From assembly GCA_010356995.1 (NCBI GenBank), contig ML996698.1, positions 121,923 through 185,922 on the forward strand: a DNA stretch of 64,000 nt, given 5' to 3'. Positions 1-64,000 of this stretch are shown here, one piece after another. How positions within the stretch are numbered: the stretch's first letter is position 1; every line of letters begins with the position of its first letter. This DNA comes from Trichodelitschia bisporula (lineage: Eukaryota). The notes under the pieces were generated by a model. The model worked only from the letters and a program-made list of their open reading frames with translations. It made no database searches and had not been told where the DNA came from. The position numbers were made by a program, and so were the translations under genes.

Positions 1-792
1 GCTATATTCTTTCTTACAATTGTTGCAGTTTTCCTCTCCCTCCTCATGGTTGTACACAGGGTCGTATAGGACATCGGGCCCAGCCTTGTCGCGAGCGAAA
101 AGAGACTGGTTGCTGAGCCTTGCAAGATAATCTAGGAAACCAACTCTTCCTTTCAGATGGCTGGCCTTCAGACTCGCCACCGCGCTCAGCAAGGCCATTG
201 GGGGCGCGTTCAGAAATCCAGTTCGTTCAACCCCGTCCGGCCTGGTCTTGCCCAAGTCGTACTGGATCACTCCGCCACAATCCTTGGACGGCTGGCAAAC
301 GACAACGTCCCCAAGCCGGATGTCGGCTATTGCGCTCGGCACACCGCCTCCGATGCCGACCATGACGCCGAGTTGAACGGAAGTGAAGGTTGACTGCATT
401 TGAGCAACCGCCGAGGCCGCCGAGTTTGTGCCCGTCAGCCCCAAGACCATGATGACAGTATTGTGTCCGCCAACGCAGCCGAGTGTGTAGCTATTGGGAT
501 CGGACGCGTCCTGGGGGAGAGGTTGATGCTCTTCATCGAGCATCTCCTGGGCTGCTGCAAGTTCAATCGGGAGCGCGCAAATCCACCCTATTGTGTAGTC
601 TTCGTGACGAAGTCGGCGGGTTGGCTTTCTGTTGGTGGCTCTCTGGAGGGCAAGTGGTAAGGTTGAGGTCTGGCTGACGTTGCTCGCGGGGGCAGGTGTG
701 GTGGTCTCACCAGCAACAGGTGAGGAGGGTCGTGAAAGACTGGAAGAGGCATGGAAGCGGCCCCGTGTCCGGATCCGCTTTGCAGGTGGCAT
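1..792 (-). CDS. PNP_UDP_1 (Pfs, nucleoside phosphorylase) domain protein, likely N-terminus of a fungal NLR-like protein; 3' end lies outside the window
   Basis: Hand translation is open from ATG 792 to base 1: MPPAKR...EDYTIGWICALPIELAAAQEMLDEEH...YTLGCVGGHNTV...MVGIGGGVPSAIADIRLGDVVV...GGVIQYDLGK...LNAPP. These are hallmark fungal PNP_UDP motifs. The ORF track misses it, probably because there is no in-window stop. Confidence 0.92.
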   Translation of the reverse strand, partial: MPPAKRIRTRGRFHASSSLSRPSSPVAGETTTPAPASNVSQTSTLPLALQRATNRKPTRRLRHEDYTIGWICALPIELAAAQEMLDEEHQPLPQDASDPNSYTLGCVGGHNTVIMVLGLTGTNSAASAVAQMQSTFTSVQLGVMVGIGGGVPSAIADIRLGDVVVCQPSKDCGGVIQYDLGKTRPDGVERTGFLNAPPMALLSAVASLKASHLKGRVGFLDYLARLSNQSLFARDKAGPDVLYDPVYNHEEGEENCNNCKKEYS

Positions 793-3148
793 CTTGGAAA
801 TAATGATGCTAGTCAAGAAATTGGGGACTTGTGAAAATGCAGGAGTGGAACTGGAGGTTAACGGCGAGGCTTTGGGGCTTCGAGCTGAGCTCAACTGCGG
901 GGCAGAATGCCAAGAATGGGGCTGTGAGCTGTCGGGCGCGGAGGGGAGGACGAGATGGGAGGAGACACAGCCACATGCCACGGGGCATCAAGTTCTCCTA
1001 CCAACTGATCAGTTCATAGACGAAGACTTCGCTGGAAGACATACCCGGTTGTTCATCCATGTTGCACCGCCCACGCTGCTTGCGTCGTCTATGCCCGCGT
1101 CATAGGTGCTGTACGGGATATCGAGACTGACCAGGGCTCGAGCATAAACAGGCTCGGGAGGATGCCGGTGTGGCGGTCATGGTTTTGCGCGGGAGTTTGG
1201 CAGCGCAGTGAGGGACAGACGGGGCGTACAGACTGTTCTGATGGAGGAGATTCGTAGTTGATTCTGTGGAAGAGGTGGCCGGATAATGTGTGAGATGGGT
1301 GTCAGCAAGCGTCCTGGTGCTGGATTAAAGGCTCGATTGGAGTTGAGCAGACGACATCGTATCAGTCATGTTGTATCGTGTCGTCAGCGCGGGACTCGAG
1401 AAACACAGTACCGCGGAACAATTGAGCCCGCAGGAGCGTGCGGCCGTTCCAACTGCGAAGGAAAGGCCTCATCCCCATCGAGGAGAAACGACTGTCCATC
1501 TACAACTCCACAACTTGTCGTCAACAGGCCAACAATGGTAAAAGGTTGAAGTGCTAGACAGCGCCTAGCTTCCCCTCGAACTACCCTAGCGGCTCCTCCC
1601 GTCCATCAAGCGGCCCCATGTGGCCGTATCCATCGCATTCCCTGCCTAGCAAGTACCCCATTCTACTACCTCTTCGTTTGCGAATAAACCGCACCCAGCT
1701 CTCCCCTCGTCGGATGGGCTATCGGAAATCACCTAGGCATACTCGCAGCAAGTCGCGCCGCGCAAAGCCTTACGTATCAGCGTATCGCTCCCAGTGTGCA
1801 AACCTTCACCGGCAACTACCCCACCGCCCCCCCGCACCTACACGCAGCCACCCTTCTAGCAACCTCTCCCGCACAGCCCCTCCTGCGGCCAAACGGATAA
1901 CCTCTACTACTACCAGTCTACTACCAGCTGCAGCTGCAGCAACTCATCCGGTGGTCGCAAGCAAAACTACCCGCAGTTCCCGACCCCCCCGCAGCACCGC
2001 CGAAACCTCCGCCAGTTCGTGACCCTCGCACCTCACTACTCCCACTTTTCGTCTAAGCGCCCGCAGAACCCATACTCACCTACGTCCTAACCCTGACCCA
2101 CCGTGGCTTTGTCCATGGCACTGGCTCCCCCTCGGAAGCCAGCCTAATCACCGACGCCACCTCCCTGCTGACCAGCACGCTGCCCCTCCCCCCGAAACGG
2201 CCCCTCCCGCGCACCCCGCACGAAATTCACGCTCCCAATATCTGGCGCCACGAACGTGTGCTGCCCGTGCGGTACATTACGGTCGCCAATCAACTTAACG
2301 CCCAGCAACAAGCCCTCGTACGCTCCCGTCCTCATCCGCCAGCGCGCCCGACACGCCCGCCTCAATGCCCCACGCGAGCCAAGTAGGCAGTCTGTGCTCG
2401 GGCAGCGTGGCTGCTAGGGTGAGATCAGGCGAAAAGGTAGGCGAGGCAAGGGGTAAAGCGAGATGAAGAAGTGGGCAAGACGAAGGCGCGGGCGAGACGA
2501 AGGGGTGGGCGAGATGAAGGGGTGGGCCAGACGAAAAAGCGGCATGCGGGAGGACGCATTGAGGCGGCAGCGATGGAGAGACCCAAGAAGGGCACGAGGC
2601 GGAAGCTAGACAAAGTAGCGGAGGGCTGATTCTCGATGCTGGGTAAGCCGCTTTTTAGATTTTCTAATTCATATAATTCGTCTGCTGGAATTTGCTAGCC
2701 ATCAAACAGGGATACCGAGCACTCTAAGCGCCGGACTTCTTGGAAGCCTGCATTGGGGAAATCTGAAGCTAGAAAAGCCGTTACAAACCGCCGGATTTGG
2801 CGGCTATTTGCCCGGGGACACAGGTATATGTCTGTGACCTATGGCCGTATGTGATTGTGCATGTCTGAAAAAGGGTTATGAGGCACTAGGCCTAGTGAGC
2901 CCTAGCTATTCCTCATCGAAGCGTCTGGCGGCGCCGTTGGCAACAAGATAGTCCGAACTGCTGATCTTCGACGGCGTAAAGCTGCCTCAATGACTTAGAA
3001 GACCCAGCCCGCTTGTCGCCATTGACCTCCAGTTGAGGACAGCCTGGCAGACTCGGCGAAAGAAAAAGATACATCCGAACCAACGTCCCTTCGAGCCCCA
3101 TGAGCTTAGCAAAAAGAGACGCAGCTGGGATGCACGTAGACCGAGAAG

Positions 3149-3154
3149 AAAAAA
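3149..3154 (-). terminator. Pol III oligo-T terminator of the tRNA
   Basis: T6 run on the minus strand about 10 nt after the tRNA 3' end. Confidence 0.7.
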
Positions 3155-3163
3155 TGATTGAAC

Positions 3164-3252
3164 CGACAGTGACAGGACTCGAACCTGTGCGGCCGAAGCC
3201 ATATGATAACGATGATTCGAGTCATACCCATTAACCACTCTGGCACACTGCC
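3164..3252 (-). tRNA. tRNA-Ser(CGA) with 8-nt intron (3208-3215)
   Basis: Acceptor stem GGCAGTG/CACTGTC plus G discriminator; D-loop AGTGGTTAA; anticodon stem TATGA/TCATA with CT-CGA-A; long variable arm GGCTTCGGCC; T-arm ACAGG-TTCGAGT-CCTGT. Confidence 0.95.
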
Positions 3253-6200
3253 TTTGGGTAAACTTTTGCAGGCGTTTGTAATTGTTGAATGGCAACCATT
3301 GCCTCCACCTGTTGTTCCGCTTTGTCGAAGATTTTCGGGGAATTGATGCATCATTGGGCCCCCGGCATGAACAAGAGGCGGTCAAGGTTCCCAGATGCAA
3401 GGTGCGGAAGCCCTTAGCCAATGGGCTGCGCATGCTGTACCGTGCCGGACTATCGAACTCACCTGAAGAAAATCTGCAAGGCTGAAGGACGAAGCAGGGT
3501 GGGCACGGACCACCGTTGCCGGTGGTCGGAGTGCAATCCCTCTCGACATGAATCACAGCATTTGGCCGATTCCAGTTGTCTTCGTGCTATTAAGAAAATC
3601 CCAGCGTGCGGGAACTTGCACGTTTCACATTAGAAAGGATATCCGCGCATTCAGCGATCCGATCATAAATGAGTCGCGTGAGAAGCCGTATATGGAGTAT
3701 GGTCTGCCCGCCAGCGTGACCTCGGGTATCGGTGGGACAGCACGCAGTCTGAGGTTGCTTTGCGGATACACGGGGTCCAAGTGCTTGAAGATTCGTTCTT
3801 CGTTGCAGAGAGAGAGGGCCAATGCGGTGCAGATGGTAGTGAGAAAAGCGGTAAGCGGTCAGCGCCGTCCTTTGCCGACATCACGATACTTGATGAACAT
3901 TCACGTGAGATTTAATGGTCAGAACAGCTGAGAAACATTGGAATGCAAATATCGGTTGGATTGGAGATCTCTAGTAAACTACGTCGCGCGAAAGCAGAGG
4001 ATTTAATGTAATTTGCAAGCTCGAAGATGATCACAACACTCAACCAGCGGCATTAGAAGCGACCTCCTCAGATTCTGACTAGAACTAGGAGCAGCATCTG
4101 AAGTATCTGATTCATCGCCCACATACTCGCTACCTTCCCCCTGCGCACAGGCGCGTCAATCCTCTGCAACATCGATCCGAGAGTTGACTATACAGGTCAG
4201 AAACAACACGGAGACTCCGTTCTCTTTGAAGTACGCAAGCCATGGCGCCCTGGTAGTGGCATAGGTGAGCATCCTAACCTTTGAGTCGATGCCAACCTTT
4301 GCCCAACGGAACTGAGGCTTCCGGGTTATCTTGTCGAAGTTCCACTGACGAATTGCGTCTTCCCAGATTTTCATGACTGGGCCTCCGCACTTCTAGCCTT
4401 CAGAAGGGTTGGTCTGCCGCTCGGTCATATCGCTAAGTTTGTATACAACGACGATATTTGGTCGGTCTTTGCTGTAGCAGGTTAGATGTGGATGTCAAAT
4501 CATCTGCTAGGACGACATACCCTCTTCGGCTTCTTCAAATTAAGGAGAGCGGACCCTTGCTTGATGTCTGAGAGTGTCTCGTGGCCTGCTAGGTACACAC
4601 AAAGTACTTTGATGCAAGAGACGTCACTCGTGCGTGCGCAAACTATAGTGGTCAGCTTCACGTCGGCCAATAATGGTTGTGGAACGTACTTGCGCGTATA
4701 TATCCATCGCCGGGTCGTCAGCCCAATTGAAGCCCGACTTCCATATGTTCGAAGGAGATTGTACGTTGAGCCTGGCACTCAGTCCCACGATGACCCTGAG
4801 GTCAGGCTCTATATAATGACATCGGATGTTGCTGATGTATGCCCAGACTGCCGGTGGATATGGAGGCGGATCCCAACCAGCGTGCGCACTTTCGCAGCAA
4901 TGATAGCCGCCAACTGTTCGGTGTCGACTCAAAGCGAGCCTTCTCAGCCGCGAACTGCACCGGCGTCAACCGACCAATCTGGTAGCTCCCCAGACACATC
5001 TGACTGGTGGGTTTTAGCCGTCGCAAATGAATGAGTGAGTATATAGCAGAGGAAGAGTATAGTAGGTGATATAAAAAGATGGTGTGTGTTGATGAAAAGA
5101 AGTGGAGGAGAAGTGCGAGGGAGATGGGGTCATTCGATTAAGCGAGCAGTCCCGTGAATGTCTATTGGTCAATGGCTTCGTCCCCGGGCGAAACTGAGGG
5201 AAGGAACGACGCTCTGGGTCCAGCACTAGCATCGCTCCTTCCCCGCAGTACGGATGCGCTGACTCGCAGCGAAGCACGTAAGCTCCGATGACTTGCACGG
5301 CTCAGAACTTCGAGTCAAGCCCAGTTGCACAGGTTGAAGGCTTGAACATGCACAACGCGATGGCGGCCAAGCGGTGGCATCAATGGGACGGCCCGGTCCG
5401 CCTTAGCACCCAGCTCGTCGGGATTATGCGGGGTGCTGATCGGCAGTCAGTGGACGTTCTGATTTGCTTGAGCTGCAGGAGAATTGGAGACTTTCCCCCA
5501 ATACCAACGTATAAATCGCGAGTGCACCGCACCTTGCTCTGCAGCTGCTACCACACCTCCATACCTTCTCAACTGGCCCACAATTACCCTGCTGACACCA
5601 CCTTACCGCCCTCCATATTTCTCAGCTGGCCCCGTAACTACCCTGCTTACATGACTATACCTGATGTGGTTATGGAAGGAACATTCTTATGTAAGCGAGA
5701 TCATGATGTAATGCGAGTATGATGGAAGGAAGGAGCAAAGGAGGATACCTGGCATCGTTTATTTAAACCTCAAGAGTCTCTGACTCTCTCCATCTCCTCG
5801 TCTTTCATCAACTCTTTCACAATAACCATATTGTATACACGTACCAATGAGCCTTGTTCTATATCAATACCTCCCTCTCCATACCTTGCAAGTCGGCTCG
5901 TGAAGACCCCGCTTGTTGTCGACATCCTCCATAAATACCCTCTCCCCTCCACTCTTCGACACGCATCCTCGCCCCAGTCCTCCATTCATCCACCCACCTT
6001 TTCCAGCACACGCATGTCCTTTGCGACCTCCCAACACACGCACCGCGTCTGCAAACGCAGCCTCCGCATCCCCCTCGCCCCGTCCCCAGCTCTCACAGCA
6101 TCCCCATACCATCTCCGCCGGTATGGGTCCTTCCGCCGCCACCTCTCCCGGTTCCTTTCCTACCACCTGTCCCGGTCTCCCTGCTACCGCCTTTTCCGGC

Positions 6201-6339
6201 CCCTTTATGCCGCTAGGTATTTCACCGACTTTACAAGTCTATTCTCGGCTAGCCTATGTTCACAGAAGGACAGCCCTTACCGTAGCACCTCCTAGCGCCC
6301 CCTCACCCTCCCCCTCCCGCCTCGCCGATGTACTTTGAT

Positions 6340-7071
6340 GGCAGGACGATCGCCTCTGCATAGGGCTTACCCTTAGGGTACGTGGGTGACGCGAGCCCGG
6401 AGGAGATGGTAGTACTACTCTAGCCCACCGCCTATCTCGGGGTCACACCTGAGGAGCGGGTGCGGCAACTGATAGCTCTCCTACTAGAGCCGCTATATCA
6501 GCCGTAGGCTAAAAACCTACGTGCTGTTATACGGCTCTACCAGGAGGGTTCCCTTTGGTGTAGACCCAAGGTTTGCACATTGGCACTGCAGTTCGGCATA
6601 CGTTGCCCCAGGACAACAGTACCGAACACCCTTTCGGGCGGCGCCGTCAAGCACCACACAACTAAGCTTCAGTCCCATCCTTCAAGACGGACTGAACAAT
6701 CTCTTCCATGCAACTCTTAGAGGAGTATATCCAGCTAGGATTTCAGTTGGCAGCATTACAAACAGTCAGGCGTACCGTACAAACCGAATTTGTTCAAGCC
6801 TGTACTCGCCCAGTTCTTGGAAGAATACCCTTTTGAGCCAGTGGACAGTCCTGAAAACTGGCGCGACAGTCGGGAAGAAATCGAACCAAGGCTCAGGGAC
6901 TTTGTCACAGCGACCTTTGCCACGATACCCTTCTCCGCTCTAAAATCGTCTACGTCCAGCAAGGACTCGTCGTCACCCCCCAGGAGTCCTTCCTCTCTAA
7001 AAGCCACCTCTGGCTCAAGGTATGCATATCCGTCAACTGTTCGGGCTTTATCCACAACGCGAAGGTGCTAA
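6340..7071 (+). pseudogene. Degenerate coding relic with RIP-like signature; product unknown
   Basis: One frame continuous with ORF 6790-7071 is interrupted only by TAG stops (6361, 6421, 6505, 6718, 6736) and has many CTA/GTA/ATA codons. Confidence 0.5.
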
Positions 7072-8063
7072 TGCCCATTTAGAACCAGAGCCTCGGCGGG
7101 ATGCAAGCTCCTCAGGTGCCGACGGCCTCCTATCTGGCTCACCCCCGGATGCCGACGGCGGATGTATGAGCTTTTTCTTTCTTTTTCCTTTTTATCTGAT
7201 GTTTTCCAAGGTGTACTCGTACTGCCAGATCCGCCCCCCTTTGAAGGAGCTCCGGTTTTATAACCCAGAATTGTACCCCTCAATGAAGCCATGTCGGCGA
7301 ATGCCATCCAAGTCAAGGTGACCTTGAATACGGGAAGCACTATAACCGTGGTCTGGTGGCACGAGTTGTGGCTGTTGGGGCTTTCTGTTGCTTTACCCCA
7401 TACTCGGGTATATTACGCGGATGGCGCCAGTGAATAGTGCTTGTTTTTGGTGATAGAAGTACAACTTTTGGATGGTGCCGGACATTCAGTATCGGATAGG
7501 TTTATGGAGGGGGGGATTGTTCGGGTTTATCATTTGGGATTGGATAGGTTATCGGGCAGGGCTTTACCTGTGCAGATGTTTAAGGGCAGTCTTGAGGGAC
7601 GTACTCCATTATTCGTAGCGGGGTGTAAGAGTAACTTAGCCGCTATACTTCCTCGGTAGTTAGGGATATTGGCATAGGGATGATGGGATTGAAACTTCGC
7701 GTATTTCTGGGCGTTCATGGCGAAGGTGGGATTTGAAGCTTTGTGTATTTCTGGGCGTTAGAGAATCTCCTTTTCAAATCAATGGCTTCCAGACAGTTCC
7801 GACGCCCTCTGTTCGGGGAATTATTAGATCGAGAGGCAACTTTTCTTACATCGACAGGTTGCATCGACAGGTTGCAGTTGAGCGGGTAATCGAGACTGCT
7901 CGCCCAGCATGCAAGTTCAGCCTCGCCAAATGCACCCTTATCATGGAAGACGGAACCAATTCAACACCCGCAAGCCGATTCTATGCCCAAAACTCTTATC
8001 ATTACACATCAGATACACTATACAGTCTTCTCCTCCGTCTCTTTACCACCACATCCACTAGTT

Positions 8064-9192
8064 CTATAACCGATCATCCCCATCCCTCAGGCCTTCCGCC
8101 CAAGCCTCCGAGTCATCACTTTCGCTCTCTCCATCCATCATCCCAGCTGACCACGCCGCCGCATCGTCCTCATCTGCGCCCGGTGGGGTTGTGGGAGTAG
8201 CGGGCGTCGGCGTTGTTACGTCCCAGCAGCCGAGCCAGCCGGGGGTCATACATGCCGAAGTCGTGGGTGGGGCTGCCTTGAAAGTTGACGTCTTTCCCGG
8301 TAAGGTTGATGACTTAGCCGTTGATGTTGTGGTCTTCGCGGTTAATGTCGTGGATCTTGCCGTAAATGTTGTGGACTTCGCAGTTGATGTTGTGGACTTC
8401 GTGGCTGATATTGACGACTTCACTGCGGATGTTGAGGTCTTCGCCGCTGATGTCGAGGTCTTCGAACTTGATGTTGTGGTCTTCGCGATTGACGCTGACG
8501 TCTTCACTGCCGATGTCGAGGTCTTCGCCGCCGAAGAGGGCGTCTTCCCCGCAGCCGTAGACACCGACGTTTTCCCCGTCGCCGCCGTAGACGTCTTCCC
8601 CACCACCCCCGTCCCCGTCCCCGTCAACTCCGGCGGATCCCAACACCCAAACAACCCCATACTCTTACACAACTTCGTCGTCGTCGCCGTCACACTCCCC
8701 ACCGTCGTCCTCGCCCCCGCCGTCCCAGTTAACGTAGTAACCGGCGTCGCAACTTCCGGACTATCCCAGCACCCCACAAACAACCCCGGCGTCTCACAAC
8801 TCACCGTCACGGGCGCCGTCAAAACCACCTCCTTCCCAGTCGTCGTCACCGGCGGACACTGTCCCGCCGTAAACACACTAACATTCGCCCCCCCCGGCGC
8901 CGCCGTCCCACTAACAATCGGAATCACCCCCTCCCTTCCCCACCCCGGCCTTTTCGGCACAGCCCCCACGCTCGGGTCCGCGCAGTCAAGCACACTGCAC
9001 CGCTCCGTACAATTCCTTAGGCATATATCGCCGCAGTCGCGCGTGCCCGCGGGACACGAGCAGGCGCACCGCTCGGCGGTGGAGAGGGAGAAGGACCACC
9101 CGCCGAAGAGGGTCCCGACGGCTTCGGCGTAGGTGTCGGCTAAAAGGTCGCAGCCCCAGTGGGTCCAGGAGAGGGGGTTGGGGGTTGCGCTG

Positions 9193-9265
<73 letters not shown>

Positions 9266-10401
9266 CGCGCCGGGCTGGGGCGGCGGTGGGGGGTTTGCTG
9301 TTGGTTGTGGGAGGGGGGGAGGTGGGAGGAGAGCCGGTGTTGGTATCGGCTCCGTAGTACGCGTGGCATGCGGCGTGCATGCAGTCGCGGAAGCGGGCGT
9401 TGCACTCCTCGAAGGGGGTGCCGCAATCATCTGTCTTCATTAGCCCTCATCCCAAATCCATCCTCCCTCCCCCCCCCACCCCATATCCCCTCCCCCTCCC
9501 GCCAGGGAGGTTCCACCGGGGCCGAGACCACTCACCATAGCACAAATCATGCATATTACAACAAACCGTAAACCTGAAGTCAGGAACCTTCATCCCATTC
9601 TCCGCCCCACACCCGTTAAAACTCGCGGGACGGGCGCAGTGCTTCTCCTCCGCCACCAATCCAAACGGCACGACGGGACAGCGCGGCGCGTACCCTTTTT
9701 GGTCCCGGTCGTTGACGAGGCCCCATACTGGGGAGGTGAGGAAGGCGAAGGGGTCGTAGTGCGTGGTGTGGGAGGGGGTTTGGCGCCGGTGGAGGGTGGG
9801 GAGGATGGTGGAGAGCCACTGGCGCATACGGGAGGAGGGGGGAGGGTGGAGGTTCCGAGCGCGTAGGTGTCCGGCTTGCCGATGCCGTACCAATTCCATC
9901 CCGGGGGGGAGATGCATCGTCAAGCTGCCGTCGCATTCGACGCCGAAGACGCTTGTCAGATAGCCCCTCCCCGTCCCTCCTCCATCTGCTCCATCCTCGC
10001 CGAACACAAACCCGACCCGTCCATCCTCCCATACTGCAACCCGCTCTTCGCCCAGCACCAAGTCCGACCATCTATCCCGTTAGCCCGTAAGCGTCACTCA
10101 TCAGAGCTACTCACCCTTCACGTCCCGCCCCGGGCCTAAGCCTGAACTCTGGAATCACGGGTAAGATAGAGGGCGCTTTCGCGAGCACGCCGTCGATGTT
10201 CGTGAAGGGGATGCCGTCGGCGGGATCAAGGAGGCGCTGGGGGTTTAGCTGGGATGGGATGAGATGGGGAGGGGGACTTACGAAGACCGCTTCCCTTCCC
10301 TCAGGAAACACACACGGCCTCGCAACTTCCACCGCCGCCCGTGCATACCCGCAGACAAGCAGCAACGCCGCCCATCTCGTGAATCGCGACCCGCGTACCA
10401 T
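8064..10401 (-). CDS. Secreted group XII-like phospholipase A2 with N-terminal extension and Ser/Thr-rich C-terminal stalk (about 4 exons)
   Basis: Signal-like N-terminus (RWAALLLVCGYARA); FNGCG loop; CCNMHDLCY|DDCGTPFEECNARFRDCMHAAC joined across a GT-AG intron; later CDLLADTYAEAV...RCAC; Thr/Ser/Lys repeats. Confidence 0.8.
9196..9265. repeat. 70-nt poly-G run, probably a sequencing or assembly artefact
   Basis: Pure homopolymer inside the CDS; the paralog at about 48280-48345 has mixed C-rich sequence of similar length. Confidence 0.85.
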
Positions 10402-10457
10402 CAGACGTCCAAGCACACAACTGCTGGAAGCCGTGTATTACCACAACCAAAACGCAG

Positions 10458-10499
10458 AACAAGAAACAACAAGAAACAACAAGAAACAACAAGAAACAA
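10458..10499. repeat. 10-bp tandem repeat (AACAAGAAAC) x4 upstream of the PLA2 gene
   Basis: Directly visible. Confidence 0.85.
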
Positions 10500-10893
10500 A
10501 CCTCAGCTCAACAAACCCACCACCCCATCTATCCCCCCCAACCCCAACCCACCCTCTGAACACCCAGCCCTACCGCCGCATATTAACCCCATACCCCGCG
10601 CTATAGTGCCCCGCAAGCGACGTTCCAAAGCCCTAGAACCACTTGCCACGCGAAGATGGCAAGTAGATGAGATACGCACGGGCCGAGCCATTGATGGGCG
10701 CGTCACTGAGCCGATCGGCGGGAGCGAGTTTCGGGCGCTGGGCATCGGAGTCAGTACTCTCCTCACTCGGTACCAAGTACCCAGATAGGCACATGTAGAA
10801 TTGTGATATCGCTCATAAACGTCTACAACATACGGATTATATGCCCCCCCCCCCCAAAAAAAAACCCGCCCAAAACGCCCCCGCTGAACACAC

Positions 10894-13344
10894 TCACTCT
10901 CCCTTCTTCTCTGCCTTCGCCTCGTCTTTCCCCTCTCCCTCCCCCCCCTCCGCCTCAAACACCAAATCAACCTGCTTAACCGGATGCACCAACATAGCAG
11001 GAAGACACATCCTCCCCTCCCCCTCAACCTCATACCTCTCCCCCCCATCCGCATCAACCCTATACCCCATCCACCTCTTCCACACATTCGGCGCAAACCC
11101 AGCGTGGTAATACCAGCTCGTCCCCAAAAAATGATGCTGCCTCTCCTCCGTAAAAACACTACTCCTCGCCCCGCCACTCGCCCCATTCCTCCCCCCATTA
11201 AACACCCTCGCAAGATACCCCGTCGGCCACACCCGATCGATATACACCGGATGCGGCGCGTACACCGCCTTGAACCCATGATGCAACGCACAGCTCGCAG
11301 GCCACATCTCGCTGAACATGCTCTTGCGGCCAAACACCGTATCCCCATGCATGCGCATCAGCAGTTTCCGACTATACCGCCCAAACGTATTGATCGCGGC
11401 ACGCCGCGGCGGCAGGCCCTGCGACGTATTATACCCCGTAACATCCTCCGCAAGCAACCACCCCGTCCCCGCGGGATCGAACAGCGGATTGAACACAACA
11501 AGATCCGCCTCCTCCCCAACACCCCACGTGCCCTTATCTGCCTTCTCGCTGCCCGGCGGGCGGACATCGTCTTTCGAGTCCAACTCGTCATTGACCGGGG
11601 GTTCAGGGCCCCAGACGGGCTTTTCGGGCTTGCCGGCGGAGGCCATTTCCTCCTTCACGCCCGCCGGGACATCCGGGTTGTGCGCGAGCGCCGCGTAGAT
11701 ATTCCCCTTACTCGCGGTCCCGTGCTCGGTCTGCACGCGCACCATGTGCGAGAAATCTTCCCAGGTGCCATGTTCCGCCGGGACGTAGAAGCGGGCATTG
11801 CGCTCCCACAACCCTTTCCGGGGCTGGGCTTTCGCCCACGAGCCAACGCGGTCGAGGAGGTGGAACCAGTGCCCCGTGTACCGCATGTCCATCTCGAACT
11901 GCCAGAAGAAGTCGTACTCCGGGTGTTGACGCGCGAAGTACGTGACAGGCTGCCAGGTCGAGCGGTACGCGCCATGGACCGGTAAGTCGCGGTAGTGGCT
12001 CTCGTGCAGGCCGCCGTATATCAGACTCATCTGGCGCTCGCTCCACAGCGTGCCCATGCCGCGGAACTCAGCTGGCAGAGAAGCATTCAGCACGCGCTGG
12101 TAGACCTCGTCTTCAGCCCAGATCTGCAGATTGTCGTCCTTGACGTGGATCAGGAAGTGCACGGTGTACGCGCCGCCCGTCTGCAGCGCGAGTTCGTGCA
12201 CGAGCGAGCGTAGGAAGAACAGATCCTCAGCGTCGTAGTCGTAGTCGTGCCACGTGCGGATCACAACCGCCGTGCGCGGGAGCAACGTCTCCGCCCTATC
12301 ACTCGCCCTAAACGTTTGCCTCCCATCCTCGCCCATGCCCGTAACATTCCCCCTCCCCTCCGCGGACTTAAAAATCGGCGGTTCATCCTCAGGCCCACCC
12401 ACCGCCATCGTCTGATAAAAGTGATTCGGGCCCTTACGGCTTGGGCGAAGCCGATGGCGATTCGCATCCTCGCAGCGCCGCTGCGCGTCCGCCCAGTGCA
12501 CCTTGCGGTAATCGACGTAATCAGCGCCTTCCCAGACCTTGTCCGCGCCCTCGCGGTCGCCGTCCATGCCAGACCCGCTGCCGCCTTTTTTCTTACTATA
12601 CCCCAGCCCGTACGGCCCGAGGCGCCCGTACCGCTCGAAGCACACATCGTTGCGCAGGCCAAAGATGTCGTACGAGCCGAAGATGTGGTCGGGCATGCCC
12701 TTGGGAACGCCAGGGAAGGCGCGCACGGCGGGGACGCGGACTCGTTTCTCAGCATCGACGAAGCAAGGCTCCGGGCCGTCGCCGGGGTAGGGATCGAATG
12801 GCACGTCGTCCATCGGGATCGTGCGCTTGACCGGCTCCTTCTCCTCCTCTCCAACCTCCTCCTTCGTATCTTCTCTGGCTGGGTATTCCGGCACATTCTT
12901 TTCCCTCGGCACCAACGCCCTCACACCCCCATGATATCTTTGCAAGAACGGAAACGCCTCCCACACGTGCGGCGGCGGCGGCGGTTTCATTTCCCCCGTC
13001 TCGACGCTGCGGATGCTGGCGTAGTGCTGGCGCGTCAGGGCGAGCATGAACAGCACCACTGTGCTGATGAGCGCGAGGCTGAAGATACGCCCGCCCGCGC
13101 GGGGGGAGCACTGGCACCAGGGACGGCGGGGGGGAGGGGCGTAGGCGTGGGCGCGGGCGCCGCGAGAAGGAGAGGGGGAAGGGGAGGGGGAGCGCAGCAT
13201 GGGGGCGTGGGAGGCGGAGGAGGCGCGGCTGGAGTAGGCGGATTGGGGCGAGGGGGAGGATTTCTCGAGATCATAGTCGCTGTCGTTGTTGTGTCGTTTG
13301 CGTTTGGCGGAGGGGAAGGAGGAGAGGTGGGTTGAGGGGGACAT
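10894..13344 (-). CDS. DUF3405 family type II membrane protein (816 aa)
   Basis: Long single ORF with one N-terminal TM; motifs CFERYGRLGPYG, RTAVVIRTW, FFWQFEMDMRYTGHW, PRKGLWERNARFY, WGVGEEADL, MLVHPVK. Confidence 0.88.
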   Translation of the reverse strand: MSPSTHLSSFPSAKRKRHNNDSDYDLEKSSPSPQSAYSSRASSASHAPMLRSPSPSPSPSRGARAHAYAPPPRRPWCQCSPRAGGRIFSLALISTVVLFMLALTRQHYASIRSVETGEMKPPPPPHVWEAFPFLQRYHGGVRALVPREKNVPEYPAREDTKEEVGEEEKEPVKRTIPMDDVPFDPYPGDGPEPCFVDAEKRVRVPAVRAFPGVPKGMPDHIFGSYDIFGLRNDVCFERYGRLGPYGLGYSKKKGGSGSGMDGDREGADKVWEGADYVDYRKVHWADAQRRCEDANRHRLRPSRKGPNHFYQTMAVGGPEDEPPIFKSAEGRGNVTGMGEDGRQTFRASDRAETLLPRTAVVIRTWHDYDYDAEDLFFLRSLVHELALQTGGAYTVHFLIHVKDDNLQIWAEDEVYQRVLNASLPAEFRGMGTLWSERQMSLIYGGLHESHYRDLPVHGAYRSTWQPVTYFARQHPEYDFFWQFEMDMRYTGHWFHLLDRVGSWAKAQPRKGLWERNARFYVPAEHGTWEDFSHMVRVQTEHGTASKGNIYAALAHNPDVPAGVKEEMASAGKPEKPVWGPEPPVNDELDSKDDVRPPGSEKADKGTWGVGEEADLVVFNPLFDPAGTGWLLAEDVTGYNTSQGLPPRRAAINTFGRYSRKLLMRMHGDTVFGRKSMFSEMWPASCALHHGFKAVYAPHPVYIDRVWPTGYLARVFNGGRNGASGGARSSVFTEERQHHFLGTSWYYHAGFAPNVWKRWMGYRVDADGGERYEVEGEGRMCLPAMLVHPVKQVDLVFEAEGGEGEGKDEAKAEKKGE

Positions 13345-13849
13345 TGTGCTGGGGCATGTGGGAGCTTGTGCCAGGCGGTGGAAGGTGAGGTCGAGGCGGT
13401 TAGGGAAGCATGTGCATGAAGTATTTACAGATGGGGTTGGTGGTGGTTGTTGGGTTACCTGGTGCGAGTTGGGATGGTGGTTTGTAGCCGGTTTGCTTCG
13501 CGCACCTCGCCATCTCTAGGGGCGACCGAGGGCACGGGCCCACCCCCATCCTGCGGGCATCGAGGCATCACCGCATATGAGATGAGGCATCAACACTCAA
13601 CTTCATCTTGACAGGTCACTGTGCCACTTTGCAATAACATTCTCACTTTTTCTCGCCCTATTCTTAGCAATTAAGCCGTAAGGGCTCGATGCCTTTCAGA
13701 TAGATACATTCAAATGGCCTCAATTCTATGCGATCGCCATCAAGTCCACTGCCCCCGCCATCCAATCCGCAGTGCACAGTGTCGAGACATCGAATCGATT
13801 GCGCAAAGTAATAAAGTCTACAGATATTGATACACCACAACTAACTCAC

Positions 13850-15133
13850 TCAAAGCTCAGGGGCAAAGTACACCTGTCACGATTAGCACCGTCCCTCTTC
13901 GCCACCATCTCAGAAGAAAACTCACCGGATGAATGCCCATAACCGGCGCATACCCCCCCGCCGACTTCCCATGCTCATGCCCCATCGCCTCATTCAAATG
14001 ATGCGCCGTAGTGTTATACGTCGCGCCCACATGAATAATATCCCCAACCTCAAAGCTCGCAAAGTCCCAGCAAGCCGTGGTATCCGACAGATGCAGCCCC
14101 TCGTCGTTCTTCTCGCCCGCCTTGCCGTTGCCGCTCATGTTGTTGATGCCCGTCTTCTCCGCGTACCCGGGCTTCGTGCCGTACAGCTGGTACGACGTGC
14201 AGGTCGACTTGCCGTTGATGTAGAGATTGGTCCAGACGCCGCCGTCGTGCGTGTGGCCGATGGTCGTCAGGATGCGCCCCCGCGTCGTCGAGTTCCACCC
14301 CGGGGACTTGAATTCGTAGAAACCCTCTTGCGGCGGCTGGTAACTGCCGTCGCAGCCCGTGATGTCCATCCAGAGCATCAGCGCGCTCTTGTACCCCGTC
14401 GTCGTCATCGGAACCCACTCCCATTTCTACCCCCATCAGTCAGTAAAGCCCCCCGCAACCGAAACTCCTCACCACTCACCATAACAATATAATACTTCGC
14501 AGGCTTCGTATCCTGATTGACCAGATCATACAACATATTCATCTGATCCCCCCTCTGCAACGGATACCCATACTTATACCTCCGATTAATCCGAATCGGC
14601 ACCCTCTCATTCCCACTCGCAAACATGCGCGCCGGATACGGCACCGTCGTCCCACTGCAAATGATATCCTTCTGCGAACTCAACACCCCATACCCATTAT
14701 GAATAATGATATGGTGCAGCCACGCCCCATCCGCCACATTCGCGACCCCCCCACCCACAAACTCCAAATCCGCCTGCATGGCCGTGATGTAGCACCCGCT
14801 GCACGGGCTGTTCATGTTCACATACAGCCCCTCCCGCATGCTGTGCGCGCCGACTTCAATCGGTCCATATCTTGTCGCAGTAACCACGCCCCCGTCCCGC
14901 CCCGTGGCGTTCACAACCAGATCCGCTTCCAGATTCAATTTGTCCTTCGGCGGCAATTCGTACACCACAGCCTTGTCCGGCAGCGGCACAATCTCCTTGC
15001 GCGGATGCGCCTGCGCCGGCGGCGCGGCGTCGCCAGTCGAAAACGCGTTCTGCGGTCCCGGGGCGGGCGCAGCGTGCGCAGCGCCAGCGAACAGGGCGGC
15101 GACGAGCCCAACAGCTTGGAGAGAAGCCTTCAT
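13850..15133 (-). CDS. Secreted protein with HH, HxH and Met motifs (possible type II copper monooxygenase-like fold); 3 exons
   Basis: Signal peptide MKASLQAVGLVAALFAGAAHA. Intron 14427-14479 joins YYIVM|KWEWVPMTTTGY; a second intron joins MGIHP|VYFAPEL*. Motifs WLHHIII, GHTHDGG, PVMGI. Confidence 0.75.
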
Positions 15134-16162
15134 CGTGATCGTCGGGCCGGGTACTCAAAGGAACGAAAGCGGACAGCGTCGAAGTAGAGAGTGTGCTCCC
15201 CCCTCCCCCACACACTCCGGGAACAAGCCGTCTATATCCCACTCCCAATTCCGCCAATTCCACAATATCGCCTCTTTGCCCCCGCTGGCCCTATCCCAGA
15301 CTATGCCTGCCCACCCAACCCCCCGGACTCAATCCTCGGCCGTAGTGTGTGAGCTGGTAGCTCGCGTGCGCCATCAATGTCCGGCGACTAAGACTTGCCC
15401 TCTGCAAAGACAGATAAGCGGCGGGATGGGCGGAGGGATGGGGTACCGTAGACAACGTCCCTGATCGTCGGAATATCCGCCCAGCTGCACATGCATCTCG
15501 CGGTGCCGTATCACACACCATTGCTACACCTTCACACCACATTTCAGCGGTAATCCCCCATTAGCGGATATAAGCCCCCAGCTGATTCCTCAAGATCCAG
15601 CCTCACCAGATCGTCCCCATCCCTACCTCCTCCCTCACATATATTGCCCTCCCCACTTGCCACAGCCGCACATAAACGTACAACAGCATCTTAGCGAACC
15701 CTGCAGTGAAATTGACCAATTCGCTAATGAAAAAAGTTCGCCTCCAGCACGCGCACCACTTTACTCGATGAAGGAAATTCGCCCGCTTGCCCCAACCCTA
15801 CCCACAGTACATATCCGAAAGGTCACAACCCAAATCCGAGGCTGCCAAGACTCGGCATCACAAGCCAAACGGAACCTCACGACGACCCCCAAGTTTCAAG
15901 TTTCAAAGATTCCGTGAGCCGCTTCCGTAGGGCGCAATTGTGGGGTAGCCTAGAATTAAACGGCCGGCAGAGCTTATTCACGCTTCCGCCTCTGAAGAAC
16001 TCCCAGAAAAGCTAAATCACCACAATTGCACAAGTCGCACCTCAACTCAACAGAAAATCCGTAAATAAGAACGCACCCCTACAGTACTATCCTGCGGAGC
16101 AAGTCCACCCAGCCATCCATCAAGATATCAAGAGAATACAAGCAACCCGTCCCGCCACACGC

Positions 16163-17674
16163 TCATCTCCTAACGCTCATGAATGCCTGGTGGGTAATCG
16201 AACCCCTCCCGCTCGCCCCCGTAGAACTCTTCGCTCCAACCATAGTCTTCACATCCTCGTCCGCATCCGATGTCAAATCCACCGTCTCTCGATAAAATTT
16301 GTTGTTGGTCGTCGTGGGCTGCAAAGGGACTCGCTGGCGCTTAGCACAAACATCTTCGTATCCGAATATATTCTCCCTCTTCACCCCCGTAGAACCCTTT
16401 GCCCCAACCGTAATTTTCACATCCTCCTCTGGGTCTGATGTCAGATCCACCGTCACCCGATAATTTTTGCTGCATCCTACAAAAGGAGGGTTACAACCGC
16501 CGAAGGGCGTTCTGCATTTCAGATGGACAGGTGGGCGAGCGACAGGAGTGTTGTAGGCCCGTGAGGGACGAGCGACAGTAGTGTTGTTGACCCCAGTGGG
16601 ACGAGTGACAGGAGTGTTGTCGGCGAATGTGGGACGACCGACAAGCCTGTCGATAGTTTTTTTGGCCTTCCAAAAGGCAACAGCACGCCTGGCGTCCGGA
16701 TCTTCCTGCCAGAACGTACCCCGGGTACCACCCTCCTGCCGTGGAAGCAGGCCGGCCCCGGAAGAAGCATCCATGGGGACGGGTCCGTGCGTGCTTCCAG
16801 ACTGCGCATGGAAGAGCTGGGGGTTGCGAGTAGGTGGACGATTTAGCGAGGGAGAGGGATGGTGCAAATGAGGATATGGAATGGCCCCATTGGCGTTGAA
16901 GTGGAGAGGAGGTACGCGAGGCGGATCTTGACGCAAAAATGCATATCGGGATGGGGCCGGTTTAAACTGAAAACCGTTCTGCTGGTGTACATCCGGGTCT
17001 AGCTGGCTGGTATCCACTACGGCTTGGCCACCTCCAGGCGCATACGGGCCAGCGTTCTTGAATGCCTGATTGCCGCCATTGATGATGGTTTCACTGGGTA
17101 CGTGTGGAGCATGCGACTGCGGATGAGGCTGATGAATTCCTGTCCGCGAGGGAAGTAAAGACGGTTGATTTAGCGGAGCCGGCTGGCGCAGTGGGGGCAT
17201 CTGAGAAGGGACCATTGCGTTGCGGAAATTCCGAGAAACTTGGTGGTCAGGGAAGCGCGGAGTCCGGAATGGCACTTGCTCGGATTCCGTGCTTGCTTGA
17301 GGCTGGTGGTGTGAAGGCTCAGGTGAAGGCTCAGGTTCAGATGAAGGCTCAGGTTCAGGTTCAGGTTCAGGTGAGGAGTCATCGACACCCCACGCCTCCT
17401 CAATGTCGAGGCGCATTCCGGGCGTGAGCCTGAGGCCGCCCCACAAGGGTTTGCGTTGGGTGGATGCGGCGGGCCTGTCCGCGGGCGGTGACTTGTTTGC
17501 GCGAGCCCTGGCGACAGGACGACGGTGAGTCGAAGGTTTCCGCTCCGTTGGAGTGCGTTGCGGAGAGGTTTTGCGCGGTTCCGGCGTGCAGAAGCCATTG
17601 CGTTGCGAGTTCAAGCACTGTCGCTTTGAAGGCGATGCGTGGCCAGTGTCTTCGTCGGGCAGTCGCTTGGACAC
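16163..17674 (-). CDS. Hypothetical disordered, probably nuclear protein with duplicated VDLTSD motif
   Basis: 503-aa ORF; basic NLS-like stretches; PEPEP repeat; two copies of YR.TVDLTSD..EDVK..VGAK.STG. Confidence 0.6.
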   Translation of the reverse strand: MSKRLPDEDTGHASPSKRQCLNSQRNGFCTPEPRKTSPQRTPTERKPSTHRRPVARARANKSPPADRPAASTQRKPLWGGLRLTPGMRLDIEEAWGVDDSSPEPEPEPEPSSEPEPSPEPSHHQPQASTESEQVPFRTPRFPDHQVSRNFRNAMVPSQMPPLRQPAPLNQPSLLPSRTGIHQPHPQSHAPHVPSETIINGGNQAFKNAGPYAPGGGQAVVDTSQLDPDVHQQNGFQFKPAPSRYAFLRQDPPRVPPLHFNANGAIPYPHLHHPSPSLNRPPTRNPQLFHAQSGSTHGPVPMDASSGAGLLPRQEGGTRGTFWQEDPDARRAVAFWKAKKTIDRLVGRPTFADNTPVTRPTGVNNTTVARPSRAYNTPVARPPVHLKCRTPFGGCNPPFVGCSKNYRVTVDLTSDPEEDVKITVGAKGSTGVKRENIFGYEDVCAKRQRVPLQPTTTNNKFYRETVDLTSDADEDVKTMVGAKSSTGASGRGSITHQAFMSVRR

Positions 17675-17780
17675 TATGTGAGGAGGAAGGCGGGCACCCT
17701 CCGCGGGTTGCGCATGAGCTGAGCGGTATTCCCATATCCTACTAGGGGCTGGCGGTTCGATTCCATGGCTGCGAATGAAA

Positions 17781-18203
17781 TCACGGAGGTTGGCGTTCTC
17801 CCTGTTCTTTGTTAGCCCGGTATAAGGAGGATATTGCGCGATGATACCTTGTCAGGTCCTTAAAGCCTTCCATGTAGTGTGAGACTTCGGGGTCCAGGGC
17901 TTTTCGGCGAGTGATTTCTGCATCGAGTTCTTCATAGGATTCGACTGTGTGCAGCACGTGGCCCAGGAGCATCCGGGACTCTGCCAGCTCCATCTTGATG
18001 TGCTCCCAATTCTCCTGGTCTCCATCTTCGAGCCCCCTCACCAGGGTGCGAATCCGTTTCCAGCACTCCGTGGTGTGGTCCATGAGTTTGTCCACCTCCT
18101 GCACCTGACGAGCTACTCCGGTCGGCGGCATGGCGTTGGACGTTTTGAGATTCGGCGTCCGGTCGCCTCTCACAGTCGATTGGCTGGAAGAGGATGCGGG
18201 CAT
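17781..18203 (-). CDS. Small hypothetical helical protein
   Basis: ATG 18203 lies within the 289-aa ORF; the C-terminal half has amphipathic helix composition. No family recognised. Confidence 0.4.
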   Translation of the reverse strand: MPASSSSQSTVRGDRTPNLKTSNAMPPTGVARQVQEVDKLMDHTTECWKRIRTLVRGLEDGDQENWEHIKMELAESRMLLGHVLHTVESYEELDAEITRRKALDPEVSHYMEGFKDLTRYHRAISSLYRANKEQGERQPP

Positions 18204-18353
18204 TTGTGGACGAGCTGTCTTGCGAGGCTGTGGGTCTTCCCTTGATGCTATTGCTAGCTCTACACAGTGGAGATTCTGTGGCGACTGCTGCACGGATGCT
18301 GCGCAGCGCAAAGGTTCGAAGAGACAAACAGGATCGATGCGGTGTTGGGTGTC

Positions 18354-18659
18354 GGAAGCTTGATAGCAAGTATCGCTGCACGGGATCGATGCTATCAGTT
18401 CGGCGTTGGGTGTTCGAAAGCTTGATGGCAAGGCTCGTTGCCGAAAGAGATCGAGAGGATTGATGTGACAGTGGGTTGTGATGGAAAGCTTTATGGCCAG
18501 TATCGCTGTCAGGAAAGATCGACGGGATCGACGCGATGTTCGGTGTTGGAAAGCTCGATGGGAAGTATCGCTGCTGCGTGTTGAGAAGCTGCGAATGAGG
18601 ATGTGGTGGAAGTGATCGAGGTGGATAGCTGATGGAAAGCTTGATTGCAAATATCGCTT
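18354..18659. repeat. Five degenerate copies of an about 26-bp motif (GGAAAGCTTGATGGCAAGTATCGCTG) with variable spacers
   Basis: Copies start at about 18354, 18415, 18483, 18548 and 18634. Confidence 0.75.
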
Positions 18660-18996
18660 TTACAAAAGAGATAGTTGCGGATGAAAACGAGGTGGAGGTG
18701 CAAGTGTCGCTGGCGAAGGAGAGAGCTGCTGATGGGAACGAGGGTGGAGGTAGCAGGGGGACAGTGAATGGAAACTCCAAGTGAAGCTAGTGCTACTGCA
18801 CTCGATGAACAATGGGTAAAGCACGCCCCCGAGCCCCGAGTCGTTGAACAAGAGGGAGGAACGACCCCTCGCCAAGACCCGATATCACCTGTTGAAGCTA
18901 TCGCGACCGCCAAAAAAGCAAGCAGCATGCATGCAGAGGGATCACCATTCTACTTTCAATACCTGTTTATCTGAGTATGTACATGCCACAAAGCCA

Positions 18997-19663
18997 CTAG
19001 TGAAATGTCCGGCAAGGATAGCTATGACGTTAGCAGAGCCCAACGGCGCGTGGAGATAACTTACTCTCCCTCATACGACTGATCCTGGAGCAGAGTGTAC
19101 CTGCGGTAGCCCTCTTGCGGAAGCGGTGTCTGACCCGCAGGCAGCGGAGGCTGTCCATCCGGACCCAGCACGCCCTGAGCAACACCCGTCTCCTTCGCAA
19201 AGTACGTCGCCAGGCTCTCTTGCTTCGCAGCAACCAGCTGCTTCGTGCCTGCCTCGCCAATCTGCAGCACATCCTCCCGCGGCGCCGCCTTGCTCCCCAC
19301 CGTCAACAGCGCAACCACATCACCCTGGGTCACGGCGCTAAGTTGAGGGTAGCGACGGCGCATGTCCCGCTTCCAGTAGGCATTCTCGGCGATGTCGGCA
19401 GCCGGGACCGTAAAGGGATCATCGTACGTAGCCGGGTCGAGCGCGCCGGGCGGCGGGTTGCGAAATTGCGGGTTGAGCGGGATGCCGGTGGAGCGCTTGG
19501 GGTCAACGGCGAAGATGCGGTTGATGAAGCCCCAGAAGCCGGTCGGTTGAACAGTGTATTTCTGCGCTGTGAGCGGGGCACTGCGCGCGTGTAGTAGGCT
19601 TACCTTGAATCCAGCTGATCTGGCCCCGGACTTGACCGCTGATACAGCGCGGCCTGCCGACAT
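18997..19663 (-). CDS. Mitochondrial complex I accessory 21.3 kDa subunit (NUO-21.3a/NUZM-like); 3 exons
   Basis: KYTVQPTGFW...AVDPKRSTGIPLNPQFRNPPPG...PAADIAENAYWKRDMRRRYPQLS. Intron 19562-19603, plus a last intron giving the C-terminus GDYPCRTFH*. Confidence 0.92.
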
Positions 19664-20743
19664 GGTGATGGTCAATTGGTGGTGGAGTGGGGAGGAGGTA
19701 TGAGAGTGCGTTGGTGTGAGAGGTTGCGACTCTGTGGCGCTCGGTCTGAGTGGTTGGTCTGTGCGCGCGGAAGCCGTGACGCAGTGGCGGTGCATTTGGT
19801 GATCATCGACGCAAAACCTCAAGTCGACATCAGCAATTGAGGATAGCACGCGAGGGACGACTGTTCATCTACCTCAACTACGTTGTGACGGCCTTTTCTC
19901 AGCTTTTTGCTGGAACATAACTTCGCTTTTGCTAAGGTCCAGTCGCGGATGAAGCCCACCAAGCTCTGCTAATCCAGTCTCTACAAACGCACTCGAGTAT
20001 TGCGACCCAGCACGCTGCTGTGGTCTCATCTCAGCATCTGCTAACATACAGTAGCAAAGAGCTTGATTCAGCTTCTGGCCTGGATAAGTATAGCACACGG
20101 TTGGATCCCGTCTGTCCTCTTGAATCTCCCTGAAAAAGCTAGCGTCCGAAGTCCTGCTAACATTGTATATCGTAGTGACTGACACTCAACGGAATGAAAA
20201 CTCCAATGTCGCTCGGAGCATGTCACTCCAACGCTGATGACGCCCTATACATATGGCAGCTACTCTGTAACCGCTCTGGCGCGTCCATTGCAGCTCACTC
20301 TTGACCCCAACACCCGTTTCACCGTCACCAGACAACGCCTCCAAAGCTCGGTTCTGAAGCCACATTCCCCCACGAAGCTACAGCTGAGAAATACATCGTA
20401 CTGCAGGCTAGCGGTTGGTGTGCCGGATGCATCAAGCTCGGCAATACAGTACCGCTGAAGCTCCTCCGGCGACCAATCATGTGCGACGGGAATGAGATCT
20501 ACTAACATGCTTTCAACGAGCTTCCATTGCGGCTTTTCTTGGGGATAGTCGATATTCAATACTCACCGTTGCATCAAATGCAATCAGGACCCACATAGCT
20601 CCGTATAAGCAGTACCGTAGTATGTGCAACCGAAGCGCGGGGCACCTCGGTGTCTCGGTCTCCCTTGCACCGAGAGCCTATCGTCAACTACCCCGCCAAC
20701 GCCTCGAGCTACAGCTTCCATTTCTCCCCTCACCAAGCTCAAA

Positions 20744-21645
20744 ATGTCACTCAAAGGAAAGCTAGCTATCATCACTGGCGCCTCCCGAGGTACATCCTTC
20801 TCCCCTCATAAATCCTGCAGCTGCAACTAACACTAGCAGGCATCGGCGCCGCGATCGCCGAGAATCTCGCCGCGAAAGGCTGCAACGTGGTGCTAAACTA
20901 CACGGCCAACTCCTCAGGCAACCGCACCGTACAATTGGCCATCGATCTCGACAAGCGCTATCCCGGCACCGTCTCAGCCGTCGTCCGAGCCGATATGGGC
21001 AGCGAAACGGGCCCCGCGGAGCTAATCGCAGGGGCGAAGGCCCATTTCCACGATCCCAGAACCAACGATCCCTTCCAGATCGACATCATCATCAACAACG
21101 CCGGCGTCAGCGTCAATAACGTGATCGCCGAGTGCGACGCCCAGGACTTCGCATACCAGTACAACGTCAACGTGCGCGGACCGCTGCTCCTCGTCCAGGC
21201 GGCAGAGCAGTACCTCCCGCACGACCGCTCGGGCCGCATCGTCAACATTTCCAGCGTGAGCTCGAGCCTGGGCTTCATCGGACAAAGCGTGTACGGCGGG
21301 ACGAAGGCGGCGTTGGAAGCTATGACGCGCACGTGGGCGCGCGAGCTCGCAGAGCGGTGTACCGTGAATGCAGTTAACCCCGGCCCCGTCGCGACGGACA
21401 TGTACGGCGGCACGACGCCCGAGTTCCAGGCCCGCATGGCAAACTTCATCCGCACCGCGCCGCTGATGGTAGCGCGGGAGGGCGTAGACTCGGCCGAGGT
21501 GTTGGAGCGGGCCAAGGGCGACGGCGGCCGCGCAGCGTACGCCTCGGAGATCGCGGGCGTCGTCGGCATGCTTTGCCTACCCGAAGCGGGGTTCACGACT
21601 GGTAGCGTGGTGTGCGCAAACGGTGGGATGAAGTTCTCGGTCTAG
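20744..21645 (+). CDS. Classical short-chain dehydrogenase/reductase (3-oxoacyl-ACP reductase-like); 1 intron
   Basis: TGASRG|IG Rossmann motif across the intron, NNAG, NISS, YGGTK, VNAVNPGPV.T. Confidence 0.92.
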
Positions 21646-22322
21646 TAGTGGGTTAGGCGGCACGTGGGTGTCTGGATGTCACTGGTCTCTTTAGTTCCTA
21701 CGGCTGATCGGGGCTAGCGGGCTTTGTTGGGTTCTAGGCCTGGGTTGGGGAAAAGGCGGGCGCCGCTTGGGCGGCGAGGCTCCATGCCTGTTGGTTCGTG
21801 CGGTATGTTAATGCCGCCACCGAATCGCGACATCGTGTGCAACACTACCCCAGGACTATGTCACTCCGCCGCGGCCGAGCCACCCAACAATGGTGAATAA
21901 GTTGCATTTTCTATCTCACGTAGTGTGTACTTTAAGGAACTTATTCGCCATACCGGGGGCGGATTCTATTGTGCGCGCTTTGTGCTTTGTGCTTTGTGCT
22001 TTCTTCGAGGGCTTTGCTTTGTCGCGTGCGCCATCTCCGCAATCTCGAGATATACCCTTGCATCATCGAAAGTCCGTGGCACACTTTATACCAAACGACC
22101 CCACTGCGCTCACGCGAGGCTTCTTATACTTGCCTGCGCCAAGTTGTCCGTTCTCAAACTATCTAGAACTAAACTCTTGTCTGGTCTTCGTTTCGTTCGT
22201 AGCCTTGGCGAACGCGCCAGCCTTGCCGACGACATCTCAGCCTTCTGTTCTTGGCCCAAGCCGCATGAGCGATGGCGACGAGAGATGGAGATGGGATGGT
22301 GAAACAGGAGGGGGCGGATGCA

Positions 22323-23560
22323 ATGAAGAAGCCCGAGGCGCCTCTGCGCGCCTCCCCCGAAGCAAGCGTCACCGTCATCGAAGTTGTCGACAAAGACGCA
22401 GAATCACAACACACACAACCCCGCCGACGCGCATGGCGGTTGCGAGGAGCTCGCAGCCGGTGGCACGGATTACCTGCCTTCGAGCGCCGGCGCTGGATAT
22501 GGTGGGCTGCGATACTGATTCTCACGCTCTCTGTTCTGGGGACGTTGTCCGCGATGTACGCTCCCTCCCTCCCTCTCAACCCCCCCCCCCCCACTGACAC
22601 CACAACAGAACCTACCTCTCCCTCCTCACCGCCCTAATCCGTCACCTCACGCCTCCCGCACTGAACAACGGCCTGCACACACTCCTCTCCTTGTACCCGC
22701 TCTCCCCGCCTCCGGCTGCCGATCTCTGGCTGCCGAATTTCAGCAAGGGCGTGCAGCCGAAGCGGATTCATAGTCATAATGACTACGCGCGGGATATTCC
22801 GCTGTTGCGTGCGCTGGGCGCGGGGTGTACGGGTGTTGAGGCGGATATCTGGCCGATTAACGGGACCCTACTGGTTGGACACTCACGGAAAGCGCTGTTT
22901 ACGAACCGCACGCTGAGGAGCCTGTACCTCGATCCGCTGGCTACGATGCTAGGGAAGCAAAACGAGCTCCCCCGAGTAGGAGACGAAGGACCCCGCGGCG
23001 TCTTCGACGAAGATCCAGACGAAACACTAGTCCTACTCCTAGACTTCAAAGATGCGCCCGAAAAAGCCTGGCCATTAGTCCAATCCCAACTCCAACCCTT
23101 CATCGACAACAACTACCTAACCCGCTGGAACGGGTCCGCCCTGCTCCTCGCCCCGCTCACAATCGTGCTCTCGGGCCTCGCATCCCGCAAACTCGATTTC
23201 GTAGCCCAGAGCAACGGGACTGCATTTCTCGACGCGCCCCTCCTCGACCTACCCTCCGGCACATGGAATGCTCAGAACTCGCTGTACGCGAGTGCGCGCG
23301 CTAAAGATGTGTTTGGAGATATTGGCCCTGGGGGATTGACGAAGATCCAGGTTGGGAAAGTGGAGGGTGTGGTCCGGGAGGCGAAGAAGAGGGGGCTTAG
23401 GGCGCGGGTTTGGGGGACGCCGCGGTGGCCGGTGGGATTGAGGGGACGGGTTTGGGGGCAGCTTGCGGGTGCGGGGGTGGGGATGTTGAATGTGGATGAG
23501 GTTGATGTGGCGGGGGGGGGGGATTGGGGGTGTAAGGTTGCGGGGATTAGGGTGTGTTGA
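22323..23560 (+). CDS. Aim6-like PLC-like phosphodiesterase with N-terminal TM helix; intron 22556-22608; start could be 22272 or 22296
   Basis: IHSHNDY, GCTGVEADIW, LLVGH, TLRSLYLDPL, LLLDFK, RVWGTP, LNVD. The GTACG...CTGAC...ACAG intron joins the TM exon in frame. Confidence 0.85.
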
Positions 23561-24289
23561 TGGAGGTGTTGGTGTTTTTGGGGGGGGGTGTTGGGTTGGG
23601 TCGGAGGCTGTGACTGTTTGAGCGTTTGGGCGTTTGGAGGGTATGAATGATGTCTGCGGGATAGACGGGGGGGTTACGGCGTTTAAAGACCTGCTTTGTC
23701 ATAGTAGTTGAAAGCTCTTGAAGAGTCGGTGTTATATGCCGATTTCGAGATCCGCAACGTCATGCTCAGATGCCGCTTGCCGCTTTGTGAAGCTGAAGAT
23801 TTATTTTCGTCCTGCATGTACCCCACATTAGCCGCATATGCATCTCGTCCCGGAGTGATGCGCTCAGCCTCGTCCACCCGACGCCGAACCAACCTCCGAC
23901 GATCCAACCCAGCCTCGCCGAATTCCAACTCCCAACTCCTTCGCCCTCGGGAACATCACCATCCGGCACAGCCCGCCCAAGTACCCGTGCCGCGTGTTAG
24001 AGTGCCCCACACATCTGCTCCAGCCATTCAGTCGAAGGAAGCAAGTATCTGTAAAGTTTCGTCGTGCGAGCTTGATGATGTTGGAATCCGGGGTGCATGA
24101 CGGGTAGATGCGACCTTGACATGTGATCTAGGCGTCTCATCGTCACTTTCTTCAGCCGGGCGTCGTCACTTCCTTCAGCTGGACGTCGTCGCTTCCTTCA
24201 CTGGACGCCCTCGCTTCCTCAACAGGTCGTTGATGCTGGCCTTCTCTGGCCATCTGTTCTTAACTCTCAACTTTTGCCTCTCAACTTTC

Positions 24290-24487
24290 ATTCCTCAACT
24301 CATCTCTCAACTCGTCTCTCAACTTATCTCTCAACTCATCTCTCAACTCATCTCTCAACTCATCTCTCAACTCATCTCTCAACTCATCTCTCAACTCATC
24401 TCTCAACTCATCTCTCAACTATCAACTCTGATCTCTCATCTGTCAACTCTCATCTGTCAACTCTCATCTCTCATCTCTCAACTCTCT
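24290..24487. repeat. 12-bp minisatellite (TCTCAACTCATC)n, about 10 near-perfect units plus a degenerate tail
   Basis: Directly visible. Confidence 0.95.
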
Positions 24488-26765
24488 TTCGTGGATTCAA
24501 GTTGGAACGGTTGAGGTGAGTTTACCTACTTTCGTTTGAGTACACAGGCTCAAAAGCAAGATCTGCAGCATGCACGAACTAGGCGAAGCACATGGACGTG
24601 CAGTTCAGGACCGCTGACGCCAGCAAAGCCTTTGTCGACGTCATGAACCAGAGGGGGTTGGTGCGGGCAATCCTCAACCGCAAGGGCGGAAGCAAGTACG
24701 CCGTGTATACGGCGCCGGACAAGTCGCAAATTATCGCGGATGCGATAACCTGCGACGGACGAGAGGTTCCAACAAAGGCCTTTGCAGGGAAAAATGGATA
24801 TCAGCAGTCGGATAGTCGAAAGACTGACAAAACATGAGTCTGGAATCCTCGCAACTGTCTCGACGCCGGTTCGATTATTTTCGAATCATTCGCGACTGTG
24901 TGCATGCCACATACAGCGCACTTCGTGCGCCCTTCAGCTCCGGATCCACAGAAGATTTCGCAGTGATCGAGATTCTCGACAGAGCAGTCTCAAAGGACAA
25001 CTTCCTAGGAAACGTCATCCAGGTTGGCTCCATGGATGAGAGAACCTTGACATCTTAGATGGCCCCGAACCCCGCCAATCCGCCATCTTTTAAATGCCCC
25101 AGCACCGGTCTCCTCCGCTTCTCGAAAGAAGTCCCTGATAAAGACATGCGCAGTCCTCCTGAAGGTTCTGAACCCGAAGCACTGTCCAATGCTCGAAACC
25201 ATTCGAGTACCTCGAGAGGGTAAGTCTATTTCCATTCTCTGTCGCCTAGGAGGTTAATGTGATATAGTTGAGACGAAAGACCTTGCCCACTGGCTCGCGC
25301 AAGCACCAAACCCGCACGGCTCACGAAGAACTTTGACAGGCTGATGCAAAGGCGGCAGAGCTTCGTTGAGCAGCATATCATCAATCGCACTCCCATTGAC
25401 CGGTGCTTGTTGCAAAGTGCTAGAGCGAGGGTCTGATGCATCTATCTTCGGAACGCAATGAGCCTTCGAAGGACGGGATGGGAGTCCATGCCACTGAGCT
25501 AGGACATCGCACCATGGCTGACGGATCTACTCCGGAGGCCATGCCCGCCTCGCTATCGCAACGGTAGCAGAGAACGCTCACCGATTCGGTGGGTAGCGAT
25601 CTGCTGTTCTTCCTTTCGTGGTATATGGATCGTTTACTTTTCGCCAATCTGCGGTTTATCGAACTGCGGCATGCCGGTCCACGGTAGTGGTGTTTGGAAC
25701 AGGCTGGGAGTTGTAGGACAGAGTCATGAGTGGTGAAGGAAGTGTGAGGCAACGACATATGGTTTTGGGATTGAGGACAGAGCTTCGTGAGCGTCAATCC
25801 AACTTGCCTACGGATGTAGTCAATTCATACGACTACCTCCACAATGTGCAACGTGAGACAAATAAGGTAGTGATGCTTCGCAGGTGAAGTCTTTCGCTAC
25901 GTGCGAAGTTCAGGTTATGCTCTCCACCATAGTCCTGAGCAAGGTCGTCTGGCGCTTCCGCTTGATGAATATCACATTTGCACACCTGCAAGCATGTGTT
26001 CACTAACCTGATACTCCAATGATGGAGATGCAGGCTTCTTCTTCCTCCCAGCCTCTTTCAAATCCTCATCCAGCCCCTCCTCGATAATCCTCGACATCAT
26101 CGTACGACGCACCAGGAATAGCCCCGCTCCAGGCAGCATTATGAAGGCATCCCTTCCCCCACAAACCCGGGCAGTTGAAGCAATGCAACATCGTCCTCCC
26201 GATCCCCGCAGCGTTGCCCGGCCAACCAGCCCCGCCTCGCCGCGCCGCCCAGCCCCGCGATGCCACTGCCGATCGCCCGATGCTAGTCAAGGCGAGGAAT
26301 AGGCCCACAAAGCGGCCCATTAGCGCTCCGTCGAATTAACGGCCTTATACACTTCAGTAACGCAAGCCGGTGTAGCAGCCCTCCGCTAGGTTCATCCAAG
26401 CACATGGTTGACGCGGTGCGGCTTGCGCAATTTGGCGTCGGCTCGGCTCAGCCACTCCCGCGTTTTGTTTGGATAACGCACACCCCCTGGCCCCTAGCAA
26501 CGCGTCTGGCATGCGGGTGCGCCGAGTGTTGCGGGAGGGGGTGCCTCCGGTGTATGCAGGGCTGTGTCTTTGTGGAGGCTGGGACGACGACTGACCCCGC
26601 CTGCGGATTTTTGACAGGTGCTGTGCAGGTTGAGGATTTACGAGTACGACTGCACTTACGACTACGGCTGCATCTACCCTACGGCACTGGACGACAAACG
26701 ATATCACCTTGACCACCTACGACCACTGCGACAACAACATGGCCAGTCGCTCCACCGCCTGAACA

Positions 26766-29196
26766 ATGATGCGCGGCCTCCTCTTCTTCGGCATCACCAG
26801 CGCCCTCGCCCTTGCGCCGCCTTACACTCCGAGTACCCTCCTTTCCGTCAACGATACCCTCTTCCTTCTCACGCCCTCGTCGCTCACAACCCTCGATCCC
26901 CGCGCTGGACTCACTGCCTCAGCTTTGAAGGCAGGTGGTGATGCACTGCCCTTCGGCGGTGGGCCGCGCACGGCATTCGTAGACGATGAGGGCAGCGTGA
27001 GGGTTTGGGCGGGTGGATGCGGGGTTTCCGGAAATCTGTGGACATATGGACGGGGAGAATGGACAGCAGCAGGAATATCAACAGCAAGCTCAACTGGACA
27101 AAGCGCCAGCAGCAGCCCTCCAAACGGCTATCTCGCCTCCGGGCTCTCCTTCGCGCCCACAACCGCCTCACGAGCAAGCTACTACATCTTCGGCGGCTTA
27201 TGTCCCCCCAACTCACCAACCGGCGACTGGGTCTCAGATAGCACATACTCAAACGGCATCCTCACCATCACCAACTCCTCCTCCTCCTCCTCCTCCTCCT
27301 CCTCCTCCGAAGCCTACACATCCACCCCCCTCACCCTCCCCGCCCTCCCCATCCCCCAAGCAGGCCACACCCTCACCCCCCTCGCCCCACTGATCCGAAA
27401 CACAACCACACCCCCCACGCGCCAACAAACCTTCCTCCTCCTCGGCGGCCACACACAAACCGCTTTCCTCAACACCTCCCAGCTGGCCCTCTTCTCCCTC
27501 CCCCAGGCCAGCTGGAGCTACATCACCGTCCCGTCCTCCGCGCCCGTAATAGAGCCCCGCTCCGGGCACACTACCCTCCTGTCCGCCGACGGCGCTTCCC
27601 TGATAGTAGTGGGCGGCTGGCTCGGCACCCCGTCCACGCCCGCCTACCCCACCATCGCAGTTCTGAGCTTGGGATCCGGCTTCGGCGGGGCAGGATGGGG
27701 CTGGTCCGTCCCCAGCCTAGGAAACACAGCCCTCGCCCCCCCGCCCCTCTTCGGCCACGCCGCCACGCTACTCGAGGGCAACATGCTCCTCCTCGCCGGC
27801 GGGTACACCACCTCCCCCAGCCGCCGCCGCGCCGCCCTCACGCCCAACGAACGCACTTTCCTCATGAACCTCACATCCTGGACCTGGGAGTCCACCTACA
27901 CGCCCCCTGCCCCCGCGAACTCGGTTCAAGCACAAGAAACCCGCCCCCTGGGCACGCGCGCCAAAGCGGGCTTAGGCGCGGGACTCGGCGTCCTCGCGGC
28001 GCTGGGCGCGGTGCTGGGTGTGGCGTATTGGGTGTATGCGAGGAAGTGGCGCAGCCGGCGGGAGCAGAAGCGCCAGGAACTTAAATCTGCGATCAGGGTC
28101 ATTGGCCTGGACGGCGCGCCGCCGATGCGCGCGGCGTATACGGGGGATGGGGCTGGGTATGGGAAGTTGAATCGGGTGCGCCCGCGGGGGGTCAGCGGGT
28201 ATGAGCGCGCGAGCTGGGGGGAGGGGTTGGGGAGTCAGGTCATTCATGAGGGGGAGGAGGGGATGAGGCCGCTTGGGTCGCATCCTGTTAGTCCGAGGGG
28301 GAGTAGCCCCGGGGCCAGAGCGCGGGAGGTTAGGGCTTGGACGGAGGGGTGGGAGCGCGCGGTGGGGGATTTGGTGCCTACGGCTGCGGTGCTGGGTGTG
28401 GGTCCTGCGCCGCCGCGGACGCCGGGGAGGACGAGTCCGGTTAAGAGTGAGAGTTCGAGTGAGGGGGGGGGTGTTATTGGGTTGGCGAGGAGTCTGAGTT
28501 TTAGATCTGCGAGGCTTNNNNNNNNNNNNNNNNNNNNNNNNNNNNNNNNNNNNNNNNNNNNNNNNNNNNNNNNNNNNNNNNNNNNNNNNNNNNNNNNNNN
28601 NNNNNNNNNNNNNNNNNNNNNNNNNNNNNNNNNNNNNNNNNNNNAGGGGGACGGGGAGCAGGCCGAACAGTGAAGGCGGGTTTGAGGGGTTGATTGCGGA
28701 GGGGGAGGGGTTGCTCATGGGCTCTTCAGCGGGGAGAAATGAGAGGGAGGGCGTTGCTACGGGGGGTGCGAGGTTGGGTTGGGTCGGCAGCGTGAAGAGG
28801 CGGCTCAACGGGCGGAGCGCGAGTTATGCCCAGTCCGCCGCAGGCGCTTACGAGCCTGTTGCATCGGGCCAGCCGGTCGACGCCCCGCGCCGTGCGGTAA
28901 GTGAAGCGGGGTTTTTGAGAGGGAGGAGGGGGGCGAGGGATTGGCGGGGGGAGGGGGAGGAGAGGAGGAGGAGGGGGGTGGGGGGGGGGGGGACGGGGAC
29001 GCAGGTGGTAGGAATGGAGGGTGGGGAAGGGGAGGAGGGGGAGGGGGATTGGGATGTCGAGGCTGCGGCGGAGGGGCGGGTTGTGCAGCTTATGTTTACG
29101 GTGCCGAGGGAGAGGTTAAGGGTTGTGAATGCTGATGCTGATGAGGGGGGGAGTGTGAGGAGTTTGGAACGGGAGGGTGCGGGGGAGGGGGGGTAG
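26766..29196 (+). CDS. Single-pass membrane protein with extracellular kelch/galactose-oxidase-like beta-propeller; spans the assembly gap
   Basis: Signal peptide; kelch-type YIFGG, GHT, LLLGG, PRSGHT, LFGHAA, LLAGG; TM AGLGAGLGVLAALGAVLGVAYWV; C-terminal DWDVEAAAEGRVVQLMFTVPRERLRVVNAD after the gap. Confidence 0.8.
28518..28644. other. Assembly gap (127 N)
   Basis: Run of N. Confidence 1.
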
Positions 29197-29279
29197 GCTA
29201 GGCTGGGAATGGGGGTGGGGGCGTAGTGTATGGCTTGGTTTGGTGTCTTTCTGGTCGGTATCTAGGGTGGGGTTTAGGA

Positions 29280-29532
29280 GGAGCGGTCGCTTTGCGGTGG
29301 GACGCTGGGTTGGCGTTGCCTGGTGCTTGTTGAGTATCTTGATGGACTGTGTAGACATATCAATCGCTGCCGTTTGCGAGGCTGCGCTTACTGTGACACA
29401 AAGCTGCACTTGAATACGGTGGGGGTGGGTGGGAGCGGTCGCTACGCAGTAGAACGCTGGGTGGCGTTTGCCCGGCCTACCGTATCTAGACGTAGACGTA
29501 TCAATCGCTACTTTGTGTGAGGCTGCTTACTC
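29280..29532. repeat. Imperfect direct repeat of about 100-110 bp (29280-29392 and 29432-29532)
   Basis: Shared blocks GAGCGGTCGCT, ACGCTGGGT, GTAGAC.TATCAATCGCT, GAGGCTGC, CTTACT in the same order. Confidence 0.7.
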
Positions 29533-29853
29533 TTCCATGAGGCTGATCGCTGCCCAAGAGGCTGGCTGACCTTGATGCCCAACACGATGGCGCGGCAATA
29601 CCCGGCGCTACTCGTAGCGGCCCCTCGACGAGCTGCCCCGCTTTCATCCACAGGGCTACGCTATTAAACCGCGTCCGCCCTACCCGTGTCTTCGCGGACG
29701 GTCTGCAGACATATCCTTTTCAGTGGTACTGACCCCCTGCCTCACTCGTTGTTCTTGATGTGGGGTGTCCCGCCAGCCCTGACCAGCCCTGCAGGGGCGG
29801 ACTGCGTGGTGAATGCGGGGTACGGGAGATCGGGCAGCTACGCCCCTTCCTCA

Positions 29854-29859
29854 CCTCGG
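29854..29859 (+). promoter_or_regulatory. Candidate FarA/FarB (CTF1-type) site CCTCGG upstream of fox2
   Basis: Exact hexamer about 115 bp before the ATG. The motif is known from fatty-acid utilisation genes of filamentous ascomycetes, but a 6-mer can occur by chance. Confidence 0.4.
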
Positions 29860-29974
29860 CAATGCCGCGCAGCCGCGCAGTGCGCGCAGTCTTAACCCCC
29901 AGCTTCCGCCTGCTCTATCTAACCGGGCGTCGAGCTTAAAACGACTTCAGTGTTGAGCTTAAACCAACCTCACC

Positions 29975-32900
29975 ATGACTTCTCCTCAGCAGATCCGGTA
30001 CGACAACAGAGTCGTGGTTGTGACGGGAGCGGGGAGTGGGTTGGGCAAGGCTTACGCCCTCTTCTTTGCGGAGAGGGGGGCGAAGGTCGTTGTCAATGAT
30101 CTTGGAGGGGCGTTTAATGGCGGGGGGCAGGATGGGCGGGTTAGTTGCTCTATTCGCTTCCCCGTCCACGGACGTGGACTTGCTTCGCTCGTCCCGGACT
30201 CGGCTAACCCCGCAGGTCGCCGACGCCGTCGTGTCCGAGATCCAACGTGCAGGCGGCACCGCCGTCGCCTCGTACGACAGCGTCGAAAACGGCGAGCGTA
30301 TCATCGCCACGGCCACGCAGGCCTTCGGACGCATCGACGTGCTGATCAACAACGCGGGCATACTGCGGGATGTCACGCTGCGGAACATGAAGGACGAGGA
30401 CTGGGACAAGATCATTGCGGTACATCTGACGGGTGCGTGGAAGACGACCCGGGCTGCGTGGCCGTGGTTTAGGAAGCAGAGATATGGGAGGGTGGTGAAT
30501 ACGAGTAGTACGAGTGGGCTTTATGGGAATTTTGGACAGGGGAATTATGCTGGTGGGTTATATCTATGTTACTGCATTTTCATCATTGTCCCTCCATTAC
30601 TGCCTCTCCATCACTGCCTCTCCGTCCTTACCTCTCCGTCACTGCCTCTCCGCCACTACCCATCCGTCCCTTCTGTCTCTCGGCCCGGACTAACTGACCC
30701 CTTTAGCCGCCAAACTCGCCCTCGTTGGCTTCACGGAAACCCTCGCCAAAGAAGGCGCAAAGTACAACATCCGCGCCACGGCCCTAGCCCCCTCCTCCGC
30801 CTCCCGCCTCACCGCCACCGTCTGGCCCCCCGAAATGATGGCCGCCATGGATCCCGCCTGGGTCGTCCCGCTCGTCGGCGTGCTCGTCCACGAATCTCTC
30901 CCCGCACACCTAAGCGGCGGCATCTTCGAGGCCGCGGCCGGGCACTACGACATGCTCCGCTGGGAGCGCAGCCGCGGCGCCCTCCTCCGACCGGACGAGA
31001 ACCTGACGCCGGATGTGCTGCTACGGAGCTGGGACAAGGTGGTTGATTTCACGGATGCGGAACACCCGCGCGGTGTTGCGGGGGCTATGGGGTTGCTGCA
31101 GCGGGCGAATCAGTTGCCACCGAATGTACCCGGCACGCCGATCCGGTTTGATGGGAAAGTTGTGTTGGTTACGGGGGGTGGGGATGGGCTGGGCCGTGCG
31201 TATGCGCGCCTGTTTGGCCGGCTTGGGGCGAAGGTTGTGGTGAATGATCTTGCGCGGGCGGAGGGCGTGGCGAAAGAGATCCGCGACGCGGGCGGCGAGG
31301 CGATCGCGGTCGCACTCTCGGTCGAGCGCGGGGACGAGGTCGTGGCGAAGGTGGTGGAGACGTACGGGCGCATCGACATCGTGGTCAACAACGCTGGCAT
31401 CCTGCGCGACAAGGCATTTGCGAACATGAGTGACGAGCAGTGGACCGCGGTCATCAACGTTCACTTGCGAGGCACGTATAAGGTCACTAAGGCGGCTTGG
31501 CCGCATATGTTGCGCCAGAAGTACGGGAGAATCGTGAATATCTCGAGCACGAGTGGGATTTATGGGAATTTTGGCCAGGCGAATTATGCGGCGGCGGTAA
31601 GTTTCCTACCTCCCCCTTTAGGTCATCTTATTGACAGTTTAGAAAACTGGTATCTTGGGCTTTTCCAGGACAATTGCACGAGAGGGAGCGAAATATAACA
31701 TTCATGTCAATACGGTTGCGCCGAGTGCTGGGACCGCGATGACGCGGACTGTGCGACCAGAGGCGGAGGTTCAACAACTGAAACCGGAATTCGTAGCGCC
31801 GCTAATTGCCCTCCTGTGTAGCGATGTGTGTCCTACACCGACGGGAGGAATGTACGAGGCGGGATCTGGTTGGTTTGCGGCGACACGATGGCAGCGGGCT
31901 CGCGGCGTTGATTTCCCGCACGACGAGGGTGTGCCGTCTGTTGAGGCCGTGAAGGATGCGTTGTCACACATCACGGACTTTGACGATGGCCGCGCCGATA
32001 ATCCGGAGTCGCCATCGGATGGGGGCAAGTGGGCGGTGGAGAATATTCTACGCAGTTCAAAGGTAATGTCAGCCTTTCAACGGTCAGCCTTGCAATTGGC
32101 GGTGAGCTTGCATTAACTCGGCTTGCAGACGAAGAGTGTAAACATCCGCCGGGAAGACCGCACAAATCGAAAATATCTCAACAAAATCGCGGCTGCGATA
32201 GGCGCAAACGGTCCCCCGACCCGCTTCACGTACACGGATAAGGACGTGATACTGTACAATCTAGGGCTAGGTGCATCGCATACGGATCTCCCCCTCGTCT
32301 ATGAGAAGCACCCTGACTTCCATCCTCTCCCTACTTTCGCCGTCGTACCAACGTACACATCGAAGGCCCCTTACATTCTCGCCGACATACTCCCAAACTT
32401 CAACCCGCGCCTCCTCCTGCACGGCGAGCAGTACCTGGAGCTCAAGTCCTGGCCCATTCCCACCTCTGGCACCCTGCTCACAACCACTAAACTCGTCGAG
32501 GTAGTAGACAAAGCTAACGCAGCCGTGGTGCGTCGCGCGGCAACAACAACCACAGATGAAGGAAAGCCGTTGTTCTACTCCGAGTCCGCCGCCTTCATCC
32601 GCGGGTCCGGCAACTTCGGCGGCTCGCGCAACGCCTCGGATCGCGGGCCCGCCACGGCGGCCAACAAACCACCGGCCCGCGCGCCCGACGCCGTGGTTTC
32701 CGAGACCACACCTACTAACCTCGCAGCCATATACCGCCTCTCCGGCGACCGCAACCCGCTGCACATCGACTCGGCCTTCAGCTCTGTCGGCGGCTTCAAA
32801 GTTCCCATCCTGCACGGACTTGCGACCTTCGGCATCGCGGCCAAACACGTGTCCGCGCGGTACGGCCCGTGGCGCGCGATCAAAGTGCGTTTTGCCGGGA

Positions 32901-33055
32901 CAGTGCTGCCGGGAGAGACAATTGTCACAGAAATGTGGCGCGAGGACGGGCGAGTCATCTTCCAGGCCAAAGTGCAGGAAACGGGCAAGGTGTGCCTTTC
33001 GGCCGCAGCGGCGGAACTGGGTCTTCCGGGGGGCGGGGAAAAGGCTTCCCTATGA
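29975..33055 (+). CDS. fox2: Peroxisomal multifunctional beta-oxidation protein (hydratase-dehydrogenase-epimerase); multi-exon
   Basis: Two SDR domains ([32 protein letters not shown]) followed by hydratase-2/MaoC motifs [27 protein letters not shown]. Confidence 0.96.
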
Positions 33056-33304
33056 ATTGAGGTAGGCAGGTAGATTTAAGAGTGCTATATTTCTCCGCGA
33101 TTGAGTTGCCGCATTCGTTCGCGGGTAATCTCGCGCGGCCCGCGCGGGCGATCGTGCGCGCATCTCCCGTGATAGCCGGCGTAATTAAGCCGATCGTGTA
33201 TATTGCGGTCTAACCGAACTCGCCCTTACCACTGCGAATATGAGATTGAATATGTATGCCGTGAGCCCGTGTGCCGCCGCGCTGGCCGCGAACTGCAGCC
33301 AGCC

Positions 33305-35125
33305 ATGTTGTTAACCGTTCTGCTGTTCGTGGTGCTGGTGGCGGGGAAGGGCGCGTTTTTCCGCAGTGAAAATGGCCATTGGGTTTTTGGGAATGATCAC
33401 TGGAGTGTGACGCAAGGCCCGACGCATGCGAAGCCGCTTACGTATCGCGGGAAGGAGCTCACGGGGCGGGGAGCCGGGCATTATATGGGGATGAGTGCGT
33501 GGTATCCTCATTCACGGCTGACAAGGCTGACGTGTGTTGCAGACGCGAAGAGCACGCTCAAGTGGACCTCGGCTGGGATCGCGCGGAAGGGCACAAACTT
33601 CATCGATGTCAAGCTCACGGCCGCGGAGGGCTCACTACACTGGGTCATCTTCGATGATCTTCACGGTGCATACCAATACTTCGTTAACGGCGGCCTGCCG
33701 GCGCTGGGCGAGTTCCGCGGGCTATGGCGGTTGGACAACCGGACTTTCACGCACGGAGCTACGGCGGGGAAAGAGGGCGCATTGCCACGTCTCCCCGATT
33801 ATGCGAGGGCAAAGAAGGTGCAGGACGAGACGTGGGAGAAGGCAGATGGGAGCTACATCACGAAGTACGACTGGGCAGGTTTCCTGCGGGAGCAGGACGT
33901 GTTCGGGGTGTATGGCGAGGGGGTCGGGAGTTGGTTTATTCATGCGGGAAAGGATTACTTCAATGGGAATCATCTCAAGCAGGAGCTCATGGTGAGTCCG
34001 AAATCGGGTGCGGGGAAGAGGCTGACGGCGAGGCTAGATCCACCGCGAGAGCAACTCCGGCGACACGGTGCAGCTGAACATGATTCATGGCACCCATTTC
34101 CAGGCCACGACGAGCGATAACTTCCCCAAGGGCAAGACGTGGGGCCCGTGGCTGTGGTACCTGGTGCGTCGGCCCGGCATCCCGATCTTCCCCACTTCCC
34201 GACAGCCATTCTAACCCCGCGTATGCAGAACTCCGGCTCCCGGGCCGACGCCACCGCCCGCGCAAAGAAAGAGCTCGCCTCCTGGCCCTACACCTGGCAC
34301 ACCGACGCCGCGTACCAAGCCCGCGGGACGGTACGAGGGATCCTGACTTTATCAGATGGCCGTCCCGCCGCCGGTGCGGCTGTGTTCCTGGGCGACGACC
34401 GCCCGAAGCAGACTGCCCTCGGTATGGGATCCAACTACTACTACACCGGGTATGCAGACGCGACCGGCGCGTTTGAGTTCAAGCACGTACGTGTCGGGAC
34501 GTACGGGCTGCAGGCGTGGGCGAACGGCGGGAAAATCGGCGATGTGCCTGGTGCGATTGAGCTCGACAGTGTGAGTGTGGCGGCGGGGAAGGTTACGGAT
34601 TTGGGGAGCAGAGTGTGGAAGGTGCGTGGGAAGGGGACGGTGTTCCGTGTCGGCGAGTTTGATCGGAAGGCGGTCGGGTTTCGGTATGCCGGCGGGCCGT
34701 ACCAGCATGGCCTCTCCGCAAAGTGTCCTGCGACACTGACGTGGACGGCCGGGACGTCGAAGGCCTCGGACTGGTGCTTTGCGCAGGCGGCGCCGGGGAG
34801 CTGGAAGGTGGTCTTTGAAATCGGCGATCGGCCGGCTAATGCCACGGGCGCAGCGGTGTTGACGGTGAGTTTAGCAGGATACTCAGGGAGTGCGACGACG
34901 GTGCTGGTTAACGGGAAGACGGTTGGGGGTTTTTCGAATAAGAACTTATCGAGTGATCCCGGGACGTACCGGTCTGCTACGACGGCGGGCGAGTGGCATC
35001 AGATGGAGTACAAGCTGGAGGCGGGAGCGCTTAGGCGAGGACAGAATGTTGTTGAGTTTAAGATGACGGAGGCTACGAGGTGGCACGGTGTGATGTGGGA
35101 CGCGGTCATGTTGGAGTGGTTGTAG
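33305..35125 (+). CDS. Rhamnogalacturonan lyase, polysaccharide lyase family 4; 3 introns
   Basis: Signal peptide; LGEFRGLWRLD, KVQDETW, YITKYD, NGNHLKQELM|IHRES...IHGTHF, GPWLWY, WPY.W, G.FEF.HVR.GTY.L.AW, MWDAV.LE. Confidence 0.88.
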
Positions 35126-38100
35126 CAATGCGAAGTGGGAATAGCGTTCCTGGATGCGGATTCGCTACTTTGTTTTACGGGGAAAGTCCTGTCCGGTGTG
35201 AGCCTACTGGTCCGGCACGTCTATCGGTGAGGATTGTCTGAAAGTGGAATTCTTACCTCATCGGCCGCAGATAGACGCCTATGAGGATGATATCAACTTT
35301 GGCTACTTCGGTGAGAGGTGGCTCAATCGGAGGTTGTTCGTAATCGAACCTCATGCTTCTGCATCCTCCGAGTATCTCACTGCCCTCATATCAACTTCGA
35401 CAACTGCTTTGTCGAGCTGCCGCTCAATCCGAGTTCATCGTAATCGAGCCGCGTGGTGCCGAATCCACGTACATGTCCCTGTTGGCGGAATGCCTGAAAA
35501 GCGGAGTTCTCCCTTCCTAGGCGTCCGTTCAACGTCGGCTCTTCTTCTCCTTGGCCGCAGATGACGTCCTGTTGGCACATTATCTTCAACGACTGCTCCA
35601 CTCAGATGCTCTCTCAATCAGTAGTTCATCTTGATCAAGACAACATTTTGGAAGGTACCCGCCAGATGATAGAGGAAACCGTTGATCGGGCGCTCGAACA
35701 CTACACTGTGGCAGGGGACTCCGCACTGGAAGTAGTGAACTGTTTCAGCTGACTGTCCTGAAACTGTACGCCGTTATCTGGTGAGGGTAAGGGAACTGCC
35801 GTTCGCAAATTTTTGCCATCTGTTACACTTGTGGAGTTGATTTACCATAGTAAATCAGGTTCACTTATCCCACGATGCTGTGCCAATAAGGCCTCAACAC
35901 GAATATTAGCAAAAGCCCCACCGTTGCTCTTAGGACGAGAAGAGCATGCATCAGCGCCTCCCTTTTGAGTCTTGGGCTCGATTAAGGTTTGACGTTGAAA
36001 AACGTGGCCCACTGCTGAGGGCTGCCATGGCAGACCTTGGGAATGCGCACGCAGGTTGAAGGCTGTGGCACGAACAGATCACTGAGAGGGCGTGGGGGTG
36101 GAGGGAAACTTACTGCACGGCCAGAAACCTTGTGCGGGGGGCTGGAAAAGCAAAACCGAGCCTCTGATATCTTGCCGCTGCTCGTTCCTCCATCCCCATA
36201 TCCAGAGCATATCACGGTCAATGTCGATTAACGGCTTCGTAAGGAGACATTGGATAAGAACTTAGGTGCACAGAGGTCACCGTTTTGGGAGCTTCTCCAG
36301 ACCCTTCCATGGCAATACACGTCGCGGACAGTTCAGTCTTCAGGCTCTTCTAGATCGCGTGGATTAGAAGTTACCCATGAACCGGGCACCATTTGAGCAA
36401 CGCCTAAAAGCTGGCATGGACTGTGTGGCCGGAAGGAGATTCCATAGCCGTCCGAACTCCATGATGTTCGAAGCGACACAGCGCATATGCGGCGTTGTAT
36501 TGTAGAACAAGCTCGACGTGGCGGTCGATATAGCATCATGGGTTGAGAGGCGAGAAACTGCATGCCGAACCTTCCAGATCGATCCTAAAACCTATCCACT
36601 TCAAGCCGCCGGGTTGTGACTGTCGCCGCGTTGCAGCAGATGTACGGCATGAAAGTGCTCGTAGTGCTGTTTTTGGACAGACGTCATTACCAATACCGGT
36701 GGGATAGTGAGGCCGCTCGCTTCCCCTCGCTTTCGTTGTGGACTCCGGAGGGCCGAGCCTTCCAAGTCTGACTGTCCAAGCTGTCCGAAAGGCTGCGTGG
36801 GCGGTTCAACTTTACTGGAAGGTATTGCATAGCCATGGTTTGCGGGGCGGTGGTTAACGTCGCGAGTGTAAGCTCCAAGTGTTAGATCCTGACGCAGAAA
36901 GACGATTGGTGATACTGTCAGCTGCAGAGTATTTTGCATATGGTATTGGAGTAGCCGTGCGGTGTTCGCACAGCTAAGGCGTCGCCGAGATAATCGTGAG
37001 GTCGAGCTAGCAGCTTTCTCAGCCTTTGCATGGCCTTGGTGGTGTGTAGAGATGACTGCTAGTGGTGTTGAATCTGCAGCATCCAGGCAGCATGGCACTC
37101 TTGCTTCATTGAATTAAAAGGCGTTTATTCACGGAAGGGAAGACAAACCGCGCAGCTAGCAGACTTTGGGATTGTCACAGGCGCGCAGCCGGCTAGCATC
37201 CTTCATTCATCGCCCAAAATCAAGGTGAAATAAGAAAGAGGAATAACAAGGCTCATCCATAATCTTCGGCAACTGTTGAGCAGTAGGCGCATAAGAATAT
37301 CGGATGTTGACAGGAGTGGAGGAGAAAATGCGTGGTCCTGTAGCTGGAGATGATGTTGGATTTCATGAAGGCATATCCGAGAGAACCCCGAAGCCTCGCT
37401 TCCCGCCGACCATTCGTCGGCCCGATGTTGAACCCGATTCGGATATTGCACTGAGGCAGAAGCTAGAGAACGTCAGTGTGCTCAGCTCTAAGATACGACC
37501 TTGACGCACCAGCAAGTAACCGACTGCGTCGGTGATTGAAGTATATATGAGAGATTCAACGCCACACTCTCGAGTTTCACCTGTGAGAGTGTGCCTTGAA
37601 GGGTATGATACCATCTCGACTGGTAGACTGCGGAGCTTACTATTGTCACATGCTGGGGAGCATGGTAAGCCGGGCATTGATACGAGCGTCAGGATTCGGC
37701 GATTCAACTGCATCCCGGCCATACTTGAAGGTTGCCAAATTTGTTGTGCGGATAGGGGCGCGTACCTTGTGATCTTTGGCACATTAGCAGGTCTGAGCAG
37801 ATCCAACAAACACTTAAATCCAATGCTGATGGGGGGCCATCTGGCGACCCCTAAGCGCTTACTGAGAGTACAGTAGGATATCAACGCCTGTCGTTAGAGA
37901 GTCTGGCGGAGACATTTGCTGTTTAAAAGCTGGTAACGTTAATAGGGTTGGCTATGGAAAAAGGCGTCAACAGGCATTCGGCGCCGCCTGGCCACTCTGG
38001 AAGGGAATATTGGCTTTACGCTAGTTCAGCCTTAGGTGTTCCGCTGTGTAACGGGGTCAGGCTGAGACCAGGGTCGTGACTCGAGCGGCGCTAGGAGGGT

Positions 38101-38308
38101 TGCCAAGCCTTACGGAGGCGGGGTCCAGTACCATTTTATACTCTCATAAAGAGCGCGCACAACGCGGTGCTCGGCAATAAGGAAGAAATCATCGAAACGA
38201 GCACAGCTTGCAGTTCAGAGGGAAATATGATATCGGATCTTTTGCGTAGAACGGAGACGAATCGTGAATACAGATCCCGCATGACTATGCCATAGAAAGC
38301 AGCTAATA

Positions 38309-39424
38309 CTACATTACAATACAACAACCTCCTCCAGATTCCTTCGTCTTTTGTACAGGTTTGGCACTTGATGAAGGCGTCCGAGCAGTAGGGGGCCGAG
38401 CAGTCCGCGGTCGAGCAGTGGAGGGTCGCGCAGTGGGAAGGCGAGCAGTGGAGCCGCCAGCGGTTGGGGGACGAGCGGTGCGGGTGCGAGAGTGAGACCG
38501 GGCACTCGGGGGACGATTAGACCGTGACCGTGGCCGAGCAGTTCCTTGTCGCGTTGACCCAGGGCGATCTTGAGGCGCAGGGGCAATATAGCCCGAAACC
38601 AGGGCCTCCATCATACGAGTTGTGACGACAGATGCCCTTGAGTGAATCTTCTGTGCGCCGAAGTTTCCGCCCGTATTGTCGCCAGCTTCGATCAGCGCCG
38701 GCCATACAACGAGGGCCAAATGGGTACCAGTGGAGCGGTCCCACTCCCTCTGGGGTATGTCGTATTCATCCATACCCAACGTCGGTCGAAAGCGCTGCGT
38801 AATCCGATTTTCACCCAGAGCCGTTATCATCAACAATGGCCATGTCTTGAGGAAGTAGTGCGAGACTTGCTTTTGAAAGTCTCGGTCGAGGCTCACGGCG
38901 GTTTCAACCGCATTGCGAAGTTGATGTTCCAGCGGACGTGATATTTCTGGAAGATACCTTCGTATATCGCCGACCAGGTCGTCCTGAAGCATGACAAGCA
39001 AGTCTTGTCGAACTTCGGGCTGGACTTCGTAATCATTGGCCAGCCGCCATCTTCGCAATTGGAGCTCTGCTTCGTCGTTTCCGGTACCTAAAGTATGAGT
39101 CGCTGGGGTGATCTAGGGGAGAATACACATACTTTCCAAAAGCCCCTCATGCGACCTTTCGGTCCGCCAGAAGAAACCTGAGCCGGCTCTCTCGTCTCCG
39201 AAGACATTTCCCGTGAGAAAGGCCCATATATATCCAATGATGAAGGGCAATCGGAGCTCTGCGGTGTTGAGGCAGTATTGAGCATCAGGGGAAACAGTTC
39301 CCAGCATCCACGCATTATTTGTGCCTGTTTGTCCGAAGCCGGCGAATTCAGCGGTGACAGCTGCCTGATCGACTTTGCCTCTGAGGTCATAATATCGGGC
39401 TGTAAGACCAACGACATCTCCCAT
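38309..39424 (-). CDS. Uncharacterised helical protein with C-terminal CaaX box (GGGCCIVM*); intron 39088-39132
   Basis: The GTATGT...TAG intron joins ORF 39113-39424 to ORF 38309-39058 in frame (356 aa). Motifs YIWAFL...VF...FFW, LRRWR, AVSLD..F..Q, LVVWPAL...G...G.NF; (TARPP)n tail. Confidence 0.7.
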
Positions 39425-40241
39425 TTTTTATCCATGGGGGCTATGAAGAGCTGAGGCCAAACACTGCTATTGGTCAGATTCGAACGAGCGAAACGGGGGG
39501 AGTATTGTAGATACCTAGGTTTCTATCATTGAAGCCGAGCAAAGCGAGGCAAAGCGAGGCGAATATTAATAGTCAGGAGGCTAGCAGTGAGCCGGAGCTA
39601 ATGACTACAGAGCTAGTATCAGCTACCCGTACCATAGTACACGTGCACTACCATACGGTAATTAGCTCCCACTGTAGCCAATCATCTGCGATAAAAGAAG
39701 CAGAGATTATTGATAGATAACGCCATTTTTTCGCATAGCTCCTTGGCCCGTTTCCTAGGTAACGCGGCGTGCACGGGAACCGGCGGAGCCGTACTGTACA
39801 GCGTACCACAGTACTTCACCATGCACCGTTTGGTACGACGGTTGAACGCACTACAGTGGAGAGTGTTACTAGGCCACACTATCCGTAGATGGGTCAAGCT
39901 GGATGCTTCTCCATTGCTGACGAGAAGAATGCCATGCGAGAATCTGCAGTATCTAGTGATGAGAAACAAGCACGCTAGCAATGCCAGGAATGAGCATTCC
40001 GAGTCACTTGTCGAAATAGACGTTCACACTCCTGGCATCTGAAGGACAAAAGAATTTGGTTTCTCGCGAAGGGTTCAATCGCCATCAAAATGTTCCACAA
40101 TACAGCAAAGTTCCACCTTGCGTCACCGAGCTCGTTAGACTCCAAGTTGCAACCAACACGCGGCGTACGAAAACATCCAGTCCCTGAGGATATATTCAGG
40201 GATCCGCGGCAAATTGATATCCTCAGAGATTGCCAGAATTT

Positions 40242-43200
40242 CTATTCTATCATGCTGGGAACAAGGGACAGCAGGGAAGGAAACACTGCTCCGGTATGAC
40301 GCAATAGTAAGCTCATATCTGCTAGAGGTTCGTGGACGGGCACACTTTCCGAATCCGAAGACGTTGCAATGTACTGCTCAGATATCAATTATTTAGATGC
40401 ATAGGGAAGGGGGCAGGAAACTTACACTCGTTTGCTGCGACAGTTCATCCTCTGCATCAGTCAGGTCAGCCAATGTGGAATCCTCAGTCTCTGCAGTTCC
40501 GTTTATACCTAGAACAAGAAGGTTAAATTAATTCTGGACATCAAAGCGCGAGAAGTGGAGACTACAGAACTGGTGCAACATACGAAGTTCCGAATCGTCC
40601 AGCATGATTCGGCGCGGAAACCTGCTGAGAGAGTATCGATTCAGAGGCTTGCCAGGCGACGTAAGCAGCAACGACATATCAACCTGGGCATTTTTCGTGG
40701 AGACTGCCAGGTTGCGGATGATTACATAGGGGTCTCGTCCAGATATCATCCGCTCAACAGTTTCCTCAAGCTCAATCTGTGAGAAGGTCAGATTTCTCAA
40801 AGCGCCATCAGATCAAGTAAGACCCGTATCCACAAATACTAGGACTCGCAATCGTTTCATGCACCTTTTGGAGACAAGTGTACTGACCTTTTGAATAGTG
40901 TTTCCGCTTTCTCCACATGTGCACTCTCGAACTTCGAGAGACAGTTTCACGCCAGAGCGTTGCCGTTGTACGAGAAAAGTACCTAAGGCTCTGATATAGT
41001 CTTTGCGCTCCCTCAGGCGACAAACAACTTTTCCTTTTCGCAAAGCGAGTAAGCGACGTAAGAAATGGTGGGAGGGCCGAGCATATACCCGTTATCTTGT
41101 ACCCAGAGCCTTCACCGGTGGGCACCGGTAAGGTCGAGGCTGTGAAGAAGAATAGACTGGCAACAAGATTCATCACTATCCTATCAATGACTGTAAGTTG
41201 AGTGTCCAGGTAGCTCTGGGTTTGGCGCTGGATGCGGTCAAAGTGCTTCATTGCGTTGGTACCGTGGCTTGGATCGATCGAGAGTCTGGGGTTGATTCGA
41301 ACGTAGCGTTCTCTCAGCTGACGTGCCGCATTTTCTCGATCGCTGACCAGGAAATCTTGCCACATTGACTCCGCATCTGGAATATCAGGCAAGCGAGATT
41401 CCTGCTAACCCCTCAGTGGATTTCGCAACACTCATGGAAACACGTACCCAAAACTTGGGGCCTTTGCGACTAGAGTGTGTAGTGGGGCTTATCCTGTCGT
41501 CAGGACTGACGGGTTCGGTGCCATTGTATCCGGAACCGATTGAAAGCAGGAGGTCGGGATCAACAGCAGCTACATCAGTCCATATTCTTCTCATCTCTGC
41601 GTCGACAAGTTGTATCGGGTTGTTGTAGCGCAGCGTGCCATCCAGATAGCTTCGATGTGTTCTTGAATGTGTGAAGGACTTGAATAGTCGAGGAAAGGCG
41701 GATGCGGCTGCGCCCGCCTCCCATACCTGCAATTCTGATCCGCGATCATCAGGCCTGTGGAGTTCATAGTCGCCAGAAACGCTCCCGGAATGGCTGTAAT
41801 TCGCCAGAAGGACTGGTTTCCGAGTTATTTGGTCGGTTGCTGTTACGGCGACTTTGACATTGCTGTGAGTTCTGCCCGGTTCGTCACGTCCGAAAAGGGC
41901 AGTGCATCCTAAGCTTGTTTTCAAAGTCTCATATAGAGGAGTGGTCTTCAAAACGCTCCTATGGCGGAAGGGCACTAATTTGCTGATGCCGGGAACTCTG
42001 AAAAGCACACGGGGCCTGAAGGCGTTATCGCGAAATGTATCCTGGTCTTCGAGGCATTCACCGACCGTTTTCTCCCGGACGCCGAGGCTGAGCGCTAGGA
42101 TTGCACCGGCACTAAAAAGAAGTCAGCAAACTCTACCCGCATTAAAAGACAGTCTGCTTACCCGGAACCAACCATCAGATCGAAGAAGGCCTGTATGGGG
42201 ATTTCTGATGGAAGTTCCCTTTGAAGGGCGCGGAGAACTTCCAACTCGGCAATAGCGAGAACCCCTCCGCTAATCACCGATTAGCTTCTAATTAGGTTCG
42301 GTCAAAAAAGAGTACTTACCCATCGAGACTCAGCAATCGTACACCCGCCTGCTCTGGTTTGAACCGGATAACATGCACTTCCGGTGCCGCACCCGATGAA
42401 GACGCATGGAGGGGGCAGCCCGTTAGCGTGACTTCATTGTAGGTATGCAGCTTGTTTCCTTGGGCCTGAACACACTTTGTGCACAGTACATGTCCACAGG
42501 CCAGTGGATGCTCCGGAGCAGTTGCCAAACAACCAAGACATGTGGTCTGGCTAAAGAATTTGGGCCACCCTAAGTGAAAGGCTTGGAGGAAACGATCGAT
42601 TTTCTGCGAGTGCAAGGGCCATATGTCGTCAAGACCTTCACGGGTAGGGCCAAAGGAAAGCCGTGTTTTCAAGTCGTCTTGGATGCTGGATATGGCCTTC
42701 CTGATAAGGTCGATCCATTCGTCAACCCTCGAACTCGAAAATCGGGGGTCTGGTTGGTAATCGCCTCGTTGGATGATGCGCCCGTCACAGTCTTGATGGC
42801 CTTTCAGGCCGTGGATTAACTTGACATTGACGCAATGCCTGTCTCCCTTGCTGAAGCCGCATGGCCAGTATTTATCGCAAAAGGTAGTGAAAGCATCCTC
42901 AAACGATGACTGGTATTGGCGAAAGATTTCAGAGTCGGTCGCCCATCCTATTTGCAGTTAGCAGGGCACACTGACTGGTAATTTCACGTCCGCACCTTGT
43001 TTGCGCACCCTCACAACGTCTAAGACAACACAAGAGGCCACCAGTTCGGTGAATGTGTTGTAGATGTCTTCATCCTTAGCCCTATCCCGCGCATCACAGA
43101 TACAGAGGGCAAGCCGCACAACGTGGTTGGCGAAGTTTTGCGGGATCGGATTGAGCCTGAGGGATACCCTGACAAAGTTGAAGGGCTCGTTCAGTTTCTG

Positions 43201-44711
43201 GGTGAAGTGGTCAAGGGCGGATCGCAAGTACACGTTAAATGTTTGTGCTTCAAGAAGCATGTGCGCTTTTTGCTTTGCCTTGTTGGACTCCTCGCAGCCA
43301 TCTTGGATCTTTTGCCTTAGCTTGCCGAGTTGCGTATTTAAGCGACTGTATCTGCCATCGGTCGCTGCTGGAAGTCGGACGACAGTAAATGAAGAATAGT
43401 AGCGCAGGATGAGGTCTTGGATAGTCTGATCTCTTGGTTCTGTGGTGCCAGCTTCCGGTGCGCCAGCGGTGCAACTCACATTCAAGTCGGCCATAAGCTT
43501 CTGTGCATGCCTTGTAGGCAAATCGTTGACAAGAGCCAGCAGTTCATCCCTTGTCTTATTAGTATCCCATTCGTCGTCAGGATTTTTGCGGGAAGGCGCT
43601 ACGGCGTTCAGAGCTAGAATAACGTGCGGAAGAGTTGGCTGGTTGACCGATGTTTCAAGAGAGTTTGCACCCCACTCAATCAGATTGTACAAAGCATCTT
43701 GGAAGGTCCTAAAAATCATTAGGCTGAAGAGCGACTGATGGAAATGGCCCTTACTTTGGATTCTTGCATACATAAACGACGACAGCAGAGAATGCGTATA
43801 GCACGCGTGGGTACAGGTGGCCAACAGCGAACCGTCTGTCGGAAACTGATACGCCCGGCTGCATCCTGGATGGTGGCTTGCTCAGAGAGTCGGGTCTGGC
43901 CCATTGCAAAACTCGTACACGGCTTGCAGTAATTAGAGGATCATGGTCGTCCGGCTCGCGTCGTCGGTTGGCCATTGGCGACAAGTCACCGCCCTTCAAG
44001 CCTTCGCAGTCGACGTACAGAATGGGCTGGTCCTTGTCGTACGAGTCGGGGTCAGCATACAGGTGAACGTCAGCTGATATGGGAAGTGTATCGTTCGATG
44101 CATCCACAACAGGAGTCGGAAACTCGTCCCCGGATAGGCGACAAGACTCAATAAGCATTCTGATTAGAGTGCTCTTGCCCGCTCCTGTGAAGTATGGTGT
44201 TAGCACATCCCCACATATACATGATGAACTCACCTGTCTCGCCCACAAACGACACAAGTTGTGGGTACTTCTCAGGCGAATTGGCCTTAATGTTTCGGGT
44301 GACGATATCGGTGTATGCATCGAACTCTTCGAGGACGGGGGTATCCGAACCGTTCTGTCGCCATCCTTCACCAGGTTAAAACATGCGGCGCAGGGGAACA
44401 AGATGGTACATACCTAACCACTTTGTCCGTTCGTCGAGTATGTGGGCATTGTCGTCACTCGAGGCGTGGAGGATCTTGTGGAATCTGTCATGCAGTAGGG
44501 GGTTTTCCTTCTCGTGCACTTGCGGTCCGCGTGACTTTTTGCGATGAGCTTGTTGTCTGTCCCAGCAGACATCACATAAACGAAGGTTACAGTTCGGACA
44601 GTACGACACGGGGGAGTCTCCGGGTTTGCAATCATCCCCCTCACACAAAATCGCATCTGTATCCACCGAGTTCTCAGAGTTCTGAACGTCCAGGGAGCTA
44701 CTGGAATCCAT
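40242..44711 (-). CDS. Multidomain protein, copy 1: B-box-like finger + GBP/atlastin-like P-loop GTPase + RING-like finger + patatin (catalytic Ser absent); about 12 exons
   Basis: Hand-spliced with GT-AG introns: CPNC..LCDVCW...H; LVSFVGET|GAGKST; DCEG; WPC...CVN...H..KGHQ; CLGC..CGHVLCTKC..CPLH; LLSLDG|GGVL; MVGSG|AG; VWEAGAA.SA.P; YLDG..NNP; LLSIGSG. The last two exons (40508-40426, 40373-40242) are less certain. Confidence 0.85.
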
Positions 44712-45961
44712 CTGCGCCTTGGTAAACGATCCGACAGGGCAGTTCAGCACATGAAGTGGAAAAATATGCGGAGTATGTTGATGTTAAGGCGCGGCTAACA
44801 AAAAAAAAGGGGTTAAGTGACGATCCCACTGACGAGAACATAAAACAGATAACCAAGCTCGCTGGACAAAATATGCGATAAGAGCGAACATGAAATATGT
44901 GCCTTTGAAGCAAGATAAACCAAACCTCATACTATGCGGCTCTGCGGGCGAAAGTACATGATCCTTAGATCGGAAGACCCTCCCAGGACCATGGACGTAT
45001 GGCCTGGTAACACGGCAAGCTTGAACCAATATGGTTTCGGCACGTCACAATATTGGGCTCCGAGGAGCTGTAAGTCAGGCAAAAGACAACATAAGGCTAG
45101 ACATCAAGGTCTGGACATGCACCATCCTGCGAGTCATCAGCCTGAGTGCTGTTGTTTTTTTGGGTTGCACTGATGAAGCCAAATTGAATCTGCAGCTCCT
45201 TCAAAATATCCTGTCTGCGTGAATCGTGGCGCAAGCGCTGGCAATAGAAACTTGCCTCCCTCCCCATCCCAGCCGCGATGAAAGGCAGATGCCTGAATGA
45301 CTGTGCATTGAAGACAGCTACAGGCAACGGCGCAAAGCAGCCCAAAATGAGGCGAACCGTGCATCTCGATTATCGCCGTGGTTGACCTAAAGACGAGTTG
45401 CAATATTTTCCATGCAACGTATGGTCCTGTACAAGGTGCAGCTGATGTGAACTGCATGAGCGCCGAATCCGTAGCTGTGCGGGGAGGGTTGCGGTTCGAT
45501 GGCGGGGAGGCGTCGTGCTCTCATCGTAGGGCGGAGGTGTTGTTCGAGTTACGTCCGAGTGCTTCCACATCATTCCAAGCGACCACGCCGACCAACGCGT
45601 CAATGCGTCGCGCGCCTCGGATTGGCGTTTTTCCGGTGGTGGCCGTAGGAGGCCATACCAGGTCATGTGACCGTGATATGTTTGCCAGGATACGACTCTA
45701 CTACTTGCGGAATTGCGATCTTCAAGCTAAGATATCCCGGGCCTATTTTACCCAGTCCGGAGGCCTGCGTAAGGCACGGGTCTAACAATTGCCAAAACGA
45801 GGCATTGCTACGTCTTCAAGTGCGGGCCAACCTTGATTCTGCCACTCCACGAGGTTGCAAACGCGTGTTAAAGGCAGCCGTATGATATGTGCGCACACCT
45901 CGCACCTCTATCATCTCATCAACACCCATCCAAGATTCTACAAGCCGCCAATCCAGCAACC

Positions 45962-46684
45962 ATGCCGTTCCGCATCCGCGACGCCGTCCCCGACGCCTCA
46001 AACACCGATGCCAAGTTCATCACAGCCGCCTTCGACTCATGCATCCCGCACCTGGCCACTATCGGCAGCGCCAGCCCATGGGGAACCGACTCGCTGTCTT
46101 CGGTCCGCCCCAACCTCATCGACCGCTACATCGCCGCCGTCGCCGACGCCGAGAGATACCGTCTCACCAGTTCCGGCCCCCCGGTGCGCGTCCTGATTGC
46201 CGACGCCCGCCTGCCGAGCGGGGAGTACCTCCCTGTAGGCGCGGCGACCCTGCGCGGGGGATACATCTCCAAGTATGTGCTGGAGCAGAAGCACTTGCAG
46301 GACGTAACCAGCAGGGGGTTGGCTGGGGAAGAGGGCGGGTTAATGTTCTTGGAGACTCTCGTCACGGATTTCAGCGAGGCGACCAGAGAGTATCGCAAGG
46401 GTGCCGCGGCCGCGCTGGTGAAGTATAAGCGGGAGTGGGTGGGGACGGAGTTGGGGATGAGTGTGATTTACCTTGACTGCTGGGCAGGGAACGAAGGGAA
46501 GTTGTTTAAGTATGTCACTTTCCTGGAGTGACCCAAGACGCTAGGGCTGAGATGGAGAAATTTACGTGAGGCGATATGCTGACCGAGAGACAGGTTCTAC
46601 GAAGCACAGGGCTTTCAAAAGGTGGATGGGTTTATGTCTGAGGGGTGGTCGGGTATGTTTATGCGAATGGACCTTGGGAAGTAG
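45962..46684 (+). CDS. GNAT family acetyltransferase, copy 1; 1 intron
   Basis: GS..WG, LETLVTD...RKGAA, YLDCWAGNEGKL.|FYE.QGF. The last exon follows CTGAC...CAG and ends at TAG 46682-46684. Confidence 0.85.
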
Positions 46685-47240
46685 GATGCGGAGTAGTAAG
46701 GGTTCTTCAGATAAGCTTTTGTTTCGGAGCATAAATCTGGCTTTCGCAACTGGAATCAGCATGGTGATGTTGTCATCCAGGGGTTGCCACTGATTCTCTG
46801 AGTGAGTAATCGTCGCCCTTGATGGGATGAGTGCGAGTAGCCTTGATTTCCGAGATACCCGTGGGTCAATACTGCTCCTTCCTTCAAGTCAAGCAATCCG
46901 AGCATCACTATCCGGGATAGGAGATTGTCAGCAGGAGCTGGGAGAGTGTGAGATCTTTATCGGTGTGCGTACTTCGAAGGTAGAGCTGCAAATGGGTCAT
47001 GTGATGCCGGTTGGCCTTCGGCGGAACCGTTATCGGGGGTGCGCACGGGCCAGCTTGTCCTATGGGGTTAATATGCAGCGGTAGGGCTGGGCGTTGATGG
47101 GTGAGGGCTGGGGTTGGGGGGGATGGATGGGGGGGTGGGTTGTTGAGCTGCGTTGTTTCTTGTTTTTGTTTCTAATTCTACATTTGACAGCAAGAGACGC
47201 TCCTGCGCCTGTGGCTGCGCGTTTGGACGGCTGAAGTCTG

Positions 47241-48712
47241 ATGGTACGCGGGGCACACTTCACCGGTTGGAGATGGCGGTGGGTGGGAGTATTGGTTTGG
47301 TGTGTGGTCGCGACGGCGGAAGCAGCCCGGCCATGCGTATTCCCTGAGGGACGAGAAGCGGTTTTTGTAAGTCCGCCCTCTATTCTACCCCGGACTCCGG
47401 GGTTCAGGCTTAGGCCGGGGGCGGGGCGCGAAGGGTGAGTGCCTTTAATGAGTGACGGTTACGGGCTGACGGGATAGATGGTCGGATTTGGTACTGGGCA
47501 AAGAGCGGGTGGCAGTATGGGAGGATGGGGTTTGGGTCCGGCGAGGATGGGGGTGAGGGTGAGGGCGGGGCCTATCTGACAAGCGTCTTCGGCGTCGAGT
47601 GTGACGGCAGCCTCACGATGCACCTCCCGCCGGGCAAGGCGCCGGTACGCCACCGTTCCGCCGGCCATCTACGCGCTCGAGATCTCTGTCCTCGTCCCTC
47701 CTCCCGCATGCGCCGGTGGCTCTCCACCATTCTCCCCACCCTCCACCGGCGCCAAACCCCCTCCCACACCACGCACTACGACCTCTTTGCCTTCCTCACC
47801 TCCCCAGTATGGGGTCTCGTCAACGACCGCGAGCAAGAAAGGGTACGCGCCGCGCTGTCCAGTGATGCCGTTTGGGTTAGTAGCGGAGGAGAAGCACTGC
47901 GCACGGCCGGCGAGTTTTAATGGGTGTGGGGCGGAGAATGGGATGAAGGTGCCGGATTTTAGGTTTACGGTTTGTTGTAATATGCATGATTTGTGCTATG
48001 GTAAGTCAACCAGACCCTTGGGAAGAGAGATGGGGAAGAGAGGAGAGGGAGAGTGGGGAGTGATGATGGGATAGAGGCTAATGGGGATGCTCAGATGATT
48101 GCGGTACGCCATTCGAGGAATGCAACGCCCGCTTCCGCGATTGCATGCACGCCGCCTGCCACGCGTACTACGGGAGCGACACCAACACCGGCCCTCCAAC
48201 AACTACCAAACCCTCCTCTACCTCCACCAGCAAAGCGTCCACCACCAGTAGACCTCCCACCACAGGCCCCGCCCGGCGTGCCTCCTCCACCGCCTCTCCT
48301 AGTACCATCCCCCCCTCCACCAAACCCACCGCCCCTCCCCCTCCCTCCGCAACCCAACCCCCTCTCCTGGACCCACTGGGGCTGCGACCTGCTAGCCAAC
48401 ACCTACGCCGAAGCCGTCGGCACCTTATTCGGGGGGTGGTCCTTTGCGCTGTCCACCGCCGACCGGTGCGCCTGCGCGTGTCCCGCAGAGACATTTGACT
48501 GCGGAGATATCTGCCTTAGGAACTGCACCGAGCGCTGCAGCGTGCTAAACTGCGCCGACCCGGCTGTGGGCGCAGTACCAAAACGGCTGGGGTGGGGGAG
48601 GGAAGGTGTAGTGCCCATAAGTAGTGGGAGTGCGGCGCCGAGTGGGGCTAATGTCACGGTTTTCACTTCGGGGGGTAACCTACAAAGTTCCACCGAATGT
48701 ACTGCGTATTGA
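47241..48712 (+). pseudogene. Inverted, truncated, frameshifted copy of the group XII-like PLA2 gene at 8064-10401
   Basis: Same peptides (RPCVFPEGREAVF, FNGCGAENGMKVPDFRFTVCCNMHDLCY, WTHWGCDLLA). It has a deletion after the first donor, +1 nt near 47836 and -2 nt near 48355; homology ends at about 48670. Confidence 0.85.
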
Positions 48713-48997
48713 CTGCAAAACTGGAGCTTCCTGCAAAGCTTGGCCTAGTAACTGGTGGCGATGCAGTTTGCACAAGTTGCATGGACCCTGTGGTCCTCTT
48801 GTTACATCCGTCTTTTATTTACTCTACACTTTGGTTCCTTACATCACCACGTTACCGTGACACCATTGTGTCAAACCAGGTGTCTCTACGTCTCACATGG
48901 CATCACCGGACGACGGATAACTGAAGTACCCAAGCTGGCTGCCAGGCAAGAATCCCAGCTTCCGAGGGGATAGCATCTATATTACAGACGGCTAATG

Positions 48998-51900
48998 CTA
49001 CATCAAGATACATGAGCAACATCCCCCAGCAACCTCCGACGCACTTGTGGATCTGCCGGCCAATGTCGAAGGTCGAATAGTGGTAGGCTGAGCAGCAAAG
49101 GGTCGATCCGTACGAGTACGGGACTGAGACCGGGCACTGGGAGGACGATTAGACCATGACCGTGTAGTTTCAGGTCCCGTCGGCCCGGGGCCACTTTGGG
49201 GCTTGGTGGAATCCGGGGAGGTCCCAAAGTGCTGCTCACGCGTCACGTCATTAGATGAACAGAAAGGGGTGAAGGAGCCTCACTCTTGTTTGCTGTGACT
49301 GGCTGTCCCTAGCAAGGGATGTCTTGGAAGAACACTCCCCTCCGACCCCAGGAATTATGAAGCTCGGATCTCGTGGATGTTCGTTGACCAGCACACTTTC
49401 TGAGTTTGAAGAAGTTTGCAACGTACTATCCAAAAATACATTTATTATAAACATGGAGAAGAGGGCCGGAAACCTTACATTTGTTTGCCGCGACAATGCA
49501 TCCTAATGAGTAAGTTAGGCAGCCTAGCATTCTGGGGCTCTGCAACTACGTTGATCTTTGGAGCCAGAAGGTTAGATCCATTCTGAGCATTACAGCGAAG
49601 GGCTGGAGATGGCCGAATTAATGTCATGTACCAGGTCCAGATTGTCCAGCATGACTGGGCGCGGAAACCTGCTTATTGAGTGTCGATGCGAACCCTCCCC
49701 ACGCGACATGAGCAACGACATATCAACTTTAGCATCCCTCGTGGAGACTTCCAGGTCGAGGATGTACAAATCGAATATCGATCCGTACATCATTAGCCTA
49801 AAGGCTTCGCCAAGCGCAATCTGAGAGAGCATTAGAGATCCCGAAGCGGCATTTAATAAGATCCCTTATCGGGCAGATGTCGGGGCTTGCAATCTTCCCG
49901 TTCACCTTTCAGAGGCAGTCGTACTCACCTTTTGAATAAGTCTTCCGCTTCCTACGCCTGTGCACTCTCGAACTTCGAGAAAGAGTTCCTCACCGCTCAT
50001 TTGCCGTCGATCAAAAAAGGTTCCCAGAGCTTCGATATAGCCCGAGTTGTCATTGAAGCGGCAGATAACTTTTCCTTTTCGCAAAGCGTGTAAGCGGCGT
50101 AAGAAAGGTGGGAGGACTGACACTTACCCGACACCTTGTACCCCTGTCCTCGACCTACGGGCGACGGCGAGTACGAGACTGCGAAGAAGAACTGACTGGC
50201 AACCAGTTTCATCGTCAACCTATCAATGACCTTTGATTGAGTCTTCAGGTATTCCCGAGTTTGCCTCTGGATGCTGACAAAGTCCTTCACTGCAGAGATG
50301 TCGTTGCGTGGGTCGGTCTTCAGTCGAGAACTAGGGTTTATTCGAACGTAGCGGTCTTTCATTTGAGGTGCCGCATTTGATTGAACTGTGTCCATGAAAT
50401 CTCGCCAAGTTTTGTCCGCATCCGGGATACTGCGACCGCGAGATTCCATCTAACCTCTTAGCGGATTTCGCCACACTCAACAAAAAAACGTACCAATTGC
50501 CGGGATAGACGATGACCAGGACATCGAATGGAGTCTATCTTGTCGCTAGCATCAACAGATCCAGCGCCGCTGTGTCCGGAACCAATTGAAAGCATGAGGT
50601 CGGGGTCGGAGTCAGCTACGTCTGACCAAAGATGCTTCCTCTCTGCGTCAACCATTTTTATCGGATTGTTGTTGATCAGCGTGCCATCCAAATAGCTTCG
50701 ATGTGTTTTTGAATGCGTAAATGGCTTGAATAGTGGGCGAACGGCGAATGCGGCTGCGCCTGCCTCCCATACTTTCAATTCTGCTCCGCGATCATCAGGT
50801 CTGTGAAACTCATATTCGCCAGAAGGACTTGCGGAACGGCTGTAATTCGCCAGAAGGACCGGTTTCCGACTTATTTGGTCGGTTGCCGTCACGGCAACTT
50901 TGATGTTGTGGTGAACTCGGCCCGGTTCATGATGTCCGAAGAGGAAAGTTCTTCCCAGGCTTGGTTTCAAGGTCTCATACAGAGGGGTTGTTTTTAGAAC
51001 GCTCCCGTGGCGTAAGGTAACCAGTTTATTGATGAAGGGAACTTTGGAAAGCTCACGTTTCCTGAAGGCGGTGTTGCGAAGTGTAACGAGGTCGTCGGTG
51101 CATTCATCAATCGTTTTCTCTCTGACGCCGAGTTTAAGCGCTAAGATTGCACCGGCGCTAGAAAGAAGTTAGCAAGCTCTGTCCACACTCAAGGCTGGTG
51201 GATATACCCGGAACCGATGATCATATCAAAGAACGCCTGTATGGGGATGCCTGATGGAAGCCCCTTTTGAATAGCCCTGAGAACTTCCAGTTGGACGACA
51301 GGGAGGGCTCCTCCACTGATCGCCGATTAGCTTTGTTTCAAGTATTGCCAGGCAGCACCCACCCATCAAGGCTCAGCAGTCGTACACTTGCATGCGGTGG
51401 TTTGAATCGGAAAGCCTGTTCTACCGGTGCCACATCCGGAGAAAGTACATGGAGAGGGCAATTTTTCAGCTTAACTGAATTCAGGGTAACCAGCTTGACT
51501 CCGTGTGCGTGAACACACTTTGTGCAGAGTACATGTCCACAGGTCAGTGGATGCTCCGGAATAGTTGCCAAACAACCAAAGCATGTTGTCTGGCTGAAAA
51601 AATTCTCCCACCCGTAGTTAAAAACTTCGAGGAAGTTTTCAATATTCTTCAAGTGCAAGGGCCATATGTCGTCAATACCTTCACGGGTGGGGCCAGAGGA
51701 AAGCCGAGTTTTTAAGTCATCCTGGATGCCAGATATGGTACTTCTGATGAGGTCAATCCATTTGCCGACCTCCGGGCTTGAAAATCGTGGGTCCGGCTCA
51801 TATTCACCTCGTTCAATGACGCGCCCTCCAATGTCTTGATGGCCTTTTGGACCGTGCCTTAACTTGACATTGACGCAGTGCCTACCTTCCTTGCTGAAGC

Positions 51901-53817
51901 TGCATGTCCAATATTGATCGCAAAAGGTTATGAAAGCTTCCTCAAACGATGGCTGGTACTGGTGAAAAATTTGAGAGTCGGTTGCCCATCCTCCTCGCGG
52001 TTAACAGAAACACATATATTGATTGTTTAACGTTCGTACCTTGTTTGCGCACTCTCATGACGTCAAGAACAACGCATGACGCCACCAGTTGGGTGAATGC
52101 ACCGTATATGGCCTCATCTCTGTACCTATCCCGCGCATCACAGATGCAGGCAGCGAGCCGAACAACGTGGTTGGCGAAGTTTTGCGGGATCGGATTGAGC
52201 CTGAGTGATACTTTGACGAAGTTGAAGGGCGCGTCCAGCTTCTCGGTAAAGTGATCGAGAGCGAATCGCAAGTACATGTTGAATGTTTGTGCCGTAAGAA
52301 GCATATGCGCTCTTTGCTTTTCCTGGTTGGACTTGTCGCAGCCGTCCTGGATGTTCTCCCTCAGCTTGTCAAGTTGCGTATTCAAGCGGTTGTATTGGCC
52401 ACCAGTTGGGGCGGGAAGTGGGACGACAGTGAACGAGGAATAGTACCGCAGGATGAGGTCTTCGATGGTCTGGACTTTCGATTCTGTGGCGCCCGCTTCC
52501 AGTGAGACAGCGGCGCGATTCACATTCAAGTCTGCCATAAGCTTCTGTGCATGCTTTCCATCCAAGTTGTTAACATAGTCCAGCAGTTCTCGCGTAGCTT
52601 TATCAGTGTCCCATTCATCTTCAGGGTTTTTGCGGGAAGGTACTGCGGCATTCAAAGCTAGAATGATATGCGGAAGAGTTGGCTGGTTGACCGATGTTTC
52701 AAGAGAATCCGCCCCCCACTCAATTAGATTGTACAATGCATCTTGAAAGGTCCTAATAGTTGTTAGGCTGAAAGGTTGTCTACAGAAAATGGTGCTTACT
52801 TCGGGTTCTTGCACACATAAACGACGACGTCAGAGAATGCGTAGAGCACGCGCGGGTACAGGTGACCAACAGCGAATCGTCTGTCGGAAACCGAAACGCC
52901 CGGCTGCATCCTTGATGGTGGTGGACTTTTGGAGTCGGACCTGGCCCATTGTAACACTCGTATACAGCTCGCAGGGGTCACGGGATCAGGGTCGCCAGGT
53001 CGGTGCCGTCGGTTTGCCATTGGCAGCAAGTCGCCGCCCTTCAAGCCCTCGCAGTCGGCATAGAGAATGGGCCTTTCCTTCTGGCACGAGTCGGGGTCAG
53101 CGTATAGATGGACGTCAGCTGATATAGGGATTGTGTCGTTCGATGCCTCCACAACGGGAGTTGGAAACTCTCCGGGTCTGCATCGAGTCTCAACAAGCAT
53201 TTTGATTAGAATGCTCTTGCCCGCACCTGTCGAGTACAGTGTTAGAAACACTTGTACTCAAGTCTAGGAAACGTACCGGTCTCGCCCACGAACGACACGA
53301 GCTGCGGGTATTTCAAGGACGCATCGCCTCCAGCGTATCGGGCGAAGGTATTGCTGTATGCCTCAAACTCTTCTAAGACGGGGGTATCGGGGCCATTCTG
53401 CGCCCATCCTTCACCAAGTTAAACATGTGGTGGCCAGGAAACAGGTTACTACGTACCAAACCACTTCGTGTCTTCGTCAAATACGTGGGCTTCCCCGTCA
53501 CTCGAGGCGGTAAGGATATCGGCGAGCCGTTTATACACTAGGTAGGGTGTCTTCTCGTGCACACTCTGTCTCGGCAACCTCATGCGGTGAGCGAGTTGTT
53601 CGTCCCAGCAGTCATCACAGAGGATAACTTCACAACTCGGACAGAACCACAAGGACGCTTCCCTGGTCGTGCATCCGCCCTGACACTTAGTCGAACCTAC
53701 ATCCCCCGACACCGTATCCACCGAGTTCTCAACATTGAGGGAGCTGTTGGAATCTGTCTCCTCCACGGTGACCGGCTCGATGCGATCCACGGTGTCCGAC
53801 TCGATGCGACGAGACAT
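48998..53817 (-). CDS. Multidomain protein, copy 2: B-box-like + GBP-like GTPase + RING-like + Ser-less patatin, with a modelled in-frame C-terminal CaaX tail (GGCCSCILM*)
   Basis: Same intron positions as copy 1; VGET|GAGKSI, DCEG, CFGC..CGHVLCTKC..CPLH, LDG|GGAL, IIGSG|AG, YLDG..NNP. The core to about 49632 is solid. The tail needs introns 49556-49631, 49426-49478 and 49232-49283. Confidence 0.8.
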
Positions 53818-55328
53818 GCAGAAGCCTTAGACGCGAGCAACAGGGCAGTTCAGCACACGAAGTGGAAGAAAATGCGGGAAATGCCAATATCAAGGCGCGG
53901 CTGAAAAGAAAAGCGGCTAAGTGGTGACCACACTGACGGGGCATAAAAACGGATAAACCAAGTTCGCTGGACAAAATATGAGGTGTCAGCGAACATTGCA
54001 TTTTTGCCTTACGCGCATTTAGAGTAAGATAAAACAAGCCCCATCCCGTGCGGCTCTGTGGGAGGAACGTACCTCGTAGAATGTTCCAGCCGACTGCATA
54101 ATGCAGCGCTTTGCTGTGTCGTGCGTTGCTGTGTACGATAGCGCGTCCTGCGTGTCACCTTCAATCGGATCAGCGTTCTTCCGGTCCGTGCCAGCTTGAA
54201 CTGCGGGCAGTTTTCTCCAACAAGAAGACTGCACTCCACACCATCTTCTGCTGTATGCCCCGGGCGCCGTCGACTGTACACGTTTCCTCCATCCGCAGCT
54301 GCGCGGTGGACGTTCCAACCAATGTGATAAATTTCTTCGAGTCCACGTTTACCCTTCGATGGCCTTGGTGTTGCAATAGGCTAAATGATGCTGCAACGAT
54401 GCTGGGAACCTTGCTCCATGCTTAGTTAAGGGTGGGCCCGGAATCTGGTGGACCAGAACCTAAGGTATCTCTCTTTGGTGCTTTTGGCTGTGCAAGCTCA
54501 GTGAGTGGTGCACCGAGATAAGAAAGAGATTTCAGCTCTCAGCAACTCAAAGGAATCTAACAATCCTGTTTGGTGTAGTCCCGGCTTTCGGATGTACCCG
54601 TAGACCGAGTCCAGGCATTCATCTATCACTCGCTTTGGTCGGATTTGTCGTCGTGAAATTGTCAGTCAACAGCGAGGAAACGGCCTCATGCAGATCATTC
54701 AACAGCTTGTGTTTTTTGCCCACGTGGCAGGCAGTCCGCCATACCGTCTCAGCCTTGTCCGCCTCCTCGGGCAGCCTTGTTTGTACCTACTAAGCCATAT
54801 GCGTTAAGCAGAACCTCACCTCCATCCATCCTAGAGAAGCAGAAGTCCCCGATCCTGCGCCATTGTATACTTACATCCGAACCTAGGAACCGCCTCCGTG
54901 CCCGCACTTTCATAGGCCTCATTCAACGTCGCGCGTACGTTACCTCTAAGGTGCAAGCCCGCCCACGTCATCCACAGGCTAACCTAAAAAGTGATAGACC
55001 CTCCCAAAAAGTTGTAGCCGGCTTTTGTCAAACATTTTGCCAAGTAAGAAGCAGAGACTATCAGATGGGGTTCCTTCACTTTTTCGGGTAGCCCTTGGTC
55101 CCTCCACTACGCATCGCGTCACCCTGGTTCGGAGAAATGCTTTTCCGGCGCATGTCAGCATCGGCATTCCAACTAGATGACGAGTTGAAGCGTTTCAACT
55201 ATTCTGACGTAGTAGTATCAATAGAGCCTGGTGTTACTAGGCGCATCCTGGCCGCCCGTCAATCTGGAGCACTCTGTCATCTCACCCCAACCCCATCCAA
55301 GATCCCATAAGCCGCCAATCCAGCAACC

Positions 55329-56052
55329 ATGCCGTTCCGCATCCGCGACGCCGTCCCCGACGCCTCAAACACCGATGCCAAGTTCATCACATCCGCCTTC
55401 GACTCATGCATCCCGCACCTGGCCACCATCGGCAGCGCCAGCCAATGGGGAACCGACTCGCTGTCTTCGGCCCGCCCCAACCTGATCGACCGCTACATCT
55501 CCGCCGTCGCCGATGCCGAGAGATACCGTCTTACCCGTTCCGGCCCACCTGTGCGCGTCCTGATTGCCGAGGCCCACCTGCCGAGCGGGGAGTACCTCCC
55601 TGTAGGCGCGGCGACCCTGCGCGGGGGATACATCTCCAAGTATGTGCTGGACCAGAAACACTTGCAGGACGTAACTAGCAGGGCGTTGGCTGGGGAAGAG
55701 GGTGAGTTTATGTTCTTGGAGACTCTTGTCACGGATTTCAGCCAGGCGACCAGAGAGTATCGCAAGGGTGCCGGGGCCGCGCTGGTGAAGTATACGCGGG
55801 AGTGGGTGGGGACGGAGCTGGGGATGGGTGTTATTTACCTCGACTGCTGGGCGGGGAATGAAGGGAAGTTGGTTAGGTACGTCAATTTCCTGGAGTGACC
55901 GAGAACCCTAGGGGTTGAGAGGGAGAAATTTACGTGAGGCGAGATGCTGACCGAGAGGCAGGTTCTACGAGGCACAGGGCTTTAAAAAGGTGGATGGATT
56001 TGTGTCTGAGGGGTGGGCGGGTATGTTTATGCGAATGGACCTTGGGAGGTAG
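55329..56052 (+). CDS. GNAT family acetyltransferase, copy 2; 1 intron
   Basis: GSASQWG, RKGAG acetyl-CoA motif, YLDCWAGNEGKLVR|FYEAQGF; stop at 56050-56052. Confidence 0.88.
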
Positions 56053-56608
56053 GATGCGGAGTAGTAAGGGTTCTTCAGATAGGATTTTGTTTCGGAGCAC
56101 AAATCTGGCTTTCGAGACTGGAACCAGCATGGTGATGTTGTCATCCAGGGGTTGTCACTGATTCTCTGAGTGAGTAATCGTTTTCCTTGCTGGGATGAGT
56201 GCGAGTAATTTCCGAGATATTCTGGGTCAATAATGCTCTTCCTTCAAGTTTAGTAATCCAAGCATCGCTATCCGGGTAGGAAATTGTCAGCAGGAGCTGG
56301 GAGAGTGTGAGATCTTGATCAGTGTGCATACTTCGAAGGTAGAGATGAGAGTGGGCTACATGATGCCGGTTTGCCGGCGGTCGAACCGTTGTCCCGTTTT
56401 AGGGGTGCGCACAGGCCACCTTGTTCTGCCAAGCGGTCGGGCTATCATCGAATAGAGAGTCATTTCCGCAGTTGTAGTCTTTCACGACATCTTTAACCTA
56501 CTGCGTAGACGCTCTGAGTTCGCGAGAGAAATGCATTCGCCGATGCAAGCTCTTCCCGTCCTAAATGTCAGCGGTCACGAAGCAAGTACTTCCCATCTTC
56601 AAATCCAG

Positions 56609-58210
56609 ATGTCTCCTGCTGCCACAACCGCTGAGCCATTGAATGCAAGACCGGTCGGTCAGATGTGAGTACATATTGAAGGTGGCTCTTTCCTTGCGCA
56701 GGAGAAATGCAAGATGCAGGATTCTGCAAGATAACGAAACTCATGATATCCCAGCGAATCGTATTCCACCAGCCGGCACAACCTTGGCTTCTACCGTTGC
56801 GTAGGACAGACGGCTCGATACACCGTCCCGCGCACATCGCTGAAGGACACGAGCCTCGAATCCGCTGTCGAGCATGCCGTTGCGCAGACCATTCTTGCTC
56901 ATTCCATCCTGCAAGTTGGCATCGTTGGCGAAGAGACACGCACTCCGCACTTTGTCTATCTGCCAGCGATCAACTTGTCGCAGCTCCTGAGCTGGGAGCA
57001 CTTCCAGCTAGAGACCCCGGCCGACCGTGACTCAGTTCTCCAGCGCGTGCTTGAGACCCGCCACTCGACTTCGTGGCCAGACATTTCTCGCCGGCCGGGG
57101 TACCACTTCATCGTCCTTTGTCCCGATGTGGGCACTGCCCTGCCCACGGAAACCCTCACCGTGGATATCGTCTTCGCATACCATCATGGCTACGGCGACG
57201 GCCCCAGCGGCACAATACTGCACCGGACTCTCCTCCGTGCTCTGAACAGCCCAGGCTCTGTCCCGTCTTTCGATCCGTCATCCCACGTCCGGACAATCAG
57301 CACTCCGCCCCCGCTTCCACCCCCCCAGGAAGCACTCATTGATTTCAGAATCTCCTGGCCGTACTTCATCAAGGCTCTCTGGACCGAGTTCGCACCCTCG
57401 TTTCTCAAACCAGCCCCGCCGGCGCCAGCGTGGACAGGTAAACCAATCACCCCCTATCCAGACAACACCCGCATCCGCCTGCTTTCCTTCTCCACGCATA
57501 CCCTCTCAGACATGTTGCAGCGCTGTAGAGAGCACTGCACGACTCTGACGCCCCTCCTCCACATCCTCGTCCTGTACTCGCTGGCTAAACGCCTCCCTGA
57601 TACCGAAAATTACGATGGCGGCTTCACCAGCGTGAGCCCGATCTCCCTGCGCCGGCTTCTCCCCCACGGCGGCTTGAAGGGCTTCAACTCGGACGAGAGC
57701 ATGGGCGTCTTTCTGGTGGGCCAGTCGCACCGATTCGCGCCACAAACGATTCGTCGGATCCGTACACTAGCAGAGGGCCAAAGTGCCGCGGAAGACCTCA
57801 TCTGGGAGCTCGCTTCCTCCTTGGGCGAAGAGATCAAGCGCAAGGTCGCCTCGCTACCAAATGACGACGTCGTCGGGCTGATGAGCTATGTGTCCGACTG
57901 GAACGAGCGGTGGAGGAAGCTGATTGGTAAGAGCCGCGAGAGTACCTGGGAGGTCAGCAATGTCGGGGCCACAGACTTTGAAAAGAAAGGCCCGTGGACG
58001 GTTGACAGGCTTGTCTTTTCGCAGTCCGGCCACGTCGCTGGTGCAGCTGTCTCAATCAGTGCGGCTGGTGTGAAAGGAAGCGAGCTGGCCATCACACTGT
58101 GTTGGCAGGAGGATATCATCTCCGAGGAACTGGCGAATGGATTAGCTGAAGACTTGATGAAGTGTCTGACGGCCTTGGCGCGCACGGGCCGATTTGGTGT
58201 TGTGGTTTGA
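56609..58210 (+). CDS. Alcohol acetyltransferase family (CoA-dependent acyltransferase); intron 56665-56754; possible upstream start at 56531
   Basis: RPVGQI|ESYSTSRHNLGFYRCV N-terminus; HxxxDG motif YHHGYGDG; CR...TTLT; WEVSNVG...LVFSQ. Confidence 0.88.
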
Positions 58211-60909
58211 GCCGCCTGCGCGTACGTCACCTCTCGAAGTGCCGAGCCCGCCCACGTCGTCCCTCCACCAACCGACCCGGACCCCAATTCTCCATCCGAA
58301 AACCTTAATATTCAGCCACAGGTGCCCCGCCCGAGGCTTCCGTGCCACAACCATGCCTAAATTATGTGTTCGGCAACATCTCCGGTCGTTGACGGCTTGG
58401 CAGGGCTTTTCCCTATGAGCCCGGAAGTGCCACGCGAGGGGCCCTGGACCCGGGCGGCGGGCCGTGCGTGACGAGGCCGGGCCGCGGTTAAGGGTTTGGC
58501 TGAGGTGGCGGCAGTGGTACCGGAGATGGGCCAAGATGTAACGGGAGGGGAAGGGGAAAGGGAAAGAGGGGTAGTAGTAACGACGGTTAAGATCGCGGAA
58601 GCTATGAATAGATGTATGGTACTTGGGCGCTATTTTGGCGACAGACGTCTGGTGCTCGGCTCGATATTGCTTCAACTGTCCGGGTGCTGGTCACCTCGGC
58701 GTGCGAGGCTGTCGGACGGAGGGTCTCGCTGCGCTGCCCTACAGTGAAAGGCGAGCAGATGCCCAAAGTGGAAATATGTCGCGCCTTGTTGTGATAGCGC
58801 AGATCAATTGTGTGCACCGCGCGCCGTGCGCCTGAGTTTACTGTTCCTGCATCGGTCAAGACCGTCACGATCGCCTGATCATCATAAGGAATCGCAATAT
58901 CAGGCTCGTGCCGGCCAGAACCGCGATCATGCAGCTAGTCAGCTTGCTTGGTCCCACAAAAGTCCGTGGCATGAGCCTGCCTGGAATCACAGCGTTGGAA
59001 GGCCTTGCTCTAGGGTCTCGCGCCCGTTGCTTCCCGATGGGGCTGGTGTTCCCAAGGAGGTTAATGATAGGGATGCGGTGCACATCGCATGTTTGAGGCC
59101 GGGCGAGCGACGTGATCCTGGCAAGATTAGTGCAGAATTGGATGGTGAGTTTATATCGACGCCGCAGATGGTTCTATTTTGGAGGAGCCTATAGGCTTGG
59201 AGGCTTGGAGACTTGATACAGGGCATCGCGGCTATATTGCACACCTTCTCGGCTTCGGAGCTCTTAACCTGGGTACCGAAGGTGCCGGATGTGACCGAAA
59301 GCGGGTGGTCAACAAGACGTCGGTGAGGAGATATCGAAATCGAAGGTGTGCTTTCGTACGAGGCTGATGCTTGATGGATCCGCAATCTAGTCGGTAAGAA
59401 TCAGGATCTTGTAGAACAAGGCCTCATCAGTAAGAGCTACAGTTTGGTCGAAGCTTACCCAGAACGGGCAATCGAGTCGCAAAATTTGTTTGCAACGATC
59501 TCATCAGAGCTGACACTGCAGGGGCGTGGGCTTCAGACACCGTCAGAATCGGGAAACCCCGACTAGCCACTCCGGCGACCACTGGGTTGACGCGGAGATG
59601 ACGGGTTTGGCACGGGCTATTTGTGACTTGCTAGACCGGGGGTTTAGCGGGTAATATACCGCGGTTCTCGGGTTATCCGCACCTGAGAAAACGAACCCCG
59701 TTCACTGCGGGTGGAGAGCAGCATCTGGCCAGGGAGAAGCATGAAGATACACCGCCTAGTCTGGTAGACTTAACGGAGCCTGAGGTGATTCGGCTCTCGG
59801 TTCGAGCCTTCACTCTCAATGGAGTCATCTCGAGTGATCTGATGTGTTTCCACTCCTCAGGTCCTGGTCGGTTCGCCATCGGAAGCTAGTCTCGATGATA
59901 GCGCCCAAAACTTTAACAAACCAGGTAAAAAAAAAAAACGCTCTGCATTTGGATGCACCTCGGTAGACTCACCACTAATCACCATGGGCAGTAACTAGAG
60001 CTACCAACGCTCTCAGAGCATGTCCGAGAGATCGGCCGCGGTGTGGCTCTCCGTATCGGAAGCGTGCAATCTGCAACCCTTGCGCGACCTGGCCCTTGGC
60101 TCATGGATGGTGGTATTCGAGACTGTAACGAGATTGGTGTGTGCCTTCGGGAGGGTCAGGAACAACGGTTCGGCAAGTAGCGTGTGAGAGGGCTTATACA
60201 TGCGGCCGACGACCGCAAGGCTGGAACCGGCGTAGGGCTTGCGAACCACCCATGGAATGACTCGAAGCTTCGCTTGAGGAACCGTCGAATATCTGGAACG
60301 AAAGCACCTTCTACTCTCATTGCATTCCAGTATCTGTCCACATCAGAGATTTGAACTTCTGGAAGGGCAGAGGAATGAGATGCCAGATTCGTCGAGCAAC
60401 TGTGCATCGAGCCGTTAAGCCTTACGTCTAATCAACGTCGGACATTGACATGACCGCAATGAGCACGGTTCACACCACAACGCGCAAGTCCCTTCCAGAA
60501 ATTTGGGCAATCGGCGACGCCATAAATAAATTTGATAGGGAAATAATCAGGGCCAGATGGTGGCGGCGTAGATCCCATGGATGAGCACCCGCGGTCCCCT
60601 GGAGATTGCAACCGACCGCGCACTCTCCTCCTTCTCTACTTTGCAGGCCAACTTGACGCGTAAGTGTAATCGTCGGCTCGGGCCAGTCTGCGTACGTCGA
60701 CTGAGTTCGGGTCGCTCGGGCGGGTGATTTGGTAGGGATCTGGAGGGGCGTGTATATCAGTCAACGAGAATCCCTCTTTCTCCGTCACTCACTATCACAC
60801 TCACTCCTCTTCCACACCAGCAAAGTCATCTCCAACGAGCATCAGTACCTTTTCAGACAGACGTCCTCTCAGTCCGACCTCCTACAACAGAGCCTCCTTT
60901 CACATCAAG

Positions 60910-61455
60910 ATGCGTTTCTCCGTTACATCACTCCTCACTTTCTCCTCGCTCGCCTTCTCCCTCCCCATCGAGCAACAACCAAACGCCAACCCGACCGAAA
61001 CCGCCATACAACAGACTACGCGTGGGCTGAAGACCCTTTCCAACAGCCTCAACGCCCTCACTGCGCGGAACGCCGATGTCGTTTCCTTATCAAGTCAGAT
61101 CATGAGGAATGGCAATGAGTTGACGTCCATCATGCGGGAGGGCGCGTACCAGGTCCGGAGGGGGGCGGACCTTAACCTCAACGATGCCTTATTCCTCACC
61201 CAGCCGGTCAACGATATGATCACCCAGACGCAGCAGACCACCCAGAACTGGGTCGCCAGTAAGCGTGTCATCATCGGCTCAGGAGGCAAGACGGTGACGC
61301 TCAACATCCTAAACGACCACCTGGCTGCTGCGGCAGAGTTTTCGGACGCCATGGTAGCGAAGATGCCCGCACTTGGCAAGTCGATTGCGCAGCTCTATGG
61401 AACACGGGCCAAGATGCTTATCGAGACAGCTATCAACGAGTACAAGAGATCATGA
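60910..61455 (+). CDS. Secreted HsbA / cell wall mannoprotein 1-like helical protein
   Basis: 181 aa with signal peptide and no Cys; pattern L...DA..L, ..K..I...GG...L..L, F..A...K.P, I..AI..Y. Confidence 0.75.
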   Translation: MRFSVTSLLTFSSLAFSLPIEQQPNANPTETAIQQTTRGLKTLSNSLNALTARNADVVSLSSQIMRNGNELTSIMREGAYQVRRGADLNLNDALFLTQPVNDMITQTQQTTQNWVASKRVIIGSGGKTVTLNILNDHLAAAAEFSDAMVAKMPALGKSIAQLYGTRAKMLIETAINEYKRS

Positions 61456-64000
61456 GTGGTGATTGGGTGGGAGCGCTTTTCTTTGAGGTTACAATTTTCT
61501 TCACTGTACAAATTTTCTTCAGCTCTCGGACGTTTTAGAGATTGATTACCAATATGAGATGGTTTCGGTCGGAATCATTGCCTGATCCTGTTCATATGAG
61601 TGAAACGTGACAGAGCTCTCGCCAAGGGGACGGTTGAGGAATTGGCGCTGCTGCAATCATCCGTATTTAAAAGCTAAAACGCTATCAGCTATCATCTTAG
61701 ATTGGTGAGGAGGTTCATCAACGTCGGCGTGGAGAGAATTGCCGGGTATCTCTGCTGCTAGAGATGAACGTCGGGTTGTGGACAGGGTGCCCGAAGATCA
61801 ACGTTCCACGATGTTTATCTGGCGTCGATCCCAAGGCAGCGATTGATGCCTTGCGGCCGCGTGACATGACCTTGAATGTCCACTGAAAGGCCAAAGGGCC
61901 AGCCGAAAAGTCGTGGCACATCCCGCCATAGTATCTGCTTATCATTCAGCGAAAGCCTTGACAAGAGATGGCTACAACTTTTAGGGGAGGTGCTACGACT
62001 TTTTCTGATGGCTCTTTGACATGAAGCAGCGTTCTGGAAAAAGCTGGAAAAGCGTCCCCTTTTCTTGGTCAACCGGCCTTTTAGAAAGACCGGATTCACT
62101 ACTGACTACTACTCGTAGAAAAGGCAGCGGCGGGCCTCGAGGGAGTGAAAAGTGAAAAGTCAGCCAGTGCGCAGAAGGATGACGATGTTTGCGATACTTT
62201 TCCGGCTTCCGAGATGTGTGGCATTATCAAAGTCGTCCCCTCCTGCGCCCACGATGTCGGGAGACCGCCAGCAGTTGTCGAATCCTAGGCCAACCCTCAT
62301 GCCATGAGTATATGGTTGCCGTCTCATTGTTAGGCGGCTCTGTTTAGGCCATGGAGGGGGGGCCTCGTTGCCTGAGGACCGCGTGGAGGAAAACTATGGT
62401 TGGTCCAAGCCCAACGAGGGCCACTGTGGCTGCTAAAGCGGCCACGAATCCACAAGCCATCCTCAAGTCCTGCTATATTCGTGTTGAGCTCCTGTGTTCC
62501 GACCAGCATCTCCCCAGGCAAGGGTCACAGATGCATTAGCGTTGACATGATAGATGCAGCGGTTCTCAAGATGTTAGTCAATCTTGCGAAGGTCTGGGTG
62601 ATAACAAAACGTACGGGCTGTCTAGCACCTGTTCGAAGGCACTGCTAACCAGTAACGCAAGATAGGAAATAAACCTATCGGGAAAGAGCGGACGCTAATT
62701 TCCTGTTGAATCCAAGTTCGATCGCACAGCTGTGTTGTGAAGTATGCGACACAAAAGCAAGTGTCAAGTTGCAAGCCACTTTGAAGGGTCAAGAGCTTTA
62801 TCCGGGGTGTATCACACTTGAAGTCCACTGGCGGTCCGAATCCTGAAAGTTGCTCCCGAAACCCGTAGCACCGAACAAAACCAACATCGGGCATCACAAG
62901 TTCTTAAGCGCCGCGCTGGAACATTTAAGCCCATCAGGCTTAGGCACGAAAGGAGCACGGCCGTTGAGTCCACTCAATAAGGGCGAAAGCCTTGCATCTT
63001 CGTGCGAAATCCCGCTCCACTTGCCACAAAGTATGAGTGTGATTGACTTTTCTGCCTTGTTAACGACAAAATTGTACATGTTAGAGTGGCAGATCCAGTT
63101 CGAGCCACAGAGAATCTCGAAAGCTTGTCTGTGCTGCATCGATGAATTAGCCCAAGCAATTACGGTGCCTCAGAGACCACGCATAGGTTAGGTCCGAAAT
63201 CCAGAAGGGGACGGCAAAGACCGAGCCTCACACCGCCCTTAATGACAGATTCCTTGGTTCTTTTTGATGCGGAACATCATGGCATTGGTACACCTTAACA
63301 TTCGATGGAATCATGGCGTCAGAGAGGATCATGGCGTCACAGGTCATACCGGCGCTCGGACCCAATGCCCGATTTGGCCAGCGATGGGTATTTGGATCTA
63401 GGGCCACCTGAGGGGTCGTGATCCACCGTGTTGGTTGATTTTGCGGGGTTGGAGTTCGCGACTTGCGCGAGTAGCCCTTGACATTCCTCCTTTCGTCCTG
63501 AGTTCGGGTCATTGGGATCGCTAGAATCGGCATGCATCGGTTGGATCTCCGCGGTCTCGAGGCCCCCATACTCAGGATATCCAGAGTAGGCTGTGCTCCA
63601 GTCAGGTCCTTCGGTCTCGTGGCTCGGAGCTCATTCTTCACTAGGGTTGCAGGTTTGAGTGCTTTGCCCTGAAAGTCGGCCTGCATTCCGGTTTCGTATG
63701 TAAGCGCTGGATTTCGTCGGAGCAAGCGCCGATATCTGGTGGCGATTGAGACGATATTGCCTCTGAAGTTGATTCGAGGAAAAAGCGGTTGTCGATGGAC
63801 GGAAGTCAACGCGAGTGGAGTCACATGACCCTCCCATCCCTTTGGAGCCTCAAAACCTCAACACCTGTGCCTGCGAATTCCAAGTCTCTCCAAGCCAACT
63901 CCGAGACGACGCAACATGCAAAGACCAGCCTACCCTGCCCAGTGCAATGCGAAATCGAAATCTCGTTCCGCAGATTTCCAACTCGGTCCAGACTGAAGCG

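Follow-up and report, generated by a model that had tools for sequence, protein, structure and literature searches.

A fungal protein family with a GBP/atlastin-like GTPase, a RING-like finger and a mostly degenerate patatin domain, duplicated in Trichodelitschia bisporula beside neighbours of apparently separate history

We analysed a window of 64,000 nucleotides from Trichodelitschia bisporula (assembly GCA_010356995.1, contig ML996698.1, positions 121,923 to 185,922; coordinates below are those of the window), in which a large gene occurs twice, each time beside a small GNAT gene. The new element is a previously undescribed protein family that joins a GBP-like GTPase to a RING-like finger and to a patatin domain that appears dead in most members. 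With moderate confidence, we explain the region as a duplication, specific to the T. bisporula lineage, of an old gene that is widely conserved in Pezizomycotina, together with neighbours that have separate histories, and not as a conserved three-gene system. The small neighbouring genes look like local accidents rather than partners.

Large gene 1 (40242..44711, minus strand, ATG at 44711, stop at 40244-40242) encodes 1280 aa in the 12-exon model that was built in this analysis, and large gene 2 (49590..53817, minus strand, ATG at 53817, stop at 49592-49590) encodes 1243 aa in its RNA-supported form. The domain order is identical in both: a B-box-like finger, a GBP/atlastin-like GTPase with a helical domain, a RING-like finger, a patatin domain and a conserved C-terminal domain, after which a disordered tail probably follows. 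The RNA evidence consists of spliced contigs from two sequencing runs that are not recorded as RNA. All 11 introns of large gene 2 are present as CT..AC joints in these contigs (among 15 of 34 joints listed), and at the 11 corresponding positions the DNA of large gene 1 shows introns with canonical GT..AG borders, which bears out the earlier observation of open frames and matching introns in both copies. The annotated proteins deviate from these models. P0001 is 100% identical to large gene 1 over most of its length but enters intron 7 and runs into an early stop, and P0002 lacks ~324 N-terminal residues of large gene 2, although these are supported by the DNA and by RNA contigs. The dN/dS ratio (ω), which had been proposed as a check on a defence module, is 0.40 for the large pair overall, 0.23 for the G domain and 0.32 for the patatin domain, and no domain exceeds 0.76; it speaks against such a module. 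Across the G domain, the RING-containing mid-region and the patatin domain, ω is 0.23-0.37 at a dS of 0.56, and by these measures both large genes are intact and under purifying selection.

Because sequence profiles gave only P-loop matches, a fold search was needed to class the GTPase. We made an AF2 model (pLDDT 82, pTM 0.82) of the family member P0008, a homologue that is ~40% identical to the window proteins and not itself one of them. The model matched atlastin-3 (Z 19.6, rmsd 3.3 over 253 residues), SMG9 (Z 19.4), atlastin-1 (Z 19.3), GBP1 (Z 18.5), Sey1p (Z 18.4), GBP2 (Z 18.3) and RNF112 (Z 15.9, 9jju), with generic GTPases at 12.9 or below, and Foldseek returned GBP1 (1.2e-6) and RNF112 (3.7e-6, 9jjx) with a probability of 1.00. 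Judged by this model, the large protein belongs to the GBP/atlastin clade of the dynamin superfamily, and the fold of its G domain (Z 18-19.6 against GBP, atlastin and Sey1) agrees with the GBP class assigned by the sequence-only reading. The P-loop GETGAGKS and the G3 motif DCEG (GxxxxGK[ST] and DxxG, respectively) were read in both copies. The G4 motif of GBP/atlastin-type GTPases is [TS][LV]RD. At the expected G4 strand, whose position was judged by eye, the family has ..LNGTD.. and the window copies have ..LNAV.. or ..LNAA.., and the GBP-type RD was not seen in the large family in this reading by eye.

The best structural matches of the large family, atlastin and Sey1p, are ER-fusion GTPases, with Sey1p as the known fungal representative of the GBP/atlastin clade. 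The large family differs from them by its additional RING, patatin and C-terminal domains and by the fact that no transmembrane hairpin was noted; at 11-14% identity, it is not a Sey1 orthologue. GBP1, GBP2 and GBP5 share the G-domain fold with the large protein but have neither a RING nor a patatin domain, and they are interferon-induced, for which the fungal family has no counterpart. The animal protein RNF112 (ZNF179/neurolastin) resembles the large protein in combining a GBP/atlastin-type G domain, a helical middle domain and a RING, but it is brain-specific, shows only ~10-13% identity, lacks a patatin domain and a B-box-like finger, and carries its RING at the N-terminus, unlike the fungal protein. 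By likeness to GBP, atlastin, Sey1 and RNF112, the large protein would dimerise or oligomerise on a membrane in a GTP-dependent manner, and its RING-like finger would supply a ubiquitin-ligase output as in RNF112, for which PMC12012479 describes dimerisation that depends on GTP as well as an activity as E3 ligase.

For the RING and the B-box, the assignment relies on the spacing of ligands and on profile scores that are weak (E 0.002-0.1). The eight ligands of the proposed RING-like finger are found in both copies in the pattern C-x2-C-x10-C-x-H-x2-C-x2-C-x18-C-x2-H, the last of them being His. Pfam zf-RING_UBOX reached 18.9 bits, below its cutoff of 25.2, and the PDB profile search returned TRIM34, TRIM21, TRIM5 and TRAF6 at weak E values of 0.04-0.8. 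The B-box-like finger is a Cys/His pattern at the N-terminus, for which two homologues gave weak matches to Pfam ANCHR-like_BBOX (E 0.06-0.07) and PDB profiles gave weak matches to MID1 and TIF1-beta (E 0.09-0.15).

The patatin domain was identified by Pfam (PF01734) with 65.1 bits for P0001 and 57.0 bits for P0002, compared to a cutoff of 27.7. The PDB profile search placed CapV at the top (8zr9, 8.2e-19), and the PADLOC model for CBASS-type phospholipases matched P0001 with 1.4e-17 and, as the best case, P0031 with 9.6e-42. The NCBIfam equivalog NF041079 remained below its cutoff of 200 for P0001 (48.9 bits) and P0031 (118.6 bits). The patatin motifs are GSGAG and GGGVLA in copy 1 and GSGAG and GGGALP in copy 2; in both window copies the nucleophile Ser is changed to Gly (GSGAG) and the oxyanion Arg is gone, and the Asp is kept (DGT). 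The domain thus belongs to the fold family of PF01734, yet it is predicted not to be an active lipase by the canonical mechanism, which corresponds to the pseudopatatin described before. Among the 58 family members in which the motif region is present, GTSTG is kept in 7, and the nucleophile is replaced by Gly or Asp in 51. Instead of acting as an enzyme, the dead domain may bind lipids or membranes or have a regulatory role, and the Ser-bearing relatives are probably still GTPase-gated lipases.

Among proteins of solved structure, CapV, a cGAMP-activated phospholipase of bacterial CBASS, is closest to the patatin domain in sequence. In contrast to CapV, the fungal domain has no cyclase partner, resides within a eukaryotic protein of 1300-1600 aa and has mostly lost its nucleophile. 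PLP-1, an NLR of Neurospora and Podospora with an N-terminal patatin domain that the sequence-only reading had cited, is like the large family a fungal protein with a patatin-like domain, and a part of PMC10197012 states that this domain is essential for cell death. In the large family, on the other hand, the NTPase is GBP-type and the patatin domain appears catalytically dead, and a Pfam scan of 6 members (E up to 0.1) found no NB-ARC, NACHT, TPR, ANK or WD repeats, that is, no NLR domains. For the C-terminal domain, ESM Atlas pointed to DUF8392 at 0.84, which we treat as a lead only, and PF28431 is listed for the homologue P0043.

The loss of catalytic residues raises the question whether either large copy, or both, could be a pseudogene in decay with residual open frames. 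In addition to the missing Ser and oxyanion Arg, such decay would fit the switch-I-like and G4-like residues, which depart from the family consensus as read by eye, the long branch on which copies 1 and 2 stand as sisters in the family tree (support 1.0), and the copy-2 tail, which is disrupted if a 76-nt segment is retained. It is, however, very improbable, given that frames of 1280 and 1243 codons are open across 11 spliced introns, that ω stays at 0.23-0.37 in three regions at the dS given above, that copy 2 is covered by spliced RNA contigs and that the loss of Ser is the rule in this family.

The sequence-only reading described the arrangement as a tandem duplication that occurs twice in the same order. 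Order and orientation do match, and the duplication is real, but it is not uniform and the duplicated unit is not one contiguous segment. In a BLAST of the window against itself, 40309-44708 aligned with 49360-53754 at 75% identity over 4432 columns (E 0), covering the large genes, and 45906-47061 aligned with 55272-56427 at 90% identity over 1166 columns, covering the GNAT blocks. In each copy, a spacer of ~1 kb lies between the large-gene block and the GNAT block, and the two spacers (44958-45905 and 54073-55271) are non-homologous, with a local score of 15 that equals the shuffle maximum of 15, compared to 104 for a homologous control. As had been noted, a GNAT gene stands head-to-head with either large gene, with ATG-to-ATG distances of 1251 nt in copy 1 and 1512 nt in copy 2. 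The unstranded intergenic region of copy 1 (44712..45905) is homologous to that of copy 2 in 44734-44957 only (75%), and an RNA contig continues from exon 1 of large gene 1 out to 45559.

The blocks also differ in age. Silent divergence is dS 0.56 for the large-gene pair compared to 0.12 for the GNAT pair, which is ~4.6-fold apart, and the introns are identical at 74/84 positions in the GNAT pair and at 417/617 (68%) in the large-gene pair. GNAT gene 1 (45962..46684, plus strand, exons 45962-46509 and 46594-46684, intron 46510-46593) encodes 212 aa, and GNAT gene 2 (55329..56052, plus strand) has exons 55329-55876 and 55962-56052 and the intron 55877-55961. The surrounding block of copy 1 (45906..47061, plus strand), which consists of a 5′ leader of 56 nt, the CDS, the intron and a 3′ flank of ~377 nt, is matched in copy 2 by 55272..56427 (plus strand) with the 90% identity stated above; the 3′ flanks are identical at 326/367 positions, so that identity is 88-89% in the intron and the 3′ flank. 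On these comparisons, the GNAT blocks would be much younger than the large-gene blocks or homogenised, and the GNAT copies have probably been kept alike by gene conversion or arose by late copying. A mobile GNAT unit found no support, as no inverted repeats flank the block.

The assignment of the small gene to GNAT holds by family. Pfam Acetyltransf_1 (PF00583, cutoff 20.7) was passed by 3 of 5 full-length homologues, namely P0072 (24.2 bits), P0095 (23.2 bits) and P0105 (24.7 bits), whereas P0077 and P0090 scored below it; the window GNATs share 74-85% identity with these homologues. Taken alone, the exon-1 frames of the window GNATs gave no Pfam match because the matched part spans the intron, and a PDB profile search with the family reached E 0.3-0.6 at best. 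The protein search for GNAT relatives, which relies on shared 5-residue words and may have missed distant relatives in Dothideomycetes, returned 46 matches, and all 24 named matches outside T. bisporula belong to Sordariales, with up to 80% identity in Chaetomidium. A third copy, KAF2399032, lies elsewhere on the scaffold; the three copies are 88-96% identical and form one clade (100/100) that stands beside Chaetomidium (93/91) inside Chaetomiaceae. Because every named relative is from Sordariales, the GNAT is probably a Sordariales-type gene that was acquired horizontally.

The CaaX items were only partly as described, since the first item ends in CIVM and the second in CILM, but the second item is a tail of ~45 residues and not a copy of the gene. 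CaaX gene 1 (38309..39424, minus strand, exons 39133-39424 and 38309-39087, intron 39088-39132) encodes 356 aa, ends in GGGCCIVM followed by a stop and corresponds to the annotated protein P0109 (KAF2399010). From 38236 to 39084 it is covered by a piece of RNA contig in which no internal joint occurs, and the ends of the contigs lie 5-41 nt upstream of the ATG. Of its homologues, P0110 has the ending CCCIVM and P0111 the ending CCCNVM, each with extra Cys residues before CIVM or CNVM, and ESM Atlas returned only unnamed Ascomycota clusters (0.89-0.90); the gene is a member of a tiny Dothideomycete family. The large gene-2 transcript closes with CaaX tail 2 (48998..49231, minus strand) as its last exon, which reads GGCCSCILM before the stop, and an RNA joint supports the intron 49232-49283 just before it. 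CaaX tail 2 is homologous solely to the tail of CaaX gene 1, and the similarity of the two items is limited to 65 nt (38468-38532 and 49100-49164, 83%) in addition to the ~45 tail residues. The second CaaX copy may have been deleted down to its tail, and the 3′ end of the transcript of large gene 2 would now contain this remainder.

Removal of the 76-nt segment 49556-49631 by splicing would extend the frame of large gene 2 to 48998 and yield 1380 aa with a CaaX end; no assembled RNA contig supports this isoform among the 15 of 34 joints listed. Such an optional form would share its ending with GBP1, which is farnesylated at its C-terminal CaaX (entry 6k1z). The product of large gene 1 has no CaaX end. 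A model in which this gene ends in the CaaX exon was rejected on two grounds, the stop of its frame at 40244-40242 and the RNA contigs of CaaX gene 1, which end just upstream of the ATG of CaaX gene 1 itself.

The large family is distributed differently from the GNAT. Its search gave 62 matches, of which the named ones come from Mycosphaerellales and other Dothideomycetes, from Leotiomycetes and from Sclerophora, mostly with one match per species, and members in Mycosphaerellales are 75-84% identical to P0008. This conservation and the mostly single matches count against the proposed defence module. No third large paralogue was found among T. bisporula proteins of 168-2000 aa.

The sequence-only reading had interpreted the region as a co-regulated three-part module for defence or membrane surveillance, duplicated as one unit, in which the large protein would act at the membrane as a targeted sensor or scaffold, with the GNAT as its modifier or antidote and the CaaX protein as a partner. 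Gene order and orientation in both copies, the coverage of all parts by RNA contigs, the immune-like combination of a GBP fold with a CapV-like patatin and the position of a third GNAT near a third CaaX-family gene agree with it. However, the named relatives of GNAT and large gene have no species in common except T. bisporula, and 0 of 8 environmental large-gene loci carried a GNAT or CaaX relative, although only L004 (2.7 kb upstream) and L005 (1.7 kb) could show a GNAT at the spacing seen in the window. At L004, the sole environmental locus with both flanks visible, the neighbours of the large gene are TRAPPC10 and Spt4. Together with the unequal age of the blocks and the non-homologous spacer between them, the reduction of CaaX copy 2 to a mere remnant, the absence of a detected third large paralogue, the ω of 0.40 and a neighbourhood of housekeeping-type genes without NLR or HET genes, these results leave a co-evolving three-gene module unsupported, and we give it little credence.

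A younger association, functional in T. bisporula and not ancestral to the family, would mean that, once the GNAT had been acquired, selection kept a GNAT divergently paired with each large gene and conversion kept the GNATs identical. The GNAT occupies the same divergent position beside both large genes and is homogenised across exactly the transcribed unit, and the ω of 0.37 for the GNAT pair indicates a constrained protein. We nevertheless regard this association as unlikely, as no large paralogue was detected near the third GNAT, the intergenic DNA where a common promoter is expected is not conserved between the copies, and conversion tracts often stop at gene borders without functional pairing. 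A duplicated old gene with neighbours of separate history remains our preferred explanation. It does not account for some recurrent association of GNAT and CaaX-family genes within this genome, where the GNAT stands beside both large genes and where, on the same scaffold, three accession numbers separate KAF2399032 from KAF2399035, a third member of the CaaX family. In this region a neat, repeated gene order did not amount to a conserved system; its parts differ in age and origin, and one is probably a gene acquired horizontally and kept uniform by conversion.

Full-text searches found no paper that describes a family with a GBP-like GTPase, RING and patatin, and the portions of the 2023 review on fungal immunity (PMC10197012) considered here do not mention 'guanylate', 'dynamin', 'RING' or 'GNAT'. 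Each of three protein types, the GBP/atlastin-type GTPases, the RING ligases and the CapV-type lipases, has a central place in membrane remodelling or innate immunity, and here one protein that is widespread across Dothideomycetes and Leotiomycetes unites them. With its repeatedly lost nucleophile, the family offers a natural series for studying the role of a pseudo-lipase on a GTPase scaffold. It is conceivable, if rather doubtful when all parts are taken jointly, that the family is an undescribed fungal cell-autonomous effector or sensor with a GBP-type switch, a RING ligase and a CapV-type lipase in one chain, that its Ser-bearing members are GTP-gated lipases that attack membranes, that the many Ser-less members, including the duplicated and rapidly diverged T. 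bisporula pair, are membrane sensors, scaffolds or decoys, and that the captured CaaX exon could provide copy 2 with a lipid anchor by the optional 76-nt splice, converging with GBP1, GBP2 and GBP5.

A point against the preferred explanation is that immune-typical domains (GBP-type GTPase, RING, CapV-type lipase) combined with tandem duplication are the expected look of a defence gene. Between the two copies, a PLA2-like, Pro/Ser/Thr-rich gene (47164..48943, plus strand, GT..AG joints 47435-47477 and 48001-48094) does not belong to the duplicated unit; it is transcribed convergently with large gene 2, and an inverted paralogue is located at 8863-10175.

The two large genes of the window, both on the (-) strand, encode diverged copies of a GTPase-RING-patatin protein of T. 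bisporula, which is placed in the order Phaeotrichales of the Dothideomycetes. An exon of copy 1 (42958-43881) has 100% identity to the T. bisporula hypothetical protein P0001 (KAF2399012), and copy 2 is matched by P0002 (KAF2399017). Everything beyond the window is drawn from protein databases, from eight contigs of environmental DNA and from RNA contigs of two sequencing runs, which were presumed to be RNA and proved to contain spliced contigs. In large gene 2, 11 introns were defined by CT..AC joints of RNA contigs, and with these introns the frame extends from the ATG at 53817 to the stop at 49592-49590 (1243 aa). Large gene 1 carries canonical introns of 43-111 nt at 11 homologous places and a frame of 1280 aa (44711 to 40244-40242), and its RNA pieces, 41447-42111 and 44413 upward, begin or end on modelled exon borders. 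The proposal that both copies keep open frames and matching introns thus holds. The deposited P0001 model runs into intron 7 and stops early, and the P0002 model starts approximately 324 residues late, despite intact B-box and P-loop exons. Altogether, five deposited models seem to be in error, namely those of P0001, P0002, the CaaX-family protein P0109 and the two GNATs of 189 aa. An RNA contig that covers exon 1 of large gene 1 continues past the ATG for about 850 nt on the upstream side (44712-45559); it reflects either an exceptionally long leader or another transcript that overlaps it in the promoter region between the divergent genes.

Sequence profiles on the G domain detected the P-loop alone. 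We therefore rely on an AlphaFold model that covers the first 617 residues of the family member P0008 (37-sequence alignment, pLDDT 82, pTM 0.82), whose G domain matched atlastin-3 (Z 19.6), SMG9 (19.4), atlastin-1 (19.3), GBP1 (18.5), Sey1p (18.4), GBP2 (18.3) and RNF112 (15.9), compared with 12.9 or less for ordinary GTPases. A Foldseek search with the same model was consistent (GBP1, 1.2e-6; RNF112, 3.7e-6). Because of these structural matches, the GBP-class assignment is confirmed for the family at the level of the fold, by way of P0008, to which the window proteins are approximately 40% identical. The RING-like finger retains eight of eight ligands in both copies with profile scores below thresholds, and profile support for the B-box-like finger is weaker still. 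The patatin domain is firmly assigned, with Pfam scores of 65.1 and 57.0 bits against a cutoff of 27.7. Its nearest solved relative is the CBASS lipase CapV (8.2e-19), and the PADLOC model for CBASS-type phospholipases reached up to 9.6e-42 on one family member; the NCBIfam CapV equivalog cutoff was not reached by the family members scored. At the nucleophile elbow, GSGAG is read in both window copies, and neither has the oxyanion Arg. A conserved C-terminal domain follows, for which DUF8392/PF28431 is the lead. The domain anatomy first read from the DNA was therefore right: a GBP fold, a RING-like finger and a patatin domain without the nucleophile Ser.

Among known proteins, the nearest architecture is that of RNF112, which combines a RING with a GBP-like GTPase (PMC12012479). 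Atlastin, Sey1 and GBP are nearest in the fold of the G domain and CapV in the lipase domain, whereas the architecture of PLP-1 is unrelated. Neither the titles and abstracts searched nor a term search of the review PMC10197012 yielded a published description of a fungal GTPase-RING-patatin fusion family. What gives these genes their interest is the uncharacterised family they belong to, in which a CapV-like patatin domain, dead in most members, is fused to a RING-like finger and a GBP-like GTPase.

The nucleophile motif region was visible in 58 of the 62 family matches; GTSTG is present in seven of these, and Gly or Asp takes the position of Ser in the other 51 (P0058 fell outside the search pattern at this motif and was given no class). 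A protein of Acephala is an example of a member with Ser. A quick tree joined the two T. bisporula copies as sisters (support 1.0). The pair sits on a long branch and groups with Ser-bearing members, so that its loss of Ser was probably independent of that in the Mycosphaerellales clade, which would amount to at least two losses. Over 1219 aligned residues, the two proteins agree at 804 (66%), and their introns are 68% identical (417/617). Nei-Gojobori estimates for the pair gave a dS of 0.56, a dN of 0.225 and an ω of 0.40, the latter being 0.23 in the G and helical part, 0.37 in the mid region with the RING, 0.32 in the patatin domain, 0.75 at the N-terminus and 0.76 in the C-terminal region. 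On these estimates of selection, both large genes are functional and constrained.

The sequence-only reading had placed these genes in a three-gene unit that occurs twice in the same order. Judged by window self-BLAST matches, the repeat is real and far beyond chance, but it consists of two unequally similar blocks with unrelated DNA between them, and the third gene is repeated as a fragment only. The large-gene blocks (40309-44708 and 49360-53754) are 75% identical, the GNAT blocks (45906-47061 and 55272-56427) 90%, and a CaaX tail of 65 nt (38468-38532 and 49100-49164) 83%. A GNAT gene does lie divergently upstream of both large genes, as proposed; nonetheless, apart from a short match next to the large genes (44734-44957 and 53840-54072, 75%), the spacers are unrelated, with no homology between 44958-45905 and 54073-55271 at a local alignment score of 15, the same as the maximum over 60 shuffles, compared with 104 for a homologous control. 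The duplication is composite, not uniform.

Each GNAT gene, on the (+) strand, has one intron (gene 1, 45962-46509 and 46594-46684; gene 2, 55329-55876 and 55962-56052), which the deposited 189-aa models read as coding. Assignment to the GNAT family is given by Pfam Acetyltransf_1, over its cutoff in three of five full-length homologues. For the pair, dS is 0.12 and ω 0.37, and identity extends to the intron (74/84) and the 3′ flank (326/367), so that the GNAT blocks are either much younger than the large-gene blocks or homogenised. The 90% block spans just the transcribed unit. A cluster look-up found a third T. bisporula copy, KAF2399032, identical to copy 2 at 181 and to copy 1 at 167 of 189 positions. 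Among the 46 matches, all named carriers other than T. bisporula are Sordariales (Chaetomium, Humicola, Thermothelomyces, Podospora, Cercophora and more), the closest being Chaetomidium at 80% identity; the remaining matches are environmental proteins and the two window copies. In a midpoint-rooted maximum-likelihood tree whose bootstrap had not settled, the three T. bisporula GNATs form one clade (100/100) adjoining Chaetomidium leptoderma (93/91) within a poorly resolved, mostly Chaetomiaceae group. Because the named relatives are all Sordariales and the three copies nest beside Chaetomidium, the GNAT is a candidate for transfer between classes, its probable course being horizontal acquisition from a Chaetomiaceae-like donor and then local amplification or gene conversion. 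Dung-inhabiting fungi occur on both sides of this proposed transfer.

CaaX gene 1 (38309..39424, -) is a separate gene of two exons encoding 356 aa with the C-terminus GGGCCIVM; exon 2 is spanned by an RNA contig without a joint, contradicting the deposited P0109 C-terminus, which lies in another frame. Its RNA contigs stop 5-41 nt upstream of the ATG. The family has five matches among 1.84 billion representatives: P0109, which is CaaX gene 1, its T. bisporula paralogue P0110 (KAF2399035, ending CCCIVM), a Glonium stellatum protein (ending CCCNVM), an environmental protein and a doubtful long protein. In copy 2, the CaaX item is a tail alone (48998..49231, -), with which the transcript of large gene 2 ends as its final exon, 3′ of two RNA-supported introns. 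The RNA contig X2 keeps 49556-49631, its 1178 letters between pieces equalling the genomic span minus four known introns, and this retention leads to the stop at 49592. GT and AG bound this segment of 76 nt, which contains a branch-like CTAAC and lies at the position of the tenth intron of copy 1 (homologous intron 40509-40583); without it, the frame would cross both downstream introns to end in GGCCSCILM (1380 aa). It is thereby an attractive possibility that large gene 2 encodes a GBP-like protein that has captured a signal for a lipid anchor; the visible RNA favours retention. At 48943-49006, where this transcript converges with that of a phospholipase A2-like gene, a non-canonical 62-nt joint of an RNA contig (AG..CA) deletes the CaaX stop codon; the overlapping 3′ ends of the two transcripts were probably joined in assembly.

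A co-evolving defence module, with the GNAT as modifier or antidote, was not supported. Named carriers of the large gene and of the GNAT are disjoint but for T. bisporula. Metagenome contigs scanned with the large-family alignment gave eight environmental loci, in which tblastn queries from the GNAT family (four members) and the CaaX family (three) detected no relative of either, a neighbour at window spacing being observable only in L004, with 2.7 kb of sequence upstream and 2.3 kb downstream, and in L005, with 1.7 kb upstream. In L004, the large-gene relative is flanked by TRAPPC10 upstream and Spt4 downstream. Within this scope, linkage elsewhere is absent, and most species have one orthologue of the large gene, which is conserved; the sequence-only reading had named both outcomes as counting against its module. 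Among annotated T. bisporula proteins of 168-2000 aa, a search for a third large paralogue found none. The accessions KAF2399032 and KAF2399035 differ by three numbers, both lie on the window's own 970-kb scaffold and, if accession order reflects gene order, an association of GNAT and CaaX-family genes could conceivably recur within the T. bisporula genome.

The rest of the window encodes DUF3405, dehydrogenases, a peroxisomal multifunctional enzyme, a PL4 lyase, a Kelch protein, an alcohol acetyltransferase and HsbA, and holds no NLR or HET genes. The alcohol acetyltransferase (AATase, PF07247, 4.9e-22; 56568-58210, +) lies downstream of GNAT gene 2 and has an RNA-supported intron near 56665-56754. 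An assembly gap of 127 N (28518-28644) falls inside the Kelch-repeat gene region. Between the two units lies a highly covered gene with two RNA-supported introns (47164-48943, +), whose product has no Pfam match and shows a Cys-rich stretch, with a CC..HD.CY pattern resembling secreted phospholipase A2, and then a tail rich in Pro, Ser and Thr. An inverted paralogue of this gene lies 38 kb away (8863-10175, -; 79% over 1330 nt).

What the first reader, a model, noticed from the sequence alone, without database searches (positions are those of the whole stretch)
42095..42335. Both patatin domains are predicted pseudoenzymes: GxSxG reads GSGAG and the oxyanion-loop Arg is lost
Seen: copy 1 splices to DGGGVLA...FDLMVGSGAGAILA (intron 42112-42161, codon GG|T). 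Copy 2 splices to DGGGALP...FDMIIGSGAGAILA (intron 51158-51207, codon GG|C). The Asp motif remains as DGT. Known: active patatins have DGGGx(R/K)G, GxSxG and DG(G/A). Inferred: catalysis was lost before the duplication while the domain was kept, suggesting lipid sensing, decoy or inhibitory use. The Ser one position earlier is unlikely to substitute, but this is not excluded.
Basis: partly seen in the sequence, partly recalled or inferred. Interest (0 to 1): 0.75.

Follow-up and report, generated by a model that had tools for sequence, protein, structure and literature searches.

The report
Serine-less patatin domains in duplicated fungal genes
Two neighbouring genes of the fungus Trichodelitschia bisporula encode large GTPase/RING proteins whose lipase-like (patatin) domain has lost its key catalytic serine, a loss that turns out to be common in this fungal protein family and has precedents in plants and parasites.

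Summary
Both minus-strand tandem paralogues (copy 1 ~40816-44711, copy 2 ~49905-53817) splice to DGGGVLA/DGGGALP, GSGAGA and DGT, and the deposited gene models use the same junctions. No alternative splice choice restores GxSxG. In the closest solved relative, the bacterial CBASS phospholipase AbCapV, P0001 Gly771 aligns with the nucleophile S58, Leu739 with the phosphate-binding R21 and Asp928 with D192. S58A abolishes AbCapV hydrolysis but not assembly.

The genes belong to a large Pezizomycotina family: B-box, GBP/atlastin-like GTPase, helical region, TRIM-like RING, CapV-like patatin, C-terminal domain. Loss of the serine is recurrent there: of 250 aligned relatives 150 have Ser, 84 Gly and 16 other residues. 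The T. bisporula loss is independent of the main Gly clade (sister protein has Ser; AU test p 0.0012) and is unusual in also losing the Arg. Conserved-site erosion is confined to the patatin domain (12-14 of 59 columns against 3-4 in Ser-bearing relatives). The domain is still under purifying selection (dN/dS 0.38), and the GTPase and RING motifs are intact.

Most likely these are non-catalytic patatin modules kept for binding or assembly. Caveat: plant GxGxG patatins (pPLAIII) are reported to be active. New member of a known kind; moderate interest.

The parts
40816..44711 (-). Copy 1 gene (deposited model P0001, EJ06DRAFT_479226, extended here at the 3' end). Order of domains: B-box, GBP-like GTPase, helical region, RING, patatin, C-terminal domain.
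   Evidence: exons mapped from P0001, no stops. The C-terminal exons 41087-41401 and 40816-41031 are absent from the deposited model but homologous to Glonium P0008 989-1082 (E 5e-10).
41607..42333 (-). Copy 1 patatin domain (P0001 aa 731-939), interrupted by two 50-nt introns.
   Evidence: Pfam PF01734, 65.1 bits, E 1.3e-17. Foldseek best match AbCapV 9kej, E 5.4e-13. Coordinates.
42254..42324 (-). Copy 1 Gly-rich loop D734-G-G-G-V-L739-A740. Leu (CTC) and Ala stand where the family has Arg-Gly. Includes intron 42270-42319.
   Evidence: L739 aligns with AbCapV R21. In the clean aligned set, 12 of 237 proteins lack Arg/Lys at this column.
42102..42169 (-). Copy 1 nucleophile turn G769-S770-G771-A772-G773-A774. 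The Gly771 codon is split GG|T by intron 42112-42161.
   Evidence: G771 aligns with AbCapV S58 (Ala in the S58A entry 9kej). Strand 766-770, turn, helix 772-782 in the model.
41634..41642 (-). Copy 1 dyad Asp motif D928-G929-T930 (GAT GGC ACG).
   Evidence: D928 aligns with AbCapV D192.
44171..44243 (-). Copy 1 P-loop G142-E-T-G-A-G-K-S149, intact, spanning an intron.
   Evidence: G142, G147, K148, S149 invariant in 45 sequences. N-terminal half matches GBP1 1f5n, E 3.4e-7.
42415..42540 (-). Copy 1 RING-like zinc finger C662..C703, all ligands intact.
   Evidence: C662, C665, C676, H678, C681, C684, C703 invariant. Profile hits to RNF141 and TRIM34/5/31 RINGs. 0 of 10 conserved RING columns lost.
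49905..53817 (-). Copy 2 gene (deposited model P0002, extended here at the 5' end). Same architecture as copy 1.
   Evidence: B-box and P-loop exons intact at 53455-53817, 53275-53397 and 52799-53224 although absent from the deposited model. 75% nt identity to copy 1 over 49360-54072.
50650..51376 (-). Copy 2 patatin domain (P0002 aa 517-726).
   Evidence: Pfam PF01734, 57.0 bits. Coordinates.
51300..51367 (-). Copy 2 Gly-rich loop D-G-G-G-A-L-P (Leu CTC, Pro CCT in place of Arg-Gly). Includes intron 51316-51362.
51148..51215 (-). Copy 2 nucleophile turn G-S-G-A-G-A. Gly codon split GG|C by intron 51158-51207.
50680..50688 (-). Copy 2 dyad Asp motif D-G-T.

Best explanation
The window comes from Trichodelitschia bisporula (Dothideomycetes). 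It holds two old tandem paralogues of a Pezizomycotina-wide multidomain family: N-terminal B-box-like zinc finger, GBP/atlastin-type large GTPase with its helical region, TRIM-like RING, a patatin domain whose closest solved relatives are CBASS CapV-type phospholipases, and a C-terminal domain.

In the T. bisporula lineage several patatin changes occurred after the split from the Glonium lineage and most probably before the tandem duplication. The nucleophile Ser became Gly; one A-to-G change of an AGY codon would do it (inferred). The Arg-Gly after DGGG became Leu-Ala or Leu-Pro; CGC to CTC would do it (inferred). Several residues of the conserved ATSAAP block also changed.

The domain therefore most likely cannot carry out canonical Ser-Asp acyl hydrolysis. 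It is kept, under purifying selection, as a folded non-catalytic module for membrane or lipid binding, or for assembly. The protein's output would then run through the intact GTPase and RING.

Shown: the sequence states, the alignment to experimentally defined catalytic residues, the independent origin of the loss, domain-specific erosion, constraint between the paralogues, and intact GTPase and RING motifs. Inferred: loss of activity, the non-catalytic role, and the order of events.
For: Junctions and motifs.

Alignment to AbCapV: G771=S58, L739=R21, D928=D192. In AbCapV the dyad is S58/D192 and R21 is proposed to hold the substrate phosphate; S58A and D192A abolish hydrolysis and growth arrest while filaments still form (PMC12480259, passages).

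Model: mean pLDDT 82.4, pTM 0.81; G771 lies between strand 766-770 and helix 772-782.

Fold matches: patatin part to AbCapV (E 5e-13), CapE, patatin-17 and iPLA2beta; N-terminal half to GBP1 (3.4e-7), GBP2, atlastin-1 and RNF112. Profile against the PDB: CapV 2.4e-32; RING part to RNF141 and TRIM RINGs.

Erosion: of 59 patatin columns at least 85% conserved in 46 Ser-forms, P0001 lost 12 and P0002 14, against 3-4 in P0008, P0010, P0050, P0003 and P0101. GTPase-like columns lost: P0001 4 of 50, P0008 3 of 50. RING: 0 of 10. Patatin model scores are about half those of Ser-forms: PADLOC phospholipase effector 62 and 60 bits against 117 and 135; Pfam 65 and 57 bits against 67-98.

Constraint: dN/dS 0.38 over 253 patatin codons, dS 0.57, no stop in about 1140 aligned codons of either copy.

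Family pattern: of 250 relatives aligned at the nucleophile column, S 150, G 84, N 9, D 5, R 1, E 1. Gly-forms keep the dyad Asp in 17 of 26 against 77 of 80 in Ser-forms, which is what real loss of catalysis predicts.

Independent origin: P0001+P0002 are sister to Ser-bearing Glonium P0008 (support 100). Holding all Gly rows together costs 146 lnL units, p-AU 0.0012.
Against: Plant pPLAIII patatins have GxGxG, often lack the Asp as well, and are nevertheless reported to hydrolyse acyl lipids (PMC4623698, passages citing Li et al. 2011 and 2013). Absence of the Ser therefore does not prove inactivity.

Asp928 and the DGGG glycines are retained, and Ser770 lies next to the turn.

dN/dS of 0.38 equals the whole-gene value. 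It shows constraint, not what the constraint is for, and it is higher than in the GTPase (0.21) and helical (0.22) exons.

The relative-rate counts show that the whole protein, not only the patatin domain, evolved faster than its Glonium sister: patatin 43:13, GTPase-like 24:8, helical 28:18 with outgroup P0010.

No expression data could be consulted. The AlphaFold model rests on the family alignment and says nothing about stability of this particular sequence. The AU-test group was defined after a first tree had been seen.
Confidence: 0.72

Rival explanations
1. The domains are still acyl hydrolases working by a non-canonical mechanism, as claimed for plant pPLAIII (GxGxG). For example, Asp928 could activate water, or Ser770 could serve as a displaced nucleophile.
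For: pPLAIII proteins with GxGxG, often without the Asp, are reported to have acyl-hydrolysing activity (PMC4623698, passages). Asp928, DGGG and the fold signature are kept. Ser at position -1 is commoner among Gly-forms (9 of 35) than among Ser-forms (2 of 89).
Against: In the nearest characterised relative, S58A alone abolishes hydrolysis (PMC12480259). Here the phosphate-binding Arg and the following Gly are lost too, and the ATSAAP block is altered. Position -1 is Thr in 86 of 89 Ser-forms; in Gly-forms it is T 20, S 9, A 3, Q/E/N 1 each, a pattern of relaxation rather than a directed switch. Ser770 is the last strand residue, not the turn residue, and a shifted motif would have Val at -2, where nucleophile elbows need a small residue (the last point is from general knowledge). 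TgPL1, another Ser-less patatin, lacks PLA2 activity (PMC10513453, passage).
Confidence: 0.13
2. The two genes are on their way to becoming pseudogenes, and the patatin changes are early decay of genes that are no longer needed.
For: Long stem branch to the pair (0.66-0.83 against 0.37-0.39 for the sister). Faster change than the sister in all domains. High dN/dS at the B-box exon (0.77) and one C-terminal exon (0.84).
Against: Both copies keep open frames over all nine exons (about 1140 aligned codons) at dS 0.55. Overall dN/dS is 0.38, and 0.21-0.22 in the GTPase and helical exons. All P-loop and RING ligands are intact. Splice sites are canonical and at conserved positions in both copies. 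There is no RIP signature.
Confidence: 0.06
3. The Ser loss arose in one copy after the duplication and was copied to the other by gene conversion, so the order of events differs from the reader's.
For: The neighbouring duplicated ORF pair is far more similar (dS 0.12, 90% nt identity) than the patatin genes (dS 0.55, 75%). This would fit conversion acting somewhere in this block.
Against: dS of the two patatin exons (0.60 and 0.56) is not lower than in the other exons (0.41-0.70), and the two Gly codons differ (GGT, GGC). About nine shared derived replacements are spread over roughly 230 residues. An ancient conversion cannot be excluded.
Confidence: 0.07
4. Artefact of gene prediction, mis-splicing or sequence error at an intron that happens to split the nucleophile codon.
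For: The intron lies inside the critical codon. A few homologues show insertions exactly there that look like model errors (P0017, P0028, P0151).
Against: The same result is found in two diverged copies with different codons. Consensus-like donors and acceptors give 50-nt introns. No alternative pair gives GxSxG (0 of 8 and 0 of 13 open options). The Arg loss lies within an exon.
Confidence: 0.02

Closest known systems
CBASS patatin effectors CapV and CapE (AbCapV: PDB 8zr9, 9jeh, 9jek, 9kej)
   Same: Closest solved relatives of the patatin domain by sequence (P0001 E 2.5e-9; family profile E 2.4e-32), by fold (E 5e-13) and by PADLOC phospholipase-effector models. Same motif order: DGGGxRG, GxSxG, DG[GA].
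   Different: Bacterial, single-domain, about 340-360 aa, activated by cyclic nucleotides, with S58/D192/R21 required or implicated (PMC12480259). Here the domain is one module of a fungal protein of about 1150 aa and has Gly, Asp and Leu at those three positions. No cyclic-nucleotide link was examined.
Plant patatin-related phospholipase subfamily III (pPLAIII)
   Same: Patatin domains in which GxSxG reads GxGxG and the dyad motif is often degenerate. Retained and biologically active in vivo (PMC4623698, passages).
   Different: Independent origin: the fungal Gly-forms descend from Ser-bearing fungal relatives. pPLAIII keeps the anion-binding element DGGGx(xx)G, is a stand-alone enzyme, and is reported to hydrolyse acyl lipids.
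Toxoplasma gondii TgPL1
   Same: [quoted passage not shown] A lipid-binding or cofactor role has been proposed (PMC10513453, passage).
   Different: Apicomplexan secreted or vesicular protein with a different architecture. No kinship beyond the patatin fold was tested.
GBP / atlastin / RNF112 large GTPases
   Same: The N-terminal half matches GBP1/2, atlastin-1, RNF112 and SMG9 by fold (E 3e-7 to 7e-5) and by language-model features (0.86-0.88, a lead only). Like RNF112, it combines a RING with a GBP-type G domain (RNF112's RING is recalled from its name).
   Different: No Pfam GBP hit at E up to 0.05. RMSD values are large (19-25 A over about 570-600 columns), so domain arrangement differs. 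The fusion to a patatin domain was found in no paper searched.
Fungal NLR PLP-1 (patatin N-terminal effector domain)
   Same: Fungal multidomain protein whose patatin domain is needed for regulated cell death (PMC10197012, passage).
   Different: PLP-1 is described there as an NLR protein with an N-terminal patatin domain. The family here has a C-terminal patatin after a GBP-like GTPase and a RING, and no NACHT or NB-ARC hit in Pfam.

Membership tests
Patatin-like phospholipase domain (Pfam PF01734) | Sequence and fold membership | tested here: met
   PF01734 at 65.1 and 57.0 bits, cut-off 27.7. Foldseek matches to CapV, patatin-17 and iPLA2beta with probability 1.00.
Patatin-like phospholipase domain (Pfam PF01734) | Nucleophile Ser in GxSxG | tested here: not met
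   GSGAG in both copies. The Gly aligns with AbCapV S58.
Patatin-like phospholipase domain (Pfam PF01734) | Gly-rich anion/oxyanion loop DGGGx(R/K)G | tested here: not met
   DGGG is kept, but Arg-Gly is replaced by Leu-Ala (copy 1) or Leu-Pro (copy 2). L739 aligns with AbCapV R21.
Patatin-like phospholipase domain (Pfam PF01734) | Dyad Asp in DG[GA] | tested here: met
   The Asp is present as D-G-T in both copies and aligns with AbCapV D192. Thr in the third place is unusual for the family.
Patatin-like phospholipase domain (Pfam PF01734) | Acyl-hydrolase activity | not testable with these tools
   Needs an enzyme assay.
CBASS CapV-type effector | Activation by a cyclic oligonucleotide from a partner CD-NTase | not tested
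   No search for a CD-NTase or a nucleotide pocket was made. Only the patatin core (AbCapV residues 7-297) aligns.
GBP/atlastin-type large GTPase | P-loop GxxxxGK[ST] and G-domain fold | tested here: met
   GETGAGKS at 142-149, invariant G142/G147/K148/S149. Foldseek GBP1 E 3.4e-7, atlastin-1 about 1e-5, RNF112 about 3e-5.
GBP/atlastin-type large GTPase | Match to the curated family model (PF02263 GBP) | tested here: not met
   No GBP model among the Pfam hits at E up to 0.05; only short P-loop matches.
RING / B-box (TRIM-like) zinc fingers | Cys/His ligand pattern and match to curated models | tested here: inconclusive
   Ligands are invariant. The family profile hits RNF141 and TRIM34/5/31 RINGs at E 2e-5 to 2e-3, and Midline-1 and TIF1beta B-boxes at about 0.006-0.06. 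Pfam scores are below the gathering cut-offs.
Plant pPLAIII | Descent from the plant pPLAIII clade | tested here: not met
   The Gly state arose within the fungal family from Ser-bearing relatives. It resembles pPLAIII only in the GxGxG state.

The most novel reading that the evidence does not exclude
The interesting object is the family rather than the two residues. It is a fungal protein class that joins a GBP-like GTPase, TRIM-like B-box and RING (plus SPRY and ankyrin in some lichen fungi) and a CapV-like membrane-attacking patatin domain. In other words, it is built from modules used in animal and bacterial cell-autonomous immunity, and could be a fungal immune or cell-death executioner.

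On this reading the many Ser-less members are not decay. They are a repeatedly evolved non-lytic class (sensors, regulators or decoys that still assemble, as AbCapV S58A does). T. bisporula, where only two members were found and both are Ser-less, would show that the GTPase/RING machine works without lipolysis. A bolder variant: the GxGxxG/A turn that results, together with the DGGG loop, has become a phosphate- or nucleotide-binding site.
Probability: 0.2. Interest if true: 0.75.

Novelty: new member of a known kind. Interest (0 to 1): 0.42.

Why it matters
Taken alone, a patatin domain with Gly at the nucleophile position is a known phenomenon, so the two genes are a further example and not a new principle. 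What the follow-up adds is context that I did not find in print. A widespread Pezizomycotina family fuses a GBP-like GTPase and a TRIM-like RING/B-box to a CapV-like patatin domain, and the catalytic Ser has been lost many times in it (at least 9 Ser/Gly changes on a 107-protein tree). This gives a natural series for asking what a patatin fold does when it no longer hydrolyses lipids, and whether this architecture is a fungal counterpart of animal GBP/TRIM and bacterial CBASS defence modules. It also warns annotators that 'FabD/lysophospholipase-like' or 'phospholipase A2' labels on these proteins should not be read as activity.

Tried and rejected
Alternative splicing restoring GxSxG: rejected.

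RIP mutation as the cause: rejected. RIP indices are normal (TpA/ApT 0.67-0.69; (CpA+TpG)/(ApC+GpT) 1.12-1.17), transitions are symmetric, and the two key changes (A-to-G, G-to-T as inferred) are not of RIP type.

One shared origin with the large Gly clade of Mycosphaerellales-type fungi: rejected.

Pfam on five neighbouring ORFs (45872-46528+, 38312-39112-, 48005-48709+, 47580-48071+, 39091-39522-): no hits.

The listing of cluster members for the organisms of ten Gly-forms: not answered because the database was switched off. Organism names came only.

A first dS estimate for the neighbouring ORF used a wrong offset and is void; it was redone.

Literature searches found no description of this architecture or of fungal Ser-less patatins: 'patatin'+'pseudoenzyme' (8 papers, none on this), patatin/fungal/NLR, patatin+CapV+fungi (3 papers, irrelevant), patatin+B-box+RING+GTPase+fungal (1 paper, irrelevant), guanylate-binding protein+patatin+fungi (2 papers, irrelevant). 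These searches cover only the open-access library.

Not done: second structure job, complex prediction, scans of genome contigs (prokaryotes only, so not relevant). PF28431, precomputed on many relatives, was not reported by my Pfam copy, so I cannot say what it is.
Full report
**Observation.** The finding lies on the minus strand of a fungal window with short GT..AG introns.

| | Copy 1 | Copy 2 |
|---|---|---|
| Gly-rich loop | LDGGGVLA, intron 42270-42319 (50 nt) | LDGGGALP, intron 51316-51362 (47 nt) |
| Nucleophile turn | FDLMVGSGAGAILA, intron 42112-42161 (50 nt), codon GG\|T | FDMIIGSGAGAILA, intron 51158-51207 (50 nt), codon GG\|C |
| Asp motif | YLDGTL | YLDGTL |

A homologue search with the patatin exon returned 7 proteins at E up to 0.001. 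Two of them are Trichodelitschia bisporula models: P0001 (100% identical over the query exon, 1012 aa) and P0002 (919 aa). Both carry the same spliced strings. T. bisporula is a Dothideomycete of the order Phaeotrichales. Pfam finds PF01734 above its gathering score in both copies.

I tried every GT/GC..AG pair near the nucleophile-codon intron. In copy 1, 77 pairs were tried, 8 stay open and 0 give GxSxG. In copy 2, 82 were tried, 13 stay open and 0 give GxSxG. Retention of the intron gives a stop.

**Which residues are missing.** By sequence the closest solved structure is AbCapV, the cGAMP-activated patatin phospholipase of bacterial CBASS (E 2.5e-9). Counting through that alignment, P0001 Leu739 aligns with R21, Gly771 with S58 (Ala in entry 9kej, whose title names the S58A mutant), and Asp928 with D192.

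The AbCapV paper (PMC12480259, passages read) states that S58/D192 are the catalytic dyad and that R21 is proposed to stabilise the substrate phosphate. It also states that S58A and D192A abolish hydrolysis and growth arrest while filament formation is preserved.

An AlphaFold model of P0001, built on a 45-sequence family alignment, is confident (mean pLDDT 82.4, pTM 0.81). It places Gly771 between strand 766-770 and helix 772-782, and the 10-residue blocks covering the motifs score 81-95. Ser770 corresponds to the Thr that precedes the nucleophile; that position is Thr in 86 of 89 Ser-bearing relatives.

**What the genes are.** Exon mapping shows nine coding exons in each copy without stops.
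- The deposited copy-1 model reads through a 46-nt intron. It therefore lacks a C-terminal domain that is present in the DNA and homologous to Glonium P0008 989-1082. This explains the pLDDT below 50 of P0001 966-1012.
- The deposited copy-2 model lacks the intact B-box and P-loop exons.

The family profile against the PDB gives:
- CapV 2.4e-32, other CBASS patatins, iPLA2beta 4e-27, patatin-17 1e-16
- for the RING part, RNF141 2e-5 and TRIM34/5/31
- weak B-box hits (Midline-1, TIF1beta) and weak P-loop hits

Foldseek on the model gives AbCapV 5e-13 for the patatin part. For the N-terminal half it gives GBP1 3.4e-7, GBP2, atlastin-1, RNF112 and SMG9. ESM Atlas features point the same way (GBP/RHD3/SMG9-type G domains at 0.86-0.88, a lead only). 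PADLOC phospholipase-effector models also match.

The architecture is therefore: B-box, GBP-like GTPase with helical region, RING, CapV-like patatin, C-terminal domain.

**The family and the frequency of the loss.** An exhaustive phmmer search of 1.84 billion representatives with P0001 gave 3699 hits at E up to 1e-3 and 387 at E up to 1e-30. Named relatives come from many Pezizomycotina classes.

| Set | Aligned at nucleophile column | Ser | Gly | Other |
|---|---|---|---|---|
| 154 proteins first stored | 129 | 89 | 35 (incl. the two window copies) | 5 |
| All 279 stored | 250 | 150 | 84 | N 9, D 5, R 1, E 1 |
| Same, clean subset: no insertion at the site and both flanking Gly kept | 239 | 146 | 80 | N 7, D 5, E 1 |

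These sets were gathered by similarity to a Gly-form, so the proportions are not family-wide frequencies. A few calls with insertions at the intron site (P0017, P0028, P0151) look like gene-model errors.

Among proteins with all three motifs aligned, Ser-forms keep the dyad Asp in 77 of 80 and Arg/Lys in 78 of 80. Gly-forms keep the Asp in 17 of 26 and Arg/Lys in 22 of 26. In the clean set, 12 of the 237 proteins aligned at the Arg column lack Arg/Lys. Leu at that position occurs only in the two window copies and one other protein.

**Origin of the T. bisporula loss.**
- FastTree tree of 107 proteins: these were the 107 of the 129 with all three motif columns aligned and at least 700 aa, so 22 were dropped. 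P0001 and P0002 are sisters (support 100), next to Ser-bearing P0008 from Glonium stellatum (support 100), inside a Ser group. A separate clade of 17 holds 15 Gly-forms. At least 9 Ser/Gly changes are needed; label shuffles average 22.6, and 0 of 500 are as low.
- IQ-TREE tree of 28 selected proteins: same placement. The AU test rejects uniting all 11 Gly rows (lnL difference 146, p 0.0012; the group was named after the first tree had been seen).

Shared derived replacements at conserved columns (R739L, T770S, S771G, A904G, T907A, T964S, and changes at 740, 794 and 910) argue for loss before the duplication.

**Selection.** Nei-Gojobori estimates between the copies:

| Region | Codons | dN/dS | dS |
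|---|---|---|---|
| All exons | 1143 | 0.38 | 0.55 |
| Patatin | 253 | 0.38 | 0.57 |
| P-loop exon | 142 | 0.21 | 0.61 |
| Helical exon | 238 | 0.22 | 0.58 |
| B-box exon | 99 | 0.77 | 0.52 |
| C-terminal exons | 105 and 56 | 0.84 and 0.47 | 0.41 and 0.70 |

Of 159 columns at least 85% conserved in 46 Ser-forms:
- P0001 lost 12 and P0002 14 of the 59 patatin columns, against 3-4 in the five nearest Ser-forms compared.
- P0001 lost 4 of the 50 GTPase-like columns, against 3 for P0008.
- Both copies lost 0 of the 10 RING columns.
- P0002's N-terminal counts are void because its deposited model is truncated.

Full-length Gly-forms from the other clades likewise mostly keep the GTPase and RING columns. 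The whole T. bisporula protein evolved faster than its sister: patatin 43:13, GTPase-like 24:8, helical 28:18 with outgroup P0010.

**Mechanism.** The most likely reading is a patatin module that can no longer perform Ser-Asp hydrolysis. It is retained as a folded binding or assembly module in a protein that acts through its GTPase and RING. The AbCapV S58A result shows that assembly can survive loss of the nucleophile.

Precedents: TgPL1 lacks the Ser and PLA2 activity (PMC10513453, passage). Plant pPLAIII has GxGxG and often no Asp, yet is reported to be active (PMC4623698, passages). The pPLAIII case is the main reason for caution. A patatin domain is also an effector of fungal regulated cell death in the NLR PLP-1 (PMC10197012, passage), but that is a different architecture.

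**Novelty.** Ser-less patatins are known, so this is a new member of a known kind. I found no paper describing the GBP-like/RING/CapV-like fungal family or its recurrent nucleophile loss (searches; open-access library only).

**Unchecked.** Expression data, the full T. bisporula proteome, coding sequences of the homologues, and the organisms of most unnamed representatives (one search did not complete).

Noticed in passing
window 40816-41447 (copy 1, 3' end) and 52799-53817 (copy 2, 5' end): Both deposited gene models look incomplete. P0001 reads through a 46-nt intron (41402-41447) and misses a conserved C-terminal domain encoded at 41087-41401 and 40816-41031. P0002 starts at an internal Met and misses the intact B-box and P-loop exons (53455-53817, 53275-53397, 52799-53224).
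   Followed up: partly
window 45906-47061 and 55272-56427 (+ strand ORFs 45872-46531 and 55311-55895): A second duplicated segment lies upstream of each patatin gene and is far less diverged (90% nt identity; ORF pair dS 0.12, dN/dS 0.35) than the patatin genes (75%; dS 0.55). Either gene conversion acted on this part or the block was duplicated in two steps. The ORF has no Pfam match.
   Followed up: partly
relatives P0209, P0211, P0243, P0259: Family members from lichen-forming fungi (Cladonia, Icmadophila, Rusavskia, Squamulea) carry additional precomputed SPRY (PF00622) and, in two cases, ankyrin (PF12796) domains. This makes the B-box/RING/SPRY combination strongly TRIM-like.
   Followed up: no
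relatives (P0238, P0249, P0256, P0261-P0263, P0277 with Asn; P0245, P0246, P0251, P0264 with Asp): A second kind of nucleophile loss: Asn or Asp in place of Ser. Where the protein is named, the organism is a Sordariomycete (Apiospora, Xylariaceae, Nemania, Diaporthe, Colletotrichum, Rosellinia); P0245 has no name. Whether these form one clade was not tested.
   Followed up: no
window 44400-44711 / 53455-53817 and 41087-41401 / 50126-50446: The N-terminal B-box exon (dN/dS 0.77, 46% identity) and the first C-terminal exon (dN/dS 0.84, 55% identity) diverge much faster between the paralogues than the GTPase and helical core (0.21-0.22). This is the pattern expected of recognition or partner-binding ends.
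   Followed up: no
window 28518-28644: A run of 127 N (assembly gap) lies within a region of strong GC-skew change: the 2-kb windows at 26001-28000 and 28001-30000 have skew -0.25 and +0.33.
   Followed up: no
window 38309-39112 (-) and 48998-49279 (-): Low-complexity Arg/Pro/Ser/Thr-rich ORFs downstream of each patatin gene share a short similar stretch (38468-38532 vs 49100-49164, 83% identity). No Pfam match for the first; not examined further.
   Followed up: no

Follow-up and report, generated by a model that had tools for sequence, protein, structure and literature searches.

The second copy of a duplicated two-gene locus in Trichodelitschia bisporula is probably a genuine, transcribed deletion fusion. 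Its main product would lack the tail that the fusion captured, and the open frame running through this tail to a CaaX motif would be a remnant or a form made at low level. Coordinates are positions in the window, the 64,000 nt stretch of T. bisporula DNA that was analysed, which contains copy 1, copy 2 and their divergent neighbours.

The history we favour has several steps. The ancestral unit would have comprised a gene encoding B-box, GTPase-like, RING-like and pseudo-patatin domains (the host) followed, on the same strand, by a smaller gene for a CaaX protein (the partner); copies 1 and 3 have this arrangement. After tandem duplication, copy 2 appears to have duplicated ~195 bp of its own 3' end. 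It would also have lost the stretch that begins at its last exon and reaches into the partner, of which the final ~68 codons were kept. The copy 2 transcript crosses the junction and two distal introns are spliced from it. In its assembled form, the main copy 2 transcript keeps the segment 49556-49631 and stops 11 codons into it. Hence, the protein would consist of the whole folded core, lacking both tail and CaaX, and would in this resemble copy 1 and the family. What was captured from the partner would serve mostly as 3' UTR. The CaaX frame would be left over from a fused form translated until fairly recently, or would survive at low level.

The tandem duplication was delimited by comparing the window with itself. 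The main block pairs 40309-44708 with 49360-53754 (75% identity) and a second block pairs 45906-47061 with 55272-56427 (90% identity). A short tail block pairs 38468-38532 with 49100-49164 (83% over 65 nt, E 1.4e-11). The copy 1 host gene (40242..44711, minus strand) encodes 1,280 aa, has 11 introns and ends at its own stop (...LVPSMIE) without a CaaX motif; its introns were placed by homology and bin depths agree within 0.4. The copy 1 partner gene (38309..39424, minus strand) encodes 356 aa, has one intron (39088-39132) and ends GGGCCIVM before its stop. An RNA record covers 38236-39084 of this gene without gaps. The stretch between the two copy 1 genes is uncovered in the contigs, an observation given no weight as evidence. 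The divergent neighbour of copy 1 (first exon 45962..46531, plus strand) has no Pfam match and is presumably acetyltransferase-like; that of copy 2 (first exon 55329..55898, plus strand) is 90% identical to it in DNA sequence.

In the form present in RNA contigs, the copy 2 host coding region (49590..53817, minus strand) is one open frame of 1,243 aa with nine introns defined by RNA joints. Translation presumably starts at the first in-frame ATG (53817). The protein contains, in order, B-box-like, P-loop (atlastin/GBP-like fold), helical, RING-like, serine-less patatin and C-terminal domains, and its C-terminus reads ...DNLDLVHDINSAISSPSL before the stop. Database models P0001 and P0002 match genes of the duplicated locus at 99-100%. 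Three models can be corrected: P0001 misses the partner CaaX, and P0002 and P0003 are too short.

The sequence-only reading proposed that copy 2 can be spliced in frame to a CaaX end by removing 49556-49631, 49426-49478 and 49232-49283. Such an unbroken frame is present in the DNA. It reads DNLDL/INVVAE...KQI/TLQTSS...SQQTR/HFGTSP...GGCCSCILM (slashes mark junctions) with the stop at 49000-48998. All three proposed introns are GT..AG with branch-like motifs and have lengths of 76, 53 and 52 nt. The fully spliced conceptual protein is 1,380 aa long with a cysteine at -4 (CaaX = CILM). Shifts relative to copy 1 that cancel out, also proposed, are borne out by alignment. Compared with its copy 1 homologue, 49556-49631 has its donor 1 nt earlier and its acceptor 2 nt later (net -3). 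The exon after it has 77 nt against 81 in copy 1 (-4), and the following exon has gained one (+1).

All parts of this 3' region lie on the minus strand. The first proposed intron (49556..49631; GTACAT...CTAAC...AAG) is homologous to 40509-40583, holds the stop 49592-49590 and is retained in assembled RNA. Its predicted acceptor is the first AG after the CTAAC branch motif. The 77 nt exon that follows (49479..49555) derives from the patatin gene. Intron A (49426..49478) is spliced, with the CT..AC joint 49425>49479 found in both runs. Next is a 142 nt exon (49284..49425), of which ~112 nt are homologous to the copy 1 last exon before a second SQQT exon end. Intron B (49232..49283), a duplicate of intron A, is also spliced (joint 49231>49284, CT..AC, both runs). 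The last exon starts with a copy of the patatin-gene last-exon start (49209..49231; HFGTSPDS against YIATSSDS in an ungapped comparison). It continues as the captured 3' end of the partner gene (48998..49208), a basic Arg/Ser/Pro/Thr-rich stretch and then GGCCSCILM. The fusion junction is placed at ~49209-49203: host last-exon homology ends near 49209 and partner homology starts near 49205.

Two further proposals about this region hold. The suspected duplication of the SQQT-intron unit is evident, as 49208-49313 (unit B) matches the copy 1 unit at 69/106 columns, with a score of 82.5 against a maximum of 20.5 in 1,000 shuffles. Unit A matches the copy 1 unit at 75/108 columns, and units A and B match each other at 56/109. 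Divergence from copy 1 is similar for the two (unit B 65% identical, unit A 69%). The tail does match the separate copy 1 gene near 38.3 kb (83% over 65 nt at 38468-38532), and the silent changes noted between them are present (dN/dS 0.38-0.40). In a search of the genome, the copy 2 tail DNA matched the copy 1 partner only.

The RNA evidence consists of assembled, unstranded contigs from two runs (X1 and X2) of one sample. The run type, 'RNA?', is a guess and is not on record; contigs of both runs nevertheless skip canonical introns. Eleven of the joints listed (15 of 33) are CT..AC introns of copy 2, and the nine upstream RNA joints leave the frame open from 53817. No splice joint for 49556-49631 occurs among these 15 of 33. 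Record 11 of X2 holds 1,178 nt between 48943 and 50494 (226+142+342+145+323), which means that 49556-49631 is kept; its removal would leave 1,102 nt. Depths in bin 49086-49712 are 134.9 and 358.4, compared with 135.0 and 358.4 predicted for retention; splicing would give 115.3 for X1. The retention structure also predicts where record 6 of X1 starts (48361, which is 30 nt within the neighbouring record). Since 49556-49631 is kept in the contigs, the frame stops at 49592-49590 and yields 1,243 aa with no CaaX. The proposed route to the CaaX motif therefore stands for the two distal introns, which are spliced exactly, and fails at the first. Assembled RNA of both runs uses the 49590 stop, the outcome set in advance as counting against the proposal. 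As for out-of-frame acceptors (49546, 49540, 49524 and 49503), none appears among the joints listed, nor are they compatible with the record lengths.

The copy 1 homologue of the retained intron (40509..40583, minus strand, GTATGT...TAG) served as a control and is spliced by bin-depth arithmetic. In bin 40308-40934, 389 covered nt predict depths of 16.8 and 40.9, and the observed values are 16.8 and 40.9. The splice sites differ between the copies, from GTATGT..TAG in copy 1 to GTACAT..AAG in the retained copy 2 intron. A weak donor is only a mild candidate for the cause of retention; it ranks 7th lowest of 24 by a small matrix.

Downstream, a convergent transcript has a GC..AG intron on the plus strand (48946..49007; joint 48943>49006 in both runs, possibly 2 places further). 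This intron has a GC donor, a GCTAAT branch and an AAG acceptor, and its removal takes out the bases opposite the ILM and stop codons. The contigs are unstranded and follow this antisense splice, so they do not demonstrate sense transcription over the CaaX codons.

Because the contigs are simplified, retention is the path that was kept, and absence of splicing does not follow. Under the assembler's default settings, a contig without breaks would suggest that less than about a quarter of transcripts are spliced here. Logan contigs give a simplified consensus from which rare variants are dropped (PMC12424806). Introns after a stop can trigger decay in Neurospora (PMC7746235). If similar decay holds here, retention is under-counted in steady-state RNA. 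If a CaaX-anchored protein is made at all, it is a minor or a conditional form.

We next consider whether the frame is a product of chance. Each of the three exons is free of stops in the needed frame alone (stops by frame 0/1/3, 1/0/1 and 0/1/2). By our own estimate, linkage of the exons across three junctions, two of them fixed by RNA, has a chance of ~1 in 27 if phases are random. Of the eight AG acceptors between 49600 and 49480, four reach the CaaX motif (the alternatives are 49583, 49538 and 49532). The host cores of copies 1 and 2 differ with dS 0.55 and dN/dS 0.40, and the tail has dN/dS 0.38-0.40 on 37-70 codons. Neutral evolution was simulated forward in 4,000 trials, scoring retention of frame, stop and cysteine at rates that were a rough choice. 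Survival was 0.3-1.4% at 0.27 changes per site (the divergence since duplication), 7% at 0.1 and 22-55% at 0.02-0.05. The low survival since duplication argues that the tail extension was coding for most of that time. Thus, the copy 2 frame is better preserved than chance would leave it and is probably not wholly accidental; probably, the CaaX form either was translated in the past or is a minor isoform. The preserved tail is also as expected if the partner gene remained intact up to a recent deletion.

These observations bear on the view of the CaaX frame as a remnant from both sides. Retention is seen in both runs while eleven other introns, and the copy 1 homologue, are spliced. A recent loss of splicing fits the 22-55% neutral survival at 0.02-0.05 changes per site. 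Conversely, a spliced minority may exist, both runs being one sample and the contigs dropping rare variants. The frame is well preserved, with a tail dN/dS like the 0.40 of the core, and a donor 7th lowest of 24 is not exceptionally weak. By the Neurospora precedent (PMC7746235), decay would be expected to act on an mRNA whose stop is followed by two introns, and a main mRNA built in this way would be strange. In most relatives, moreover, a long tail follows the last conserved motif (median 270 aa).

The same evidence gives some chance to a regulated choice of C-terminus, in which the fused CaaX form is functional and selected, and retention yields a form that is soluble or limited by decay. 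Given some trigger (non-self contact, stress or development), splicing would then give a predicted prenylated, polybasic, membrane-bound form and would hard-wire the anchor that the partner supplies in copies 1 and 3. Three exons open in the needed frame and joined over three junctions (~1 in 27), the two compensated shifts relative to copy 1, and a stop and cysteine kept against 0.3-1.4% neutral survival since duplication are what such selection would leave. The rearrangement may also be old, given that unit B has diverged from copy 1 about as far as unit A (65% and 69% identity), and the predicted acceptor is the first AG past the CTAAC motif. There are precedents: INF2 exists as CAAX and non-CAAX variants (PMC3237625) and GBP5ta is a 97 aa splice truncation of a GBP (PMC6400534). 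Like copy 2, these are single genes with two possible C-termini, one prenylatable. For INF2 and GBP5ta both isoforms are shown; for copy 2 only the non-CaaX form is seen, the choice would be made by intron retention, and a different gene was the source of the CaaX exon. Against regulated splicing, the spliced joint is not seen in either run (among the joints listed and by record lengths) and the contig follows the antisense splice at the CaaX codons. In addition, a copy 2 partner that was whole until a recent deletion accounts just as well for the silent changes of the tail, and such a tail occurs in none of the 122 relatives examined. The specific proposal that a pseudo-patatin captured its partner's prenyl anchor, with the retained intron switching between unanchored and membrane-anchored forms, is doubtful. 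If it is true, the fusion would suggest that the partner tethers to the membrane an as yet undescribed module of two genes for membrane surveillance, and the design of prenylated GBPs would have been reached here independently. No paper on a fungal intron-retention/CaaX switch was found in the literature searched (subscription journals and supplements lay outside its scope).

It is improbable that the frame is pure coincidence, with a recent deletion moving a non-coding partner remnant into the 3' UTR of a gene whose stop at 49590 was already in use, and with no fused protein ever produced. One random deletion in three preserves the frame, a path to CaaX is easy to find with four of eight AG acceptors between 49600 and 49480, and the tail dN/dS may date from an intact partner. 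This would still need a recent loss of splicing, a recent deletion and a lucky phase together, and two of the three junctions are set by RNA and not chosen. Very improbable indeed is a fully spliced, prenylated 1,380 aa protein as the main product, with retention an assembly effect or an antisense fill-in. Contigs are simplified graphs and the antisense transcript does extend into the tail. Yet the contig is unbroken across 49556-49631 in both runs, and no second contig adds depth in bin 49086-49712. Eleven other introns are spliced; two of these lie nearer the antisense gene and resolve as spliced, and we infer that antisense fill-in fails to explain retention.

The direction of the event is indicated by a third unit that lies outside the window (host C12:209612-214555, partner C12:217195-218425). 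It has the strand and gene order of copy 1, a host with its own stop and a partner ending EKEAGCCCIVM; P0009 is the translation of copy 3. A quick IQ-TREE analysis of 38 rows gave the host tree (copy 3,(copy 1, copy 2)) with SH-aLRT values of 99 and 100; P0102 is the sister of this group. On contig C1 there is a fourth host gene, which has a long branch elsewhere in the tree, and no partner gene was found in the 10 kb searched around it. The search of the genome yielded only two whole partner genes. The adjacency of host and partner is seen in a single genome, in two copies (1 and 3). The suggestion of the sequence-only reading that the two copy 1 proteins may act together would have this adjacency as its basis. 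A shallow partner profile (4 sequences) found no match in 80 metagenome host-family loci and recovered both own partners; of the 36 loci tabulated, 16 had at least 5 kb downstream, and the scan is not evidence of absence.

The host family numbers at least 226 proteins at E<=0.001, of which 122 were examined (the best 120 of 226 plus two more). A cysteine at -4, sought because the sequence-only reading named a C-terminal CaaX in homologues as a check, occurs in 0/122, a count that includes two models from the locus itself and gene models that may have wrong ends. A fused partner domain was likewise absent from the 122 (best E 0.28). The outgroup copy with two separate genes, together with no fused relative among 122, indicates that the CaaX motif is a partner-family trait and that two genes are ancestral; CaaX as a host-family trait is ruled out among the relatives examined. 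Where fusion or fission had been left as alternatives, the copy 2 event is a fusion by deletion. Fission of an ancestral fused gene, with copy 1 split when the partner took over the tail, could account for the absence of unit B from copy 1 by loss, but has next to no chance with outgroup copy 3 split in the same gene order, partners ending in CaaX in copy 1, copy 3 and the outside relative P0010, and 0/122 host-family proteins fused.

The partner belongs to an unnamed ascomycete family (Atlas 0.95). Its CaaX ends are CIVM in copies 1 and 3 and CNVM in P0010, a relative from outside the genome that ends GCCCNVM; the distant relative P0011 ends without CaaX. A Pfam search of the partner found no match. 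Atlas leads fell below the 0.9 bar (PF24994, GIL1_IRKI_C, 0.80 and on 44% of members; PF16026, MIEAP, 0.77). The partner model has a pLDDT of 46 and a best VIA Z of 5.5 (MIEAP, GIL1_IRKI_C and GrpE-like folds considered), and at this pLDDT Foldseek gave no match at E<=0.001. Among the structural neighbours, one cluster (TM 0.66) carries a fused G domain, a hint that the partner-type fold goes with GTPases.

Pfam assigned the host to the patatins (PF01734, 57 bits, above the cut-off of 27.7), with weak B-box and RING-type matches below cut-offs. An AlphaFold model of copy 1 residues 1-1012 (72 sequences, pLDDT 83, pTM 0.86) was searched with Foldseek; the copy 2 host is 72-75% identical to that of copy 1. 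CapV and patatin were matched at E 1e-11 to 1e-7, atlastin-1 (4ido) at 1.9e-7 and GBP2 (7m1s) at 4.4e-7. Across atlastin-1, GBP2, GBP1 and RNF112, E values were 2e-7 to 2e-5, identity 10-13% and TM by target 0.30-0.47. The copy 1 model has a GB1/RHD3-type G-domain fold followed by a helical domain, and Atlas feature matches are to GBP/RHD3 clusters (0.90-0.92). Neither PF02263 (GBP) nor PF05879 (RHD3) was found in P0002-P0008 at E<=1, where there were just weak generic P-loop matches. The G3 motif of GB1/RHD3 proteins is DxEG; DCEG is present in both copies and in 118/122 host-family proteins. The GBP P-loop motif with its catalytic arginine is GxxRxGKS. Copies 1 and 2 have GETGAGKS, and relatives have GVTNAGKS and similar, with the catalytic arginine missing.

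The N-terminal half of the host is thus like GB1/RHD3 GTPases (GBP1/GBP2/GBP5, atlastin-1 and RNF112) in predicted fold and DCEG motif. It differs from GBPs in that atlastin is as good a match as GBP, at 10-13% identity and with no PF02263 match at E<=1, the P-loop lacks the arginine, and B-box, RING-like and patatin domains are added. By fold, the host may well work like a GB1/RHD3 GTPase; we do not file it as a GBP. Its earlier description as a prenylated GBP-like protein is apt for the atlastin/GBP-like fold and not for the prenylated end, as the RNA form seen stops at 49590. GBP1, GBP2 and GBP5 bind membranes through a CaaX box (PMC6400534). The copy 2 motif differs from theirs in being captured from a neighbour, lying ~800 residues past the G domain and being absent from the RNA form seen. 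It comes from an unrelated neighbour and is not a GBP-type C-terminus, an end that 0/122 relatives carry.

The patatin domain resembles patatin-like phospholipases (PF01734; CBASS CapV, iPLA2-beta), with CapV the best match in sequence and fold. Active patatins carry the nucleophile motif GxSxG, GGGxR and a catalytic aspartate in DG. The host has GSGAG in place of GxSxG (IIGSGAG in copy 2, MVGSGAG in copy 1, without the serine) and GGGAL in place of GGGxR, and keeps the aspartate (YLDG) in both copies. Only 25/113 relatives keep the serine. In copy 2, the last conserved motif (SRFPR-like) comes just before the stop at 49590, and the folded core is thus left whole; 4/102 relatives end within 40 aa of this motif. 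Given the fold and the missing serine, the patatin domain most likely binds lipid without hydrolysing it. The core would most likely be a nucleotide-driven, membrane-associated scaffold or ubiquitin ligase.

Copy 2 belongs to a Pezizomycotina family annotated 'FabD/lysophospholipase-like' or 'calcium-independent phospholipase A2-gamma', with ~33-48% identity over most of its length, and differs from it in the CaaX frame, since a CaaX end or fused partner domain occurs in 0/122 members examined. No description of the family was found in the literature searched, with subscription journals and supplements outside its scope. The protein of this family is common among ascomycetes and combines B-box, atlastin/GBP-like and RING-like domains with a patatin domain that mostly lacks the serine. 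Within the family, copy 2 stands as a clearly resolved instance, specific to its lineage, of a tail captured through deletion once a tandem duplication had occurred; RNA shows that an attractive in-frame CaaX motif is unused by the main transcript. If splicing of 49556-49631 is inducible, the locus would offer a test of the family's route to the membrane and of the partner as its anchor.

The database models of three genes at 38309-53817 in the window are at odds with the RNA contigs, which were assembled from runs guessed to be RNA. P0001, the model of the copy 1 partner gene, has a shifted C-terminus without the CaaX sequence. For the host genes, the P0002 model lacks the N-terminal 233 amino acids and ends early, and the P0003 model stops at an intron left unspliced. 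Elsewhere in the window, positions 28518-28644 consist of 127 consecutive N.

A spliced gene with a CCxxHDxCY motif is located between copies 1 and 2 (47164-49007, plus strand) and has a paralogue on the minus strand (8863-10593). We take its product to be secreted phospholipase A2-like; the single exon searched had no Pfam match. The Pro-rich linker is one base out of frame relative to the paralogue, and the RNA contig has no gap at this position. Hence, the gene either terminates prematurely or is disrupted. A GC..AG intron is present in its 3' UTR, which overlaps the copy 2 tail.

An RPGTSS-type repeat was found within the partner domain in copy 3 (G000:C12:217930-218150) and in P0010, an outside relative. 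The RPPTA-type repeats of the copy 1 partner are downstream of the domain. The basic repeat changes place, and the CaaX end is constant.

DNA comparison identified a 6.3 kb inverted duplication, with 94-96% identity, between window positions 55272-61569 and G000:C12:201081-207606. Within it are the divergent neighbour of copy 2, which is putatively acetyltransferase-like, and a gene for an alcohol acetyltransferase (PF07247). Whereas these inner arms are nearly identical, the host genes directly beyond them share only 38-50% identity. This difference indicates recent copying or homogenisation of the arms. A fourth, distant host gene (G000:C1:406400-410730) differs in its C-terminal tail, and a search of 10 kb around it found no partner gene.

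The patatin domain of copy 3 (G000:C12:212157-212952) retains the serine (GTSGG) and has YLGG at the position of YLDG in copies 1 and 2. Its loss is the opposite of that in copies 1 and 2. The serine is gone in 88 of the 113 relatives in the P0003 (host) family, GTGTG being the most frequent form, and the P-loop and DCEG are almost invariant. The literature searched contained no description of such a family. Judged from these motifs, the host proteins appear to belong to a widespread family of pseudo-patatin GTPases.
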